Shown one piece after another: positions 1-64,000 of a DNA stretch of 64,000 bases. The position numbers and the translations under genes are program-made. This stretch comes from Alphaproteobacteria bacterium (GTDB lineage Bacteria; Pseudomonadota; Alphaproteobacteria; MPNO01), in assembly GCA_964291675.2 (NCBI GenBank), contig OZ219865.1, positions 640,001 to 704,000 of the forward strand, read 5' to 3'. The notes under the pieces were generated by a model that had not been told where the DNA came from, did not search any database, and saw only the letters and a program-made list of their open reading frames with translations. Numbering within the stretch: position 1 is the first letter of the stretch; each line of letters starts with the position of its first letter.

Positions 1-570
1 GATGAAGCCCGGGCGGTCCTGCGTGCGCACCGGGGTCTGCCCCGCCGCCTCGGTCCACGCCCAGGCGGCCTCGAAGGCCTCGTCCGAGGTGTTCAGCCCG
101 GGCGACATCTCGATCAGCTTCATGAGCTGGGCGGGCAGGCAGAAATGCATGCCCACCACGCGGTCCTCGCGACCGCAGCCGGACGCGATCTGGGTGATCG
201 ACAGGGTCGAGGTGTTGGACGCGAAAATCGTCCCGTCCTTGCAGACCGGGTCCAGCGCCCGGAACAGCGCCTGCTTGGTGGGCAGGTCCTCGAACACGGC
301 CTCGACGACGAGATCGCAGTCGCCCAGCCCTTCGAGCTCTTTGACGGGTGCGAGGCGGTCGAGCGCCGCCTTGCGTTGTTCCTCCGTCATGCGGCCGCGC
401 TCGACCGAGCGGGCGAAGAAGGAGGCGGTCTGCGAAGCAGCGCGCGCGAGACCGTCCCCGTCGACGTCGTAACAGACGGTGTCGAACCCGGCGCGCGCCG
501 AGACGATGGCGATCCCCGCCCCCATCGTGCCCGCGGCGCCGCACACGCCGATCTTGCGGATCGCGCTCAT
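1..570 (-). CDS. 3-hydroxyacyl-CoA/3-hydroxybutyryl-CoA dehydrogenase (partial, runs off window start)
   Basis: Manual translation from ATG at 570: MSAIRKIGVCGAAGTMGAGIAIVSARAGFDTVCYDVD... Rossmann motif, later EAVFEDL and GMHFCLPAQLMKLIE; absent from the ORF track because it is truncated. Confidence 0.85.
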   Translation of the reverse strand, partial: MSAIRKIGVCGAAGTMGAGIAIVSARAGFDTVCYDVDGDGLARAASQTASFFARSVERGRMTEEQRKAALDRLAPVKELEGLGDCDLVVEAVFEDLPTKQALFRALDPVCKDGTIFASNTSTLSITQIASGCGREDRVVGMHFCLPAQLMKLIEMSPGLNTSDEAFEAAWAWTEAAGQTPVRTQDRPGFI

Positions 571-1733
571 CGCCGGGCGAAGCTCCGGCCGACGAACTGG
601 CGGTGGACCTGGTTGGTGCCCTCCCAGATCTGGGTGATCTTGGCATCGCGCATCAGCCGTTCCACCCGGAAGTCCTTGCAATACCCGTAGCCGCCATGCA
701 TCTGCACGGCCTCGGTGGTCATCCGCATGGCGAGGTCGGAGGCGCGGAGCTTGGCGATCGACGCCTCGACGCCGTAATCCCCGGCGCCGCCGTCGACCAG
801 CCGGCCGACATGGTCGATCCATGCCTTGACCAGAGCGAGCTCGGCGGCGAGGTCGGCGAGCATGAACTGGTTGCCCTGGAAATCGACGATGCGCCGCCCC
901 GACTGCCGGCGGTCGTTCATGAAGGTCACCATGTCCTTGAACGCCGCATCGGCGATGCCGAGCGCGTGGCATGCGATGCTCGGCCGCGACTTGTTGAGCG
1001 AGAGCAGAAGCAGGGAGAGTCCCTCCCCCGGCTCGCCCACCAGATTGGCGCGCGGCACCCGGCAGCCGTCGAACGAGAGCACCGCGGTCGACGAGGCGCG
1101 GATTCCCATCTTGTCCTCGGTGCGTTCGACGGTGAACCCGGGCGCTCCCTTCTCCAGCACCAGGGCGGTGATCGCGCCCCGGTCGTCGTCGATCTCCGAC
1201 CACTTGCCGAACAGGAGGATCAGATCGGCCACGTCGCCCGAGGTGATGAAGATCTTGCCGCCGTCGATCGCCACCTCGTCGCCGTCCGGGGCGAAGCGTG
1301 TCTTCATCCCCGTGGCGTCGGAGCCGGCGTCGGGCTCGGTGATCGCGAGCGCGCAGATCGCACCTTCGGCCACGCGCGGCATGATCCGCGATTTGAGCTC
1401 TTCGGAGCCGAAATCGATCACCGGTCCCATGGCGTGGAAACAGGTGCCGTAGACGATCCCGGTCGCCGCGCAGGCCTCCGAGATCAGCTTCATGCATTCG
1501 AGATAGACGCGGTACGACATCGGCGCGCCGCCACAGGCGGCGGGAACGAAGATCGCGTTGAGCCCGAGCGCCCGGATCGCCTCGACATTCTCCCACGGGA
1601 AGGCGGCCTCGCGGTCGAAGCGCTCGGCGTTGGGCGCGATCACCTCGTCGGCGAGGCGGGAGACCTGGTCGAGGAGAATGCGCTCCTCTTCGGACCAGCC
1701 GCGCGACTCGTCGAACCGGTCGAAGACCCGCAT
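567..1733 (-). CDS. acyl-CoA dehydrogenase
   Basis: ALAITEPDAGSDA, GGKIFITSG, QMHGGYGY, RDAKITQIWEGTNQV motifs; start moved to MRVFDRF (ATG 1733). Confidence 0.92.
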   Translation of the reverse strand: MRVFDRFDESRGWSEEERILLDQVSRLADEVIAPNAERFDREAAFPWENVEAIRALGLNAIFVPAACGGAPMSYRVYLECMKLISEACAATGIVYGTCFHAMGPVIDFGSEELKSRIMPRVAEGAICALAITEPDAGSDATGMKTRFAPDGDEVAIDGGKIFITSGDVADLILLFGKWSEIDDDRGAITALVLEKGAPGFTVERTEDKMGIRASSTAVLSFDGCRVPRANLVGEPGEGLSLLLLSLNKSRPSIACHALGIADAAFKDMVTFMNDRRQSGRRIVDFQGNQFMLADLAAELALVKAWIDHVGRLVDGGAGDYGVEASIAKLRASDLAMRMTTEAVQMHGGYGYCKDFRVERLMRDAKITQIWEGTNQVHRQFVGRSFARR

Positions 1734-2443
1734 CAGTGGTTCACCCCGTGCCCGCCGTCGAGATAGATGGTCTCGCCGGTGAGATAGGGCATGCGCATGG
1801 CGAACAGCGCGGCCACCAGGCTCCCGACCTCCTCCGGCGTGCCGGTCCGGCCGGCCGGGATGCGCCGTTCGAGCCAGCGCTTGACCGAATCGCGCTGCAT
1901 GAACTCGCGGTTGAAGTCGGTCTCGATATAGCCCGGCGCCACGTTGACCACCGAGATCCCGTCCTCCGCCCATTCGACGGCGAGGCAGCGCGTGATCGCG
2001 CCGACCGCTGCCTTGGACGCGCAATAGGCCACGTGCTCTCTCACGCCGAGCTTGTCGAACACCGAGCCCATATTGACGATCAGCCCGCCGCCGCTCCGCG
2101 TGAGCAGCGCATGCGCCTCGCGCGAGGCGACCACCACGGCGGTCGCGTTCAGCGTCATCACGCGCTCGTAATCGGCGACGTCGATCTCGGCGCTCACCGA
2201 CTGGCCGTGCGCGCCGGCGTTGTTGACCAGCCCGACCACGGGCTCCGGTTCGGCGGCGAGCCGCGCGAACACCTCCTTGACCGCCGACTCGTCGGTCATG
2301 TCGCAGACCATGCCGCGCCCGACCGGGCTGGCGCCGGTCCTGGACAGGCCGACGACCGCGTACCCGGCCGCATCCAGCGCCGTCGCGGTCGCGGCGCCGA
2401 GCCCCTTGCTCGCGCCGGTGACGATGATCCGGCCCTCAGCCAT
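1733..2443 (-). CDS. short-chain dehydrogenase/reductase (FabG-like)
   Basis: TGASKGLG, NNAG, YCASK, NVAPGYIET; start MAEGRIIVTG. Confidence 0.9.
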   Translation of the reverse strand: MAEGRIIVTGASKGLGAATATALDAAGYAVVGLSRTGASPVGRGMVCDMTDESAVKEVFARLAAEPEPVVGLVNNAGAHGQSVSAEIDVADYERVMTLNATAVVVASREAHALLTRSGGGLIVNMGSVFDKLGVREHVAYCASKAAVGAITRCLAVEWAEDGISVVNVAPGYIETDFNREFMQRDSVKRWLERRIPAGRTGTPEEVGSLVAALFAMRMPYLTGETIYLDGGHGVNH

Positions 2444-3203
2444 CCCTGAAGCCGGGCTTCCGTTTTTCCTCGAACGCCGCCATGCCCTCGTCGGCGTCTT
2501 CGGTGCGGTAGGCAAGCGTCGACAGGTCCGCCTCGATCTTCAGCCCCTCGCCGACCGGGTTGTCGAGCGAGCGCTGCACCGCCTCGCGGGCGTAGCGCAG
2601 GATGGGCAGGCTGTAGCCGGTGAACTGGCGCGCAAACGCGAGCCCGGCCTCGATCAGGTCTCCTTCGGCGATGCGGTTGACCAGGCCGATGCGTTCGGCT
2701 TCGGCGGCGTCGATCGTGCGCCCGGTGAGGATCATGTCGAGCGCGCGCGACTCGCCGATCAGCCGCGGCAGGCGCTGGGTGCCGCCATAGCCCGGAATCA
2801 GCCCCAGCTTCACCTCCGGCATGCCCATCTTCGCGCCCGGCCCGGCGATGCGGAAGGTCGAGGCGAGCGCGATCTCCAGCCCGCCGCCGAAGGCGTAGCC
2901 GTTGATCAGCGCGATGGACGGGATCGGCAATGTGTCGAGCTTCGCCAGCGTCCGTTGCCCGAGCTCGGTGGCGGTCTTCTCCTCGTGGACATTGCGGTGG
3001 CGCAGCTCCTTGATGTCGGCGCCGGCGCAGAACGCGCGCTCGCCCGCCCCGGTGATCAGCAGCACCCGGGCATCGCCCGACGCCGCCTCCTCGAACGCCT
3101 CGCCGAGCTCGCGGATGATGGCAAAGGAGAGCGCGTTGAGGGCCTCGGGGCGGTTCAGCACGATCAGCGCCGCCTCCTCCCTCCGCGTCAGCTCGACGGT
3201 CAT
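2436..3203 (-). CDS. enoyl-CoA hydratase/isomerase
   Basis: LNRPEALNAL, AFCAGADI, GGGLE, MPEVKLGLIPGYGGTQRL. Confidence 0.93.
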   Translation of the reverse strand: MTVELTRREEAALIVLNRPEALNALSFAIIRELGEAFEEAASGDARVLLITGAGERAFCAGADIKELRHRNVHEEKTATELGQRTLAKLDTLPIPSIALINGYAFGGGLEIALASTFRIAGPGAKMGMPEVKLGLIPGYGGTQRLPRLIGESRALDMILTGRTIDAAEAERIGLVNRIAEGDLIEAGLAFARQFTGYSLPILRYAREAVQRSLDNPVGEGLKIEADLSTLAYRTEDADEGMAAFEEKRKPGFRDG

Positions 3204-4825
3204 TGCGCGGCCTCCGCCTTGGGATCGAAGCGCACCGGGTCCGGCCGGATGGCGCCGTTCTTCGCCATCTCCACGAGCTCGCGCTTGAGGATCTTGCCGC
3301 TCGCGGTCAGGGGAAAGGCGTCCATCCGGATGAAATACTCCGGCATGTCATAGCGCGACAGCCCCTCGGCATGAAGATGCGAGAGCAGCGATTCCGCCTG
3401 GATGCCGCCGATCACCGCGATGCAGCCCTTCTCGCCCAGCCGTTCGTCGGGGACCGGGAACACGGCCACCCGCTCGACCTCGTCGTGGCGCACCGCCAGC
3501 GCCTCGATCTCGGACGGGTAGATGTTGTGCCCGCCCCGGATGATCAAATCCTTGAGCCGCCCGTCGATCGACAGGTTGCCGTCGCCGTCGAGCGAGCCGA
3601 GATCGCCGGAGAGGAACCACCCCGAGGCGTTGAAGCTCTCCTCGGTCGCCTCCTGGTTGGCGAAATAGCCCAGCATCAGGGCACCGCCGCGCCCGGCGAT
3701 CTGCCCGCTGATCCCGGTTCCGACCGGCTTGTCGGGGTCCGCCATGTCGAAGATCGCCACCTCATAGGCCTTCCCGCCGCGCCCGCAGGTGCGGGTGACG
3801 GTCCCGGCGTCGTCGCCGGGATGGGTGAAGTGGTGGGACGAATTCTCGGTCATGCCGTAGATGTTCTGCGGCGCGATGCCCTGGGCGACGAAGGCCTCGC
3901 AGACCACCGGCGGGATCGGCGCGCCCGCCATGTAAAAGATCTCGACCGCCCCGATCCGCGCGAGCCCCCGCGCGCGCTGCTCGGCGAGCACGTCCATCGC
4001 GTGCGTCGGCACGCCCATCACGTAGGTCGCGCCGGTCTCGGCGATCCAGTCGATCTTGTCGACGCCCGCCGGGCGGTCGTCGGCGATGAACTCGCAGCCG
4101 GCGAGCGCCCACTGCGCCGCGCCGACCCAGGCGATGTGGTGCGAGAGCGGGCTGAGGGAGAGCAGCCTGGTATCCGGTCCGATGCGCCAGATGTCGACCA
4201 TGTCGCGCGCATTGGCGAACAGGGTGTTGTCGGAATGCATGACGCATTTCGGCATCCCGGTGGTGCCGGAGGTGAAGGCGAGATAGGCGACCTTGTCGGG
4301 ATCGGCGACGGGCTCGCTCTTCGGTCGCGCGCCGGGGCCGGCGACGCGCCCCTCCGGCTCGACCGCCTTCAGGTGATCGATGCCCCCGAGCAGCGCTTCG
4401 AGCCCGCCTTCCGCGCGGTCGGCGCCCCAGCCGGGCTCGCTGAAGAACGCCGCCGATTTGAGCCGCTTGAGCAGCGTCACGACCTCGGCGCAGGTATGGG
4501 TGCGGTGCAGCGTCGGGTTGCAGGCATAGCCCTGGCGCGAGCAGGCGAGCAGCAGGATCACCGTCTCCATCGCATTGCCGCGCCAGATCGAGACCCGGTC
4601 CCCCTCGACCAGCCCGCGCGCTTCGAGGTCGGCGGCCACCCCTTCGGTCCAGAGCTTGACCTCGCGCCAGCTCAGCCGACGCGTGCCGTCGCGCAGCGCC
4701 GGCGCATCGCCGTTCTCCGCGGCATGGCGCTCCAGCAGGCTGTAGAACGTGTCCCCGCGCCACACCCCGGTGTCGTAGTAGCGCCCGGCCGCGCGCGGCG
4801 TATGCAGTGTCAGGAAGGCGCGCAT
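3200..4825 (-). CDS. acyl-CoA synthetase (cyclohexanecarboxylate-CoA ligase-like AMP-binding protein)
   Basis: FTSGTTGMPK, YGMTE, SGDLG, GRLKDLIIRGG, PLTASGKILK; start MRAFLTLH (4825). Confidence 0.9.
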   Translation of the reverse strand: MRAFLTLHTPRAAGRYYDTGVWRGDTFYSLLERHAAENGDAPALRDGTRRLSWREVKLWTEGVAADLEARGLVEGDRVSIWRGNAMETVILLLACSRQGYACNPTLHRTHTCAEVVTLLKRLKSAAFFSEPGWGADRAEGGLEALLGGIDHLKAVEPEGRVAGPGARPKSEPVADPDKVAYLAFTSGTTGMPKCVMHSDNTLFANARDMVDIWRIGPDTRLLSLSPLSHHIAWVGAAQWALAGCEFIADDRPAGVDKIDWIAETGATYVMGVPTHAMDVLAEQRARGLARIGAVEIFYMAGAPIPPVVCEAFVAQGIAPQNIYGMTENSSHHFTHPGDDAGTVTRTCGRGGKAYEVAIFDMADPDKPVGTGISGQIAGRGGALMLGYFANQEATEESFNASGWFLSGDLGSLDGDGNLSIDGRLKDLIIRGGHNIYPSEIEALAVRHDEVERVAVFPVPDERLGEKGCIAVIGGIQAESLLSHLHAEGLSRYDMPEYFIRMDAFPLTASGKILKRELVEMAKNGAIRPDPVRFDPKAEAAQ

Positions 4826-4833
4826 CCGCCGAT

Positions 4834-5613
4834 CTAGTGTCCGAAGCGGTCGGGGTCGGGCGAACGGCGTTCGCGGAAGGCGCCGCCGAGCTCCTTGGAC
4901 TCCTCGCTGTCGAGATAGCCCGGGAGCAGCAAATCGTGGGCCATGCGGGCGAGACCGGAAACGCCGCCGTGGCGCGCGTTGAACGCGCCCTTGATCGAGG
5001 CGAGCGCGAACGAGCCGCGCTCGGCCACTTCGAGGGCGTATTCCCTTGTCCGTTCGGCGAGCTCGCCATCCGGCACGACGCGGTTGATCAGCCCCATCTG
5101 GAGCGCCTCGGCCGCGTCGATCCGGCGATTGGTGTACCAAATCTCCTTGGCCCGCTTCTTGCCGACCAGGTCCTCCAGATACCAGGTGCCGTAGCCGGCA
5201 TCGAACGAGCCCATCATCGGCCCGACCTGGCGGAACACCGCGCTCTCCTTGGCGATCGTCAGGTCGCAGACCATCTGCAGCACGTTGCCGCCGCCGACCG
5301 CGTAGCCGTTGACGCTCGCGATCACCGGCTTCTGCAGCTTGTCGATCGCCTCGTACATTTCGAGCGTGGGCAACATGCCGGCATAGAGCCGCGTCGGCTC
5401 GGCGCCGTCCTTGCGCCCGCCGATGCAGAAGAAGCGGTCGCCCGCGCCGGTCAGCACGACCACCCGGGTCCGGGTCTCGCGGCGGATCGCGTTGATGCAA
5501 TCGCGGACCTCGTGGCAGGTCTCGATGGTGAACATGTTTCCGTCGTCGGGACGGTTGAGGGTGACGGTCCCGATCGGGCCGTCCTCTTCATAGAGGATCG
5601 TCCGGTAGCTCAC
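4834..5613 (-). CDS. BadI/MenB-like crotonase (2-ketocyclohexanecarboxyl-CoA hydrolase-like)
   Basis: VNGYAVGGGNVLQMVCDLTIA, FRQVGPMMGSFDAGYG, GKKRAKEIWY typical of the BadI/MenB subfamily; GTG start. Confidence 0.82.
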   Translation of the reverse strand: MSYRTILYEEDGPIGTVTLNRPDDGNMFTIETCHEVRDCINAIRRETRTRVVVLTGAGDRFFCIGGRKDGAEPTRLYAGMLPTLEMYEAIDKLQKPVIASVNGYAVGGGNVLQMVCDLTIAKESAVFRQVGPMMGSFDAGYGTWYLEDLVGKKRAKEIWYTNRRIDAAEALQMGLINRVVPDGELAERTREYALEVAERGSFALASIKGAFNARHGGVSGLARMAHDLLLPGYLDSEESKELGGAFRERRSPDPDRFGH

Positions 5614-5667
5614 TCTGGCGCCTCGTCCTTCGTGGGGCGCGCATGTTTACGCGAAAGCCCGGCGATG

Positions 5668-7290
5668 TCACGACCCCCGCCCGGGCGGGACGATGTGCTC
5701 GGCGAGGCGCCTGCCGGTGGCGACGAGCTCGGGGACGACGAAGGACGCACCGGCGCGGACCAGCTCGGCGGCATGCGCATCGTTCGCCGCACGGGCGAGG
5801 ACCGTGAGTTCGGGCAGCATTCCCCGCAGGATTCCAACCAGCCGGGTCGCGGCTTCGGAGTCGCTGAGCGCGACGACCACGGTGCGCGCGGTCGGAAGAT
5901 GAAGCTGTTCCAGGATCTCCGGCCGGCTCGCATCGCCGAAATAGACCCGTTCCCCCTGCGCGCGGGCGGTGGAGACGACCAGCGGGTCGCGGTCGAGCGC
6001 GATGAAGGATATGCCCTTGTCGGAGAGCTCGCGCGCCACCGTGCGGCCGACCCGGCCATAGCCCGCGATCACCACGTGATTTATCAGCGTCACCTCGTCC
6101 TCGTCGATTTCCCCGACGCGGGCCGAGCTCCGCACGGCCGTCCAGTGCATCAGCCGGGCGCTCGCCCAGGCGAGCAGCGGCGTCGCCATCATCGAGAGCG
6201 CCACCGCGATGATCAGCGCCTGGCCGAGCCCCTCCTCGATCAGCCCGCCCAGCATGGCGGCGCTGAAGACGACGAAGCCGAACTCGCCGCCCTGCGCCAG
6301 CAGCAGCCCGAGCGGCAGCGCATAGAGCCCCGGCAGGCGGAACAGCAGCACCAGGGGAACCAGGACCAGCGCCTTGAGCGCGATCAGCCCGGCGGCGATG
6401 CCGAGCACCAGCGAGAACTGCGCGTAGGCGAGGTCGAGATTGGTCTGCATGCCGATCGACATGAAGAACAGCCCGAGCAGCAGGGCGCGGAACGGCCGGA
6501 TCTCGGCCGAGACCTGGTGGCGGTACTCGGTCTCGGCCAGCACCATGCCGGCGAGCAGCCCGCCGATGGCGAGCGAGAGCCCGGCATATTCGGTGAAGGC
6601 GGCGACTCCGAGGACGACCAGCAGGCTCGCCGCCGCGAAGATCTCGTCGCTCTTCTCCGCCGCGACGATGGCGAACAGCGGCCGCAGGACGAAACGCCCC
6701 AGCACGACGATCGTCACCAGCGCGACGGCGGCTTCCAGCCCGGCGAGGCCGAGCGAGGCGACAAGCCCGCCCTCCCGGTTGGTGAGCACCAGGGTCATCA
6801 CCAGGATGGGCGCCACGGCGAGGTCCTGCATCAGCAGCACCGTGAACGCGGCGCGGCCGAAGCGGGTCGCGATCTGGCGCCTGTCCAGCAGGATCTGGAT
6901 GACGAACACGGTGGACGACAGAGCGAGGGCCGCGCCGATCACGATGGCCGCGTCCAGCGAGACCCCGCAGGCGACGGCAATACCGGCAATCGCCGCGCCG
7001 GTGACCAGGATCTGCGCCAGCCCGAGGCCGAACATCGACGGCGACAGCACCTTGATCCGCTCCAGCGGCAGCTCGAGCCCGATGGTGAACAGCAGGAACA
7101 CCACGCCGAACTCGGCGAAGGAGCGGATGGTCTCGATGTCGGCGACGAAGCCGAGCCCGAACGGGCCGATGACGATGCCGGCGACGAGATAGCCGAGCAC
7201 GGGGGAGAGCCGCAGACGCCTGAGCGCGAACAGAGCGGCGACGGATGCGGCCAGGATGACGATCACATCGGCAAGGTCGATGTGCGGCAT
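5668..7290 (-). CDS. CPA2 cation:proton antiporter with TrkA-N domain (KefB/KefC-like)
   Basis: GVVFLLFTIGLEL, ALSST, LLMQDL, QGGEFGFV, C-terminal GYGRVG. Confidence 0.92.
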   Translation of the reverse strand: MPHIDLADVIVILAASVAALFALRRLRLSPVLGYLVAGIVIGPFGLGFVADIETIRSFAEFGVVFLLFTIGLELPLERIKVLSPSMFGLGLAQILVTGAAIAGIAVACGVSLDAAIVIGAALALSSTVFVIQILLDRRQIATRFGRAAFTVLLMQDLAVAPILVMTLVLTNREGGLVASLGLAGLEAAVALVTIVVLGRFVLRPLFAIVAAEKSDEIFAAASLLVVLGVAAFTEYAGLSLAIGGLLAGMVLAETEYRHQVSAEIRPFRALLLGLFFMSIGMQTNLDLAYAQFSLVLGIAAGLIALKALVLVPLVLLFRLPGLYALPLGLLLAQGGEFGFVVFSAAMLGGLIEEGLGQALIIAVALSMMATPLLAWASARLMHWTAVRSSARVGEIDEDEVTLINHVVIAGYGRVGRTVARELSDKGISFIALDRDPLVVSTARAQGERVYFGDASRPEILEQLHLPTARTVVVALSDSEAATRLVGILRGMLPELTVLARAANDAHAAELVRAGASFVVPELVATGRRLAEHIVPPGRGS

Positions 7291-7417
7291 TCGCGGTCTC
7301 CAGCGCGCGGTGCGTCCCTAGAGTAGCGCCGATCCCGGCGAATCGCGCCGTGCGCGTTCGCCCGGCCGATCCGATTGCTGTAGTCTCCGGGCTCCCGCGT
7401 CTACCGCCCCCGGCCCC

Positions 7418-8659
7418 ATGCTTGTCCGAACGATCCGAGAGAACCCATACGGCTGGCTGGTCGTCGCCGTCCTGTTCCTGGTTCTCAGCCTGGTCATGGG
7501 GGCACGCTCCTCGCTCGGGCTGCTGATACCCGAGTGGGAGACGGAGTTCGCCTGGGACCGGACGTTCATCTCGACCGGCGGCTCGGTGATGCTCACGGTC
7601 ATGGCGGTCGGATCGCCCATCGCCGGCATGGCGCTCGACCGCTATGGCGGCCGCACGATCTACGTGTTCGCCATCCTGCTAACCGCGCTCGGCGTCTGCC
7701 TGACGGCCGGGATGTGGCAGGGCTGGCACTTCATCGCGGCGTTCGGGCTGATCGCCGGCATCGGCTTCTCGGCGATCTCGGCGCCGCTGATCGGCACCAC
7801 GGTGGCGCTCTATTTCGACGCGCGGCGCGGGCTCGCGACGGGAATCGCAACGTCGGGCGCGACCGGCGGCCAGCTCGTGCTGATGCCCCTGCTCGCCGTC
7901 GGTCTCGCCGCCATCGGCTGGCGCGCCAGCTTCCTCGCCATGGGGGTCCTGCTGGTCGCGATCGCCCTGCTCGCCTGGGTGCTGATCCGCCGCGAGGCGC
8001 CGGCGCGCCGCATGCGCGGCTTCCAGGCCGAGGCCGGCAACACGGTCTGGACGCAGCTCGGCTACCTGATGCGCGATCGCACCTTCTGGCTGCTCGGCAT
8101 CGGCTACATCGTGTGCGGCTTCACCACCATCGGCGCGATCAGGATCCACTTCCTGCCCTACGCGGCGGCCTGCGGCTTTCCGGTCCTGGAGAGCGCGTCC
8201 GCGTTCGGCGTTCTGATGGCGACCTCGGCGGCGGGGATCATCGGCTTCGGCGCGGCGGCCGACAAGTTCCACCGCCCCGCGCTGCTCGCCTCGATCTACT
8301 TCCTGCGCGCGCTCTGCTTCATCCTGCTGATGTTCATCCCGGGCGATTCGGTGCTGCTGTTCACCTTCGCCGCCCTGTTCGGGCTGTTCGACTTCGCGAC
8401 CTTCCCGGTGGTCGCCAATATCGTCGGCACGCATATGGGGCTCCGCATCATGGGGCTGACCATGGGGCTCCTGTTCTCGCTGCACTCGGTCGGCGGCGCG
8501 CTCGGCTCGTTCGCCGGCGGCTGGCTGTTCGACCTGTTCGCCCAGTACGACTGGATGTGGCTCGCCTCCTTCGGGCTCGCGCTGCTGGCCGCCTTCCTGT
8601 CGATCCTGGTGCATGAGCCGCACCGGACCGGCTTCGTCCGGGTGCCGGCGCCCGCCTGA
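7418..8659 (+). CDS. MFS transporter
   Basis: About 12 hydrophobic segments; GMALDRYGGR MFS motif A. Confidence 0.88.
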   Translation: MLVRTIRENPYGWLVVAVLFLVLSLVMGARSSLGLLIPEWETEFAWDRTFISTGGSVMLTVMAVGSPIAGMALDRYGGRTIYVFAILLTALGVCLTAGMWQGWHFIAAFGLIAGIGFSAISAPLIGTTVALYFDARRGLATGIATSGATGGQLVLMPLLAVGLAAIGWRASFLAMGVLLVAIALLAWVLIRREAPARRMRGFQAEAGNTVWTQLGYLMRDRTFWLLGIGYIVCGFTTIGAIRIHFLPYAAACGFPVLESASAFGVLMATSAAGIIGFGAAADKFHRPALLASIYFLRALCFILLMFIPGDSVLLFTFAALFGLFDFATFPVVANIVGTHMGLRIMGLTMGLLFSLHSVGGALGSFAGGWLFDLFAQYDWMWLASFGLALLAAFLSILVHEPHRTGFVRVPAPA

Positions 8660-8677
8660 CGCCGTGGGAGGCGACCG

Positions 8678-9925
8678 ATGACCGTCATCCAGGGCCTGCT
8701 CGGTCTCGCCGCCCTCGTCGGGCTGGCCTGGCTGGTCAGCGAGAACCGGGCACGGCTTCCCTGGCGGACCGTCCTCGTCGGCATCGCGATCCAGTTCGCG
8801 CTGGCGCTGGTCCTGCTCGAATGGGAGGTGGGTTGGCAGATCCTGCTCGCGCTCAACGGCGTCGTGGAGGCGCTCCAGGCGGCGACCCGCGCCGGCACCT
8901 CCTTCGTGTTCGGCTATCTCGGAGGCGGGGCGCTGCCCTTCGAGGAGAAGTCGCCCGGCGGCGCCTTCGTCTTCGCCTTCCAGGCCCTGCCGCTGGTGCT
9001 GGTGGTGAGCGCGCTGTCGGCGCTGCTCTATCACTGGCGGGTGCTGCCGGCGGTGGTCGGCGCCTTCGCCTGGGCGCTCGCGCGCCTGCTCCGGCTCGGC
9101 GGCGCGGCGAGCTTCTCGACCGCCGCCAACATATTCGTCGGCATGGTGGAGTCGCCGCTCCTGATCCGCCCCTATCTCGCCGCGCTCAGCCGGAGCGAGC
9201 TGTTCGTGGTGATGACCGCCGGGATGGCGACGATCGCCGGCACGGTCATGGTGCTCTACGCAACCGCGCTCGCCGACGTGATCGCCAACCCGGTCGGCCA
9301 TTTGCTGACCGCCTCGCTCCTGAGCGCGCCGGCCGCGGTGTCGATCGCCCGGGTGATGGTGCCGGAGGATGGCGGGACCGCGGGCGGGTCTGTGATCCCG
9401 GAACGGCTCTACGAGTCGAGCGTGGACGCGCTCACCCGCGGCACGCTCGACGGGCTCACCCTGCTGCTCAACATAGTCGCCAGCCTGATCGTCGTCGTCG
9501 CGCTGGTGCATCTCGCGAACCTGCTTCTCGGGCTCCTGCCCGACCTCGCCGGCGCGCCGATCACCCTGGAACGGCTGCTGGGCTACGCGCTGGCGCCGGT
9601 CGCCTGGCTGATGGGGATCCCGTGGAGCGAAGCCGTCGCCGCCGGCTCGCTGCTCGGCATCAAGGTGGTGCTCAACGAGCTGATCGCCTATTTCACCCTG
9701 GCCGGGCTGCCGGACGGCGCGCTCGGCGAGCGCAGCCGGCTGATCATGACCTACGCGCTCTGCGGCTTCGCCAACTTCGCGAGCCTCGGCATCCTGATCG
9801 CCGGGCTCGGGGCGATGATGCCGGAGCGCCGCACGGAGATCCTGGGCCTCGGCCTCAAGTCGATCGTCGCCGGCACGCTTGCCGCCTGCATGACCGGCAC
9901 GGTGATCGGCCTCTTAACGCTCTGA
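8678..9925 (+). CDS. concentrative nucleoside transporter (NupC/CNT family)
   Basis: FAFQALP, ANIFVGMVESPL, GMATIAG, LCGFANFASLGI. Confidence 0.93.
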   Translation: MTVIQGLLGLAALVGLAWLVSENRARLPWRTVLVGIAIQFALALVLLEWEVGWQILLALNGVVEALQAATRAGTSFVFGYLGGGALPFEEKSPGGAFVFAFQALPLVLVVSALSALLYHWRVLPAVVGAFAWALARLLRLGGAASFSTAANIFVGMVESPLLIRPYLAALSRSELFVVMTAGMATIAGTVMVLYATALADVIANPVGHLLTASLLSAPAAVSIARVMVPEDGGTAGGSVIPERLYESSVDALTRGTLDGLTLLLNIVASLIVVVALVHLANLLLGLLPDLAGAPITLERLLGYALAPVAWLMGIPWSEAVAAGSLLGIKVVLNELIAYFTLAGLPDGALGERSRLIMTYALCGFANFASLGILIAGLGAMMPERRTEILGLGLKSIVAGTLAACMTGTVIGLLTL

Positions 9926-11419
9926 CAGGTACCGCCGTTCCAGATGCGCCTTGAAGGCGCCGGTGCCGAGCGGCGCGCCGGTCGCCTCTTGAAGCAGCTC
10001 GTCGGTGCTCGCCGGCAGCGACGCCTTGCGGTGGACGTTTTCTCCCAGCCAGCCGAACAGCGGCGCGAAATCGCCCCCGGCGATCGCCTGCGGGATCCCG
10101 GGGCATGCGTCGAGCGCGGCGGCGAAGAGCTGCGCGGCGGCGAGCGCGCCCAGCGCATAGGTCGGGAAGTAGCCCCAGCTCCCGCCGTACCAGTGGATGT
10201 CCTGGAGGCAGCCCGCGGCATCGTCGGGCGGGCGGATGCCGAGCAGGGATTCGAGCCCGTCGGCCCAGGCATCCGGCAGGTCGTCGAGCGACAGCTCGCC
10301 GCCGATGAGCCGCCGTTCCAGCCGGTAGCGCAGGATCACATGCGCCGGGTAGGTCACCTCGTCGGCGTCGACCCGGATCAGGCTGCGGGCGACCCGGCGG
10401 TAATGGCGGCGCAGATTGGCGGGCGACCATGCCGGTCCTTCCCCGCCGAAGGCCTCGCGCAGCAGCGGCGCGAGAAAGGCGATGAACTCGGCCGAGCGGC
10501 AGGCCTGCATCTCGACGATCAGGGACTGGCTCTCATGCACCGCCATGCCGCGCGCCGAGCCGGCCGGCTGGTGGCGCCAGTCGCGCGGCAGCCCCTTGTT
10601 GTAGAGCGCGTGCCCGGTCTCGTGCAGGACGGCCATGACGCTCTGGGTGAAATCCGCCGTGTCGTAGCGCGTCGTCACCCGGACGTCGTCGTGGACCCCG
10701 CTGCAGAACGGGTGCAGGCTGACATCGAGGCGCCCGCCGTCGAAGTCGAAGCCGAGCTGTCTCATCAGCCGCTCGCCGAGCGCGTGCTGCACCTCGACCG
10801 CGAACGGACCCTCCATCGGCAAAGGCGGCGCCTCGCGCGCCTGCGCCTCCAGCACGCGGTCGAGAAATCCCGGCAGGAAGGCGGCGAGGTCGGCGAACAG
10901 CGCGTCGATCCGCTCGGTCCGCGCGCCCGGCTCGTACACGTCGATCAGCGCGTCGTAGGCCGGACAGCCGAGCGCCGCGCCGCGGGCCTGGCCGGCCTCG
11001 CGCACCAGATCGAGCACGGTTTGCAGAAAGGGTTTGACGGCGGGGTAGTCGGCCCTCGGCCTGGCCTCGCGCCACGCCATTTCGCATTCGCTGTCCGCCG
11101 TGGTCATCGCCGCGATCAGACCGGCGTCGAGCGCCGTCGCGTGCAGCCATCTGCGGCGCATCTCGCGCAGATTGGCGGCGCGCCACGCATCGCCCGCCAC
11201 CTCCTCCGCGGCCCCGTCGAGCAGGTTCGGCACGGTCGGGTCGGTGATCTTCTCATGCTCGACCAGGCGCAGCGCGGCGAGCTGTTCGGCGCGGGCGGGC
11301 GCGCCCCTGGGCGGCATGTTCACCGAGCGGTCCCAGGCCAGCATGCGCGCCGCCTCCCGCAATGCGCCGATCTGCGCGAAGCGTTCTTCCAGCGCCTCGT
11401 AGCTGCTAGCCCCGGCCAT
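9914..11419 (-). CDS. carboxypeptidase Taq (M32 family)
   Basis: HPF, HETGHALY, HESQS, IRVDAD, GCLQDIHW, GYFPTYALG; start MAGASSY (11419). Confidence 0.95.
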   Translation of the reverse strand: MAGASSYEALEERFAQIGALREAARMLAWDRSVNMPPRGAPARAEQLAALRLVEHEKITDPTVPNLLDGAAEEVAGDAWRAANLREMRRRWLHATALDAGLIAAMTTADSECEMAWREARPRADYPAVKPFLQTVLDLVREAGQARGAALGCPAYDALIDVYEPGARTERIDALFADLAAFLPGFLDRVLEAQAREAPPLPMEGPFAVEVQHALGERLMRQLGFDFDGGRLDVSLHPFCSGVHDDVRVTTRYDTADFTQSVMAVLHETGHALYNKGLPRDWRHQPAGSARGMAVHESQSLIVEMQACRSAEFIAFLAPLLREAFGGEGPAWSPANLRRHYRRVARSLIRVDADEVTYPAHVILRYRLERRLIGGELSLDDLPDAWADGLESLLGIRPPDDAAGCLQDIHWYGGSWGYFPTYALGALAAAQLFAAALDACPGIPQAIAGGDFAPLFGWLGENVHRKASLPASTDELLQEATGAPLGTGAFKAHLERRYLSER

Positions 11420-12152
11420 CGTCTTCCTCGCGCCGCCAGTGGAACAGGAGGTAGATCGCCGCCAGCACCAGCGCGAGCCCGTACCAGGTGAGCGCGTATT
11501 CGAGATGGCGGTTGGCGATGTCGACGCCGATCCTGCGCCCGGCCGGGAAGCCGCCGGGGTTGGGCGTCGCATCGGCGATCAGGAACATCTCCCGCACCCC
11601 GGGGAGGGAGGCGGCCGCGCCCATCTCGCCCGGCTCGACGAAATACCAGACCCCCTTCTCCGGGTCGTTGTCGGGGACCCAGCGGCTGCTCTTTCCCGGC
11701 CGGCGAAGAACGCCCGTCACCGTCGCCTCGCCGGCGATCCGGCCCTTCCGCCGGGTCCGGGGATCGGCGCGGTCGAGCGGAACCCAGCCCCGGTTGACCA
11801 GGATGTGGTCGCCGTCCCGCAGCCGGAGCGGGGTTACGACGTCGAACCCGGCCCGGCCCTTGCGCACCCGGCTGACGACGAGGAACTCGCGCGCGTGCAG
11901 GAACCGGCCCGTCGCCCGGGCGCGGCGGAAGGCGGCATCGGCGCCGTCCCCGGTTCGCGCGCCGATCGCGACCGGCTCCGCCGCGAGCTGTGCCTCCCGG
12001 TGGGCGATCACCTCCTCCTTCCATTGCAGCCGGTGAAGCTGCCATGTCCCGAGCCCGACGAGAACCGCGAACGCCGCCCCGGCGGCCACCGTGGCCCGGA
12101 GCGTCGGGCGGAAGCGGCGGCGCGCCCGGTCACGCCCCGCCGTCGTATTCAT
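11406..12152 (-). CDS. surf1: SURF1/Shy1 cytochrome oxidase assembly protein
   Basis: LGTWQLHRLQWK, LVNRGWVP, NRHLEYALTWY; in cta operon. Confidence 0.93.
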   Translation of the reverse strand: MNTTAGRDRARRRFRPTLRATVAAGAAFAVLVGLGTWQLHRLQWKEEVIAHREAQLAAEPVAIGARTGDGADAAFRRARATGRFLHAREFLVVSRVRKGRAGFDVVTPLRLRDGDHILVNRGWVPLDRADPRTRRKGRIAGEATVTGVLRRPGKSSRWVPDNDPEKGVWYFVEPGEMGAAASLPGVREMFLIADATPNPGGFPAGRRIGVDIANRHLEYALTWYGLALVLAAIYLLFHWRREEDDGRG

Positions 12153-12507
12153 GCCGCAGGTTCCTGTAGTGGAGCGCGATCAGCAGCCCCTTGGCCGGGC
12201 GCAGCAGCGCGATCGCGAGAACGACGATGAAGGGCGGCCAGACCGCCATATGGACCCAGATGGGCGGCGCGAGCAGGGTCTCGAGAAAGAACGCCAGCGC
12301 GACCGTCACCGCGCCGAGGACCAGGATCACGAACACCGCCGGCCCGTCGCCCGAATCGTGCGGGCCGAGATCGAGCCCGCAGACGCTGCATTTCTCCGCC
12401 ACCGCGAGCAGCCCCGCATAGAGAGGGCCGGTGCCGCAGCGCGGACAGCGGCAGCCGAGCCCGGTGGCGAGTGGCGACCGCGGCGGCCAGGCGCCGGGCC
12501 GGGGCAT
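12130..12507 (-). CDS. DUF983 family membrane protein
   Basis: CRCPRCG..CSVCG, DSGDGPA, LLRPAKG; usual position between ctaE and surf1. Confidence 0.85.
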   Translation of the reverse strand: MPRPGAWPPRSPLATGLGCRCPRCGTGPLYAGLLAVAEKCSVCGLDLGPHDSGDGPAVFVILVLGAVTVALAFFLETLLAPPIWVHMAVWPPFIVVLAIALLRPAKGLLIALHYRNLRHEYDGGA

Positions 12508-12513
12508 TCGCGT

Positions 12514-13353
12514 CTAGTGGCCTCCCGGGTTCGGGCCGGCGCCCCACAGATAGATGCAGCAGAACAGGAACAGCCAGACCACGTCGACGAAATGCCAATA
12601 CCACGCCGCGGCCTCGAAGCCGAAATGGTGGTCCGGCTTGAAGTGGTCCTTGTAGGCGCGGAAGAAGCAGACGATCAGGAAGATCGTCCCGACCAGGACG
12701 TGGAAGCCGTGGAATCCGGTCGCCATGAAGAAGGTGCTGGGATAGATGCCGTCGGAGAAGGCGAAGGCGGCGTGGCTGTACTCGTAGGCCTGCACGCAGG
12801 TGAACAGGATGCCGAGGCCGATGGTCAGCCCGAGCCCCTGCAGGACGTGCCGCCGGTTGCCCTCCTTGAGCGCGTGATGCGCCCAGGTCACGGTGACGCC
12901 CGACATCAGCAGGATCAGCGTGTTCAGGAAGGGCAGGTCCCACGGATCGAAGGTGACGATGCCGGGCGGCGGCCACTGGCTCTCGATCGCCGCGGGGGGG
13001 AACAGCCCGGCGTTGAAATAGGCCCAGAACCAGGCCACGAAGAACATCACCTCGGAGGCGATGAACAGGGCCATACCGTAGCGCATGCCGATCTGCACGA
13101 TCGGCGTGTGGTGGCCCTCGAAGGTGGCCTCGCGGATCACGTCGCGCCACCACCCGACCATGGTGACGGCGATGCCGACGAAGCCGAGCGCCATCAGCCA
13201 CCACGAGCCCTCGTGCATGTACCACACCGCGCCGATGAACAGCGCGCCCGCCGCGGCGGCGCCGACCGCCGGCCAGACGCTGGGATCGACCAGGTGGTAG
13301 GGATGCTTGTGGCCGTGATGGGTGTATTCGGCCGCCGAATCGGCTGGCGCCAT
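12514..13353 (-). CDS. ctaE: cytochrome c oxidase subunit III
   Basis: HPYHLVDPS, FIASEVMFF, TGFHGFHV, AAWYWHFVDVVWLFLF. Confidence 0.97.
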   Translation of the reverse strand: MAPADSAAEYTHHGHKHPYHLVDPSVWPAVGAAAAGALFIGAVWYMHEGSWWLMALGFVGIAVTMVGWWRDVIREATFEGHHTPIVQIGMRYGMALFIASEVMFFVAWFWAYFNAGLFPPAAIESQWPPPGIVTFDPWDLPFLNTLILLMSGVTVTWAHHALKEGNRRHVLQGLGLTIGLGILFTCVQAYEYSHAAFAFSDGIYPSTFFMATGFHGFHVLVGTIFLIVCFFRAYKDHFKPDHHFGFEAAAWYWHFVDVVWLFLFCCIYLWGAGPNPGGH

Positions 13354-13367
13354 GGCTTACCCCTCTC

Positions 13368-13943
13368 TCATTTGGCGGCGATCCGCGCGCTGTCCCGGGT
13401 CTCGGGCTCCCCGGGCGCGGCGAAGAAGGTATAGGAGAGCGTGATCGTCGTCACGTCGTCGAGATTGCGGTCCAGGGCGAGCTCGGGATCGACGTAGAAC
13501 GAGACCGGCATGTCGACGCTGCGGCCCGCCTCCAGGGTCTGCTCGGTGAAGCAGAAACAGTCCAGCTTGGCGAAATAGGGACCCGCCTTGGCCGGGGTGA
13601 CGTTGAAGGTCGCGGTGCCGGTGACCGGCCGGTCGGCGAGGTTCTTCGCCCGGTAGAAGGCGAGCCGCTCCTCGCCGAGCCGCACCTTGACCCTGCGCTC
13701 CACAGGCTGGAAGCGCCACGGCAGCGCCGAGTTCACGTCCGCGTTGAAGCGCACCGTCACCGAGCGCTCGTGGAGCTCTTCCGGCGCCGCCACGGCGACC
13801 TGGGTGGTGCCGCCGTAACCCGTCACCTGGCAGAACCAGCGATAGAGCGGCACCGAGGCGTAGGCGAGGCCGCCCATGACGACGACGATGCCGAGCGCCG
13901 CGGCGGCCGTCGCCGCGTTCCGCTTGCGGGGTGCGGGCGCCAT
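13368..13943 (-). CDS. ctaG: cytochrome c oxidase assembly protein CtaG/Cox11
   Basis: VPLYRWFCQVTGYGGT, CFCFTEQ, ITLSYTFF. Confidence 0.96.
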   Translation of the reverse strand: MAPAPRKRNAATAAAALGIVVVMGGLAYASVPLYRWFCQVTGYGGTTQVAVAAPEELHERSVTVRFNADVNSALPWRFQPVERRVKVRLGEERLAFYRAKNLADRPVTGTATFNVTPAKAGPYFAKLDCFCFTEQTLEAGRSVDMPVSFYVDPELALDRNLDDVTTITLSYTFFAAPGEPETRDSARIAAK

Positions 13944-13944
13944 C

Positions 13945-14070
13945 TCACCACCCTCCCATGCGGACCATCGACATCACGAAGAACAGGGCCACCAGCCCGA
14001 GCAGCACCGTGAGCATGGCGATATTGCGGACCCGGCGGCGCTTGTGCAGCTCGCTCAGCGGCATCGCCAT
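13945..14070 (-). CDS. small single-TM protein of the cta operon (CoxF-like)
   Basis: MAMPLSELHKRRRVRNIAMLTVLLGLVALFFVMSMVRMGGW; basic patch plus TM, between ctaB and ctaG, G-rich RBS. Confidence 0.7.
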   Translation of the reverse strand: MAMPLSELHKRRRVRNIAMLTVLLGLVALFFVMSMVRMGGW

Positions 14071-14075
14071 CCCCC

Positions 14076-14990
14076 CTACAACGCGCCCGGGATCAGGCGT
14101 TCGGCGATCATCGCCGCGAACAGCACAAACAGATAGAGGATCGAGAAGCCGAACAGCCGCGGCGCGCCGGCATGGCCGTCCGCCCGCCGCAGCCGCCAGG
14201 CGAGCACCAGGAAGACGGCGCTCATCGCCGCCGCGACCGCGCCGTAGGCGAGCCCGGCGATTCCGAGACCCACCGGGACCAGCGACACCGGCACCAGAAG
14301 CAGGGCGTAGAGCACGATCTGCCGCTTGGTCTCGTCCGAGCCCGCGACCACCGGCAGCATGGGAATGCCGGCGGCGGCGTAATCGCCGCTCCTGTACAGC
14401 GAGAGCGCCCAGAAATGCGGCGGCGTCCACATGAAGATCAGGGCGAACAGGGCGATCGCGCCGAGCCCGACATCGCCGGTGACCGCGGCCCAGCCGATCA
14501 TTGGCGGGAATGCGCCGGCGGCGCCGCCGATGACGATGTTCTGCGGCGTCCGGCGCTTGAGCCAGACGGTGTAGACGAAGACATAGAAGGCGATGGTGAG
14601 CGCCAAGAGCGCCGCCGCCGTCCAGTTGACCGCGAGCGCCATCACGCTGACCGAGCCGACGCCAAGCACCGCGCCGAAGCCGAGCGCGTCGCCCGGGGTC
14701 ATGCGTCCGGCGGGCAGCGGGCGGTCGCTGGTACGCGCCATCACCGCGTCGATGTCGCGGTCGTACCACATGTTGATGGCGCCCGCCGCGCCGGCCCCGA
14801 CCGCGATGCACAGCACCGCGATCGCCGCCAGCACCGGGTGCAGCGCGCCCGGCGCCAGCACCATCCCGGCGACCGCGGTGAACACCACGAGCGACATCAC
14901 CCGCGGCTTCAGCAGCGCCACGAAGTCGCCGATCGCCGGCCCGTCGATGGGCGCCGCGCCCGCGGTCAGCTCGATCTGTCGCTCGGCCAC
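14076..14990 (-). CDS. ctaB: protoheme IX farnesyltransferase (heme o synthase)
   Basis: [33 protein letters not shown]. Confidence 0.97.
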
Positions 14991-15004
14991 GCTTCGCTCC
15001 GCCG

Positions 15005-16615
<1,611 letters not shown>

Positions 16616-17467
16616 TCAGCGCGTGGACTCTAGACCGGCGACCCTGGTCGCCGGCGGCGCGGTGCCGTCGTCCTCCGCGGCATATTCCTTCTTCGCCCAT
16701 GAAACCCAGGCGTTGAACTCCTGATCCGTGACCACGTCGACACGGATCGGCATAAAGCCGTGATTGACGCCGCAAAGCTCCGAACACTGGCCGTAATAGA
16801 CCCCCGTCCGCTCGGCCTTGAACCAGACCTCGTTGAGCCGTCCCGGCACGCCGTCGATCTTGACGCCGAACGCCGGTATCGTCCAGGCGTGCAGCACGTC
16901 GTCCGCCGTGACCTGCACGCGGACCACCTTGTTGACCGGCACCACGACGCGGTTGTCGACCGAGAGCAGCCGCGGCTGGCCTTCCTTCAGCTCGTCGTCG
17001 GCCAGGATCGTCGCATCGAACGTGAAGTTGCCGTGGTCGGGGTACTCGTAGCTCCAGTACCACTGGTGGCCGATCGCCTTCACCGTCAGATCGGCCTTGG
17101 GGATGGTATCGGAGTAGTAGAGCAGCTTGAAGGACGGGATCGCGATCAGCACCAGGATGACCACCGGGATCACCGTCCACAGGACCTCGACCGTCGTGTT
17201 GTGCGTGGTACGGGTGGGCGTCGGGTTCCTGCTCTCGCGGAAGCGCCACATGACGTAAAGCAGCAGCCCCAGCACGAACAGCGTGATCAGGGTGATGACG
17301 ACCAGCAGGATGTCGTGCAGGTCGTCGATGTTCTGCATCAGCGGGGTCGCGGCCGGCTGCAGCCCGAGCTGCCAGGGCACCGGCTCGCTCGCCCACGCGC
17401 CGGTTCCGGTCAGGCCGGCGGCCGCCGCCGCGCCCGCTGCGAGAATGCGTCCTCGGCTCATCGGCAT
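16616..17467 (-). CDS. ctaC: cytochrome c oxidase subunit II
   Basis: GHQWYWSYEY, DVLHAW, CuA motif CSELCGVNHGFM. Confidence 0.98.
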   Translation of the reverse strand: MPMSRGRILAAGAAAAAGLTGTGAWASEPVPWQLGLQPAATPLMQNIDDLHDILLVVITLITLFVLGLLLYVMWRFRESRNPTPTRTTHNTTVEVLWTVIPVVILVLIAIPSFKLLYYSDTIPKADLTVKAIGHQWYWSYEYPDHGNFTFDATILADDELKEGQPRLLSVDNRVVVPVNKVVRVQVTADDVLHAWTIPAFGVKIDGVPGRLNEVWFKAERTGVYYGQCSELCGVNHGFMPIRVDVVTDQEFNAWVSWAKKEYAAEDDGTAPPATRVAGLESTR

Positions 17468-17806
17468 TCGAATCGAGTCCTTATCGTCCGCGGGATGCCC
17501 GCCCCCGAGCAGCGATGCCCTTCAGGCGCGCTCCCGACGCGGGAAACCCTGCAAAGGCACGGAAATCGCCGGATTGATACACAGCGGCAGTGGCAAACAC
17601 AAGGTCCCCCCGTCATCGGGCGATTCTACCCGAATTCGGGCGTTCGGTGGGCTCCCGGCAGCGGATTTTTTCGTCGCTCGGCCGCTTCGCCCGGCGCCCC
17701 GAAAGACCCAGGCCGGGGCCGAACCGCCGGGGCACGGGGTGACATCGCGCGGCGGCGACACCATCATATAGCGGGTAGCGCCGATTTTGGCGCCAGGAGG
17801 CCGGAC

Positions 17807-19240
17807 ATGGCGGATCTCGCGAAGACGGACGAGCTTTTCTTCAACCGGACCGGGCTCGACCGGGCCAGGGTCGAATCGATCGTCGCCGATGCGCTCGACG
17901 GCACCGACGACGGCGAGCTGTTTCTCGAATACCGCCAGTCCGAGGGGCTGGGCTTCGACGACGGGCGCCTGAAGACGGCGTCGTTCGACACCACCCAGGG
18001 GTTCGGGCTGCGCGCCGTCGCCGACGAGGCGACCGGCTACGCGCACGCCGCCGAGCTGTCGGAAGCGGCGATCGAACGCGCGGCGGGGACGGTCAAGGCG
18101 GTCAGGGCGGGCCATAGCGGCACCGCGGCGGAGGGCCCGGCCGCCACCAACACCGCGCTCTATGTCGAGGACAACCCGCTCAACGAGATCGCGTTCGAGC
18201 GCAAGGTCAAGCTGCTGCAGGACATCGACGCCTATGCGCGCGGCCGCGATCCCCGGGTCGTGCAGGTCGTCGCCTCCATCATGGGCGAGTGGCAGGCGAT
18301 CCAGATCGTCCGCGCCGACGGCCGCCGGGCGGCGGACATCCGTCCGCTGGTGCGGCTCAACGTGTCGGTCGTGGCGGCCGAGGGCGAGCGCATGGAGACC
18401 GGCAGCCACGGGGCCGGCGGGCGCACTTCCTACGGCGCCTATTTCGCCGAGGAGTCCTGGCAGGCCCAGGTCGAGGAGGCGCTGCGCCAGGCCCTGGTCA
18501 ACCTCGAATCGGTGCCTGCGCCGGCCGGCGAGATGCCGGTGGTGCTGGGCCCCGGCTGGCCCGGCATCCTGCTCCACGAGGCGATCGGCCACGGTCTCGA
18601 AGGCGACTTCAACCGCAAGAAGACCTCGGCCTTCTCCGGGCTGCTGGGCGAGCGCATCGCGGCGCCGGGCGTGACCGTGGTCGACGACGGGACCATCGCC
18701 GACCGCCGCGGCTCGCTCACCATCGACGACGAGGGAACGCCCACCCAGAACACGGTGCTGATCGAGGACGGCATCCTCACCGGCTACATGCAGGACCGGA
18801 TGAACGCGCGGCTGATGGGCGCGAGGCCCACCGGCAACGGGCGGCGCGAGAGCTTCGCGCATGCGCCGATGCCGCGCATGACCAACACCTACATGCTGGC
18901 CGGCGAGCGGTCGCACGACGAGATCGTCGCCGCGGTGCCGAAAGGCCTGTATGCGGTCAATTTCGGCGGCGGGCAGGTCGACATCACCTCGGGCAAGTTC
19001 GTGTTCAGCGCATCCGAGGCCTATCTGATCGAGGACGGCAAGCTGGGCGCCCCGGTCAAGGGCGCGACGCTGATCGGCAACGGGCCGGATGCGCTCACCC
19101 GGGTCCGCATGGTCGGCGACGACATGGGCATGGACCCCGGCGTCGGCACCTGCGGCAAGGAGGGCCAGGGCGTCCCGGTCGGGGTGGGTCAGCCGACGCT
19201 GCTGGTGGACAATCTCACCGTCGGCGGCACCGCCGCCTGA
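17807..19240 (+). CDS. tldD: metalloprotease TldD
   Basis: LLHEAIGHGLEGDFNRK, PMPRMTNT, GTCGKEGQGVPVGVGQP; AGGAGG RBS before ATG 17807. Confidence 0.97.
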   Translation: MADLAKTDELFFNRTGLDRARVESIVADALDGTDDGELFLEYRQSEGLGFDDGRLKTASFDTTQGFGLRAVADEATGYAHAAELSEAAIERAAGTVKAVRAGHSGTAAEGPAATNTALYVEDNPLNEIAFERKVKLLQDIDAYARGRDPRVVQVVASIMGEWQAIQIVRADGRRAADIRPLVRLNVSVVAAEGERMETGSHGAGGRTSYGAYFAEESWQAQVEEALRQALVNLESVPAPAGEMPVVLGPGWPGILLHEAIGHGLEGDFNRKKTSAFSGLLGERIAAPGVTVVDDGTIADRRGSLTIDDEGTPTQNTVLIEDGILTGYMQDRMNARLMGARPTGNGRRESFAHAPMPRMTNTYMLAGERSHDEIVAAVPKGLYAVNFGGGQVDITSGKFVFSASEAYLIEDGKLGAPVKGATLIGNGPDALTRVRMVGDDMGMDPGVGTCGKEGQGVPVGVGQPTLLVDNLTVGGTAA

Positions 19241-19245
19241 GCGGC

Positions 19246-20610
19246 TCAGTAGGCGTATTCCTCGAACACGCGGTCGATATCGCCGTTCCACGAGCCGTAG
19301 AAGCGCTCGAGCTTGTGTTCGGCCGGGCAAGAGCCACGCCGCACGATGTCGTCGAGGATACGCAGATATCCGGTCTCGTTGTCGCCCACCCGGTCGAGAC
19401 GGGCGCGCGCCCTGAGCCCCTCATGGGCGATACGCAGCGCCTCGCGCGCCACGTCGAGCAGGGTGCCGCCGCGAAACGGCGTCTTGAGGGCCTGGATCGA
19501 AGTCTCGTGGCGCAGCCGGTGGTGGTCCTCGATGGTCCAGTCGGCGATCAGTTCGTAGGCCGCGTCGAGCGCGCCCCGGTCGTAGAGCAGCCCGACCCAG
19601 AGCGCCGGCAGCGCGCACAGCCGCCGCCACGGCCCGCCGTCGGCGCCGCGCATCTCGATATAGCGCTTGAGCCGGACCTCCGGGAACAGCGTCGTCAGAT
19701 GGTCCGCCCAGTCCGACATCATCGGCTTCTCGCCGGGCAGCGCCGGCAGGCTTCCGTCGAGAAAGTCGCGGAAGGACTGGCCGCTCGCATCCACATAGGT
19801 GCCGTCGCGGTAGACGAAATACATCGGCACGTCGAGCACGTAGTCGACATAGCGCTCGAAGCTCATGCCGTCCTCGAAGACGAAGGGCAGGATGCCGCAG
19901 CGGTCCGGGTCGGTGTCTTCCCAGACATGGCTGCGATAGGAGTAGTAGCCGCTGGGCTTGCCCTCGACGAAGGGCGAGTTGGCGAACAGGGCCGTCGCGA
20001 CCGGCTGCAGCGCGAGACCGACCCGCATCTTGCGCACCATGTCGTATTCCGACTCGAAGTCCAGATTGACCTGCACCGTGCAGGTGCGGACCATCATGTC
20101 GAGCCCCATGCTGCCCTTCCTGGGCATGTAGTCGCGCATGATGCGGTAGCGCCCCTTGGGCATCCAGGGGATGTCCTCGCGTCTCGCGCGGGGGTGGAAG
20201 CCGAGCCCGACCAGCCCGACGCCGAGCTCGCCCGCCACCTCCTTGACCTCGGCGAGATGGGTGTGCACCTCGTCGCAGGTCTGGTGGATGGTCTCCAGCG
20301 GCGCGCCCGACAGCTCGAGCTGCCCGCCGGGCTCCAGCGATATGTTGCAGTCCGACTTCGCCAGCGCGATCGGGTTGCCGTTCTCCAGCACCGGCTCCCA
20401 GCCGAAGCGCGTCAACCCTTCGAGCAGCGCGCGGATGCCCCACGCGCCGTCATAGGGGGCGGATTCCAGGGTTTCGAGATGGAAGACGAATTTTTCGTGC
20501 TCGGTGCCGATCCGCCAGTCTTCCGGCGGCTTGCACCCCGCCTCCAGAAATTCGACGAGCTGGCGCCGGTCCTCGATCGGCGCGCCCTGGCTCGTGGGGG
20601 GTGCCGCCAT
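19246..20610 (-). CDS. gshA: glutamate--cysteine ligase
   Basis: RIGTEHEKF, SLEPGGQLELSG, TCTVQVNLD, LFANSPF, EMRGADGG. Confidence 0.96.
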   Translation of the reverse strand: MAAPPTSQGAPIEDRRQLVEFLEAGCKPPEDWRIGTEHEKFVFHLETLESAPYDGAWGIRALLEGLTRFGWEPVLENGNPIALAKSDCNISLEPGGQLELSGAPLETIHQTCDEVHTHLAEVKEVAGELGVGLVGLGFHPRARREDIPWMPKGRYRIMRDYMPRKGSMGLDMMVRTCTVQVNLDFESEYDMVRKMRVGLALQPVATALFANSPFVEGKPSGYYSYRSHVWEDTDPDRCGILPFVFEDGMSFERYVDYVLDVPMYFVYRDGTYVDASGQSFRDFLDGSLPALPGEKPMMSDWADHLTTLFPEVRLKRYIEMRGADGGPWRRLCALPALWVGLLYDRGALDAAYELIADWTIEDHHRLRHETSIQALKTPFRGGTLLDVAREALRIAHEGLRARARLDRVGDNETGYLRILDDIVRRGSCPAEHKLERFYGSWNGDIDRVFEEYAY

Positions 20611-20613
20611 GCC

Positions 20614-21405
20614 CTACCCCCGCGCGGTCGCCGGCCGCGCCGGCATGACATCGGAGCGGCGCCAGTCGCCGATCACCGCCTGCCAGCAGACCAGGGCGGC
20701 GATCGCCGCGGTCTCGGCACGCAGCAGCCGCGGCCCGAGATCGACCGCATGCACGTAGGGCCGGCCGCGCAGCGCGGCGCGCTCTTCCCCGGTGAACCCG
20801 CCTTCGGGTCCGATGAGCGCGGCCCAGGAGCCGGAAGCGTCGCCGTCCCGGGCCTCGGTCAGGCACTCGACGATCGGTCGTCCGCCGCCGCTCTCGTCGC
20901 AGAAGACCAGCCGCCTTCCGGTCGGCCAGTCATTCAGCACGTCGGCGAGCGGCGCGGCGGCGCGGATCTCCGGCACGTCGCAGCGCCCGCATTGCTCGGC
21001 CGCCTCGATGGCGAGCAGCCGCATCCGGTCCGTCCTGACCCGCGATGCCGTCGTGCGCTCGGTGGTCACCGGAACCAGCGCCGTCGCGCCGAGCTCGACC
21101 GCCTTGGCCACCAGCAGCTCGCCCGGTCCCCGCTTGAGCGGCGCGAACAGGAGCCAGAAATCGCCGCTCACGGGCTGCGCCGCGAGCCGGCGTTCGAGAC
21201 GCAGCGCGACGCGCCGTTTATCCACCGATTCGATCCTGCCCAGCCACTCGCCGTCCCTTCCGTTGAACGCCGCGACCGCGTCCCCGGCGGAGAGCCGCAT
21301 GACGTTCTTCACATAGTGGGTCCGGTCGCGGTCGAGCACGGCCGCCTCGCCCTGCGCCAGGGCCTGGTCGAGGAAGAGCCTCACGCGCGGAGAAGCTGGC
21401 TGCAT
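20614..21405 (-). CDS. rsmE: 16S rRNA m3U1498 methyltransferase RsmE
   Basis: HY..VMRL, KAVELG, EAAEQC, IGPEGGF, LGPRLLRAETA; exact start uncertain. Confidence 0.94.
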   Translation of the reverse strand: MQPASPRVRLFLDQALAQGEAAVLDRDRTHYVKNVMRLSAGDAVAAFNGRDGEWLGRIESVDKRRVALRLERRLAAQPVSGDFWLLFAPLKRGPGELLVAKAVELGATALVPVTTERTTASRVRTDRMRLLAIEAAEQCGRCDVPEIRAAAPLADVLNDWPTGRRLVFCDESGGGRPIVECLTEARDGDASGSWAALIGPEGGFTGEERAALRGRPYVHAVDLGPRLLRAETAAIAALVCWQAVIGDWRRSDVMPARPATARG

Positions 21406-21470
21406 CGATGATCGAACCGCCGTCGTAACCATACGCGGTGCGGATATAATCGGAGCGGAGCCAAAGAGCA

Positions 21471-22397
21471 ATGTCGGGCATGGACCACGCCGCGAGCGAC
21501 ATTCCCAAGGGCGGATGGGTCGATCGCCGTCTGCCGGCTTCCTGGCGACCCTATGCGCGCCTCGCGCGGCTCGACAGGCCGATCGGCACCTGGCTGCTGC
21601 TGTTCCCGTGCTGGTGGTCGATCGCCTTCGCCTCGCCCGAGCCGCTGTCGCGCGAGAGCCTGGTGCTGTTCGCCCTGTTCGGCATCGGCGCCCTGGTGAT
21701 GCGTGGCGCCGGCTGCACGTTCAACGACATCTGCGACCGCGACTTCGACGCCCGGGTCGCCCGCACCCGCGACCGCCCGTTGCCGAGCGGCCAGGTCACG
21801 GTGCGCGGCGCGCTGGTGTTTCTCGCCGTGCTGCTGTGCCTCGGGCTCGCGGTGCTGCTCGCGCTCAACCCCTTCGCCATCGCGGTGGGTGCGGCGTCGC
21901 TGGTCCTGGTGTTCACCTACCCGCTCAGCAAGCGGGTGACCTTCTGGCCGCAATTCGTGCTCGGCCTCGCCTTCAACTGGGGCGCCCTGCTGGGCTGGGC
22001 GGCGGTGCGGGAGGAGATCGCCCTGGCGCCGGCCCTGCTCTATGCCGGCGGCATCTTCTGGACGCTCGGCTACGACACGATCTACGCCCACCAGGACCGG
22101 CGCGACGACCCCGCCGCCGGGGTCAAGTCCACCGCGCGCCGCCTCGGCCTCGGCAGCAAGCCCTGGCTCTACGCCTTCTATTTCGTCGCGGCCGCCCTGT
22201 TCGCGGCGACCGGATATGCCGCCGGACTCGGCTGGGTCTTCTTTGCGGGGCTTGCGCTGGCCGCCCTGCATCTCGCCTGGCAGGTGGCCGCCGTCGATCT
22301 CGACGCGCCCAAGGACTGCCTCGCCAAGTTCCGCTCGAACCGGCTGTTCGGCTGGATCGTCCTCGCCTCGGCGGTCACCGCCCAGCTCGCAGGGTGA
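21471..22397 (+). CDS. ubiA: 4-hydroxybenzoate octaprenyltransferase
   Basis: RLDRPIGTWLL, NDICDRDFD..V.RT..RP, YDTIYAHQD. Confidence 0.96.
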   Translation: MSGMDHAASDIPKGGWVDRRLPASWRPYARLARLDRPIGTWLLLFPCWWSIAFASPEPLSRESLVLFALFGIGALVMRGAGCTFNDICDRDFDARVARTRDRPLPSGQVTVRGALVFLAVLLCLGLAVLLALNPFAIAVGAASLVLVFTYPLSKRVTFWPQFVLGLAFNWGALLGWAAVREEIALAPALLYAGGIFWTLGYDTIYAHQDRRDDPAAGVKSTARRLGLGSKPWLYAFYFVAAALFAATGYAAGLGWVFFAGLALAALHLAWQVAAVDLDAPKDCLAKFRSNRLFGWIVLASAVTAQLAG

Positions 22398-22992
22398 GCG
22401 CCGCCTCCGCCGCTTCGATGTCCTCCGGCCGGTTGACGTTGAAGAAGGGATCGACGGGCGCGGTGGAGAACTCGGCATGCGCGAGGCGGTAGCGCGCCGT
22501 CCAGACATCGACCTTGCGCACCCCCTCCTCCACCACGGCGGCGCGCAGCGCGTCTGCGAGCGCGGCCGGCCAGAGCGCGAAGACCGGGTGCTCCCGCCCG
22601 TCCGAGCGCGCAGACGCGATCTCGGCGGCGTTCTCCTCGATCGCCCGCCACAGCCGCGTCACAAGGTCGGCCGGCAGGAAGGGCGCGTCGCAGGCGAAGG
22701 TAGCCACATGGGTGCAGCCCTGCGGCCGCGCCCATTCGAGCCCGGCGAGCACGCCGGCGAGCGGACCCGGAAAACCCTCCACCGAATCGGGCACCACTGG
22801 GAGACCGGTCGCGGCGAAGCGGGCCGGATCGCCGTTGGCGTTGAGCGCGAGCGGGTTCACCTGGGGCGCGGCGCGGGCGATCACGCGGTCCAGGATGGTG
22901 CGCCGGCCGATGAGCTTCAGCGCCTTGTCGCCGCCGCCCATGCGGCGCGACAGCCCGCCGGCGAGCACGATGCCGGCGATGCGCGGCGTCAC
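22375..22992 (-). CDS. mobA: molybdenum cofactor guanylyltransferase
   Basis: LAGGLSRRMGGGDK, GPLAG, CDAPF, FFNVN. Confidence 0.95.
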   Translation of the reverse strand: MTPRIAGIVLAGGLSRRMGGGDKALKLIGRRTILDRVIARAAPQVNPLALNANGDPARFAATGLPVVPDSVEGFPGPLAGVLAGLEWARPQGCTHVATFACDAPFLPADLVTRLWRAIEENAAEIASARSDGREHPVFALWPAALADALRAAVVEEGVRKVDVWTARYRLAHAEFSTAPVDPFFNVNRPEDIEAAEAALTLRAGR

Positions 22993-23591
22993 GGACCCGT
23001 CCCGGCCAGCGCGGCGTCGACCCGGATGGCGTCGCTCCCCAGCGCGCGCTCCACCAGTCCGGCATCAGCCGGTGCCAGAGCTGTCGTGTCCTGGACGATC
23101 CGGGCGATGTCGGCGAACGGGTCTGCCGGAACGCCCTGGATGTTCTCGCAGGCCGCGAGCCCGGCACCGGTCGCGACCCGCTGCTCGAGCCGCGCCTTGA
23201 GCGCCCCCTCCACCAGATCGAGACGCTGGTCGCAAAAATCCTCGCCGCAGAGCGCGACGTAGAAGCGGGTTCGCAGCACCTCTTCCGCCGCCCCCGCGGA
23301 AGCCGTCGCGAGGTCGTTATAGGCGGCGAAGCGCGCGCCCGCGTCGCCGGCGAACACGGTACGTCCGCGTTCGTCGCGAAGCGGGGTCTGGAGGCCAAGC
23401 ATCGCCGTCAGATGCTGGTCGATCCGCGACAGCACGTTCCGGCTCTGGCCGACATAGCTCACCGTGCGGGCGTTGCGGTAGGTCTTTGTGCGGAGATAGA
23501 CGCCGGGGGCGCCGAACGCCTCGATCGCGTCCTCGGCGTCGGGGAAGCGGCCGGCCCCGACCGGGCCCTGCCAGGCGAGGACCAGCTCCAT
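22989..23591 (-). CDS. hypothetical protein with GIY-YIG-like nuclease motif
   Basis: GVY(LR)...YVGQS.NV.SRI.QH and a later E (VEGAL); tightly packed between fdhD and mobA. Confidence 0.6.
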   Translation of the reverse strand: MELVLAWQGPVGAGRFPDAEDAIEAFGAPGVYLRTKTYRNARTVSYVGQSRNVLSRIDQHLTAMLGLQTPLRDERGRTVFAGDAGARFAAYNDLATASAGAAEEVLRTRFYVALCGEDFCDQRLDLVEGALKARLEQRVATGAGLAACENIQGVPADPFADIARIVQDTTALAPADAGLVERALGSDAIRVDAALAGTGP

Positions 23592-23597
23592 CGCGCC

Positions 23598-24470
23598 CTA
23601 CCCGGCGCGCGCGCCCTTGCGCTGGACCGTGGCGGGCTCCTCGCCGACCGACCGCGGGTCGGCGTCGTAGACGATGCGATGCTCGCCCGCGAGCGCGATG
23701 AAGCGCCGGCCGCGCGCGCGGCCGATCAGCGTGAGGTCGGCCTGGCGCGCGAGCTCCACCCCCCAGGCGGTGAAGCCGGAGCGCGAGACCAGGATCGGGA
23801 TCCGCATCTGCACCGCCTTGATCACCATCTCGCTGGTGAGCCGCCCGGTGGTGTAGAACATCTTGCCCTCGGGCACGATGCGGTTGAGGTGCATGTAGCC
23901 CGCGATCTTGTCGACCGCGTTGTGGCGTCCGACATCCTCCATGTAGATCAGCGGCCGGTCCTGCTCGCACAGCACGCAGCCATGGATCGCCCCGGCCTCC
24001 AAATAGAGGCTGGGGGTCGTGTTGATCGCCTTGGCGAGCGCGTAGAGCCAGGACGTCCTGACCTCCGCCCCGGGGTCGAGGACGACTTCCTCGAAGGTCT
24101 CCATCACGTCGCCGAACACCGTGCCGAGCGCGCAGCCCGACGTGCGGGTACGCTTCTTCATCCGCTCCTCGAAATCGGTCTCGTGCGCGGTGCGCACGAC
24201 CACCGTCTCGATCTCCTCGTCGTAGTCGACGCCGGTCACCCGGTCGCCTTCGCGCAGCATGTTCTGGTTGATCAGGTAGCCGACCGCCAGGCAGTCGACA
24301 TAGTCGCCGATCGTCATCAGGGTGACGATCTCCTGGCTGTTGAGGAACAGCGTCAGCGGCCGCTCCACGGTGACCGAGGTCTCGATCGCCCTGCCGTCCT
24401 GATCGACCCCCGGCACCCGCTCGGTGAGCCGCGCATCGGCCGGGTCCGGCTTGACCAGATAATCCGTCAT
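23598..24470 (-). CDS. fdhD: formate dehydrogenase accessory sulfurtransferase FdhD
   Basis: ERPLTL, SGCA.G, GAIHG, EDVGRHNAVDK, TTGRLTSEMV.K; start MTDYLVKP (24470). Confidence 0.95.
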   Translation of the reverse strand: MTDYLVKPDPADARLTERVPGVDQDGRAIETSVTVERPLTLFLNSQEIVTLMTIGDYVDCLAVGYLINQNMLREGDRVTGVDYDEEIETVVVRTAHETDFEERMKKRTRTSGCALGTVFGDVMETFEEVVLDPGAEVRTSWLYALAKAINTTPSLYLEAGAIHGCVLCEQDRPLIYMEDVGRHNAVDKIAGYMHLNRIVPEGKMFYTTGRLTSEMVIKAVQMRIPILVSRSGFTAWGVELARQADLTLIGRARGRRFIALAGEHRIVYDADPRSVGEEPATVQRKGARAG

Positions 24471-24540
24471 GCGGGGAATATGTCCGCCCCGGGCGCGGCG
24501 GGCAACTCGCATCCGGTCGGCACCGCCCATGGATTGCCGC

Positions 24541-24650
24541 CGTCCTTCGATACGCCCGCCTGCGGCGGGCTACTCAGGATGAGGGATTCTTATGCGGCTT
24601 ACCAACCGCTCCTCATCCTGAGTAGCCGCGAAGCGGCGTATCGAAGGACG
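24541..24650. repeat. REP/RIME-like palindromic element, copy 1
   Basis: Perfect outer IR CGTCCTTCGATACGCC (24541-24556)/GGCGTATCGAAGGACG (24635-24650) and inner IR GGCTACTCAGGATGAGG (24568-24584)/CCTCATCCTGAGTAGCC (24611-24627). Confidence 0.9.
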
Positions 24651-24717
24651 CCGCTTCGCCGGCGCCGCCGGGTCCTGTAGATTGGCGCGCTGCAACGACT
24701 GGACGGGAGGCCGAACC

Positions 24718-25569
24718 GTGTCCGAGACGGGTGCCCTGGTATCGACCCAATGGCTGGAAGCGCATCTCGACGACCCGGATGTCCGCGTCGTCGAGACCAC
24801 CTGGTACCTGCCGACCGACGGGCGGTCGGGGCGCGAGGAGTTCGAGGGCGGGCATATCAGGGGCGCGGCGTTCTGGGACATCGACGGCATCGCCGACCCG
24901 GACGACCCGAGACCCCACATGGCGCCCTCGCCGGCGCGCTTCGCCGAGCTGATGGGCGGGCTCGGCATCGGCGATACGACGCGCGTCGTCGCCTACGACC
25001 GGGTCGGCATGATGACCGTCGGCCGGGCGTGGTGGATGCTGCGCTATTTCGGCCACGAGTCGGTGTCGATCCTCGACGGCGGCTTCGTCAAGTGGGTGAT
25101 GGAGGGCAGGCCGACCGCGTCCGGCCCGGCCGCCGGGCGCCCGGCCCCCGCCGGCTTCTCCGCCGAGCCGCGCGCGGACCGCATCTCCGACCTCGACACG
25201 ATCCTGGCCGGCCTCGACGCGGCGGGCGCGCAGATCCTCGATGCCCGGGCGCCGGGCCGCTTCGCCGGCAGCGAGCCGGAGCCGCGGCCGGGCTGCCGCC
25301 CGGGCCATATCCCGGGCAGCGCGAACCTGCCCTACAACCTTCTGGTCGACCCGGAGACCGGCACCGTGAGACCGCCGGACGAGCTCCGCGCCCTGTTCGC
25401 CGAGGCCGGAATCGACATAGGCCAGCCGGTCACCACCACCTGCGGGTCCGGGGTGACGGCCTCGCTGCTCGCCTTCGGGCTGCACCTGGTCGGCCAGGAC
25501 GAGGTCGCGGTCTATGACGGGTCGTGGTCCGAATGGGGCATGCGGACGGACACGCCGGTCGAGACCTGA
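24718..25569 (+). CDS. sseA: 3-mercaptopyruvate sulfurtransferase (tandem rhodanese)
   Basis: GHIRGA, GHIPGS, active site CGSGVTA, YDGSWSEWG; GTG start after GGGAGG. Confidence 0.94.
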   Translation: MSETGALVSTQWLEAHLDDPDVRVVETTWYLPTDGRSGREEFEGGHIRGAAFWDIDGIADPDDPRPHMAPSPARFAELMGGLGIGDTTRVVAYDRVGMMTVGRAWWMLRYFGHESVSILDGGFVKWVMEGRPTASGPAAGRPAPAGFSAEPRADRISDLDTILAGLDAAGAQILDARAPGRFAGSEPEPRPGCRPGHIPGSANLPYNLLVDPETGTVRPPDELRALFAEAGIDIGQPVTTTCGSGVTASLLAFGLHLVGQDEVAVYDGSWSEWGMRTDTPVET

Positions 25570-25635
25570 AGAACTGGCGCCGCCCGGCCCGCGCTGGCAG
25601 GATGCGCGGCCTTTTCACCAGCCGACGGCCGCGCC

Positions 25636-26805
25636 ATGAAGGAAGACACGATCATCACCACCGCCGGGCGCGATCCGGAAGCCAATTTCGGGATCGTCAA
25701 CCCGCCCGTCTACCACGCCTCGACCATCACCCATGCGACGGTCGCGGCGATGCGCGAGGCGCGCGAACGCCGGTTCGAGCCCCGAATCTACACCTATGGG
25801 CGGCACGGGACGCCCACCCATTCGGCGCTGGAGGAAGCGGTGGCCGCCGTCGAGGGCGGCGAGCGGGCGGTCTGCCTCGGCTCCGGCCTGGCCGCGATCA
25901 ACGCCGCCATCCTCGCCTTCGTCGAGACCGGCGACCGCATCCTGATGGCGGACAACGTCTACAGCCCGGCGCGGCGCTTCTGCGACAGCTTTCTCGGGCG
26001 CTTCGGGGTCGAGACGACCTATTTCGACCCGGCGATCGGCGGCGCGATCGCCGAGCTGATCGACGAGCGCACCCGCATCGTCTATGTCGAGTCGCCGGGC
26101 TCGCTCACCTTCGAGATGACCGACATCCCGGCGGTCGCCGCCCCGGCGCACGAGGCCGGCGCGGTGGTCATCATGGACAATACCTGGGCGGCCGGCGTGC
26201 TGTTCAAGCCGTTCGAGCACGGCGTCGACGTCTCGGTGCAGGCGGCGACCAAGTACATCGTCGGCCACTCCGACGTGATGATGGGGACGGTGACCACCAG
26301 CGAGGCGCTGTGGCCCAGAGTGCGCCAGTCCGCCGCCGACCTCGGCGCCAATTGCGGGCCGGACGACGTCTATCTCGCGCTGCGCGGGCTGCGCACCCTC
26401 GGCGTCCGGCTGCGCCAGCATCACCAGAACGGGCTCATCCTCGCGCGCTGGCTGCGGGACCGGCCGGAGGTCGAGCGCGTGCTCCACCCCGCGCTCCCGG
26501 ACGACCCCGGCCACGCGCTGTGGAAACGGGATTTTAGCGGCGCCTGCGGGCTGTTCGGCGTGGTCCTCAAGCCGGCACCGGAGGCGGCGGTGGCGGCGAT
26601 GCTGGATGGCATGGAGCTGTTCTCGATGGGCGCGAGCTGGGGCGGGTTCGAGAGCCTGATCCTGCCCACCAACCCGGCGGCGATCCGCACCGCGACGCGC
26701 TGGGACGCCGGCCCGACGATACGCATCCATGCGGGGCTGGAGGACACCGGCGACCTGATCGGCGACCTCGACCGCGGCCTCGCGCGGCTGAACGCGGCGC
26801 GCTGA
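25636..26805 (+). CDS. metC: cystathionine beta-lyase
   Basis: VNPPVYHAST, YGRHGTPT, ESPGS, DNTWA, AATKYIVGHSD, SWGGFESL. Confidence 0.94.
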   Translation: MKEDTIITTAGRDPEANFGIVNPPVYHASTITHATVAAMREARERRFEPRIYTYGRHGTPTHSALEEAVAAVEGGERAVCLGSGLAAINAAILAFVETGDRILMADNVYSPARRFCDSFLGRFGVETTYFDPAIGGAIAELIDERTRIVYVESPGSLTFEMTDIPAVAAPAHEAGAVVIMDNTWAAGVLFKPFEHGVDVSVQAATKYIVGHSDVMMGTVTTSEALWPRVRQSAADLGANCGPDDVYLALRGLRTLGVRLRQHHQNGLILARWLRDRPEVERVLHPALPDDPGHALWKRDFSGACGLFGVVLKPAPEAAVAAMLDGMELFSMGASWGGFESLILPTNPAAIRTATRWDAGPTIRIHAGLEDTGDLIGDLDRGLARLNAAR

Positions 26806-26871
26806 GGCCGCTTCGCTTCCGCCGCGAGGAAACCTAACTTGGCGAGCAGCGAACGAACGGGAAGCGAAACC

Positions 26872-27276
26872 ATGGGCGCGTCCGAAGCGGGCATCGCCGC
26901 GGCCCTCGATGCGATCGCCTGGAACGGCGACGGGCTGGTCCCGGCCATCGCCCAGCAGCACGACAGCGGCGAGGTGCTGATGATGGCCTGGATGAGCCGC
27001 GACGCGGTGGCCGAGACGCTGGCCACCGGCCGGGTCTGCTACTACTCGCGCTCGCGCGGCGCGCTGTGGCGCAAGGGCGAGACCTCGGGACAGGTGCAGG
27101 CGCTGGTCGAGCTGCGCCTCGACTGCGACGGCGACACGCTGCTGCTCGCCGTCGACCAGACCGGGGTCGCCTGCCATACCGGACGGCGTAGCTGCTTCTT
27201 CCGCGCCGTGCGCGAGGACCGCCTCGCGACAATCGCCGGGGTCGAGACCGACCCCGCGGAGCTGTACGGGAAATGA
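26872..27276 (+). CDS. hisI: phosphoribosyl-AMP cyclohydrolase
   Basis: [29 protein letters not shown]. Confidence 0.96.
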
Positions 27277-28331
27277 CCGGAACCCACGCCCCGCCCGAGC
27301 CCGACGACATCGTCCAGGCCTCCCTGCTGACCGGTTTTTTGGGGAGCGGAAAGACGACGCTGATCAACGCGTTGCTGAAACACCCCGAGATGTCGGATAC
27401 GGCCGTCCTGGTCAACGAGTTCGGCGAGATCGGGCTGGACCACCATCTGATCGAGCGGATCGACGAGGACACGGTGCTGCTGAATGCGGGCTGCCTCTGC
27501 TGCACCGTCCGCGACGACCTGGCGCGCGCCTTGCGCGAGCTGTTCATCAAGCGCGTCAAGGGCGACGTCCCGCCCTTCGCCCGGGTGGTGATCGAGACCA
27601 CCGGGCTCGCCGATCCGGCGCCGATCATCCATACCCTGATGACCGACCGGGTGATCGCCAACCGCTACGCGCTCGACGGCGTGGTGACGGCGGTCGACGG
27701 GGTCAATGGCGACATCCAGCTCGGCCGGCACCGCGAGTCCGTCAAGCAGGCGGCCGTCGCCGACCGCATCGTCATCACCAAGGGCGACATCGCCGGGGGC
27801 GAGGACCTCGACGGCCTCGAAGCCAGCCTGCGCGCGCTCAACCCGGGCGCCGCCATCGTCCGGGCGGAGTTCGGCGCCATCCACCCCGATTCGCTGTTCG
27901 ACACCGGTCTCTACGACCCGGCGACCAAGAGCCTCGACGTGCAGCGCTGGCTGCGCGACGAAGCCTATGGGGAAGACGCGCACGACCACCACGGGCACGA
28001 CGTCAACCGCCACGACGACAGCATCCGCGCCTATTGCCTGCGCTACGACGATCCGCTCGCCTGGGAGCCCTTCGTCGGCTGGATCCGTACCCTGATCGCG
28101 ACGCACGGGGAGAAGCTCTTGCGCATCAAGGGGATCGTCAACGTCGCCGGCCAGGACAAGCCGATCGCGATCCACGGCGTGCAGCATCTGTTCCACGACC
28201 CCGCCCAGCTCCCCGACTGGCCGGACGGGGACACCCGGAGCCGCATCGTCTTCATCACCCAGGACCTGCCGCGGGAGACGGTCGAGCGGATCCTGGAAGA
28301 CATGAAGGCGGCGGTGGGCAAGGCGGGGTAG
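27273..28331 (+). CDS. COG0523/CobW-family GTPase metallochaperone
   Basis: [33 protein letters not shown], His-rich linker, LLRIKG. Confidence 0.94.
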
Positions 28332-28343
28332 GAAATCCGCCCG

Positions 28344-28961
28344 ATGCGCAAGCCGGGCTCGATGAAGGCGCTGGAGGAGCTCGGCCGGGTGCGGCTCTCG
28401 CCGTCCTTCTTCATGCGCGACTTCCTGTACAGCGAGATCGCCGCGTTCCACGGCATCCCCAACATCCCCGACGACCCCGACCTCGCCATCGCCGCGGGCA
28501 AGCGGCTCTGCGAGACCCTGCTGGAGCCCTTGCGCGAGACCTTCGGGACGGTGTCGGTCCGCTCGGGCTACCGCTCGGAGGCGGTCAACGGCTTCGGCAA
28601 CCGCAACCGGCTCAACTGCGCCTCCAACGCAGCGAGCCTCGCGGGCCATATCTGGGATCGGCGCGACGCCGCGGGCCGCATGGGCGCCACCGCCTGTATC
28701 GCGATCCCGTGGTTCGCCGACCGCTACGCGGAGACCGGGGACTGGCGGCCGCTCGCCTGGTTCGTCCACGACCACCTGCCCTACTCAAAGCTGTGCTTCT
28801 TCCCCAGGCTCGCCGCCTTCAACATCCAGTGGCACGAGTGCCCGGCGCGGCGGATCGACAGCTATGCGCCGCCCAAAGGGTGCCTGACCCGGCCCGGCAT
28901 GCCGGGCTTCGAGGCCGATCACGCGGCGCTTTATGCCGGCTTCCCGCCGTTCCGGGGTTGA
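28344..28961 (+). CDS. peptidase M15-like hypothetical protein
   Basis: RLS..F...DFL.SE, NIPD, LEPLR..FG...VRSGYRS..VN resembles the M15A/D-Ala-D-Ala peptidase fold. Confidence 0.6.
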   Translation: MRKPGSMKALEELGRVRLSPSFFMRDFLYSEIAAFHGIPNIPDDPDLAIAAGKRLCETLLEPLRETFGTVSVRSGYRSEAVNGFGNRNRLNCASNAASLAGHIWDRRDAAGRMGATACIAIPWFADRYAETGDWRPLAWFVHDHLPYSKLCFFPRLAAFNIQWHECPARRIDSYAPPKGCLTRPGMPGFEADHAALYAGFPPFRG

Positions 28962-28964
28962 GGG

Positions 28965-29936
28965 TCACGCCGCCTTGCGCAGCCGGTCGCGGTCGTGCGG
29001 GGTGGCGAGGTCGATGTCGGGGCCGAGCGGGACGATCCCGGTCGGGTTCACGTGCGGCATGTCGGCGTAGTAGCCGCGCTTGATGCCGGGGATGTCGGTC
29101 CGCTCGGCGATGCCGGGAAGCTGGTAAAGCTCGCGCAAATAGTTCGACAGGTTGGGATAGTCCTCGATCCGCCGCCTGTTGCACTTGAAATGGCCGTGAT
29201 AGACGAAGTCGAAGCGCACCAGGGTCGGATAGAGCCGCCAGTCGGCCTCGGTCAGGCGTTCGCCGCAGAGATAGCGCCGCTCGCCGAGCACTCTGTCGAG
29301 CCAGTCCAGCGTGTCGAACAGGGCGTTGCAGGCCTCCTCGTAGGCTGCTTGCGTCTTCGCGAAGCCGGTGCGGTAGACGCCGTTGTTGACGGTCTCGTAG
29401 ATGCGCGCGTTGAAGGCGTCGATCTCGGCCCGCAAATCCTCCGGGTAGAGGTCGAGCGGGGTCGCGCCGAGACCGTCGAACTCGCTGTTCAGCATGCGCA
29501 GGATTTCCGAGGACTCGTTGGAGACGATGGTCCATAGCCGCTTGTCGAACAGGGTCGGCACGGTGACCCGGCCGGAATAGTCGGGATCGGCGGCGACATA
29601 GGCCTGGTGCAGCTCGAACACGCCGTCGACCGGCTCGAGATCGCCGCCGATGCCTTGCGAATAGGCCCAGCTCCGCACCCGCGGCAGGTCCGAGAGCGTG
29701 ATCGAGATCGCGTCCTCCAGCCCCTTGAGATGGCGCACGATCTGCGTGCGGTGGGCCCACGGGCAGTTGGGCGCGAGAAACAGGTGATAGCGGCCCGGCT
29801 CGGCGGGAAAGCCGGAAGACCCGTCGGCGGTGATCCACGACCGGAACACCGATTCCGCGCGCACGAAGGCGCCGCCTTCCGGGTTGCGGTATCTCGCGTC
29901 GTCGTCGATCCACGCGCCGTCGATCAGCATGCCCAT
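28965..29936 (-). CDS. glutathionyl-hydroquinone reductase (GST Xi class, YqjG-like)
   Basis: CPWAHR, GRVTVPTL.D, NESSEI, NNGVYRTGFA, TLVRFD.VY..HFKCN; start MGMLIDG (29936). Confidence 0.94.
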   Translation of the reverse strand: MGMLIDGAWIDDDARYRNPEGGAFVRAESVFRSWITADGSSGFPAEPGRYHLFLAPNCPWAHRTQIVRHLKGLEDAISITLSDLPRVRSWAYSQGIGGDLEPVDGVFELHQAYVAADPDYSGRVTVPTLFDKRLWTIVSNESSEILRMLNSEFDGLGATPLDLYPEDLRAEIDAFNARIYETVNNGVYRTGFAKTQAAYEEACNALFDTLDWLDRVLGERRYLCGERLTEADWRLYPTLVRFDFVYHGHFKCNRRRIEDYPNLSNYLRELYQLPGIAERTDIPGIKRGYYADMPHVNPTGIVPLGPDIDLATPHDRDRLRKAA

Positions 29937-30030
29937 GGCCGGTCCCTCCTTCGCCTGTGCGCCGCATGGCAATGTACTTCGTTCGGAATGGAAGTCGAGC
30001 GCGCCGCCGGGCACCGCAAGCGCGGCCTGG

Positions 30031-30126
30031 CGTCCCTCGATACGGCCCTTCGGGCCTACTCGGGATGAGGTAGATTGGACCCCCTCCCTCATCCTGAGTA
30101 GCGGCGAAGCCGCGTATCGAAGGACG
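30031..30126. repeat. REP/RIME-like palindromic element, copy 2
   Basis: CGTCCCTCGATACG...CTACTCGGGATGAGG...CCTCATCCTGAGTAG...CGTATCGAAGGACG; same family as 24541-24650. Confidence 0.88.
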
Positions 30127-30202
30127 CAGGGAGTCGCGCCGTCCCCGGCTTGACCCGCCGCCGGGGCGGCCGCTTACTGTGGGCCGCCGCGACAGGGGGA
30201 CG

Positions 30203-31363
30203 ATGATGGATTTCGAGCTTCCCGAAGAGCTTCGCATGATGAAGGACACGCTCCGGCGGTTCATCGACAACGAGGTGATCCTGATCGAGCGCGAGGCCTA
30301 TGACGGCCACCTGATGGTGCCGGAAGTCCGCGAGAAGCTGGAGGCGCGGGCGCGCGAGCTCGGGATCTGGATGATCGACATCCCCGAGGAGTATGGCGGC
30401 ATGGGGCTCGGCCTGCTGGCCCGGGTGCTGGTCTGGGAGGAGACCGGCCGCACCATCGCCTTCCCCCGGCGCAAGCCGTGGATCTTCGGCCCCGACGTGA
30501 GCCCGATCCTGCTCCAGTTCCTGCGCGACGACCAGAAGGACGACTATCTCTGGCCCTGCATAAGGGGCGAGAAATACGCCGCCTTCTGCCAGACCGAGCC
30601 GGATGCCGGCGGCGACCCGGCGAGCATTCGCACGACCGCGATCCGCGACGGCGACGCATACGTGATCAACGGCATGAAGCGCTTCGTCACCGGCGGGGAC
30701 CAGGCCGATTTCGCCCAGGTGGTCTGCGTCACCGACCGCGAGAAGGGCGCGCGCGGCGGCATCTCCTGCATCCTGGTCGACATGGACACGCCGGGCGTCG
30801 ACGTGATCCGCCGGCAGGAGACGATGATGGACGACCGGCCCTGCGAGGTCGGCTTCCACGACGTCCGCGTGCCGGCAACAAACCTGATCGGCAACGAGGG
30901 CGACGGGTTCCGCATGGCGCAGAACTGGATCACCTTCGGGCGCATGCGGCACGGCTCGCTCGGCATCGGCACGATGGAGCGCTGCCTGGAGCTCGGCGCC
31001 TCCTACGCAAAGCAACGGGTGACCTTCGGCAAGCCGCTCGCCGAACGGCAGGCGGTGCAGTGGATGCTGGTCGACACCTATGCCGAGCTGCACCAGCTCA
31101 GGCTGATGGTCTATGACGCCGCGTCGCGCTACGACCGGGGCGAGGACATCCGCTACCAGTCCTATATGTGCAAGTATGTCGGCGACCGCGGCGGCTTCGA
31201 GGCGGCCGACCGCTGTCTCCAGATCCATGGCGGGATCGGGCTCACCACCGATTTGCCGATCGAGAAGCTGTGGCGCGATCTGCGCTCGTTCATGATCACC
31301 GAGGGGCCGGAAGAGATCCTCAAGATGGCGCTCGCCCGCCACGTGCTCCGCGAATACGGTTGA
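30203..31363 (+). CDS. acyl-CoA dehydrogenase
   Basis: FCQTEPDAGGD, INGMKRFVT, R.TFGKPL, QIHGGIG, ITEGPEE. Confidence 0.92.
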   Translation: MMDFELPEELRMMKDTLRRFIDNEVILIEREAYDGHLMVPEVREKLEARARELGIWMIDIPEEYGGMGLGLLARVLVWEETGRTIAFPRRKPWIFGPDVSPILLQFLRDDQKDDYLWPCIRGEKYAAFCQTEPDAGGDPASIRTTAIRDGDAYVINGMKRFVTGGDQADFAQVVCVTDREKGARGGISCILVDMDTPGVDVIRRQETMMDDRPCEVGFHDVRVPATNLIGNEGDGFRMAQNWITFGRMRHGSLGIGTMERCLELGASYAKQRVTFGKPLAERQAVQWMLVDTYAELHQLRLMVYDAASRYDRGEDIRYQSYMCKYVGDRGGFEAADRCLQIHGGIGLTTDLPIEKLWRDLRSFMITEGPEEILKMALARHVLREYG

Positions 31364-32253
31364 GCGCGACCGCCGACGGCGAAGGCAACACGCTCCGCGC
31401 CATGGCGATGATGCTGGTGGCGACCGTCGCGTTCACCTCCATGCACGCGATGATCCGCCACACGGCGGAGGGGCTTCACCCCTTCGAGGTCGCGTTCTTT
31501 CGCAACCTGTTCGGCCTCGTCTTCCTCGCCCCGGTGCTGTTCCGCTACGGCATCGCGCCGCTCAGGACGCGCAAGCTCAAGGTGCATGCGCTGCGCGGCA
31601 TCCTCAACCTCGCCTCGATGCTGTGCTTCTTCTACGCGGTCACCATCGCGCCCTTCGCCGACGTGACCGCGCTCACCTTCACTGCGCCGATCTTCGCCAG
31701 CGCGCTGGCGATCGTGTTTTTGGGCGAACGCGTCGGCGCGGTGCGCTGGGCGTCGATCGTCATCGGCTTCTTCGGGGCGATCGTGATCCTCCGCCCCGGC
31801 TTCGGCGAGATCGGGCTCGGCCCGATTCTGACCGTGACCGCGGCGCTGCTCTGGGCGCTCGCGATGCTGGTCATCAAGACCCTGACGCGGACCGAATCGA
31901 GCCTCACCATCACCGCCTACATGATGATCGTGCTGGCGCCGATGTCGTTCTTCGCCGCGCTGCCGTTCTGGACCTGGCCGGCGCCGGGGCAGTATCTTGA
32001 GCTGTTCATCCTCGCCGCGCTCGGCACGTGCGGGCATCTCTGCCTCAACCAGGCGCTCAAGGAGGGCGACACCAGCCTGGTCTCGCCGGTCGACTACGTC
32101 CGGCTGGTCTGGGCGGCGCTGATCGGCTATCTCGCATTCGGCGAGGTGCCGGACGCGATGACCTGGATCGGCGGCCTCATGATCTGCGCCGGCGCCTGCT
32201 TCGTCGCCTGGCACGAGGGGCGGCGCAAACCCGGGACGAGGGAGGCGGCGTGA
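31360..32253 (+). CDS. DMT/EamA family transporter
   Basis: About 10 TM segments, FFRNLFG, FTAPIF, LGERVG, ILRPG; probable TTG start overlapping upstream stop. Confidence 0.87.
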   Translation: MSATADGEGNTLRAMAMMLVATVAFTSMHAMIRHTAEGLHPFEVAFFRNLFGLVFLAPVLFRYGIAPLRTRKLKVHALRGILNLASMLCFFYAVTIAPFADVTALTFTAPIFASALAIVFLGERVGAVRWASIVIGFFGAIVILRPGFGEIGLGPILTVTAALLWALAMLVIKTLTRTESSLTITAYMMIVLAPMSFFAALPFWTWPAPGQYLELFILAALGTCGHLCLNQALKEGDTSLVSPVDYVRLVWAALIGYLAFGEVPDAMTWIGGLMICAGACFVAWHEGRRKPGTREAA

Positions 32254-33128
32254 TGGAGAGGTTCGCGATCGGCGACGTGGAGGTCGCCAGCATCGTCGAG
32301 CGCGACGGCCCCTGGCGCAACCCGCTGGTCATGTATCCGGGCGCCGGGCGGGAGCAGGTGGACGAGCATCTGCGCGGCCTGCCGGGCTTCGTCTACGACG
32401 CCGCGCAGGACCTGCTGGTCATCACCTACCAGACCTTCGTGCTCAGATCGCCCCGCCACACCGTGCTGATCGACACCTGCGTCGGCGCCGACAAGCCCAA
32501 CCGGGGCGCCTGGCTCGACTACCCCAAGCAGCCCTGGCTCGACGGCTTCGCCGCCCTCGGCCTCCGCTTCGAGGACATCGACTACGTGTTCTGCACCCAT
32601 CTCCATGTCGATCACTGCGGCTGGAACACCCGGCTGGTCGACGGGCGCTGGGTGCCGACCTTCCCGCGCGCCAGATACGTGTTCGGCAGGCGGGAGTACG
32701 AGTTCTGGGCCGCCGAGACCGAAAAGGGCGCCGACCCGCCGGGCGACATCTGGCGCGATTCCTGCCTGCCGGTGGTCGAGGCCGGCCAGGCGCTGCTGGT
32801 CGACGACGACTACGCGCTCGACGATTCGATCTGGCTCACCCCGACGCCGGGCCACACGCCGGGCCATGTCTGCGTGAACCTGCGCTCGAACGGCATGCGC
32901 GCGGTGTTCACCGGCGATCTGATGCACCACGCCTTGCAATGCCGCGAGCCCGACTGGCATTCCTGCTTCTGCTGGGACACCGCGATGTCGAACCGCTCGC
33001 GGCGGACGATCCTCGAATCGGTCGCCGACACCGACACGCTGGTCGTGCCCTGCCACTTTCCCGGCACCACCGCGGGGCGGGTGGTTTCCGACGGCGAGCG
33101 TTTCGACTACCGTTTTCGCGGCGCCTGA
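32253..33128 (+). CDS. MBL-fold metallo-hydrolase
   Basis: LIDTC, THLHVDHCG, TPGHTPGH, GDLMH, PCHF. Confidence 0.92.
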   Translation: MERFAIGDVEVASIVERDGPWRNPLVMYPGAGREQVDEHLRGLPGFVYDAAQDLLVITYQTFVLRSPRHTVLIDTCVGADKPNRGAWLDYPKQPWLDGFAALGLRFEDIDYVFCTHLHVDHCGWNTRLVDGRWVPTFPRARYVFGRREYEFWAAETEKGADPPGDIWRDSCLPVVEAGQALLVDDDYALDDSIWLTPTPGHTPGHVCVNLRSNGMRAVFTGDLMHHALQCREPDWHSCFCWDTAMSNRSRRTILESVADTDTLVVPCHFPGTTAGRVVSDGERFDYRFRGA

Positions 33129-33158
33129 GACCGAACGCCGCCCACAGGGAGACGAGAG

Positions 33159-34154
33159 ATGAGGAAGACCATCGTGATCGCCGCGGCCGCGTCCCTCGCC
33201 GCGACGGCGGCGAGCGCCAAGACATACGACATGAAATGCGGCTTCGTGACGGTCAACGACTCGCAGCACCGCTCGGCCGAGATTTTCAGGGACAAGGTCG
33301 CCGAGAAGACCGGCGGCGAGGTCGACGTGCGCATCTTCCCGCTCGCCCAGCTCGGCACCATCCCGCGCCAGGTCGAGGGCATCCAGCTCGGCACCCAGGA
33401 ATGCTTCATCTCGCCGCCCGGCTTCTTCGTCGGCCTCAACCAGGCGTTTCAGGCGCCCGACGCCCCCGCTTTGTTCGACTCCCAGATGCACCAGCACCGC
33501 ACGCTCAACCACCCGACGGTGCGCGAGAAATTCCTCGCGCTCGCCTCGCATGCCGGCATCGTCGGCAACTACACCTGGTCGGCCGGCGCGACGGCGGTGG
33601 CCTCCAGGCGGCCGATCGAGACGCTCGACGACTTCAAGGGCCGCAAGATCCGGGTGCTCGCCACCAAGATGGAGATCGCGACGCTCAAGACCGTCGGCGC
33701 CGCCGGCATCCCGATGCCCTATTCCGAGGTCCTGCCGGCGCTCCAGCGCAAGGGGATCGACGGGGTCAGGAGCGGCATCATCGTCATGGGGCCGTCCAAG
33801 TTCTACACCGTCGCCAAATACATCTACAACGAGAAGTCGGCCTTCATCCCGAGCGGCATGTGGCTCAACCGCAAATGGCTCGACGGCCTGCCGGCCCAGC
33901 ACCGCGCGGCGATCTTCGACATCGGCAAGGAGATGGGCGACATCACCGGCAAGATCGCCATCGAGATCACCGCCAAGTGGGAGAAGCTCTGGGTCGAGAA
34001 GGGCGGCACGGTCACAGAGCCCACCGCCGCCGACCGCGAAGAGCTGTTCCGCCGCACCCGCCCGCTCGGCGACGAGTTTTTGGGCAAGAACCCCAAGATC
34101 GCGCCGATGTACAACCTCATCAAGGCAGCCGCCGAGGCGACGCGGGGGCAGTAG
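33159..34154 (+). CDS. TRAP transporter substrate-binding protein (DctP family)
   Basis: Signal peptide, IFP.AQLG, DFKGRKIRV, PMPYSEV.PALQ...IDG. Confidence 0.92.
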   Translation: MRKTIVIAAAASLAATAASAKTYDMKCGFVTVNDSQHRSAEIFRDKVAEKTGGEVDVRIFPLAQLGTIPRQVEGIQLGTQECFISPPGFFVGLNQAFQAPDAPALFDSQMHQHRTLNHPTVREKFLALASHAGIVGNYTWSAGATAVASRRPIETLDDFKGRKIRVLATKMEIATLKTVGAAGIPMPYSEVLPALQRKGIDGVRSGIIVMGPSKFYTVAKYIYNEKSAFIPSGMWLNRKWLDGLPAQHRAAIFDIGKEMGDITGKIAIEITAKWEKLWVEKGGTVTEPTAADREELFRRTRPLGDEFLGKNPKIAPMYNLIKAAAEATRGQ

Positions 34155-34160
34155 GGCGGG
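33901..34160 (+). repeat. 260-bp direct repeat copy 1 (3' end of dctP-like gene plus stop)
   Basis: Aligns without gaps to 34570-34829 with 7 mismatches by manual comparison. Confidence 0.95.
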
Positions 34161-34219
34161 GCTATCCGCCGTTCCGATCCTGCCGTTTTCGATACTGAGG
34201 TGTAGCGGCGTTCCTGGGT

Positions 34220-34459
34220 CTACAGACCGGGCAAGAGCTTAACGGCGGCGACGATCACACCCGCGGTCCCGACCATGCGCCAAGTGAGGCGCGTTTCCGA
34301 CGCGGCGATCTCCGACTTGAGATCGGTCTTGGTCGCCAAGTCGGACCGGTTGGCCTCGGCGGCCTCGCTTGCCGCTTCGGCAACCGCTTCGGCCTGTCGT
34401 CGGTCCATGCCCGCCTCTTCCAGGCGGCGGGCGACGGCGAGGGTATTGAGCGCGGTCAT
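34220..34459 (-). CDS. small DUF1640/CCDC90-like coiled-coil protein with C-terminal TM
   Basis: MTALNTLAVARRLEEAGMDRRQAEAVA...LATKTDL...ETRLTWRMVGTAGVIVAAVKLL matches the F/L-D/N-TL...L..AG....QAEA and LATK.DL pattern. Confidence 0.75.
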   Translation of the reverse strand: MTALNTLAVARRLEEAGMDRRQAEAVAEAASEAAEANRSDLATKTDLKSEIAASETRLTWRMVGTAGVIVAAVKLLPGL

Positions 34460-34569
34460 GGTCACCCTCGGTGGCGTTGGCCGCGGAGCTGACGACGACA
34501 GGGCCGAGCGCCTACCCAAGCGAACGTGGCACGGTTACGCTCATTTCGCAACACGGGACCCCAGAACGA

Positions 34570-34829
34570 ACCGCGCGGCAGTCTTCGACATCGGCAGGGA
34601 GATGGGCGACATCACCGGCAAGATCGCCATCGAGATCACCGCCAAGTGGGAGAAGCTCTGGGTCGAGAAGGGCGGCACGGTCACCGAGCCCACCGCCGCC
34701 GACCGCGAAGAGCTGTTCCGCCGCACCCGCCCCCTCGGCGACGAGTTTTTGGGCAAGAACCCCAAGATCGCGCCGATGTACAACCTCATCAAGGCAGCCG
34801 CCGAGGCGACACGGGGGAAGTAGGGCGGG
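34570..34829 (+). pseudogene. 260-bp direct repeat copy 2: orphan 3' fragment of the dctP-like gene
   Basis: Encodes RAAVFDIGREMGDITGK...AEATRGK* with no upstream part of the gene. Confidence 0.9.
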
Positions 34830-34850
34830 ATCGCGCGGCGTCCCTCGTCG

Positions 34851-34940
34851 TTTCGACCGAGCGGAGTGTGCGGAGAAACCTCCTGCACGCGGCGGGGAGA
34901 TTTCTCCGCTCCGCCTCCGCCCGGTCGGCTCCGGTTGAAA
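34851..34940. repeat. palindromic MITE/REP-like element (second family)
   Basis: TTTCGACCG...CCGGTTGAAA outer IR; GCGGAGAAACCTCC (34870-34883)/GGAGATTTCTCCGC (34896-34909) inner IR, 13/14 match. Confidence 0.7.
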
Positions 34941-35080
34941 TCAGGTGGCCCTGGCAAATCGCACAATTCGATAAGGTGCATTCCTCCGTCGGACGGTGGA
35001 ATACACCTTAACCGAGCCGCCAACCCGTCCGAATAGGCGAAGCCACCTCACCGAGCCGCCAAGACCGCGAGAGCCATCAA

Positions 35081-35713
35081 TCAACCGCATCCGAGAGGTT
35101 CGGGCCAGTAGTAGTGCACCGGCCCAAGGCAGTAACTGAACGGGTCCTGCTCCAAGGAATGGCGTTGCTCGGCCAGGTCGGTCGTCCAGCACCCGCTGAA
35201 GCCCTCCCTGGCACTCACGGCGCAGATCGCCGCATCTCGCTCGTGTTCGTTCCTTCCATTTGCGCTGATGCAGAACCGCTCAGCGAAGCACCGAAACATG
35301 GATTCGTGATCGCCGCTGAGATCGAGTTCAAGTGTGCGCGCATGTAGCACGACCTTCGGGTGCGCTTCAGTGATCTTCGTGTCAGGAAACTCTTCTCGAA
35401 TCTTGTAAGCCAGCATCGCACCGCCTATGAGCGCGGCTCCTTGGAGTGAATTGATGGCCAGCACTCGGCGTGACGCAGCGAGATATTTGTCGCGCAACCT
35501 GCAATCCGCCTTGCGCCAGCCGCCTGCGCTCGTTGACCACCACATCGGCGCGTCGATGCCCAAGCCGAGCGGCTTGCCCCTGCTAAGGATTCGATCAACA
35601 GCTTCCTCTGCGGAAGAAACCGTCTCGCACTTCAACTCGCCGGATTTCGTGAGGAAAGCGAGACCGAATTTCTTTATCCCGCCGGGATCGGCGCCTACCC
35701 AAAATTCACTCAT
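35081..35713 (-). CDS. DUF429 family protein (predicted RNase H-fold nuclease)
   Basis: VGADPGG, GIDAP, R.AD..LR, EAHPK, HERDAAICA; codon usage visibly less GC-biased than neighbours; start MSEFW. Confidence 0.72.
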   Translation of the reverse strand: MSEFWVGADPGGIKKFGLAFLTKSGELKCETVSSAEEAVDRILSRGKPLGLGIDAPMWWSTSAGGWRKADCRLRDKYLAASRRVLAINSLQGAALIGGAMLAYKIREEFPDTKITEAHPKVVLHARTLELDLSGDHESMFRCFAERFCISANGRNEHERDAAICAVSAREGFSGCWTTDLAEQRHSLEQDPFSYCLGPVHYYWPEPLGCG

Positions 35714-35787
35714 CGACTTCTCCGATCGACTTGCTGACATAGCTCTACTCGCCACTACCCATGATGACGCTAACCCCTCGAAAAAAC

Positions 35788-35864
35788 TGGCGCGCCCGGC
35801 AGGATTCGAACCTGCGACCTGCGGATTAGAAGTCCGCTGCTCTATCCGGCTGAGCTACGGGCGC
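35788..35864 (-). tRNA. tRNA-Arg (anticodon TCT)
   Basis: GCGCCCGTAGCTCAGCCGGATAGAGCAGCGGACTTCTAATCCGCAGGTCGCAGGTTCGAATCCTGCCGGGCGCGCCA; cloverleaf, TTCGAA T-loop, CCA end. Confidence 0.97.
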
Positions 35865-35938
35865 GCGGATTGGCGGTGGCCGCGCCTTGTCTTACAACAG
35901 GGGGGCGCATTTGACACCCCTGTTCGCGGAGCCCCGGC

Positions 35939-37024
35939 ATGCCCGACCTCTCGGCGTTCTCCCCCGACTACTGGACCGCGCGCCAAAAGTTCCGCGAGGC
36001 CGCGCGGGCGGCGGGGGCGGCGCTCGTGGATCACGTCAACCCGGCCGCCCCGCCTTCCGGGCATGACGGGAAGCTGACGACCGATGTCGCGGTGCTCGGT
36101 CCCGCCGATGCCGGGCTTGTGCTGCTGGTCAATGCCGGCACGCACGGGGTCGAGGCCTTCGCCGGCTCGGCGATCGAGATCGCCCTGCTCGCGCGCCGGC
36201 CCGCGCTGCCCGACGATACCCGGGTCGTGCTGGTGCATGCCATCAACCCGCACGGCTTCGCCTGGCTGCGCCGGGTGACCGAGAACAATGTCGACCTCAA
36301 CCGCAACTTCCTCGATCACGGCGGGCCGCACCCGGCGAACGAGGCCTATGGCAAGATCCACAAGCTGCTCTGCCCGGAGCGCTGGGACGAGCCGACCCTC
36401 GCCGAGATGGGGCGGACGATCGATTCCTATATCGAGAAGCACGGCGCGTTCGCGCTGCAGGCCGTGGTGACGCGCGGCCAGTACGACCACGCGGACGGGC
36501 TGTTCTACGGCGGCCGGCGGCCGGCATGGTCGAACGCGACCTTCCGCGCCATCCTGGATGCGCACGTGGCCGGGGCGCGCAGGGTCGCCTTCATCGACCT
36601 GCATACCGGGCTCGGCGGCTATGGCGATGCCGAGCTGATCGGCGGCGGGGCTCCGTCGACGCCGGGCGGGCGGCGGATGCGCGACTGGTACGGCGACATC
36701 GTCACTTCGCCCGCTTCCGGCACCTCGTCCTCGGCGCCGCTGACGGGCGTGATCGCCCGCGCGGTGCGCGAGGCGGCGGGCGGCGCCGAGGTGATCAGCG
36801 CCACCCTCGAATTCGGCACCTACCCGGTGCGCGAGGTCCTGCACGCGCTGCAGGCGGATAACTGGCTGCATGTCCACGGCGAGGTGGACAGCCCGCTCGG
36901 CCGCGAGATCAAGGCGGATATCAGGAAGCGGCTGTTCCCGGACGAGGATTCGTGGAAGGAACGCGTGCTGGACCAGGGGGTGCGCATCGTGAACCGGGCG
37001 CTTGAGGGGCTCGCCGGCGGCTGA
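35939..37024 (+). CDS. M14-type metallocarboxypeptidase (DUF2817-like)
   Basis: GTHGVE, HAINPHG, NNVDLNRNF, IDLHTG, LEFGT. Confidence 0.88.
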   Translation: MPDLSAFSPDYWTARQKFREAARAAGAALVDHVNPAAPPSGHDGKLTTDVAVLGPADAGLVLLVNAGTHGVEAFAGSAIEIALLARRPALPDDTRVVLVHAINPHGFAWLRRVTENNVDLNRNFLDHGGPHPANEAYGKIHKLLCPERWDEPTLAEMGRTIDSYIEKHGAFALQAVVTRGQYDHADGLFYGGRRPAWSNATFRAILDAHVAGARRVAFIDLHTGLGGYGDAELIGGGAPSTPGGRRMRDWYGDIVTSPASGTSSSAPLTGVIARAVREAAGGAEVISATLEFGTYPVREVLHALQADNWLHVHGEVDSPLGREIKADIRKRLFPDEDSWKERVLDQGVRIVNRALEGLAGG

Positions 37025-37027
37025 GCC

Positions 37028-37336
37028 TCAATGGGTCCAGTTGCCCTCGCGGCCGAAGCGGAAATTGTCGGCATAGCTCTTGGGCCGCAGCCGGCGCTCG
37101 CGCGCGGGCTCCACCGCGTAGCTCAGGCCGTTGCGCCGGGCATAGGCGACGGCGTCGTCCTCGCTGTCGAATTCGAGCCGCACCTGCCGGCGGGTGTCGC
37201 CGCGCCCGGCCCAGCCCATCAGCGAATCGCGGCGCTGCGCGAGCGCGGTCGGGAACTCCAGCACCCATTTCGCCGAGCGCGCGCGGCCCGACTGGGTCGC
37301 GGTCTTGGCCGGGCGGTAGATCTTCACGTCGCTCAT
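37028..37336 (-). CDS. ETC complex I subunit (NDUFS4-like)
   Basis: IYRPAKTATQSG, LMGW, QVRLEF, KSYADNF; start MSDVKIY. Confidence 0.92.
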   Translation of the reverse strand: MSDVKIYRPAKTATQSGRARSAKWVLEFPTALAQRRDSLMGWAGRGDTRRQVRLEFDSEDDAVAYARRNGLSYAVEPARERRLRPKSYADNFRFGREGNWTH

Positions 37337-37361
37337 CGTCTGCCCCGAAGCCCTAGGGCGC

Positions 37362-37438
37362 TGGTCGGGGCGGCAGGATTCGAACCTGCGACCCCCTGCT
37401 CCCAAAGCAGGTGCGCTACCAGGCTGCGCCACGCCCCG
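37362..37438 (-). tRNA. tRNA-Pro (anticodon TGG)
   Basis: CGGGGCGTGGCGCAGCCTGGTAGCGCACCTGCTTTGGGAGCAGGGGGTCGCAGGTTCGAATCCTGCCGCCCCGACCA. Confidence 0.97.
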
Positions 37439-37604
37439 CCGGAGCTATGTAGGGCGAATTGGGGGAGAGCGCAACATGGAGGGCGGCCCACCCCCATCGC
37501 CATGCCTCCAGACGCATCGCCGTGCGTGCGGAGGGGCCATGACGCGGAGGGGCGCCGGGAGCGGGATCTCTCCGCTGCGCGCCGGTCGAATTCCGGGATG
37601 TGGC

Positions 37605-38561
37605 TCAGGCCAGGGCGGCGCGGATGTAGGCGGCCGACTCCTTCGCCGCGTCGACGGCGAGGTCGATCCCGCCCAGCATGAACATGAAGCCGTGGATGGT
37701 GGTCTCCAGCACGCGGTAGGTCGCGGGCACGCCGGCGGCGGCAAGCGCGTCGACGAAGGCCGCGTTGTCGTCGCGGCGGGGATCGAACCCGGCGGTCATC
37801 AGAAAGGTCGGCGGCAGGATGGAGAAATCGGCCATCCTCATCGGCGCGACCAGCGGGTCGGCGAGGTCGGACGGGGCGTTGAGGTAATGCCCCATCGACC
37901 ACTTCATCAGCCCCGAATTGAGGAAATAGCCCTCCGACAGGGTGCGCATCGACTCGGTCTCGGGCCCGCCGGCGGTCCCCGGATACCACAGGAACTGGTG
38001 CGCGATCCTGGGCCCGCCGCGGCGCTGGGCGAGCTGGCAGACCCCGATGGCGAGCGTGCCGCCGGACGAATCGCCGGCGACGGCGATGCGCGCCGGATCG
38101 GCGCCGATCTCCCCCGCATGGGCGGCCGCCCAGGAAGCGGCGGCGTAAGCATCCTCGTGCGCGGCGGGGAATCTGTGCTCCGGCGCGCGCCGGTAGGCGA
38201 CCGAGAGGACCAGGCAGCCGGCGCCTTCGGCGATCAGCCGGCAGAAGCTGTCATGCGTCTCGATGCCGCCGAAGACGTAGCCGCCGGCATGGAAGAAGAC
38301 GACCAGCGGCAGCGCGCCGCCCGCCCCCGAGGGCCGGTATCGCCGCGCCGCGAGGGTCTGCCCGGCTTCGGGCCCCGGGATCTTCAGGTCGTCGGCCGCG
38401 CCGATCGGGGGTTTCGGGTCGAGGTCCCATTTGCGCACGAAATCCTCGATATGCCGCCTCGCTTCGGCGGGCGACATGTCGGCCACCTGGGCGACGCCGG
38501 GCCCGTCGAGGTCGGCCAGCACACGCGCGGTCCGGGGGTCGGGCTCGCGTCCTGCCGCCAT
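37605..38561 (-). CDS. alpha/beta hydrolase (HSL-family esterase)
   Basis: HAGGY (HGGG-like), YRRAPEHRFPA, GDSSGG, FDP..D, HGF. Confidence 0.92.
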   Translation of the reverse strand: MAAGREPDPRTARVLADLDGPGVAQVADMSPAEARRHIEDFVRKWDLDPKPPIGAADDLKIPGPEAGQTLAARRYRPSGAGGALPLVVFFHAGGYVFGGIETHDSFCRLIAEGAGCLVLSVAYRRAPEHRFPAAHEDAYAAASWAAAHAGEIGADPARIAVAGDSSGGTLAIGVCQLAQRRGGPRIAHQFLWYPGTAGGPETESMRTLSEGYFLNSGLMKWSMGHYLNAPSDLADPLVAPMRMADFSILPPTFLMTAGFDPRRDDNAAFVDALAAAGVPATYRVLETTIHGFMFMLGGIDLAVDAAKESAAYIRAALA

Positions 38562-38564
38562 CGC

Positions 38565-39170
38565 CTATCCGCCGCGCGCCCGGGAGAGCGGCTTGGCCCC
38601 CCGGAAGCCCAGCCTGGGCCCTTGCCGGTCGGGGCGGTGGAGCGCGTCCACGCGCTGCATCGAGGCCCAGGCCCGGTCGCGTGCGGCATAGTAGTCGGCG
38701 TTGGCGTCGATCATCCATCCGGCCTCTTCGGCGTCGATCCCGCGCAGCACCCGGGCCGGAACGCCGGCGGCGATGGTCCGTTCCGGGACCTCGAACTCGG
38801 CGCGGACGAAGGCGAGCGCAGCCACGATCGCCTGGGCGCCGACCACCGCCCCGTCCATCACCACCGCGTTCATGCCGATCAGCGCCCGGTCGCCCACCGA
38901 GCAGCCGTGCAGCACCGCGCCATGGCCGACCGAGACATCGGCGCCCACCACCGTCTCTCCGCCGGCGAAGCAGTGGACCGTGCAGTTGTCCTGGATGTTG
39001 GAGCCCTCGCCCAGCCGGATCTGGCCGAAATCGCCCCGGAGACTCGCCGAGGGCGCGATATAGCAGCCCGGCCCGACGATCACGTCGCCGATCAGGACCG
39101 CCGTCTCATGGACATAGGCCGTGGGGTGGACGACGGGGATCACCCCGTCGATGGCATAGACCCTGGGCAT
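38565..39170 (-). CDS. gamma-carbonic anhydrase family hexapeptide protein (PaaY/CaiE-like)
   Basis: VYAIDG..PVVHPTAYVH.TAVLIGDV, LRGDFG, NIQDNC..H, GHGAVLHGC. Confidence 0.9.
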   Translation of the reverse strand: MPRVYAIDGVIPVVHPTAYVHETAVLIGDVIVGPGCYIAPSASLRGDFGQIRLGEGSNIQDNCTVHCFAGGETVVGADVSVGHGAVLHGCSVGDRALIGMNAVVMDGAVVGAQAIVAALAFVRAEFEVPERTIAAGVPARVLRGIDAEEAGWMIDANADYYAARDRAWASMQRVDALHRPDRQGPRLGFRGAKPLSRARGG

Positions 39171-39208
39171 TCAGACGTGTTGATGCAACGGGTACAAACG
39201 TGGGTACA
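39171..39208. repeat. att junction (paaY side): core TCAGACGTG plus tandem GGGTACA arm-like sites
   Basis: Core 39171-39179; GGGTACA at 39190-39196 and 39202-39208 (12-bp period). Confidence 0.8.
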
Positions 39209-39402
39209 TCAGCAATTCCGCGAGTTGGGCATTCAGCTATTCGGCGCCAAAGGCACGCGAGCATTCAGGGTTTTGGAGCGTCTTCCGAGCGCAGCAAAGC
39301 ACAGTGCCGATCACGCCGCAACCGAGCCCGAGCCGGGCCGCCTGGTGTCCTGATGCGGACCCGCCGAGCCGCCGGGGCGATAGGCATTTTGAACGCGCGG
39401 CA

Positions 39403-39888
39403 TCAGCGGGCAGCGGTGGGCGCTCGATATCGACAATCGAGCAAGTCACAACATCCCGACGCCAGTTTTTCGACGCCACTCGGCGGCATTGTCCAGCCTG
39501 TCATCCCGCGTAGCGCGATTTCGGCGGTTCGGTATATCGCCCGTCGCGGACACTCTTCGGCCTTCACCCCATCGACGGGCAGCGCGGGCTTGTGGCTGGG
39601 TGTCGTCCCTCCGCCGCGCGGTGCTGACGGCGTGCCGACGTTCGGATCGAAAAGCGCGTAGCCCGTCGCGAACGTGTAGCCGCGCCAGATGTTGACGTGA
39701 AGGACGCCGCACCATCGCGGCTCGCCCGCGTCCGCCTTCGGCACGCATCGTATCGACTTCAACACGCCGCGCCTGGCCGCCTGGTGGGCCGGAGTCTCGT
39801 CGCGCGCGATCCTATAGTCCGCGCCGAAGAACTCGCGAAGTTCCAGCCGTGCCGCTTCGGCTGCCCGTTCCAATCGCGCGTTGGCCAT
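39403..39888 (-). CDS. hypothetical protein (distal satellite gene)
   Basis: MANARLERAAEAARLELREFFG...; GAGGA RBS before ATG 39888; no family recognised. Confidence 0.55.
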   Translation of the reverse strand: MANARLERAAEAARLELREFFGADYRIARDETPAHQAARRGVLKSIRCVPKADAGEPRWCGVLHVNIWRGYTFATGYALFDPNVGTPSAPRGGGTTPSHKPALPVDGVKAEECPRRAIYRTAEIALRGMTGWTMPPSGVEKLASGCCDLLDCRYRAPTAAR

Positions 39889-40142
39889 CGTCCTCAGTCC
39901 TTTGCGTTGTGTCCGAGCGTTGCTGTCGAGATCGTCGCGCGGGGCGCGCTTTTCAAATGCAAATTCGCAGCGTGTTGCAGCGCCAATTGTTGATGCGATG
40001 AATTGTTGATCAGTCACCCAACCCGGGCCTCTTTCCGAGGCTCGCAGAAAAAATTGCACTGGGCCATGCGATGCTGGAACCGCGGCCGAGGCGGCGCGGG
40101 TCCCCTTTCCGGCTGCGGCGCCGGGCTCGCGCGCGTCGGCCA

Positions 40143-40200
40143 GCGGAGATCGCGATGGGCGGAGATCGCGATGGGCGGAGATCGAGCCGAGCGGAGAACG
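40143..40200 (+). repeat. 16-bp tandem repeats (iteron-like)
   Basis: GCGGAGATCGCGATGG x2 perfect, then GCGGAGATCGAGCCGA and GCGGAGAACG. Confidence 0.8.
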
Positions 40201-40317
40201 AATGAGACGCCGCGCCGATCTCTCTTTCATTGGGGGTACTCACTACTACCTCCTATACCAATACCCACTTTCATTGAAAGTATAGATAGACCCTCTCATT
40301 CTCTCGCGACAAGACTA

Positions 40318-40848
40318 TCAGCGCAGCGGCCACGGCTCCGCGGCAAAGCCCACACTGGCCGGGACGCGCGTATACCATTCGCCCCATGCATCGGCCGCGC
40401 GCTCTTTGGCGACTGGTTCGGGCGGCTCGATGCCGTGAAGCGCAACGACTTGCGCGGCGATGCGCTGCCCGTCGATGTCGGTCACGCCGCCAACGCCCTT
40501 CGCGATATCCGCGAGCTGGACGAATTCGCCCGCCAGATTTCGCAACATGCCGTCCGCTTGCCGCGCATGTCGGCGCCAAGCGTCATCTACAGCCCAGGGA
40601 TTGACCGTTTCATCGCGCGCGCCGTCCGGGCGCATCGCGACAATGCCATCGGCGAACATGCGCAACAGGACGCGCCGCACTTCTCTATGGTCGCGCTCGC
40701 CCGTCGTTTCGACGATCCACGGCGTAGCAACGCCAACGTCCGGTGCTTCCGCGCTCGCAAGCGCCAACGCTACGCCCGTTCGCACTCGGCCTGTTCGTGC
40801 TATTGGATCGGCGACAATCGGCCGCCATAGTGTCGCGCGTCGCGCCAT
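40318..40848 (-). CDS. hypothetical protein with possible winged-HTH (candidate replication/DNA-binding protein)
   Basis: VATPWIVETTGERDHREVRRVLLRMFADGIV resembles a wHTH; GGGGGAG RBS before ATG 40848 (alternative TTG 40866). Confidence 0.5.
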   Translation of the reverse strand: MARRATLWRPIVADPIARTGRVRTGVALALASAEAPDVGVATPWIVETTGERDHREVRRVLLRMFADGIVAMRPDGARDETVNPWAVDDAWRRHARQADGMLRNLAGEFVQLADIAKGVGGVTDIDGQRIAAQVVALHGIEPPEPVAKERAADAWGEWYTRVPASVGFAAEPWPLR

Positions 40849-40862
40849 AGCCGGTCTCCCCC

Positions 40863-41162
40863 TCAACGCTTGGTTCGGTCGATCCGCACAATCGCCCCCG
40901 CCGCTTCAAGCCGAGCGAACAAACGGTCGATCATCGCCCGCCGCCCGCGGTCCCGCGCAACCTGGCGCGTCAGCCAAAGCAAGTCGAGCCACGCCGCGGC
41001 GTCAGCTTGGTCGCCGTGTTCGTTGATATGCCGGATGGCAGCGATGAACCTGTCGACCATCTTGCGTCGTTTGAGCCGGGCGAGCTTCATGGCAGCCCGC
41101 TGGATTTCAGCGGCAGTCGGCTGCTCGCCCGTCGCGTCGCAATAGCTCCATTGGTCAGGCAT
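40863..41162 (-). CDS. hypothetical helical protein (satellite)
   Basis: MPDQWSYCD...IVRIDRTKR; AAGGGG RBS; adjacent to the downstream ORF. Confidence 0.55.
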   Translation of the reverse strand: MPDQWSYCDATGEQPTAAEIQRAAMKLARLKRRKMVDRFIAAIRHINEHGDQADAAAWLDLLWLTRQVARDRGRRAMIDRLFARLEAAGAIVRIDRTKR

Positions 41163-41284
41163 CAGACCGCCCCTTGTGGACGCCCAGGGAGCCCGTACAG
41201 CGCCATAGCGGTATTCTCGGCTACCCGATGCACCCCCGCCCCTCGCATGGACGCCGTACGCGCTCCGCAGCGCCATCGTTTCGC

Positions 41285-41608
41285 CTACGCCTCGATGCCG
41301 AGCGCCCGCATTGCGTCGCGCCAGCGTTTCGGCACCGACTTCCGAGGAGCCCCGCCGCCATCGAGGAACAGCCCGACGCGCTCGACGGTGTGCGGGCCGT
41401 CCGGCAAGTCGTCGGCCTCGATCCAGCGCCACGCATTCCCGCGCTGGATCGCAACGCCGAGGACGGTCCGACGATCCGGGCCTTCGTATCCGCAGACGAC
41501 CGCCGAGCGCCCGCGGACGAGATGGGCGGCGACGAACTCGGCCTCGCCTTGAGCCCGCGCACGGTGCGCCCGCGTCCGCCGTCTGGCCGCTTTCCTGTCG
41601 CCGCTCAT
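41285..41608 (-). CDS. hypothetical protein (satellite), translationally coupled to portal
   Basis: ATGA overlap with portal stop; 107 aa, basic N-terminus. Confidence 0.6.
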   Translation of the reverse strand: MSGDRKAARRRTRAHRARAQGEAEFVAAHLVRGRSAVVCGYEGPDRRTVLGVAIQRGNAWRWIEADDLPDGPHTVERVGLFLDGGGAPRKSVPKRWRDAMRALGIEA

Positions 41609-42594
41609 TGGTCAAGTCCCGCGAGCCGCGCCGCGTCCTCGTTCGAAAACCCCGCCTGAACCAGCCGGTTCGCCGCCTGCGACCGCAGCGCCGCAGCGCG
41701 GGCAAGGTCGAGATGGCTTGCCGGTATCCACGCGTCGCGGTTGAGCCGGATTTCGGTTTCGAGCTTGGCGCTCGCTTCGACCTCGACCATGGACGCCAGC
41801 GGGTTGAACGTCCGCACGATTGCGAGCCGCCACGCCGCGGGCCCGCTGTCTCGGCCCGTCAATGGCTGCAACAGTCCGGTGATGCCGAACGCAGCCTCGA
41901 TGTCGTTGCGGACTTGCTCCCGCAGCGCCACGAGGCCCGCGCTCGGCTCGGGTCCGTAGTGCTGGCCGTGCTCGGCGCCTGGCGGCATGACTACCAGTCC
42001 GCTTCTCGCGAGCGCCGCGCCGAACGTCGCGGCGATCTGGTCGCGAACTTCCTTCCCGGCGCGCGCCATCTGTTCGCCCATGTTGATCGCATGGCCGGGC
42101 GGGATGGATGCCTCCGTTGCCGCCGCAGCGTCCACCACGACAGCGAGCGACGCGGCGCTATCGCCAGCGCCGATCGGAGCCCCGCCCGCGAGGACCAGAT
42201 GGACAACGCCGCCGTCCTCGGTGTCATGCTTCGCCGTGTTGCCGTCCGGCAGCGTGACGGAGCCCGTCCACTGGTCGCCCTTGCGCGTCGCGGCGTAGGG
42301 CAAGAGCGTTGCGGCCTCGCCTTCAAGCATGATGGCGAGCGTCGCCTTGCCGCGAAGCCCGAGTTGCCGTCCGGCCCAGTAGAGGACTTCGCCGGTCAAC
42401 GGAGCACCCGGCGTCGCGGCGGCCAGCGCCCAGCCCCATGTCCGGACGGCCGCGCCGATCAGCGTGACTTGCTCATGGCCCGGCAGCGATCCGCCGTCGA
42501 GCGTGAGCGCCCCGCCGGCCGCCAAGTCGGTTTCGGATTTCGTCCGCGTGACCCATGGCACGGCCGCGAGTAGCGCATTGAGACCCCAGCGCAT
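41605..42594 (-). CDS. divergent HK97-type phage portal protein
   Basis: IGAAVR..G.ALA, L.LRGKA, VVHL, DIEAAFGI..LL, TFNPL...VE.E...KL, LV.AG.S..DA.RLAGL follow the HK97 portal pattern; TGATG coupling with protease. Confidence 0.65.
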   Translation of the reverse strand: MRWGLNALLAAVPWVTRTKSETDLAAGGALTLDGGSLPGHEQVTLIGAAVRTWGWALAAATPGAPLTGEVLYWAGRQLGLRGKATLAIMLEGEAATLLPYAATRKGDQWTGSVTLPDGNTAKHDTEDGGVVHLVLAGGAPIGAGDSAASLAVVVDAAAATEASIPPGHAINMGEQMARAGKEVRDQIAATFGAALARSGLVVMPPGAEHGQHYGPEPSAGLVALREQVRNDIEAAFGITGLLQPLTGRDSGPAAWRLAIVRTFNPLASMVEVEASAKLETEIRLNRDAWIPASHLDLARAAALRSQAANRLVQAGFSNEDAARLAGLDQ

Positions 42595-43082
42595 CAGTAG
42601 AGCCACGGCGACGGCGCCGTGTCCTCGTCGGCCGAGCGCGCCGCGACGGTCGCGTCCGGGTAGGCGCCGGTGTCGACGACCGCGACGCCGAACAGCTCGG
42701 CCTTCTCGATCACGCGGACCCCCGCCTCGCGGCGTTCGGACAACGCGCGAAACTCGACGGACAACCCGCGCAATATTCCCGCCTCGACCAGCGCAATCGT
42801 GTCGTCGGCGTCGCGCGTGTTGGGCAAGGTCGCCTCTATCGCGAGCGAGGCCGCACTGTCGCGCAATTCGAGCCCGCCGCCGCCCGTCCGCGCCAGTGGT
42901 CGCGCACGATCATGGTGGGCGTTCAGGATCACGTCGCCTTTCGGAATGAGGCTGCCGGGCTCGAAGCGTTCCCGCTGGCCGTTCTTGACGCCGCCGGCGC
43001 CGTATTTCATCGCCACGCCCGTCAGCTTGCGGCCGTCGAGCGTGACGCCATCGGCGTATCGCCGTTCGATTGTCTGTGTCAT
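42594..43082 (-). CDS. HK97-family prohead protease
   Basis: LTGVAMKYG, ERFEPG, LNAHHD..RPLART, GLSVEF (catalytic Ser), ELFGVAVVD.GAYPDATV. Confidence 0.9.
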   Translation of the reverse strand: MTQTIERRYADGVTLDGRKLTGVAMKYGAGGVKNGQRERFEPGSLIPKGDVILNAHHDRARPLARTGGGGLELRDSAASLAIEATLPNTRDADDTIALVEAGILRGLSVEFRALSERREAGVRVIEKAELFGVAVVDTGAYPDATVAARSADEDTAPSPWLY

Positions 43083-43210
43083 GTCGAATTTCCCGTTTCG
43101 TATGGACCTGGGGAGGCCGCAGAGCGTCCATCGTCGAGGCGCAAGTGTCTCGGTAGCCCGCGAAACGACCATGGCGCTCTGCGGCGTTCCCTGTGGCTGC
43201 TGCGCGGCCG

Positions 43211-44407
43211 CTACTGGTGCTGGGCTTGGACCCTGACGAAGCCGTCGCTACGCAACACGTCCCATGCCGCCAGCATGATCGCCGTGAGCTTGACCTCGCC
43301 CGTGCCGACCGCCGAAACGCGGTCCTCGACCAGCTCGACGTTCTCCCACACGGCCGCCGCGAAATCCTGGTTTCCACCCTTCCGAATGAGAACGTCCTGC
43401 TTGTTCGCCGCCGTGTCCGGAATGTTCGCCGACACGCGGAGCCCGCCGACCAGCGCCCGCACGGCCGCGACGGACGAAGCGTCCGAATTGTTGGTGCGGT
43501 AGAGCGCCGCCCAATCCGTCAACGTGTCGGCGCCCACCATGATCCGGAGCGCCGCCTCGTCGGCCGCATAGGTCCCGTCGACGTTCGGATAGACGAACCG
43601 CGAAAAGACGGTCGCGAACGTGTCGGCCGCATTGGCTGCCGTGCGGTTCACGTCGGCGACGATCTGCGCCACGACTTGCGCATCGAAGGCAGCGCCCAGC
43701 GCCTCGCGGAGCGCTTCGCGGAGACCGGTATCGAGGCCGGCGAACCGCGCCGCGTCCGTGCGCCGATAGCGGAAACCGGCCTGGACGCGCTCGGGCGGCA
43801 GCGAGTAGAGCGCGATCACGCCGTTCGTCTCGGTCGCGTCGGTGCTATCGGTGAACGGTCCCTTGACGCTCGGATCGCTGGTCAGTACGGGATAGCCCGC
43901 CGTCCCGACTTCGACGATTTCGGGCGCGATGCCGAAGAACGCCGCATCGCCGGTCGCGAACGGGCCATAGATCAACGGACGCTCGGCGACGGATACGCTG
44001 GCAGGAACCGTGGTTGCCGCGCGCGTCTCGACGGCCAGCGCGCGGATGCTGAACTGACCGTCGGGGATGTTCCGCTCGGCGTTGTATTCGGCGGTCGGGC
44101 CGTCGAGGCTTCGACGCTCGCCCGTCACCATTGCGGCGACGGCGCCAAGGTCATACCCCGCCACCAGCGCGTCGGCCTCGCGCTGTTCGGCGGAACGCTG
44201 GTCGTTGGGGAGCTTGTCCAGCTCGCCGTCGATCCGGTCCAGCTCGCCGTTGATGGCCACGTGGCGATCCTCGATTTCGCGCTGGCGCTCAGGCTTGGGA
44301 GCGTCGGCCCGCGCCAGCTCGATGCGCTCGTTCTGGAGCGACCGCTGTTCGCGCTCCAGCTTCTTGCGCTCCATCTTCAGGCGATGGCGCTGTTGTGCGG
44401 TTGTCAT
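43211..44407 (-). CDS. HK97-fold major capsid protein with N-terminal coiled-coil (delta-domain-like) segment
   Basis: 398 aa; charged coiled-coil N-terminus, YPV...P, L.PER..A......TD, L...LR..L....D..V, C-terminal VEDR..A.TGEVKLTA...D..V.R..GF; adjacent to protease and portal. Confidence 0.8.
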   Translation of the reverse strand: MTTAQQRHRLKMERKKLEREQRSLQNERIELARADAPKPERQREIEDRHVAINGELDRIDGELDKLPNDQRSAEQREADALVAGYDLGAVAAMVTGERRSLDGPTAEYNAERNIPDGQFSIRALAVETRAATTVPASVSVAERPLIYGPFATGDAAFFGIAPEIVEVGTAGYPVLTSDPSVKGPFTDSTDATETNGVIALYSLPPERVQAGFRYRRTDAARFAGLDTGLREALREALGAAFDAQVVAQIVADVNRTAANAADTFATVFSRFVYPNVDGTYAADEAALRIMVGADTLTDWAALYRTNNSDASSVAAVRALVGGLRVSANIPDTAANKQDVLIRKGGNQDFAAAVWENVELVEDRVSAVGTGEVKLTAIMLAAWDVLRSDGFVRVQAQHQ

Positions 44408-44601
44408 GCGTAGTCCCTTCATCTGGCGGTCGCTGCGGCCACGGCCACGGGCTCGGCCGAATAGACTTCGCCCGCGTGGTGGCGCCGCATGTTGCCGCAG
44501 CGACCAGAGATGAAAGAACGCGACGCCACCCGTCCGCGAGTGGGAGGACGATCCCGCCGCAGTCGCTTCGAGTGGTGCTATTCGTTGAGCGGGGGGATTG
44601 C

Positions 44602-45174
44602 TCAGATACCGAGAGACGCTATCGCGTCGCGCGCGATGTCTCGGTCAGCGTGCCAAATGCCCTCAACGGTCTTGTAGTTGAGACCATACTTGATCGCCAC
44701 GTTGTCACAGTGGCTTTCCCCGGCGATGGCACGCCCGCCCCGGTTCTTGTCAACGCGGCGTGTTGTGCGGAGGTTGGGATTTGATCGCTGGCTACGCACG
44801 ATGTCCTTCAGGATTTCGAGGTCGCGGTCCAGCTTCGGCGCTTGACCGGGCGGCCGCTTCGCGCCGTCCAGTCGCTCCAAAATCCACTCGCGGAACTGGC
44901 GCGGCAGCGGTGCTATGTCCTGCCGCAACAGCCAAGGCGTCAATGCCGCGAGTTGATCCCAAGCGAGACGGTGCTTGCGCGCCTTGACAACGAGCCCCGC
45001 GACGCGCCCGTTGAACAACAGAGGTTGCTCGCGCCCGAGTGTTTCCAGCACGCCAGCGTGGAGCTCCGCCCATTGGGCCGGCGATCGGAGGACCTCGGAG
45101 GCAATCCCCGCGAACGCGAAATCAACCTCGTCCGGATCGTCGGGCATGTAGTAGCTTGTAGGCGTATCGGTCAC
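44602..45174 (-). CDS. hypothetical protein, possible C-terminal HTH regulator
   Basis: GTG start with GGAGG RBS; C-terminal ESHCDNVAIKYGLNYKTVEGIW is HTH-like; immediately downstream of the integrase. Confidence 0.55.
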   Translation of the reverse strand: MTDTPTSYYMPDDPDEVDFAFAGIASEVLRSPAQWAELHAGVLETLGREQPLLFNGRVAGLVVKARKHRLAWDQLAALTPWLLRQDIAPLPRQFREWILERLDGAKRPPGQAPKLDRDLEILKDIVRSQRSNPNLRTTRRVDKNRGGRAIAGESHCDNVAIKYGLNYKTVEGIWHADRDIARDAIASLGI

Positions 45175-45253
45175 GGCGGGCCTCCGAGCGGCGGCGCAAC
45201 ATTGAGCGCTCCGCAAGCTGCTGTCTCCTGCAAATCGCAGCCCCTCGCAGCCG

Positions 45254-46513
45254 TCAGCCGGTCAGGAACTCCGCCCAGTCCGCCATGACTTCGCGGCGGC
45301 GCTCCAGCATGGTCGTCCGCATGTAGGCTTGCACCGTAGCGTTGCCGTTGGCGTGAGCGAGACAGGCTTCGGCGACCTCGAACGCGACGCCGGTCTCGGC
45401 CGCCCAATCGCGAAACGTCGAACGCCATCCGTGCGGAACGGCCTCGTCGGTGACGGCTCGCAGCGCACCCACCATGTACGATGTCGGTCTCCCACGCGCT
45501 CCGATCCGCGGGAACAGCAAGCGTCCGCCGTCGAGGCGCGGCGCCACGATGGACACGGCCGCGTCCGACAGCGGCGCGACGTGTTCCCGCCCCGTCTTCA
45601 TGCGTTCGCCGGGGATCGTCCACCGGAGCGTCTTCAAATCGAATTCGGCTTGCTCGGCCTTCGCCGCTTCGATGGGCCGAACGGCGGTCAGCGCCTGCAG
45701 GCGTACAGCCGCCCCGGCCTCGGTATCCGGCAGCGCGGCAAACACGGCCGGCGCATCCTCCCCGCGCAACGCGGCGTGATGCTTTTCGGCGGGCAGCTTC
45801 GGCAACAGCTTTGCGAGCGCCCGCCCCGTCGCCACGTTGTCCTCAAGGTGTTCGGCCGCAATCGCCCAGTCCAGTACGCTGCAAATATTGCTCCGGAGCT
45901 GGATCGCGGTCCCCCGCCGTCCTTCGCGATGGTGCGGCTCCAACACGGCCGCCACGTCGCGGCGCTTGATCGCGTCAACAGGTATGTTCGCCAGTGGCGC
46001 CGCCCAGCGTTTCAGACGGGCGGCGGCCTCTTTGCGCGGGCGCTCCTTCCGTCCCGAGATGGCCAGCCATTCATCCGCCGCTTCGGCGAAGGTCGGAGCA
46101 TCGCCGGGGCGCGACGGCTCGGGATCGTCCGCCTCGAAATTGACGCCCGCCGGCGTATGAGCGTTGAGGATCGCCGCGACGATCCGCTCCTTGTCGCTGA
46201 GGTCCATACGCTCCGCGGCCGTCATCGCCGCGTCTACGGCGGGCCGCGCTCGGGCAAGGCCTCGCTCAATCTGGGCGGCTTGGTACGTCGCCGCCGCCTG
46301 TTCGCGCGCGGCGTCAAGATCGTCGAGCTTGCCGAGGCTGCGATCTACGCGCTTGCCGTCGCGGTCGGGATAGCGAAGGCGGAGATACCAAGTGCGACTT
46401 CCCGCCTTCGTCTTGCGAACCACGAGCTGGAGCCCGTTCGCGTCATCCTGATCGGCGCCGTCCCAGTAGGTGCCAGGGGGCGCGGTTTCGAGCGCTTCGG
46501 CTGTGAATTTCAT
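45254..46513 (-). CDS. P4-like tyrosine integrase
   Basis: N-terminal arm-binding domain (GLQLVV...G.RTW.LR...G...LG....L..ARE.A); catalytic R (TAVRPIE), K (MKTG), HGWR, LAH, Y (QAYMR) all intact. Confidence 0.95.
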   Translation of the reverse strand: MKFTAEALETAPPGTYWDGADQDDANGLQLVVRKTKAGSRTWYLRLRYPDRDGKRVDRSLGKLDDLDAAREQAAATYQAAQIERGLARARPAVDAAMTAAERMDLSDKERIVAAILNAHTPAGVNFEADDPEPSRPGDAPTFAEAADEWLAISGRKERPRKEAAARLKRWAAPLANIPVDAIKRRDVAAVLEPHHREGRRGTAIQLRSNICSVLDWAIAAEHLEDNVATGRALAKLLPKLPAEKHHAALRGEDAPAVFAALPDTEAGAAVRLQALTAVRPIEAAKAEQAEFDLKTLRWTIPGERMKTGREHVAPLSDAAVSIVAPRLDGGRLLFPRIGARGRPTSYMVGALRAVTDEAVPHGWRSTFRDWAAETGVAFEVAEACLAHANGNATVQAYMRTTMLERRREVMADWAEFLTG

Positions 46514-46564
46514 GGCCGCATCTCCGCTTCGCGTTGTCGCTGCGGAGACAGTAGCGGGGAGGCG

Positions 46565-46600
46565 TGTACCCAGTCAAGTACCCAAAGACCATCAGACGTG
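46565..46600. repeat. att junction (sufA side): tandem TGTACCC arm-like sites plus core TCAGACGTG
   Basis: TGTACCC 46565-46571 and AGTACCC 46577-46583 (12-bp period, inverted relative to the other end); core 46592-46600. Confidence 0.8.
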
Positions 46601-46927
46601 GAAGGATTCGCCGCAGCCGCAGCGCCCCTTCTCGTTCGGATTGTTGAACACGAAGCCGGATTGCAGCTTGTCCTCGACATAGTCCATCTCGGTGCCGACC
46701 AGGAACATCAGCGCCCTGCCGTCGATCAGCACGGTGACCCCCTTGTCCTCGACGATCTCGTCGAGCGGGTTCCTTTCGGCGGCGAACTCCATCTGGTAGG
46801 CCATGCCCGAGCAGCCGCCGGTGCGGACGCCGATGCGGAGCCCGACGGCCGGCTCATCGCGCCGCGCCATCAGGTGCCGAACGCGGTCGGCGGCGGCATC
46901 GGTCATGGTCATCGCCTGCTTGTTCAT
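46592..46927 (-). CDS. sufA: A-type Fe-S carrier protein SufA/IscA
   Basis: GGCSGM.Y, GTEMDY, FNNPN...CGCGESF. Confidence 0.95.
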   Translation of the reverse strand: MNKQAMTMTDAAADRVRHLMARRDEPAVGLRIGVRTGGCSGMAYQMEFAAERNPLDEIVEDKGVTVLIDGRALMFLVGTEMDYVEDKLQSGFVFNNPNEKGRCGCGESFHV

Positions 46928-46964
46928 CGCCTCTCCTCCGCCGTCATCCTACCCGGTCCGGCCA

Positions 46965-47324
46965 TCACATGAACCCCAGCTCGAGCTTCGCCGCCTCGCT
47001 CATCATCTCCGGCGTCCAGGGCGGGTCCCAGGTGAGCTCGACATGGACGTCGTTCACGTCGTCGACCCCGCGGACCCGCGACTCCACCTCGATGGGCAGC
47101 GACTCGGCGACCGGGCACATCGGCGAGGTGAGGGTCATCAGGATGTCGACGTCCCGGGCCTCGGACACGCTCACGTCGTAGATCAGGCCGAGCTCGTAGA
47201 TGTTGACCGGGATCTCGGGGTCGTAGACCGAGCTCACCGCCTCGATCACAATCCGGCGCAGGGTTTCCGCCTCGCCCGCCGGGCCGACAGGGGAAGCCTC
47301 GATTCCGGTCGCGTTGTCATCCAT
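46965..47324 (-). CDS. sufT: SUF system Fe-S assembly protein (SufT/DUF59)
   Basis: VYDPEIPVNIYELGLIY, MTLTSPMCPVA, WDPPW; start MDDNATG. Confidence 0.92.
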   Translation of the reverse strand: MDDNATGIEASPVGPAGEAETLRRIVIEAVSSVYDPEIPVNIYELGLIYDVSVSEARDVDILMTLTSPMCPVAESLPIEVESRVRGVDDVNDVHVELTWDPPWTPEMMSEAAKLELGFM

Positions 47325-47341
47325 CGCCGCGCTCTCCGGGC

Positions 47342-47797
47342 TCACTCGGTTGTCACGTCTTCGGCGACGCCGTCGAGCGCCGCCGCCATGGTATGCCAGG
47401 GCAGGGTCGCGCATTTGATGCGCATCGGGAACTCGCGCACCCCGATCAGGGTGGCGAGCTTGTCGAGGGCCTCGATCTCCGCCTCGGAGATGTCGCCCTT
47501 GCGGGTCACGATCTCGTGGAACCGCGCGAAGATGGCGCGCGCGTCCTGGACCCCGCCGCCCTTGATCAATTCCGTCATCATCGAAGCGGAAGCTACTGAA
47601 ATCGCGCAACCTTTGGCTTCGAAACCGATATCGGCGACGGTCCCGTTCGCGAGCCGCATATAGACCTGTATCTTGTCGCCGCAGAGCGGGTTGTTGCCGT
47701 TGGCGCGGTGGCTGTGGGGCTCCAGCGGGCCGGAATTGCGCGGGTTGCGCGAGTGGTCGAGGATGACGTCCTGGTAGAGGCTGCGGAGGTCGATCAT
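47342..47797 (-). CDS. sufU: SufU (IscU-like sulfur transfer protein)
   Basis: LYQDVILDH..NPRN, NPLCGD, GCAIS.ASAS, R.KCATL.W. Confidence 0.93.
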   Translation of the reverse strand: MIDLRSLYQDVILDHSRNPRNSGPLEPHSHRANGNNPLCGDKIQVYMRLANGTVADIGFEAKGCAISVASASMMTELIKGGGVQDARAIFARFHEIVTRKGDISEAEIEALDKLATLIGVREFPMRIKCATLPWHTMAAALDGVAEDVTTE

Positions 47798-49032
47798 CGG
47801 CCGAAGATCTCCTGCACCCGGCCGAGCGCGTCGACCAGCGCGTCGACCTCGTGCCGGGTGTTGTAGAGCCCGAACGAGGCGCGCACCGTGGCCGCCACGT
47901 CGAAGCGGTCCATCACCGGCTGGGCGCAGTGATGCCCGGTACGGACGGCCACGCCCTCGCGGTCGAGGATGGTGCCGACATCGTGCGGATGCACGTCCTC
48001 CAGGTTGAACGAGACGATCGCCGCCTTGTCCGGCGCGGTGCCGATCAGCCGGACCGAGTTGAGCGCGCCGAGCCGCTCGGTGGCGTAGTCGAGCACGTCG
48101 TTCTCGTGCGCGGCGATGCGCTCGAAGCCGATCCCGGTCACGTAGTCGATCGCCGCGCCGAGACCGATGGCGCCCGCGATATGCGGCGTGCCGGCCTCGA
48201 ACTTGAAGGGGAGTCCGGCATAGGTGGTCTTCTCGAAGGTCACCGATTCGATCATCTCGCCGCCGCCCTGGTAGGGCGGCATCGCCTCCAGCAGCGCCTG
48301 CTTGCCGTAGAGCACGCCGATCCCGCTCGGCCCGTACAGCTTGTGGCCGGAGAAGACGTAGAAATCGGCGTCGAGCGCGCGCACGTCGACCTCCATGTGG
48401 GGCACCGCCTGGCAGCCGTCGAGCAGCACCAGCGCGCCGGCGCGGCGGGCAAGCCGGATCGCGTCCGCCACCGGCACCACCGTGCCGAGCGCGTTCGAGA
48501 CATGGGTGATCGCCACCATCTTCGTCCGCGGGCCGATCAGGGCTTCGAGCGCGTCCATGTCGAGCACGCCCTCATCCGAGATCGGCGCCACGCGGATCGC
48601 GGCGCCGGCCTGCTCGGCCACGATTTGCCACGGGACGATGTTGGAGTGGTGCTCCATCACCGAGAGCACGATCTCGTCGCCCGGCGCGAGGTTGGCGCGT
48701 CCCCAGCTGGAGGCGACCAGGTTGATCCCCTCGGTCGCGCCGCGCACGAAGATCGCCTCATGCGCGTGCTCGGCGTTGATCAGCGTGCGCGCCTTCTCGC
48801 GCGCCGCCTCCATCGCGTCGGTCGACTTCTGGCTCATGTAGTGCACGCCGCGATGGACGTTGGCGTATTCCGCCTCGTAGACATGGGCGAGGCTGTCGAT
48901 CACCGCGCGCGGCTTCTGGGCGCTCGCGCCGTTGTCGAGATAGACCAGAGTCTTGCCATAGACGCTCTCGCCGAGGATCGGGAAATCCCGGCGGATCGCG
49001 TCGACGTCGTAGGCTCCGTTGACCGCCGTCAT
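47794..49032 (-). CDS. sufS: cysteine desulfurase SufS
   Basis: YLDNGASAQKP, EHHSN, SGHKLYGP, VRTGHHCAQP. Confidence 0.96.
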   Translation of the reverse strand: MTAVNGAYDVDAIRRDFPILGESVYGKTLVYLDNGASAQKPRAVIDSLAHVYEAEYANVHRGVHYMSQKSTDAMEAAREKARTLINAEHAHEAIFVRGATEGINLVASSWGRANLAPGDEIVLSVMEHHSNIVPWQIVAEQAGAAIRVAPISDEGVLDMDALEALIGPRTKMVAITHVSNALGTVVPVADAIRLARRAGALVLLDGCQAVPHMEVDVRALDADFYVFSGHKLYGPSGIGVLYGKQALLEAMPPYQGGGEMIESVTFEKTTYAGLPFKFEAGTPHIAGAIGLGAAIDYVTGIGFERIAAHENDVLDYATERLGALNSVRLIGTAPDKAAIVSFNLEDVHPHDVGTILDREGVAVRTGHHCAQPVMDRFDVAATVRASFGLYNTRHEVDALVDALGRVQEIFGR

Positions 49033-49033
49033 C

Positions 49034-50368
49034 TCAGCCGTCCCCGTTGGCGTTTCGGCGCAGCCAGGCGTCGACCGCCTCCTCGACCGCCGGGCGCAGG
49101 CAAGCGACCGGCAGCGAGGTCAGCAGATCGGCGACGAAGGCGCGGGTGAGCAGGGCGCGGGCCTCCTCCTCGTCGATCCCGCGGGCCCGCAAATAGAACA
49201 GCGCGTCCCTGTCGAGGTCGCCCACGGTCGCGCCGTGGCTGCATTTCACGTCGTCGGCGAAGATGCGGAGCTCCGGCTTGTTCTGGGCCTCGGCGCCCGG
49301 CGACAGCAGCAGGCTGCGGCTCGATTGCCGGGCGTTGGTCTTCTGCGCGCAGCGTTCGACCACGACGCGGCCCTGGAACACGGTCCGGGCGTTGTCGTCG
49401 GCGACGTTGCGGAAAACCTGCTCGCTCCCGGTGTGCGGGGCGGCATGGGTGATCTCGGTGGTGTGGTCGACATGGCGGCGCGCATCGGCCAGCGCGCCGC
49501 CCGACAGGCTGCATTCCGCCCCCGCCCCCGAAAGCCGGACGACGAACTCGTTCCGCACCACCCGGCCCCCCAAAGTGATCGCCTGGGTCGCACAGCGCGC
49601 GTCGCGCGCGACATCCATCGTCATCCGGCCGGTGTGAACGGCGTCCGCGCCGTGCCGGACCAGCACTGCATGGCGCAGCCGGCCGCCCTGCCCGATCGCG
49701 CCTTCGAGCACCGAATTGGTCCAGCCGGCGCCCGGGCGGCCGACGAAGACCTCGACCAGCTCCGCTTCCGCGCCCGCGCCGAGCTTCAACACGCTCCGCG
49801 GATGGACCGCCCCGGCCGCGCCGCTGAGCAGGTGGACCACCAGGACGGGTCGTTCCAGCCTGACGCCGTCGGCCAGGTCGAGCACCACGCCGTCCCGGGC
49901 CATCGCGGCGTTGAGGGCCGCGAGCCCCTCCTGCCCCGCCCCGTTCCACTCGCCGAGCCCGGGGCCGAGGATCGCCGCGGCATCGTCGCTTCCATTGCCG
50001 AGACGGGCCGACAGCACGTCGAGCCGCGCCCCGGCGGGCGGCGCGCCGCGCCGCGACCGTGCGGCGTCGTAGCGCCCGTCGACGAAGACGATGCGCTCGG
50101 CGTCGAGCGCCGCGATGGACTCCGGCAGGGCCGGCGCGGCCCCGTCGCCGCCGCGCAGCGTTTCCCCGGCGAGATCGAGCCGGTCGAGCCGGCGCAGGTC
50201 GGTGTAGCGCCAGCCCTCGTCGCGCCGGCCGGGGAGCCCGGCGGCGGCGAAGCGCGCCATCGCCGCCTCGCGCAGCCTCGCGATCTCGGCATTGCCGTGC
50301 CCCGGCAGATCCGCGCGCGCCGCCGCGAAGGCGCGGGCGAAACGGCCGGTATCGGGCGCCTGGCTCAT
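49034..50368 (-). CDS. sufD: Fe-S cluster assembly protein SufD
   Basis: E.WRYT, FQGRVVV...AQKT, KPELRIFADDVKCSHGAT, LFYLRARGI; start MSQAPD. Confidence 0.94.
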   Translation of the reverse strand: MSQAPDTGRFARAFAAARADLPGHGNAEIARLREAAMARFAAAGLPGRRDEGWRYTDLRRLDRLDLAGETLRGGDGAAPALPESIAALDAERIVFVDGRYDAARSRRGAPPAGARLDVLSARLGNGSDDAAAILGPGLGEWNGAGQEGLAALNAAMARDGVVLDLADGVRLERPVLVVHLLSGAAGAVHPRSVLKLGAGAEAELVEVFVGRPGAGWTNSVLEGAIGQGGRLRHAVLVRHGADAVHTGRMTMDVARDARCATQAITLGGRVVRNEFVVRLSGAGAECSLSGGALADARRHVDHTTEITHAAPHTGSEQVFRNVADDNARTVFQGRVVVERCAQKTNARQSSRSLLLSPGAEAQNKPELRIFADDVKCSHGATVGDLDRDALFYLRARGIDEEEARALLTRAFVADLLTSLPVACLRPAVEEAVDAWLRRNANGDG

Positions 50369-50378
50369 CGCGCGCTCC

Positions 50379-51133
<755 letters not shown>

Positions 51134-51134
<1 letters not shown>

Positions 51135-52591
51135 CAGCCGACGCTCCCTTCGAGGCTCACGGCGAGCAGCTTCTGCGCCTCGACGGCGAACTCCATCGGC
51201 AGCTCGCGCAGCACCTCCTTGCAGAACCCGTTGACGATCAGCGACACCGCCTCCTCCGGGTCGAGCCCGCGCTGCAGGCAGTAGAACAGCTGGTCCTCGC
51301 TGATCTTCGATGTCGTCGCCTCGTGCTCGACATTGGCCGAGGGGTCGCCGACCTCGATATAGGGCACCGTGTGGGCGCCGCAGGTCTCGCCGATCAGGAG
51401 CGAATCGCACTGGGTGAAGTTGCGCGCGCCCTCGGCCGAGCCCCTGACCTTGACCAGCCCGCGATAGGTGTTCTGCCCGTGCCCGGCCGAGATGCCCTTG
51501 GAGATGATGGTGCTCGACGAGTTGCGCCCGAGATGGATCATCTTGGTGCCGGTATCGGCCTGCTGGTAGTTGTTGGTGATGGCGACCGAGTAGAACGCGC
51601 CCACCGTGTCGTCGCCCTCCAGCACGCAGCTCGGGTATTTCCAGGTGATCGCCGATCCGGTCTCGACCTGGGTCCAGGTGATCTTGGCCCGGTCGCCGCG
51701 GCAGGCGCCGCGCTTGGTGACGAAATTGTAGATGCCGCCCTTGCCGTCCTCGTCGCCGGGGTACCAGTTCTGCACCGTCGAATACTTGATCTCGGCGTCG
51801 TCCAGCGCGATCAGCTCGACCACCGCGGCGTGGAGCTGGTTCTCGTCGCGCATCGGCGCGGTGCAGCCTTCGAGATAGCTCACATAGGAGCCCTCGTCGG
51901 CGACGATCAGGGTGCGTTCGAACTGCCCGGTCTTGGCCGCGTTGATGCGGAAATAGGTGCTGAGCTCCATCGGGCAGCGCACGCCCTTCGGCACGTAGAC
52001 GAAGGTGCCGTCGCTGAACACCGCCGAATTCAGGGTGGCGAAGAAATTGTCGGCCACCGGCACCACGCTGCCGAGATACTTGCGCACCAGGCCCGGGTGG
52101 TTCTGCACCGCCTCCGAGATCGGGCAGAAGATGACGCCCGCCTCCTCCAGCTTCTCCTTGAAGGTGGTGGCGACCGAGACGCTGTCGAACACGGCATCGA
52201 CGGCGACGCCGGCGAGCGCCGCGCGCTCGTGCAGCGGGATGCCGAGCTTCTCGTAGGTCTCCAGCAGCTTGGGGTCGACCTCGTCGAGGCTCTTGGGCGC
52301 GTCGTCCGGGTTCTTGGGCGCGGCGTAGTAATAGGCGTCCTGGTAGTCGATCGGCGGGTAGTCGACGAAGGCCCATTCCGGCTCGTCCATGGTCCGCCAC
52401 TGCCGGAACGCCTGCAGACGCCATTCGAGCAGCCAGGCCGGCTCGTCCTTCTTGGCCGAGATGAAGCGGACGATGTCGTCGTCGAGCCCCTTGGGCGCGA
52501 ACTCCGACTCGATCTCGGTGACGAAGCCGTACTTGTACGGCGCGTCGGTGACCTCGGCGATTACCGCCGTCGATTCGCTCGTTTCGGCCAT
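51134..52591 (-). CDS. sufB: Fe-S cluster assembly protein SufB
   Basis: [38 protein letters not shown]. Confidence 0.98.
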
Positions 52592-52597
52592 TCTTCC

Positions 52598-53047
52598 CTA
52601 CTCCGCCCGCACCTCGACCGGCGTTCGACCGGCGAAGGCCGCGTGCGGCACCGCCATCTCGGCCAGCGAGACCGAGGACAGCGCGTCGACCATCGCCCGG
52701 TTGATGCTCTGCCAGTTGGTGCGCGTCGGGCACAGCGCCTCGATCTCGCAGACCAGCCCGTCGGGGCCGATGCAGTCGGTGAGCGCGATCGGCCCGTCGA
52801 CCGCGCCGATCACGTCGGCCATGGTGATGCCGTCCGCCTGCCGCGCCAGCAGGTAGCCGCCCTTGTTGCCCCGGTAGGAGACCAGCAGCTCGGCGTGGGC
52901 CAGCAATTTCAGGATCTTGCTCACCGTGGGCTGCGGCAGGCCGCAGGACTGCGCCAGCTCGCCCGCGGTGCGCAGCGCGTCGGGCTCGCGCGCGAGCTGG
53001 GTCATCAGCACAACGGCGTAGTCGGCCATGCGGCTGAGCTTGATCAT
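52598..53047 (-). CDS. Rrf2-family SUF system regulator
   Basis: MIKLSRMADYA, PTVSKILK.L, S.RG..GGY.L, three Cys (C..C..C). Confidence 0.92.
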   Translation of the reverse strand: MIKLSRMADYAVVLMTQLAREPDALRTAGELAQSCGLPQPTVSKILKLLAHAELLVSYRGNKGGYLLARQADGITMADVIGAVDGPIALTDCIGPDGLVCEIEALCPTRTNWQSINRAMVDALSSVSLAEMAVPHAAFAGRTPVEVRAE

Positions 53048-53077
53048 CGGTCCACCCGCGAACGACCGCGATCCGGC

Positions 53078-53132
53078 AAATAGGACCGCTTCGGTACGGT
53101 TGGGAAAATAGTGCGCGGTTCGGCAGTGTCAA
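53078..53132 (-). promoter_or_regulatory. putative sigma70 promoter and Rrf2 operator of the suf operon
   Basis: Minus strand TTGACA (53132-53127)-16 nt-TATTTT (53110-53105), followed by imperfect palindrome GTACCG-aag-CGGTCC. Confidence 0.45.
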
Positions 53133-53175
53133 CGGCCCCGTCCGCCCCGAGGCCCGCAAGGCGGCCGGGGGGACG

Positions 53176-54201
53176 TCAGCTCGGCAGGAATTTCTCGCTG
53201 TGGATCGAGGCCGGATCGACCCCGGCGCCGGCGAGCCAGTCGGTGGCGGCATCGATCATCGGCGGCGGGCCGCAGAGATAGGCGTCGCAATCGCCGGCGT
53301 TCAGAATCTCCGGCCGCAACAGTGTCGTGATGTGCCCGGTGGGCCCGGACCACCCCTCCCCGCCTTCGACGACGCAGAGCTCGACGGTGAGGTCGAGCCC
53401 GCGCCCGGCGCAGGCATCGAGCGCATCGAGAGAGAACAGCTCCGCCGGGCTATTGGCACCGTAGAGCAGGCGGATCGGCTGGTCCGTCGCGCCGGTCGCC
53501 AGCATGTGGTCGAACATCGAGAGCATCGGCGCGAGCCCGGTGCCGCCGGCCACCATGACGATCGGCCGGCTCGGCGGGCGCAGATAGAAGCGGCCGAACG
53601 GGCCGGTCACCGGCATCGCGTCGCCCGGTCGCGCCGGCCCGGCGACATAGCCGCTCATCGCGCCCTCCTCCAGCACCTTGATGAAGAAGGTGTAGCGCCC
53701 GGTCTCCCCGGGCGGGTTGGCGAAGGAGTAGGAGCGCACGGCGTCGGTCCCCGGCACGCCGAGATGGACGTATTGCCCGGGCATGAAGGCCAGCGGCCCG
53801 TGCTCGCCGTCCTCGGGCTCGACCACCAGCCGGACCACGCTCTCCGCCACGGTCTCGATCTCGGCGACGCGGGCCATGCGCGTGACCGGCGGTGCCTTGA
53901 GCGAGAACGTCGACGGGTAGGGATATTCTATTACGCAGTCCGACAGCACGTGCATCTGGCAGGTCAGCACCTCGCGCCTCGCCGCCTCCTCGGCGCTCAG
54001 CGCGTCCTCGCTGTACTCGTCGAGGCGGTACGCGCCCGAGGTGCAGACCCCCTTGCAGGTCGCGCAGGCGCCTTCGAGGCAGTCGGTCTCGATGCGGATG
54101 CGGTGCTTGAGCGCGGCCAGGTAGATCGTGTCGTGCTCTTCGGCCTGGATGCGCGCGATGCGCCCGTCGTCGAAGACCAGGGTGACGGTATGGGCGGTCA
54201 T
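53176..54201 (-). CDS. ring-hydroxylating dioxygenase reductase (BenC/AntC-like)
   Basis: CLEGACATCK..C ferredoxin, RSYSFA, GAMS, AGGTGLAP, YLCGPPPM, EKF; start MTAHTV. Confidence 0.93.
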   Translation of the reverse strand: MTAHTVTLVFDDGRIARIQAEEHDTIYLAALKHRIRIETDCLEGACATCKGVCTSGAYRLDEYSEDALSAEEAARREVLTCQMHVLSDCVIEYPYPSTFSLKAPPVTRMARVAEIETVAESVVRLVVEPEDGEHGPLAFMPGQYVHLGVPGTDAVRSYSFANPPGETGRYTFFIKVLEEGAMSGYVAGPARPGDAMPVTGPFGRFYLRPPSRPIVMVAGGTGLAPMLSMFDHMLATGATDQPIRLLYGANSPAELFSLDALDACAGRGLDLTVELCVVEGGEGWSGPTGHITTLLRPEILNAGDCDAYLCGPPPMIDAATDWLAGAGVDPASIHSEKFLPS

Positions 54202-55229
54202 GGCACGAGGACGGGCTTGAGCGCTTCGCCGTCGCGGATCAGCTCGAACCCGCGCGGCGCCTCGGAGAGCGGGAGCGTATGGCTCCGCACCGGGGCGAGG
54301 TCGATCGTCCCCGCCGCCAGGAGCTCGGTCGCGCGCTGCCAGGTCTGCCAGATCAGCCGGCCGTGAATGTTTTGCATCGCCGGGCATTTGAGCAGCCAAT
54401 GGGTGAAGTCGACGGGAATCGCGGCGGGCGGCGCGCCGACCAGCCGGAAATCGCCGCCCTTGGCGAGCGCCTGGAAGACCGCGTTGAAGCCGGCCTCGCT
54501 GCCGGAAAACTCGATCCCCACATCGACCCCGGCCTCGCCGGTCATGTCGCGGGCGACCCGGGCCGGGTCCTCGCTGCCGGCATCGACCGCGCGGTCGGCG
54601 CCCATTCTCTCGGCGGCGCGGAGACGCAGCTTGTTGATGTCGCAGGCGATCACCCGCGCCGCGCCGAGCGCGCGGGCGACCGCGACGGCCATCAGCCCGA
54701 TCGGCCCGCAGCCGTTGACCAGCACCGCGAGCCCGGACACCCCCGCCCCGGCCAGGCAGGCATGCACCGCGATGCCGAAGGGCTCCAGCATCGCCGCCGT
54801 CTCGTGCGGCAGCTCCGGCGGGTTGACCCAGGCGATCGAGGCCGGAACGGTGAGGTACTCGGCGAAGGCGCCGTCGATGTCGATCCCCGGATAGCGCGTC
54901 GCCTCGCAGAGATGGGCGCGCCCCAGCCGGCAGGGCCGGCAAATTCCGCAGAAGATGTGGCTCTCCAGGCTCACCCGGTCGCCGACCGCGACGGTCTCGA
55001 CCCCTTGCCCCGCCGCCTCGACGGTGCCCGAGACCTCGTGGCCGAGCACGCGCGGCAGCGCCATGCGCCGCGCCATGCGTGGCGCCCAGTTGTAGATCTG
55101 CATGTCGGTGCCGCAGATCCCGGCCGCCCCCACCCGGATCGAGATCTCGCCCGGCCCGGGCTCGCGCGGGTCGGCCTCGCGGAGCGCGATTCCGCCGATC
55201 TCCGGGGCGATCTTCTGCAGGCTCAGCAA
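54198..55229 (-). CDS. zinc-dependent MDR dehydrogenase (threonine 3-dehydrogenase-like)
   Basis: GICGTD, GHE, ESHIFCGICRPC.......C, GCGPIG; TTG start. Confidence 0.88.
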   Translation of the reverse strand: MLSLQKIAPEIGGIALREADPREPGPGEISIRVGAAGICGTDMQIYNWAPRMARRMALPRVLGHEVSGTVEAAGQGVETVAVGDRVSLESHIFCGICRPCRLGRAHLCEATRYPGIDIDGAFAEYLTVPASIAWVNPPELPHETAAMLEPFGIAVHACLAGAGVSGLAVLVNGCGPIGLMAVAVARALGAARVIACDINKLRLRAAERMGADRAVDAGSEDPARVARDMTGEAGVDVGIEFSGSEAGFNAVFQALAKGGDFRLVGAPPAAIPVDFTHWLLKCPAMQNIHGRLIWQTWQRATELLAAGTIDLAPVRSHTLPLSEAPRGFELIRDGEALKPVLVP

Positions 55230-55235
55230 CGTCTT

Positions 55236-55742
55236 CTACAAATGGTAGATGTCGATCGGCCCTTCGAGCCGGTCGTCGATGAAGGTGATCTTCTTGCGCG
55301 CGATCTTGAGCGCGCCGTCATCGCGCCGGAACTCGAAGTCGTACAGGCTGCCGCGCGTCGCCGCCCCCTTCTTGCCGTAGACGTGGACGATGCAGTTGGC
55401 GGACGCCTCGATGCGGTCTTCCCCGGCGCTCTCGACCAGGATGTTGCCGATCAGGTGCACCGTCCGGTCGAGCGGCACCGAGGCGTAGGAATCGCGCGAC
55501 TCGATTCGGAAAACCCGGTCCTCCAGCCCGCCCCGGTTCCTGAGATAGATCAGGTTGAGCTGGGTGTCGGGGTCGGTGGTGGTCTCCTCCTCGCTTGCCC
55601 AGGCGGGCACCCAGTAGACCGCGTCCTCGGTGTAGAGGTCGATCCACTCGTCCCAGCGCCGCCGATCGAGCAGCATCGCCTCGCGGTTGATCAGCGCCGC
55701 GACCTCGCGTTCGAGCCCGGCGTCGGTCCCGTCCGTGCTCAT
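55236..55742 (-). CDS. ring-hydroxylating dioxygenase beta subunit (BenB/AntB-like)
   Basis: REA.LLD...WDEW, YWVPAW, GLEDRVFRI, IDIYHL; start MSTDGTD. Confidence 0.92.
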   Translation of the reverse strand: MSTDGTDAGLEREVAALINREAMLLDRRRWDEWIDLYTEDAVYWVPAWASEEETTTDPDTQLNLIYLRNRGGLEDRVFRIESRDSYASVPLDRTVHLIGNILVESAGEDRIEASANCIVHVYGKKGAATRGSLYDFEFRRDDGALKIARKKITFIDDRLEGPIDIYHL

Positions 55743-57076
55743 CCGGCGGCGTTCCCGTTCTCCATGCGCTCGACCCAGGCGCGGTAGAAGCCGTGGAACA
55801 GCCCCTCGTGATCCCAGTCGGGACAGCACCCGGCGGGCTCGAAGCCGAGATCGCGGGCATCCCGGTCGGCACCGACCACCAGGTCCCGGAGCCCGCGGGT
55901 CATGTCGTTCCAGCGGCTGAGACGCCCGAAGGAGCCGTCCTGGACCGATTCCAGCGCCGCGATGTCGTCCGACGTCGCCATGCCGGCGGTCAGGTAGAAG
56001 TCCTCGAATTTGCGGAGCCGCGCGGCGCGCGCCGTGCCGCTCTCGCCCTTGGGCGCGATGCAATAGACCGTGACCTCGGCGAGGTCGGGCGAGAGCGGCT
56101 TCATCAGCCGGATCTGCGTCGACGGGTTGTCCATCAGCATCACGTTGGGGAACAGATACAGGTTGCGGCCCCGGTGGAGGATCCAGTCGACATCGACGGG
56201 ATCGAGGTTCTCTTCCAGCCAGTCCTTCGCCTCGTATATCGGGCGGACATGCGGCGTCGTGTGCAGCGCCCAGATCGACATGTGGCCGTTGCCGAGGTCG
56301 TAGGCGCCGGTCGGCACGTTGCCCTTGATGCGCCCCGACTCGGTGCGCCGCATGCCGGCCGTCGCATCGCGCGTCTCGCGGTGGGAAATCGTCGAGGCGA
56401 ACACCCGGTGGACCGTCGACACGTGATAGCCGTCGACGCTGTTCTCGGCCTGCAGCTTCCAGTTGCCGCGGATCATGTAGGTCGACGAGCCCGGCACCAC
56501 CTCGAGCCCGTTCTGCGCCTGGTCGGCCAGCAGGTCGATCCAGCGCGCGGCGGCGCCGAGATGGTCCTTTAGAGGCGGCACGTCGCCGGTCAGGCTGCCG
56601 AACACGAACCCCTTGTAGGAGCCGAGCGCGCCGATCCGGCGCAGGTTGAAGCGCTCGCGCGAGAAGTCCGGGTCGGGGAAGCCCGATTCCTCGTTCTTGA
56701 TCCTGATGCAACGCCCGCCGAGATCGTAGGCCCAGCCGTGGAAGCGGCAGGTGAGCGCCCGCGCGCTGCCCTGCTTGAAGGGCGTCAGAATCGCGCCGCG
56801 ATGCGAGCACGCGTTGATGAAGCAGCCGAGCGAGCCGTCCTTCTGGCGCATGACGAAGACCGGCTGGCGGCCGATCTCGGTGGCGAAGTAATCGCCCGGG
56901 TTCTCCACCTGCCCCTCGTGGCAGAGGAACACCCAGCCGCCCTCGAAGATGCGCTCGATCTCGGCCTCGAAAATCCCTTGGTCGGTGTAGATCGACCGGT
57001 CGACCCGGAAGACCCCCTCGTCGACCCGGTCATCGACCAGCTCGCGGAAGCTCTCTCGACAGTCGGTTCCGTCCAT
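55739..57076 (-). CDS. Rieske dioxygenase alpha subunit (BenA/AntA-like)
   Basis: CSHRG, CRFHGW, NWKLQAEN..DGYHV..VH, GMATSDD; start MDGTDCR. Confidence 0.94.
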   Translation of the reverse strand: MDGTDCRESFRELVDDRVDEGVFRVDRSIYTDQGIFEAEIERIFEGGWVFLCHEGQVENPGDYFATEIGRQPVFVMRQKDGSLGCFINACSHRGAILTPFKQGSARALTCRFHGWAYDLGGRCIRIKNEESGFPDPDFSRERFNLRRIGALGSYKGFVFGSLTGDVPPLKDHLGAAARWIDLLADQAQNGLEVVPGSSTYMIRGNWKLQAENSVDGYHVSTVHRVFASTISHRETRDATAGMRRTESGRIKGNVPTGAYDLGNGHMSIWALHTTPHVRPIYEAKDWLEENLDPVDVDWILHRGRNLYLFPNVMLMDNPSTQIRLMKPLSPDLAEVTVYCIAPKGESGTARAARLRKFEDFYLTAGMATSDDIAALESVQDGSFGRLSRWNDMTRGLRDLVVGADRDARDLGFEPAGCCPDWDHEGLFHGFYRAWVERMENGNAAG

Positions 57077-57173
57077 CTTCCCCTCCGTTCGTCCCACAGC
57101 CTCGCGGATATGGCCGGCCCCCGCAGTATTTAGCAAACGACGGCGAAGCGGTGAAGGCGAAGCCTCGCCGGCC

Positions 57174-58085
57174 TCAGCCCAGCAGGTCGCAGGCGAGCCT
57201 GGCGGCCGCCACGTCCATGATGGCGATGCCGACCGTGTCGTAGACCGCGGTCGCGCCGGCCGGGACGGTCCTTTCGCCGGACAGGATTTCGCCGAGCTCG
57301 GCGAAGATCGCGCAGCCCGAGCCCCGCACGTTGCCGGACTGGTCGCGCGCGGCATCGCGGGAATCGACGACCACCGTATTGGCCATCGCCGCGTCGTCGA
57401 GCTCGCGCCCGTCCCTGCCGTTCCAGCCGACGGCGGCAACGAAGGCGCCGGGTTTCAGCCAAGCCCCGCGCAATATCGGCTCGGTCGCCGATGTCGTGCA
57501 GGCGACGATGTCGGCGTCGCGCACCGCGCTCCCGGCATCGGCCACGAAGACCGCGCCGATCTCCTCGGCGCAGGCGCGGCCGGCGACCTCGGAGCGCGCC
57601 CACAGCCGGAGCTCGCCGAGCGGCCGCACGGCGGCGAGCGCGCTCGCGTGGGCGCGCGCCTGGACGCCGCTCCCCATGATCGTGGTCACCCCGGGGCTCT
57701 CGACGGCGAGCCTGCGCGCCGCCGCGGCGGAGCCCGCCGCCGTCCTCATCTCGGTGATCAGGCGGCCGTCGAGCGCGGCGACCGGCGAGCCGTTGTCCCG
57801 GTCGAAGACCAGGATTACCGCCTGGTGGGTCGGGATGCCGGTACCCGCATTGCCGTGAAAGAGGGTGACGACCTTGACCGCCATCGCCTCGCCGATCGCC
57901 GGCATCGCGCCCATGAAGGCGTCCTGGCCGGGGACCGGCAGCATCTGGCGCACCGGCTGCACCACCTCGCCGGCGGAGAACGCGATCATCGCCCGCTCCA
58001 GGGCATCGATCAGAACGGGCCAGTCGAGCACTTCGGCGATCGCCGCCTCGCTGTAGAACGGCAGCGCTTCCAGAGCCTTCGCCAT
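57174..58085 (-). CDS. ornithine cyclodeaminase/mu-crystallin family protein
   Basis: KVVT, RTAAGSA, GSGVQA, TS...P, VG.AI.D. Confidence 0.9.
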   Translation of the reverse strand: MAKALEALPFYSEAAIAEVLDWPVLIDALERAMIAFSAGEVVQPVRQMLPVPGQDAFMGAMPAIGEAMAVKVVTLFHGNAGTGIPTHQAVILVFDRDNGSPVAALDGRLITEMRTAAGSAAAARRLAVESPGVTTIMGSGVQARAHASALAAVRPLGELRLWARSEVAGRACAEEIGAVFVADAGSAVRDADIVACTTSATEPILRGAWLKPGAFVAAVGWNGRDGRELDDAAMANTVVVDSRDAARDQSGNVRGSGCAIFAELGEILSGERTVPAGATAVYDTVGIAIMDVAAARLACDLLG

Positions 58086-58227
58086 CCGATCCCCCTCCGC
58101 GCGGGTCGCGCCGACCGGGGCGATGCGGAAGACCGCTCCTATTCCCTGGCGGCCCGGCCGGGCGCGCTCGAACCCGCCGTCAACATGTCAACACGGCGCG
58201 GCCCGTTGCAAGTCCCGTCACGACGCC

Positions 58228-59172
58228 TCAGCGCGCAATCCTGTCGAACACCGCCAGCAGGGCTTCCGGCTGCGCGAAGAACGGCGAGTGGCTGCCCGGC
58301 ATCCGGTGCACGGTGGTCTTGCCGCCGATGCCCGACGCATCGACCAGCTCGACCATCCGGTCCTGCGCGACCGCGGGGATCGCCCTGTCGTCCGCCAGGT
58401 GGATGTAGTGGCGCGCCACCTTTCCGTACCTGGCCGCGCTGACCGCCATCGGCACGCCCGCCGTCGAGGCGACCTCGTCGCAGTGCAGCAGGTTGGCGAT
58501 CGCCGCGAAATGACCGTCCGAGACGTCGTGATAGAAGGCGTGCTTCGCCTTGGCGACATAGTCCGGGTCCTGCGAGCGCGGATCGATGCGGAGCCCGCCG
58601 GTCTGGGCGGGATCGGCCATGAACAGCGGCGCGACCTGCCCGGTCTTGAAGCTGGGATCGCCCAGCATGGCTCCCGCCGTCATGCCGTTGGGCAGCATGA
58701 AGGCCGTCAGGTAGACGACGGCATGCAGCTTGTCCGGCACGGCTTCCGCGACATGGGAGATCGTGATCCCGCCCCATGAATGTCCGACGATCGCCACCTT
58801 GCCGTTGCCGAGCCCGGCGGCGTGGTTGACCGCGTCAATCGCAGCCTGGGTACGGTCCTTCTGGGTGACGCCGGCGACCGGCGACTTCTCGGTCGCGAAC
58901 GCGGCCTTGTCGAGCGGCCGCCTCAGAAAGGATTGCGGAAAGCGCGTGCGCGTGCCCGCACCCGGCAGATCGATGGCGATAGACGCATAGCCCGCCTTGG
59001 CCAGCAGCGGCGTCATCTCGTTCCACGTCCATGCGCCGTGCCACGAGCCGTGGATCAGCACGAAGGCGGGACGGTCGCTTCCGGCGGCCAGAGCGGCACC
59101 GGGCGAGGCCGACAAGAACGCTGTCGCGGCCGAGCCGAGAGCGGCGGTCTTCAGGACGTCGCGGCGTTTCAT
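58228..59172 (-). CDS. Tat-exported alpha/beta hydrolase (methylesterase/SABP2-like)
   Basis: MKRRDVLK twin-arginine signal ending ALA; LIHGSWHGAW, GHSWGG, DRAIP, GSHSPF. Confidence 0.88.
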   Translation of the reverse strand: MKRRDVLKTAALGSAATAFLSASPGAALAAGSDRPAFVLIHGSWHGAWTWNEMTPLLAKAGYASIAIDLPGAGTRTRFPQSFLRRPLDKAAFATEKSPVAGVTQKDRTQAAIDAVNHAAGLGNGKVAIVGHSWGGITISHVAEAVPDKLHAVVYLTAFMLPNGMTAGAMLGDPSFKTGQVAPLFMADPAQTGGLRIDPRSQDPDYVAKAKHAFYHDVSDGHFAAIANLLHCDEVASTAGVPMAVSAARYGKVARHYIHLADDRAIPAVAQDRMVELVDASGIGGKTTVHRMPGSHSPFFAQPEALLAVFDRIAR

Positions 59173-59382
59173 GAATGCCTCCTTCCAAAGTGGACCGGCC
59201 ATGCTATGGGCATCCCGGTGGCCGGTCTTTGACCGGACATGCACGAGTCTTGCATCGGGCGAACGGCAGCGGTTCGACCGGGCAATCTCGCGGCCGAATT
59301 CCGGCGACAGGGCGCCGTTCCGCGAATTGTCGCGCGTTCGTTGGGCGGCTACACTCCGGTCCACAATTCGCAGGGTCAGAAC

Positions 59383-60330
59383 ATGGCTGCGTCAGTCGAC
59401 CTTTGCTGGGACACGACGCACGTCCGCCCGGACGAACGATTCTCCTACTTCGTCGAAGGCATTTGTCGGGCCTTCACCCATCTCGACCCCGAGCTGTCCG
59501 ACCCGGAGTTGGATTTCTTCGCCCGCATCCATCATCGCGAGGCCGGTGCCTCGGCGATCACCCATCTCAGCAGCTCGAAATACATCAGCCGGCGTCTGCC
59601 TGCGGGCATCGCCCGCTGTCCGGATCACGACTTCTACCTGAACGTCGTTGCCACCGGCACGATCCAAGGGCGCCAGGCGGACCGCGAACGGACGGTTTCG
59701 CGCGGCGACATCTTCATCCTCGACAACGCCTCGCCCTTCGAGCTCGTGCTGCGCTCGAACGGGATGTTGGACACGCATGTCGTCCGTCTGCGCCGCACGC
59801 GGTGCCTGGAAGACCGCGGCGCGGCGTTGCTCGACTTCGGCCGACGGCACGCCGGGCATCGCCTGATGCCGATCCTGCGCATGAACCTGCTTCAGCTCGC
59901 CCGTACCGGAGACACGGCAAGCGATGCGGAGATCGACTATTTCGGCGCCGCCGCGGCGCGTCTCGTCGACCTGATTCTCAGCGCCGACAGCGCCGAGAGC
60001 GTACCCGCCGCCTCGGCAGAGGCATGGCGCCTGATCCGGGCGGAAATCGATCGCCACATCGCCGACCAGGACTTCACCCTCGCGGGCCTCGCGGCGGGTC
60101 TCGGCGTTTCCCCCCGCTACGTCCAGAAAGTCTGCGCCGCGCGGGACTGCACGTTCTCCGATTACCTGCGGGAACGCCGGCTGTCGCTGGCCGCGCGCCG
60201 GCTGGAGACCGGCAGGGGGCATGCGAGCATCGAAACCATCGCCCATGAAAGCGGGTTCCGGGACCTGTCGACCTTCTACCGGTCGTTCAAGCGACACTAC
60301 GGCACGACGCCCGGAAGCTACCGCCATTGA
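59383..60330 (+). CDS. AraC family transcriptional regulator (FeaR-like)
   Basis: ERFSYF, GVSPRYV, TFSDYL..RRL, IA..SGF.DLS.F.R.FK..YG.TP. Confidence 0.92.
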   Translation: MAASVDLCWDTTHVRPDERFSYFVEGICRAFTHLDPELSDPELDFFARIHHREAGASAITHLSSSKYISRRLPAGIARCPDHDFYLNVVATGTIQGRQADRERTVSRGDIFILDNASPFELVLRSNGMLDTHVVRLRRTRCLEDRGAALLDFGRRHAGHRLMPILRMNLLQLARTGDTASDAEIDYFGAAAARLVDLILSADSAESVPAASAEAWRLIRAEIDRHIADQDFTLAGLAAGLGVSPRYVQKVCAARDCTFSDYLRERRLSLAARRLETGRGHASIETIAHESGFRDLSTFYRSFKRHYGTTPGSYRH

Positions 60331-60351
60331 CCGTTCGACGCGGAACGCGCT

Positions 60352-61104
60352 CTAGCAGGTGTAGTTGAGCGCGAGCCGCCCGCCGTCGACATAGACCGTC
60401 TCGCCGGTGATGTAGCTCGCCTTGTCGCTCGCCAGGAAGGCGACCAGCTCCGCGACCTCGCCGGGCGTTCCCATGCGCTTCATCGGCGTGCGCGACATCG
60501 CGACCCGCATCGCCTCGGGGTCCTCGTTGACCGCCGCCATCATCGCCGTGTCGATCGAACCGGGGCCGACGGCGTTGACCCGGATGCCGTGCGGCGCGAG
60601 CGCCAGCGCGCTCGCCCTGGTGAGCTGCATCACGCCCCCCTTGGAGGCGCAATAGGCGGCGATCGAGGGGATCGCGACCCGGGCGTTGACCGAGGACATG
60701 TTGACGATGGACCCGGCGATCCCCGCCGCCACCATGGATTTGGCGGCGAGCTGCGTGGCGAGAAAGGTGCCGACCAGGTTCACGTCGATCACCGCGGTGA
60801 ACTGCTCCAGCGGGGTTTCCAGGAAGTCGCAGGGAATGGCGATCCCGGCGCAGTTCACCAGCACCGAGAGCGGACCGATCCCGGAGTCGATGCGCTCGAA
60901 CATGGACGCGACCCGGGCCGCATCCCCCATGTCGCACTGGATCGCCACCGCGTCGTCGCCGAGGCGCCGGGCGGCCGCCTCGACCCCGGACTCGTCGATA
61001 TCGGCGAGCAGGATGCGCGCGCCGTCCCGGGCGATCGCCGCGGCGCAGGCAAAGCCGATTCCGCGGGCACCGCCGGTGATCAGCGCAATGGGCCGGTCCG
61101 TCAT
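60352..61104 (-). CDS. short-chain dehydrogenase/reductase
   Basis: TGGARGIG, NCAG, YCASKGG, NAVGPG. Confidence 0.93.
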   Translation of the reverse strand: MTDRPIALITGGARGIGFACAAAIARDGARILLADIDESGVEAAARRLGDDAVAIQCDMGDAARVASMFERIDSGIGPLSVLVNCAGIAIPCDFLETPLEQFTAVIDVNLVGTFLATQLAAKSMVAAGIAGSIVNMSSVNARVAIPSIAAYCASKGGVMQLTRASALALAPHGIRVNAVGPGSIDTAMMAAVNEDPEAMRVAMSRTPMKRMGTPGEVAELVAFLASDKASYITGETVYVDGGRLALNYTC

Positions 61105-61116
61105 GGGAGACTCCGT

Positions 61117-62385
61117 TCAGATCGCTCTTGCCAGCTGGCTGGCGGCGAAGGCCGCCTGGTAGAAGCGCGATTTCACCGGGGCGAGGGCGTCGCGCGCCGG
61201 CTCGGTGACGGGCAGCGGCAGGTCCTCTTCCCGTCCGCCGGCCAGCAGCTCGGCCATCGCCTTGCCGAATACCGTGCCGGGCGCGATGCCGCGGCCGTTA
61301 TAGCCGATCGGCGTATAGAGCCCGTCCGCCAGGCGGTGAATCCTCGGCAAGTGCTCCGGGGTAAGCGCGATCTGGCCGTACCAGGCGGTCTCGAAGGCGA
61401 CCTCGCCCAGCGCCGGGAACAACCGCCGCAGCCGGCGCGCCGCCCAGCGCCGCGACAGGCCTTCCCCGCCGCCCATCACCCGCCCCATCGAGCCCGCGAT
61501 CAGCCGGTCGTGCGCGTCGCGCCGCAGCGAGAACATCACCGGCGCGGTGTCCCACATCCCTTGCCGCTCCGGGAGGACGGACCGGGCGCGGTCGCCGAGC
61601 GGTCGGGTCGCGACCTGGAAATAGTGGATGATCGTAAAGCTCCGCTTGAGCCCGGGCCACAGATCGTCGGTATAGGCGTTGGTACCGAGCACCACGGACC
61701 GCGCCGACACCCGGCCCCGGTCGGTCTCGACGATCCACCTCTCGCCGTCGCGGCGGAGAGCGCGCACGGCCGTGTCGGTCGAGATCCGCGCCCCGGCGGC
61801 CAGCGCCGCGCGCGCGAGCCCGCGGACATAGCCCATCGGGTTGATGGTGCCCGCGCGCCGGTCGAGCAGCCCGCCGCGATAGGCGTCGCTGCCGATCTTC
61901 TCCGCCGCCTCGGCCCGGGTGAGCAGCTCCACCGGCGCGCCGAGGCTCCGCCAGTCCTCGGCGCGCCGCGCGAGGTCGCTCAGCCCGCGCGGCGAATGGG
62001 CGGCGTGGACGGTCCCGCTCCGGGTCAGCTCGCAGCGGATCTGGTGGCGTTCGATCAGCGACATCACATAGGCGGGCGCGTCGCCCAGGACCCGCATCAG
62101 CACCGCCGCCTTCTCCTCGCCGAGGCGGGCGCGCACGTCGCGCGGCGGCAGCCAGACGCCGGCATTGACCAGCCCGACATTGCGCCCCGAGCCGCCATGG
62201 CCGATCCGCCTGGCCTCCAGCACGTGGCAGCCGAGCCCGCGCTCGGCCGCGTGCAGCGCGGTCGAGAGCCCGGTGAAGCCGCCGCCGACGATGGCGATGT
62301 CGGTCTCGACGTCGCCCTCCAGCGGCGCCGCGACATCCGCCTCGTCGGCGGTCGCGTCCCAGAGCGAGATCGCCGGCGTCGACAT
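61117..62385 (-). CDS. FAD-dependent amine/amino-acid oxidoreductase (DAO/PuuB-like)
   Basis: GGGFTGLSTA, GGSGRNVG, GTNAY, GYNGRGI. Confidence 0.9.
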   Translation of the reverse strand: MSTPAISLWDATADEADVAAPLEGDVETDIAIVGGGFTGLSTALHAAERGLGCHVLEARRIGHGGSGRNVGLVNAGVWLPPRDVRARLGEEKAAVLMRVLGDAPAYVMSLIERHQIRCELTRSGTVHAAHSPRGLSDLARRAEDWRSLGAPVELLTRAEAAEKIGSDAYRGGLLDRRAGTINPMGYVRGLARAALAAGARISTDTAVRALRRDGERWIVETDRGRVSARSVVLGTNAYTDDLWPGLKRSFTIIHYFQVATRPLGDRARSVLPERQGMWDTAPVMFSLRRDAHDRLIAGSMGRVMGGGEGLSRRWAARRLRRLFPALGEVAFETAWYGQIALTPEHLPRIHRLADGLYTPIGYNGRGIAPGTVFGKAMAELLAGGREEDLPLPVTEPARDALAPVKSRFYQAAFAASQLARAI

Positions 62386-62390
62386 GGCGC

Positions 62391-63590
62391 CTATACGTGG
62401 GAGGCGGGCGAGAACATGTTGGGCTGGTTGTTCTTCGCGATGGCGGTCTTGCGCGTCGGCGGCGGGGTGTTGCGGCTGCGCCCGATGAAGCGGGGGATGC
62501 CGGAGGTGAAGCAGGCGGCGATGGCCGGGAAGTCGCCGTTCTTGATCGAGCCCAGCGCGTCGTCCTTGGAGCAGCCGAGCGGCGCGTCGAGCACCAGCAC
62601 ATCGGCCTCCAGCCCGGGCCTGAGGAAGCCGGTGTCGAGACGGTAGATCTTGGCGACGTTGCCGGTCGCCGCCGCGATGATCATCTCGGCCGGGCAGTCG
62701 GAGAGACAGGACAGCTCGCAGACCGACTTGATCATGCCGAGCGGCATCACCCCGGTGCCGGTCGGCGTGTCGGTGGCGATCAGGAAGCGGTCGTACTGGT
62801 CGGCCTCGACCGCAAGGTTGAGGCAGAGCAGCGCGGTGCGGAAATTGCCGGCCTGGCAGATCTGCAGCGCGATCTCGGTCTCGTTGACGATGGGCGCAAA
62901 ATCCTCGTCCGGCATCGCCACCGGCCCGCCATTGACGTGGAAGGAGACGTCGGGGCGCATGTCGAGCAGGTGCTTGCCGGTGATCGCCGACGAATCGGGG
63001 ATCGACGCGCCGCCCGTGTGGCAGTTGACGATCATCCCCGCCGCCTGCGCCATATGCACATAGGGGGTGTATTCGAAGGGCGACTGGAACCTGCCGAACC
63101 CCGCCTTGGCGAGCCAGATGCCCTTGTCCGCCATCTCGTCGAAATCGGCCGCCGACAGCCCGGGCTCGAGGATCACCGCGCCGGCATGCACCCGCATGCC
63201 GCCCGGGCGGAAATTGTCAAAACACTTCTTGGCGGCGATGGCGAGCGCCTTCACCCCTTCCGGGTCGTTCGGCCGGCCGGGTACGTGCACCTCGCAGGCG
63301 GTGATCGAGGTCGTGGTGCCGCCATGCAGGTAGCTCTCCAGGAAGCCCACCGTCTTCTGCCGCGGCGTGTAGTCGCCAAAGGTGTTGTGCACCTGGGAAT
63401 CGATCATCCCCGGCATGGCGGTCATGCCGCCGGCGTCCAGCACCACGTCGCAGGCCTCGATCCGGGCGGCGTCGACGCTGCCGACCTCCTTGATGAGGCC
63501 GTCTTCCATCAGGATCGAATCGCCGGGCGCGATGGGGGCCCGCCAGTCGCCGGTGACGATGGTGGCAAGGTTGACGATTGCGGTCTTCAT
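62391..63590 (-). CDS. amidohydrolase (enamidase-like)
   Basis: PGMIDSQVH...GDYTPRQ, HTGGASIP, HVNGGP, TDTPTGTGV.PLG, GRSRNTPP. Confidence 0.82.
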   Translation of the reverse strand: MKTAIVNLATIVTGDWRAPIAPGDSILMEDGLIKEVGSVDAARIEACDVVLDAGGMTAMPGMIDSQVHNTFGDYTPRQKTVGFLESYLHGGTTTSITACEVHVPGRPNDPEGVKALAIAAKKCFDNFRPGGMRVHAGAVILEPGLSAADFDEMADKGIWLAKAGFGRFQSPFEYTPYVHMAQAAGMIVNCHTGGASIPDSSAITGKHLLDMRPDVSFHVNGGPVAMPDEDFAPIVNETEIALQICQAGNFRTALLCLNLAVEADQYDRFLIATDTPTGTGVMPLGMIKSVCELSCLSDCPAEMIIAAATGNVAKIYRLDTGFLRPGLEADVLVLDAPLGCSKDDALGSIKNGDFPAIAACFTSGIPRFIGRSRNTPPPTRKTAIAKNNQPNMFSPASHV

Positions 63591-63616
63591 GTGCTCCTCC
63601 CGATGCGGCCGGCGGT

Positions 63617-64000
63617 TCAGACCAGCCCGTCCTCGCCCCTGGCGTCTTCCTTGCGGAGCCCGCCGACGCGATGGTTGAGCCGGCCGCGATTGGCGATGCA
63701 GCAGATCACCGCGATCTCGTCGGGCAGCGGCGCGTCGGGCACCATGACGCTCATCCCGTCGTAATGCGAGCGCACATAGAGCGCGTCCTTGTGGGCCAGC
63801 GGGATGTCGATCGCCTCGCCGGGACGGGCCCGCTTGGTGAAGGACGAGATCCAGGCCTGGCCGCCGCCCACCGCGTCGCGCATCGCGTTGCCGTAGACCG
63901 TGGTCAGCATCGCCACCCCGTGCTCCTGCTCGCCGGCCGAGCCGATCAGCGCCGCCTTGCCGTAGGAATCGGGCGCATACGGGCCAAGCGCCTCGACGGC
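63617..64000 (-). CDS. amino acid synthesis family protein (DUF1185/AA_synth-like), partial
   Basis: SYGKAALIG..GEQEHG, IDIPLAHKD..YVRSHYD, DAP.PDEI; 5' end lies beyond the window. Confidence 0.8.
   Translation of the reverse strand, partial: AVEALGPYAPDSYGKAALIGSAGEQEHGVAMLTTVYGNAMRDAVGGGQAWISSFTKRARPGEAIDIPLAHKDALYVRSHYDGMSVMVPDAPLPDEIAVICCIANRGRLNHRVGGLRKEDARGEDGLV

Follow-up and report, generated by a model that had tools for sequence, protein, structure and literature searches.

A 7.4-kb integrated island of an alphaproteobacterium with its own HK97-type prohead genes and no recognisable terminase, probably a small phage parasite of an as yet unpublished type

The window, a stretch of 64,000 nucleotides from an alphaproteobacterial genome, contained a unit of 7,421 bp bounded by a 9-bp duplication, TCAGACGTG (copies at 39171-39179 and 46592-46600). 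The unit lay exactly between sufA and a hexapeptide-repeat gene. All of its genes were on the minus strand, and comprised integrase, capsid, protease and portal genes and five ORFs without a family match. The features, in window coordinates, were as follows.

39171..39179: attL core TCAGACGTG, the left-hand 9-bp repeat, immediately 5′ of the ATG of the hexapeptide gene
39190..39207: two GGGTAC boxes (39190-39195 and 39202-39207), inverted relative to the right-end pair
39403..39888, minus strand: orf161, likely start ATG 39888, preceded by an AAGGA/GAGGA stretch
40143..40200: about 3.6 copies of a 16-bp tandem unit, GCGGAGATCGCGATGG, in a 430-bp non-coding gap below orf176
40318..40848, minus strand: orf176, an orphan
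40863..41276, minus strand: orf99/137, start ATG 41162 or ATG 41276
41285..41608, minus strand: orf107, third-position GC (GC3) 0.84, its start overlapping the portal stop (ATGA)
41605..42606, minus strand: short portal protein of 333 aa (start GTG 42606) or 329 aa (start ATG 42594)
42594..43172, minus strand: HK97-family (S78) prohead serine protease, likely start ATG 43082
43211..44422, minus strand: major capsid protein with HK97 fold, identified from AlphaFold2, Foldseek and relatives
44602..45216, minus strand: orf204 (181 aa from ATG 45147), codon-position GC pattern compatible with coding
45254..46513, minus strand: tyrosine integrase of 419 aa, starting 79 bp inside attR and reading inward
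46566..46583: two GTACCC boxes (46566-46571 and 46578-46583), the mirror image of the left pair
46592..46600: attR core TCAGACGTG, contributing the final codons and stop of sufA

The 9-mer TCAGACGTG had three occurrences in the entire 4.8-Mb genome, both strands included. At the ten same-genus loci read at the nucleotide level (L023-L032), the sufA stop always led directly to the ATG of the hexapeptide gene. At these empty sites the junction read GGGCAT-TCAGACGTG-GAAGGA, in which the core had the left-hand flank of attL on one side and the right-hand flank of attR on the other. The two genes were also adjacent in an eleventh congener (G410, L034), as judged from tblastn coordinates. The 9-bp repeats at both ends and the empty site in 11 of the 11 other species of the genus bear out the claim of the first-pass annotation that the element is att-bounded. 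Direct repeats at both ends, an end-proximal integrase and an empty relative site made up of flank, one repeat and flank are the marks of a site-specific integrative element. We conclude that a tyrosine integrase placed the island by site-specific recombination at the 9-bp core that ends sufA, regenerating the sufA stop. The GGGTAC and GTACCC pairs, whose distances from the core match at the two ends, are candidate integrase binding sites. The closest congener lacked the island and its flanking gene was 96% identical, so the island arrived recently. Neither an excision product nor a circle nor RNA was observed, and the sole joined form, a contig of 397 nt, came from another strain and had 29 differences. 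The integrase matched PF00589 (1.2e-10) and PF22022 (6.3e-13) in Pfam and phrog_1 (7.3e-48) in PHROGs. Its earlier description as P4-type has only indirect support, as the arm-binding domain PF13356 was not seen in this protein and was weak (3.6e-4) in the orthologue from L041, a sister element treated below.

The protease matched PF04586 in Pfam (3.2e-17) and scored 55.3 bits against TIGR01543, slightly below the 59-bit cut-off. Its His57 and Ser108 (counted from the 43082 start), presumably the catalytic pair of the family, were invariant in all seven aligned relatives. The capsid and portal proteins, taken alone, had no match in the Pfam, PHROGs or NCBIfam HMM libraries, and their identities were confirmed through relatives and predicted fold. 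The AlphaFold2 model of the capsid (pLDDT 83.9) had the RcGTA capsid 6tb9 as its best Foldseek match (5.4e-11), and the 356 entries at E ≤ 1e-3 among the matches listed were phage capsids and encapsulins. We found 107 capsid homologues, and PF05065 was matched by 4 of the 28 relatives that were aligned. About 120 aa at the N terminus of the capsid protein form a helical extension, a putative delta-domain-like scaffold. For the portal (pLDDT 85.9, pTM 0.75), the best Foldseek match was the HK97 portal 8cez (1.4e-7), and all entries among the matches listed were portal or neck proteins. PF04860 was matched by 26 of 36 aligned portal relatives, and the portal profile matched the RcGTA portal 6te8 at 7e-7. 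All three head-gene assignments made in the first-pass annotation therefore stood, the protease by its Pfam match and the other two by their relatives and by the HK97 fold and portal fold that structure prediction returned.

The gene coupling noted from protease to portal to the next ORF was likewise present, as a TGATG overlap of the protease stop with the portal ATG at 42594 and an ATGA overlap of the portal stop with the start of orf107. Third-position GC was strong in the head genes (0.82-0.85). Since DNA of 70% G+C gives long open frames by chance, the intactness of the frames carries less weight. With an HK97-fold capsid, an S78 protease retaining His and Ser, and a portal of the 12-mer-type fold, the island encodes the three proteins sufficient for an HK97-type prohead at the level of genes, the capsid having a scaffold-like N-terminal extension.

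We counted five ORFs without assignment rather than the four counted previously, the fifth being the supposed HTH-like regulator at 44602-45216. This ORF, orf204, is the largest of them (204 aa); it had no Pfam, PHROG or NCBIfam match at E ≤ 1, the regulator assignment is unsupported, and its nearest Atlas clusters were unnamed hypothetical proteins. Neither orf107 nor orf99/137 nor orf161 matched a Pfam or PHROGs family at E ≤ 1. The codon-position GC signal of orf161 was moderate, and coding signal was weaker across the distal 2.2 kb. The sole match of orf176 was itself, among 669 candidates scored in a word-indexed search of 5.8 billion clusters. Its nearest named Atlas clusters were DnaT, HTH_36, DnaB_2, Phage_rep_O and RepA_N (at 0.87-0.90). 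As few features were shared with these clusters, its candidacy as a replication initiator is a weak lead only. The GCGGAGATCGCGATGG repeats may be origin iterons, or a packaging or operator site. None of the five ORFs was conserved in L041 or any other relative. No sigma-70-like promoter was found in the island, against 0.8 expected.

Searches with Pfam, PHROGs, NCBIfam and tblastn detected no terminase, HNH, primase, tail or lysis genes in the island, nor remnants of them, in agreement with the earlier statement that terminase, tail and primase were not recognisable. When TerL and HNH sequences from three relatives were used as tblastn queries, nothing in the island scored better than E = 0.5. 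No terminase small-subunit family was matched at E ≤ 1, though one of the orphan ORFs could conceivably encode a highly divergent TerS. No head-tail adaptor or connector was recognised with Pfam or PHROGs. Among the island ORFs there was no Pfam, PHROG or NCBIfam match to an AlpA, MerR or Stl regulator or to a primase-replicase, and none to tail or holin genes.

The capsid-protease-portal order is the one stated for proteobacterial cf-PICIs in the available part of their description (bioRxiv 10.1101/2022.09.08.507074), as the first-pass annotation had proposed. The cf-PICIs (prototype EcCIEDL933), so far as the accessible text of two sources describes them (bioRxiv 10.1101/2022.09.08.507074, PMC10085698), are likewise integrase-bearing chromosomal islands that encode a capsid, an S78-type protease and a portal of their own and lack tail and lysis genes. 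As in our island, the capsid family is only distantly related to phage capsids. Unlike the cf-PICIs of those excerpts, our island has no TerL, TerS or HNH and no recognisable AlpA-type regulator, primase-replicase, head-tail adaptor or connector; it measures 7.4 kb against 15.4 kb for the prototype, and it comes from Alphaproteobacteria. The cfPICI model of SatelliteFinder, as outlined in the available portion of PMC10085698, has 11 core components, of which at least 9 are required. The integrase, major capsid, prohead protease and portal were recognised, and tail and holin genes were absent as the model demands, but TerL, HNH and TerS were missing. With 4 of 11 core components against at least 9 needed, the island would fail the published model.

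The “twilight-zone” mini HK97-fold genomes, in the portion of PMC13669383 available, resemble the island in their size (< 11.6 kb), HK97-fold capsid, frequent integrase and lack of terminase and tail genes, and that paper considers whether they live as satellites. They are portal-less and the word “protease” is absent from the main text of that paper, whereas the island has both a portal and a protease. Their capsids are described as enriched in encapsulin domains, whereas that of the island has a phage-type N-terminal extension. Membership of this portal-less class was rejected because the portal was confirmed by its AlphaFold2 model and Foldseek. Satellite P4 and cos-type SaPIs provide precedents for packaging by a helper terminase via a satellite site (PMC10690885, in the part available). 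These elements use the capsid and portal of the helper and only resize the shell, whereas our island has its own shell and portal and its motor would be borrowed, which would reverse the division of labour. RcGTA-like agents have the order terminase-portal-protease-capsid followed by tail genes, are inherited vertically and have no integrase or att sites. An RcGTA-like gene transfer agent was rejected on the differing gene order, the presence of an integrase and att sites, and the absence of the island from congeners. PF04860, PF03354 and PF05065 had no matches in the genome that carries the island.

TerL was found in five of the eight annotated related loci (L020/L015, L018, L042, L043 and L017), and L016 was an evident wreck, with HNH and capsid genes beside a transposase. 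The small islands with TerL and HNH (L020/L015, L018, L042 and L043; about 9-10 kb) likewise have a tyrosine integrase and come from the same bacterial class, L042 and L043 from the same genus. Their identity to our island was 27-43% for the capsid, 42-58% for the protease and 33-34% for the C-terminal part of the portal. Unlike in our island, the integrase and capsid genes are separated in them by genes for TerL, HNH, an HTH_36 protein and a DUF3102 protein. They differ further in having portals that fall in a clade apart and integrases of a different lineage, and the proteases of L020 and L018 have a C-terminal extension of about 150 aa. Since TerL is present in most annotated relatives and wrecks like L016 occur, its loss could be decay. 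The island might then be a remnant of a TerL/HNH-bearing capsid-forming island that lost its packaging and regulatory genes through an internal deletion. Its head genes would be intact but of no further use, and the element would persist only through an integrase and att sites that are functional or yet to decay. In keeping with this, TerL and HNH lie immediately upstream of the capsid gene in the four TerL/HNH islands, where our island has orf204 only, and its distal ORFs are orphans with a weaker coding signal. However, no fragment of TerL or HNH is left, and taking a block out of L020 would not give the layout of our island, which has 2.4 kb and four ORFs after the portal against about 0.4-0.7 kb in L020. 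The retained catalytic and invariant residues and the recent arrival implied by the closest congener also argue against a remnant.

The sister element L041, from another species of the genus (G402), is 8,308 bp long with an 8-bp core and precise att boundaries, and its insertion site was empty in all eight orthologous loci. Its ends carry an inverted pair of boxes, TGGGACTTGAATGGGACA / TGTCCCATGCAAGTCCCA, analogous to the GGGTAC and GTACCC boxes. Besides its capsid, protease and portal, L041 encodes a head-tail adaptor (phrog_442, 1.9e-11) and an integrase that shares 42% identity with ours; it has no TerL or HNH. The four shared genes were 36-42% identical at the amino-acid level and every shared protein aligned as a single unbroken stretch, while the two elements occupied different genomic sites in their two species. 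In the portal tree, both fell inside a 14-row clade (support 100/100), apart from the clade with all four TerL-bearing elements. In the capsid tree they formed a clade with P0013 (SH-aLRT 97). The capsid branches of our island and L041 were long (0.92 and 1.04, against a median of 0.28), which fits the relaxed constraint of a remnant and could also artificially pull the two together. Besides these two, the short-portal clade had 12 members (P0109-P0123), on contigs of 3.6-556 kb. The clade is rare: it was found in none of 400 other sampled genomes of the phylum (E ≤ 1e-12; only five candidates scored per genome) and was not found in IMG/VR.

The concern that close relatives carry a terminase was thus justified for five of the eight annotated loci but not for L041, the clade-mate in both trees. 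Since L041 lacks TerL and HNH within precise att boundaries, the terminase-less state looks like a trait of the lineage and not a one-off deletion. A TerL-less clade-mate so diverged, with its shared genes unbroken and its att sites precise, speaks against a remnant, and we consider decay a less likely origin of the island.

Because the diverged sister element in a related species keeps the same odd gene set, the island probably represents a type of small phage parasite that is new to print. On balance, and with modest confidence, we favour an integrated 7.4-kb satellite-like island from an alphaproteobacterial family that has been little sampled and comprises small capsid-forming islands (about 7-10 kb) on the cf-PICI plan, in a sub-lineage without terminase or HNH. 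The original proposal of a small alphaproteobacterial satellite that builds its own head survives in its att-bounded element and full HK97-type prohead gene set, and is weakened by the TerL of the five relatives. It is possible, though we put it forward tentatively, that this minimal satellite lineage makes its own prohead (capsid with built-in scaffold, protease and portal) and hijacks the terminase and tails of a helper. Upon induction by the helper phage, the island would excise and replicate, perhaps from the 16-bp iterons next to orf176, and would assemble its own small proheads. The helper would supply the packaging ATPase/nuclease, tails and lysis, and its terminase would have to recognise an island site and dock on the island portal. 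One candidate helper is a tailed prophage on the other replicon of this genome (around C2:3.003-3.022 Mb), whose genes include those for TerL, portal, head, holin and tail fibre. The motor might also come from a second, TerL-bearing sister island, which lies 84 kb upstream.

The island might instead package by non-canonical small proteins among its five unassigned ORFs (99-204 aa), for example a small-terminase-like or Rpp-like protein re-aiming a helper TerL at the island site, for which the tandem 16-bp repeat could serve. Classical PICIs redirect helper terminases by TerS and Rpp (PMC10690885, in the part available). We think this improbable, as the ORFs matched no terminase small-subunit family at E ≤ 1 and are not shared with L041 or other relatives, and the sole lead, for orf176, is to replication. 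Such packaging would still require a helper TerL and therefore refines the satellite reading without replacing it. We know of no precedent for a defence island of decoy proheads. A non-transmissible island of this type, whose proheads or portals would soak up the terminase or head-completion proteins of invading phage, would suit a head-only gene set with no means of cell exit and the interference of satellites with helper packaging (PMC10085698, in the part available), but it is very improbable. An integrase together with precise att sites, at a different genomic location in each of two species, suggests a mobile life style.

The satellite reading can be tested directly, given two examples with precise boundaries and a defined portal clade, and the island is a very small self-contained HK97 prohead gene set amenable to expression. 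P4, SaPIs and PLE take both capsid and motor from the helper, and cf-PICIs and Streptomyces satellites bring head and motor and take only tails. If the reading is true, an element with a head and without a motor would be a new intermediate and a third division of labour, raising the mechanistic question of how a heterologous terminase engages a satellite portal. At 7.4-8.3 kb, these elements would rank with the smallest known that encode a portal-bearing HK97 head, and current satellite finders, with their demand for TerL and for 9 or more of 11 components, would overlook part of the diversity.

The island proved to be a precise unit of 7,421 bp. The core TCAGACGTG stands at both ends (39171-39179 and 46592-46600) and has only three copies in the 4.8-Mb genome. 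Its left copy directly adjoins the start ATG of a hexapeptide-repeat gene (38565-39170), and the final codons and stop of sufA (46592-46927) are supplied by its right copy. In 10 same-genus genomes compared at the nucleotide level, the hexapeptide ATG directly follows the sufA stop, and the junction consists of the left flank, a single core and the right flank. The two genes are likewise adjacent in an eleventh congener, and the closest congener (flanking protein 96% identical) is without the island. The first-pass annotation had described an att-bounded element; the TCAGACGTG repeat and the empty sites bear this out, and the island was integrated site-specifically. A pair of GGGTAC boxes lies 11-28 bp inside attL and has its mirror image in a pair of GTACCC boxes 9-26 bp inside attR; both pairs are putative integrase binding sites. 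The genes for tRNA-Arg(TCT) (35788-35864) and tRNA-Pro(TGG) (37362-37438) are 1.7-3.4 kb from the island and were rejected as the attachment site. In genome G410 the hexapeptide gene beside sufA is split (L034, G410:C1:4480319-4483867, and G410:C1:4479012-4479170), with residues 2-183 and 149-201 matching about 2.6 kb apart and an in-frame TAG. This arrangement suggests another insertion at or near the sufA locus.

Logan contigs of sequencing run X1 span attL with 0 differences. Contigs of X2, from a second study, match the island over 39593-45939 with 0 differences, so the same island was present there. The 7,421-bp circle anticipated earlier was not recovered from the sequencing data, in which the raw Hi-C run X4 gave no aligned reads. 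A 397-nt X2 contig, showing 29 differences, holds the only joint that skips 7,422 bp; it was therefore rejected as an excision product and attributed to another strain whose site is empty.

From 39171 to 46600 every real gene is encoded on the minus strand, in the following transcription order:

45254-46513, minus strand: tyrosine integrase, first
44602-45216, minus strand: orf204 (orf181 from the ATG at 45147), second
43211-44422, minus strand: capsid protein, 403 aa, third
42594-43172, minus strand: S78 prohead protease, likely start 43082, fourth
41605-42606, minus strand: portal, 333 aa, fifth
41285-41608, minus strand: orf107, sixth
40863-41162 or 41276, minus strand: orf99/137, seventh
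40318-40848, minus strand: orf176, eighth
between orf176 and orf161: 430 bp of non-coding DNA, in which a 16-bp unit is repeated in tandem at 40143-40200
39403-39888, minus strand: orf161, last

The coupling claimed for these co-oriented genes was seen in both places, the protease stop and portal ATG overlapping as TGATG and the portal stop and orf107 ATG as ATGA. The genes for integrase, capsid, protease, portal and orf107 have a third-position G+C of 0.80-0.85; in the other ORFs the signal is weaker, yet frame-consistent. The island's only long non-coding gap holds about 3.6 tandem copies of GCGGAGATCGCGATGG (40143-40200) and, at a spacing of 16 bp, a pair of AATTGTTGAT copies (39985-40010), and this region is the least G+C-rich part of the island. 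A promoter and terminator scan of the island found nothing exceeding chance.

The integrase and protease were recognised directly by family libraries, and the protease His and Ser are invariant in 7/7 aligned relatives. A W-L or W-V is conserved at, or at most one residue from, the C-terminus in six of these seven proteases, the exception being L017, an island elsewhere in the same genome. In relatives L020 and L018 the protease is extended at its C-terminus by about 150 aa, which the proteases of the window island, L041, L003, L043 and L017 lack. The capsid protein alone had no match in HMM libraries; 107 homologues were found, and PF05065 was matched by 4 of 28 aligned relatives. A PDB sequence search with the capsid profile returned as its sole match a designed helix bundle (E = 0.15), so a fold search was used. 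The AlphaFold2 model of the capsid (pLDDT 83.9) is mostly helical over residues 1-129, followed by an HK97-type body, and its best Foldseek match was the capsid of the gene transfer agent RcGTA (6tb9, 5.4e-11), with phage capsids and encapsulins next. With the portal, a word-indexed search gave one non-self relative and an exhaustive HMMER search 108 matches. PF04860 was matched by 26 of 36 aligned portal members, and the portal profile finds the RcGTA portal at 7e-7. The portal model (pLDDT 85.9, pTM 0.75) matched the HK97 portal 8cez at 1.4e-7, and all listed matches were portal or neck entries. Library, relative and fold evidence together confirm the identities first proposed for capsid, protease and portal, as the family matches do for the integrase, and the island carries a complete HK97-type prohead gene set.

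The packaging motor and tail are missing from the island, as the initial reading had it for terminase, tail and primase. Searches of its ORFs against Pfam, PHROGs and NCBIfam gave no match to a terminase, HNH, primase, tail, holin or lysin family, tblastn with the large terminase (TerL) and HNH proteins of three relatives detected no remnant, and none of the unassigned ORFs has a frame of TerL length.

Proteobacterial cf-PICIs are described as having the order capsid-protease-portal-connectors and then hnh-terS-terL, and the prototype measures 15.4 kb (bioRxiv 10.1101/2022.09.08.507074). The island genes agree with the capsid-protease-portal order (43211-44422, 42594-43172, 41605-42606), as had been pointed out. 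The SatelliteFinder cfPICI model comprises 11 core components, of which at least 9 must be present (PMC10085698); the island shows 4/11 in recognisable form, short of 9. Judged from its genes, it would resemble cf-PICIs in head formation, and it is not a member by the SatelliteFinder definition. The Streptomyces satellites MulchRoom and MiniFlayer are reported to encode both terminase subunits (PMC10690885). ‘Twilight-zone’ HK97 mini genomes are, like the island, without terminase, but are described as also lacking a portal (PMC13669383). Our literature search, which covered the main text of open-access papers, returned no capsid, protease and portal element or satellite without terminase. The idea of a smaller, undescribed satellite class is partly supported, its particles, packaging and helper being putative.

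We lean towards reading the island as a satellite that would excise, replicate and build small proheads of its own, with a helper providing the terminase to fill them and the tail. The prohead gene set and the absent motor and tail agree with this proposal of the first-pass annotation; its helper is conjectural. A possible partner is a prophage on the second replicon (G000:C2 about 3,003,000-3,022,000; L057, L058), which has genes for TerL (PF03237; phrog_2), portal, major head protein, holin, tail, tail-fibre and repressor, and is flanked by two transposase genes. This resident tailed prophage is a candidate helper, and the gpA-type TerL of the sister island L017 (C1:598.6-600.6 kb) is another possible partner. 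Congener G402, host of the TerL-less relative L041, lacks any second island of this capsid family, so the sister island cannot be a requirement. A gene transfer agent was rejected, as PF04860, PF03354 and PF05065 searches revealed no GTA-like cluster in the own genome; its only two S78 proteases belong one to each island.

It is possible, though rather unlikely, that the island is instead a decayed remnant of a TerL-bearing relative. The capsid profile matched 6/401 sampled genomes of the class, own genome counted, and 4/78 of the order, all four in the window's genus. When the genome, viral and metagenome collections were scanned with a narrowed capsid alignment, each yielded a single locus; genome-contig and metagenome-contig scans gave only L003 and L020/L021. 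The virome search, by three single-protein scans of IMG/VR, detected no relative of the short portal. Eight distinct related loci were annotated, with L006-L009, L012-L014 and L019 (tblastn only) outside that set. The metagenomic L020/L015 (about 9.5 kb) has an integrase, HTH_36, three small ORFs, TerL, HNH, capsid, protease, a 121-aa ORF and portal, and L018 (G006), L042 (G410) and L043 (G409) share this plan, with TerL and HNH present. L017, 84 kb upstream in the own genome and outside the window (G000:C1 about 591,500-601,100; locus 3511-13143), is larger than the window island and carries integrase, HTH, DUF3102, a lambda-type portal (PF05136), capsid, S78 protease and a gpA-type TerL, its portal and terminase families being unlike those of the other relatives. 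In L003, from a Bryobacterales MAG, the contig ends inside the portal gene of a capsid-protease-portal set, and TerL and HNH are absent from the 1.4 kb upstream. An example of a decayed member of this capsid family is the wreck L016 (G006:C1:330000-349999, 7157-11111), where HNH and capsid (PF05065 2e-6) abut a McrBC fragment and a DDE transposase, while protease and portal are both absent.

The decisive case among the relatives is L041. Besides capsid and protease it encodes a portal of 321 aa (36.5% identity to that of the window), small ORFs and a head-tail adaptor (phrog_442 1.9e-11); its integrase reads inward and shares 42% identity with that of the window, and it has neither TerL nor HNH. 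Its 8,308-bp unit is bounded by the 8-bp core ATCAACTG, each end also carrying TGGGAC-type boxes in mirrored arrangement, and the flanks overlap by exactly the core in 8/8 orthologous loci of other genomes. The recurrence of a terminase-less set with intact att sites, which the first-pass annotation proposed to look for, is seen in L041, whereas L020/L015, L018, L042, L043 and L017 carry TerL. The L041 site lies within an alpha/beta-hydrolase gene (L041 8663-9337), at its 3′ end. In three species of the genus this gene has an island as its neighbour, a different one in each, and the insertion points differ; the islands of L017 (gene 2488-3213) and L042 (upstream of 1378) start a few hundred bp beyond its start. 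A site common to L041 and the TerL-bearing L017 and L042 was rejected, since the L041 site is empty in G000 and G410.

It is doubtful that the island encodes unrecognised packaging-specificity proteins. Its five remaining ORFs had no Pfam or PHROGs match at E <= 1, no match among the relatives' proteins (best blastp E-value 0.06) and none elsewhere in the own genome. A complex prediction of two portal copies with orf107 scored 0.00, uninformative either way. For orf176, a word-indexed search gave zero relatives; its nearest named clusters in the Atlas protein resource were DnaT, HTH_36, DnaB_2, Phage_rep_O and RepA_N (0.87-0.90, few shared features), every one a replication protein, and an iteron-like repeat lies just downstream. 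A replication protein is a lead only. The label ‘HTH-like regulator’ for orf204 (44602-45216) is unsupported, as no family matched it and Atlas yielded unnamed clusters only. That this head-gene island serves as a decoy or in defence seems very improbable.

The portal tree (31 rows, without fragments under about 270 aa) placed the portals of the window and L041, and P0109, a portal 60% identical to the window's, inside a 14-row short-portal clade with support 100/100, and all four TerL-bearing elements and L003 in the other clade. In the capsid tree (23 rows, using 14/107 homologues), the capsids of the window and L041, and P0013, a capsid relative, formed a clade (SH-aLRT 97), and the TerL-bearing L020 is one of the relatives among which this clade is nested. 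The window and L041 branches are both long, and attraction or relaxed constraint may lie behind their grouping. Each of the 12 further short-portal proteins is a singleton; their contigs measure 3.6-556 kb, and none of these lengths coincides with that of a contig bearing a capsid homologue. The island has one independent second example, L041, and a testable clade-level prediction.
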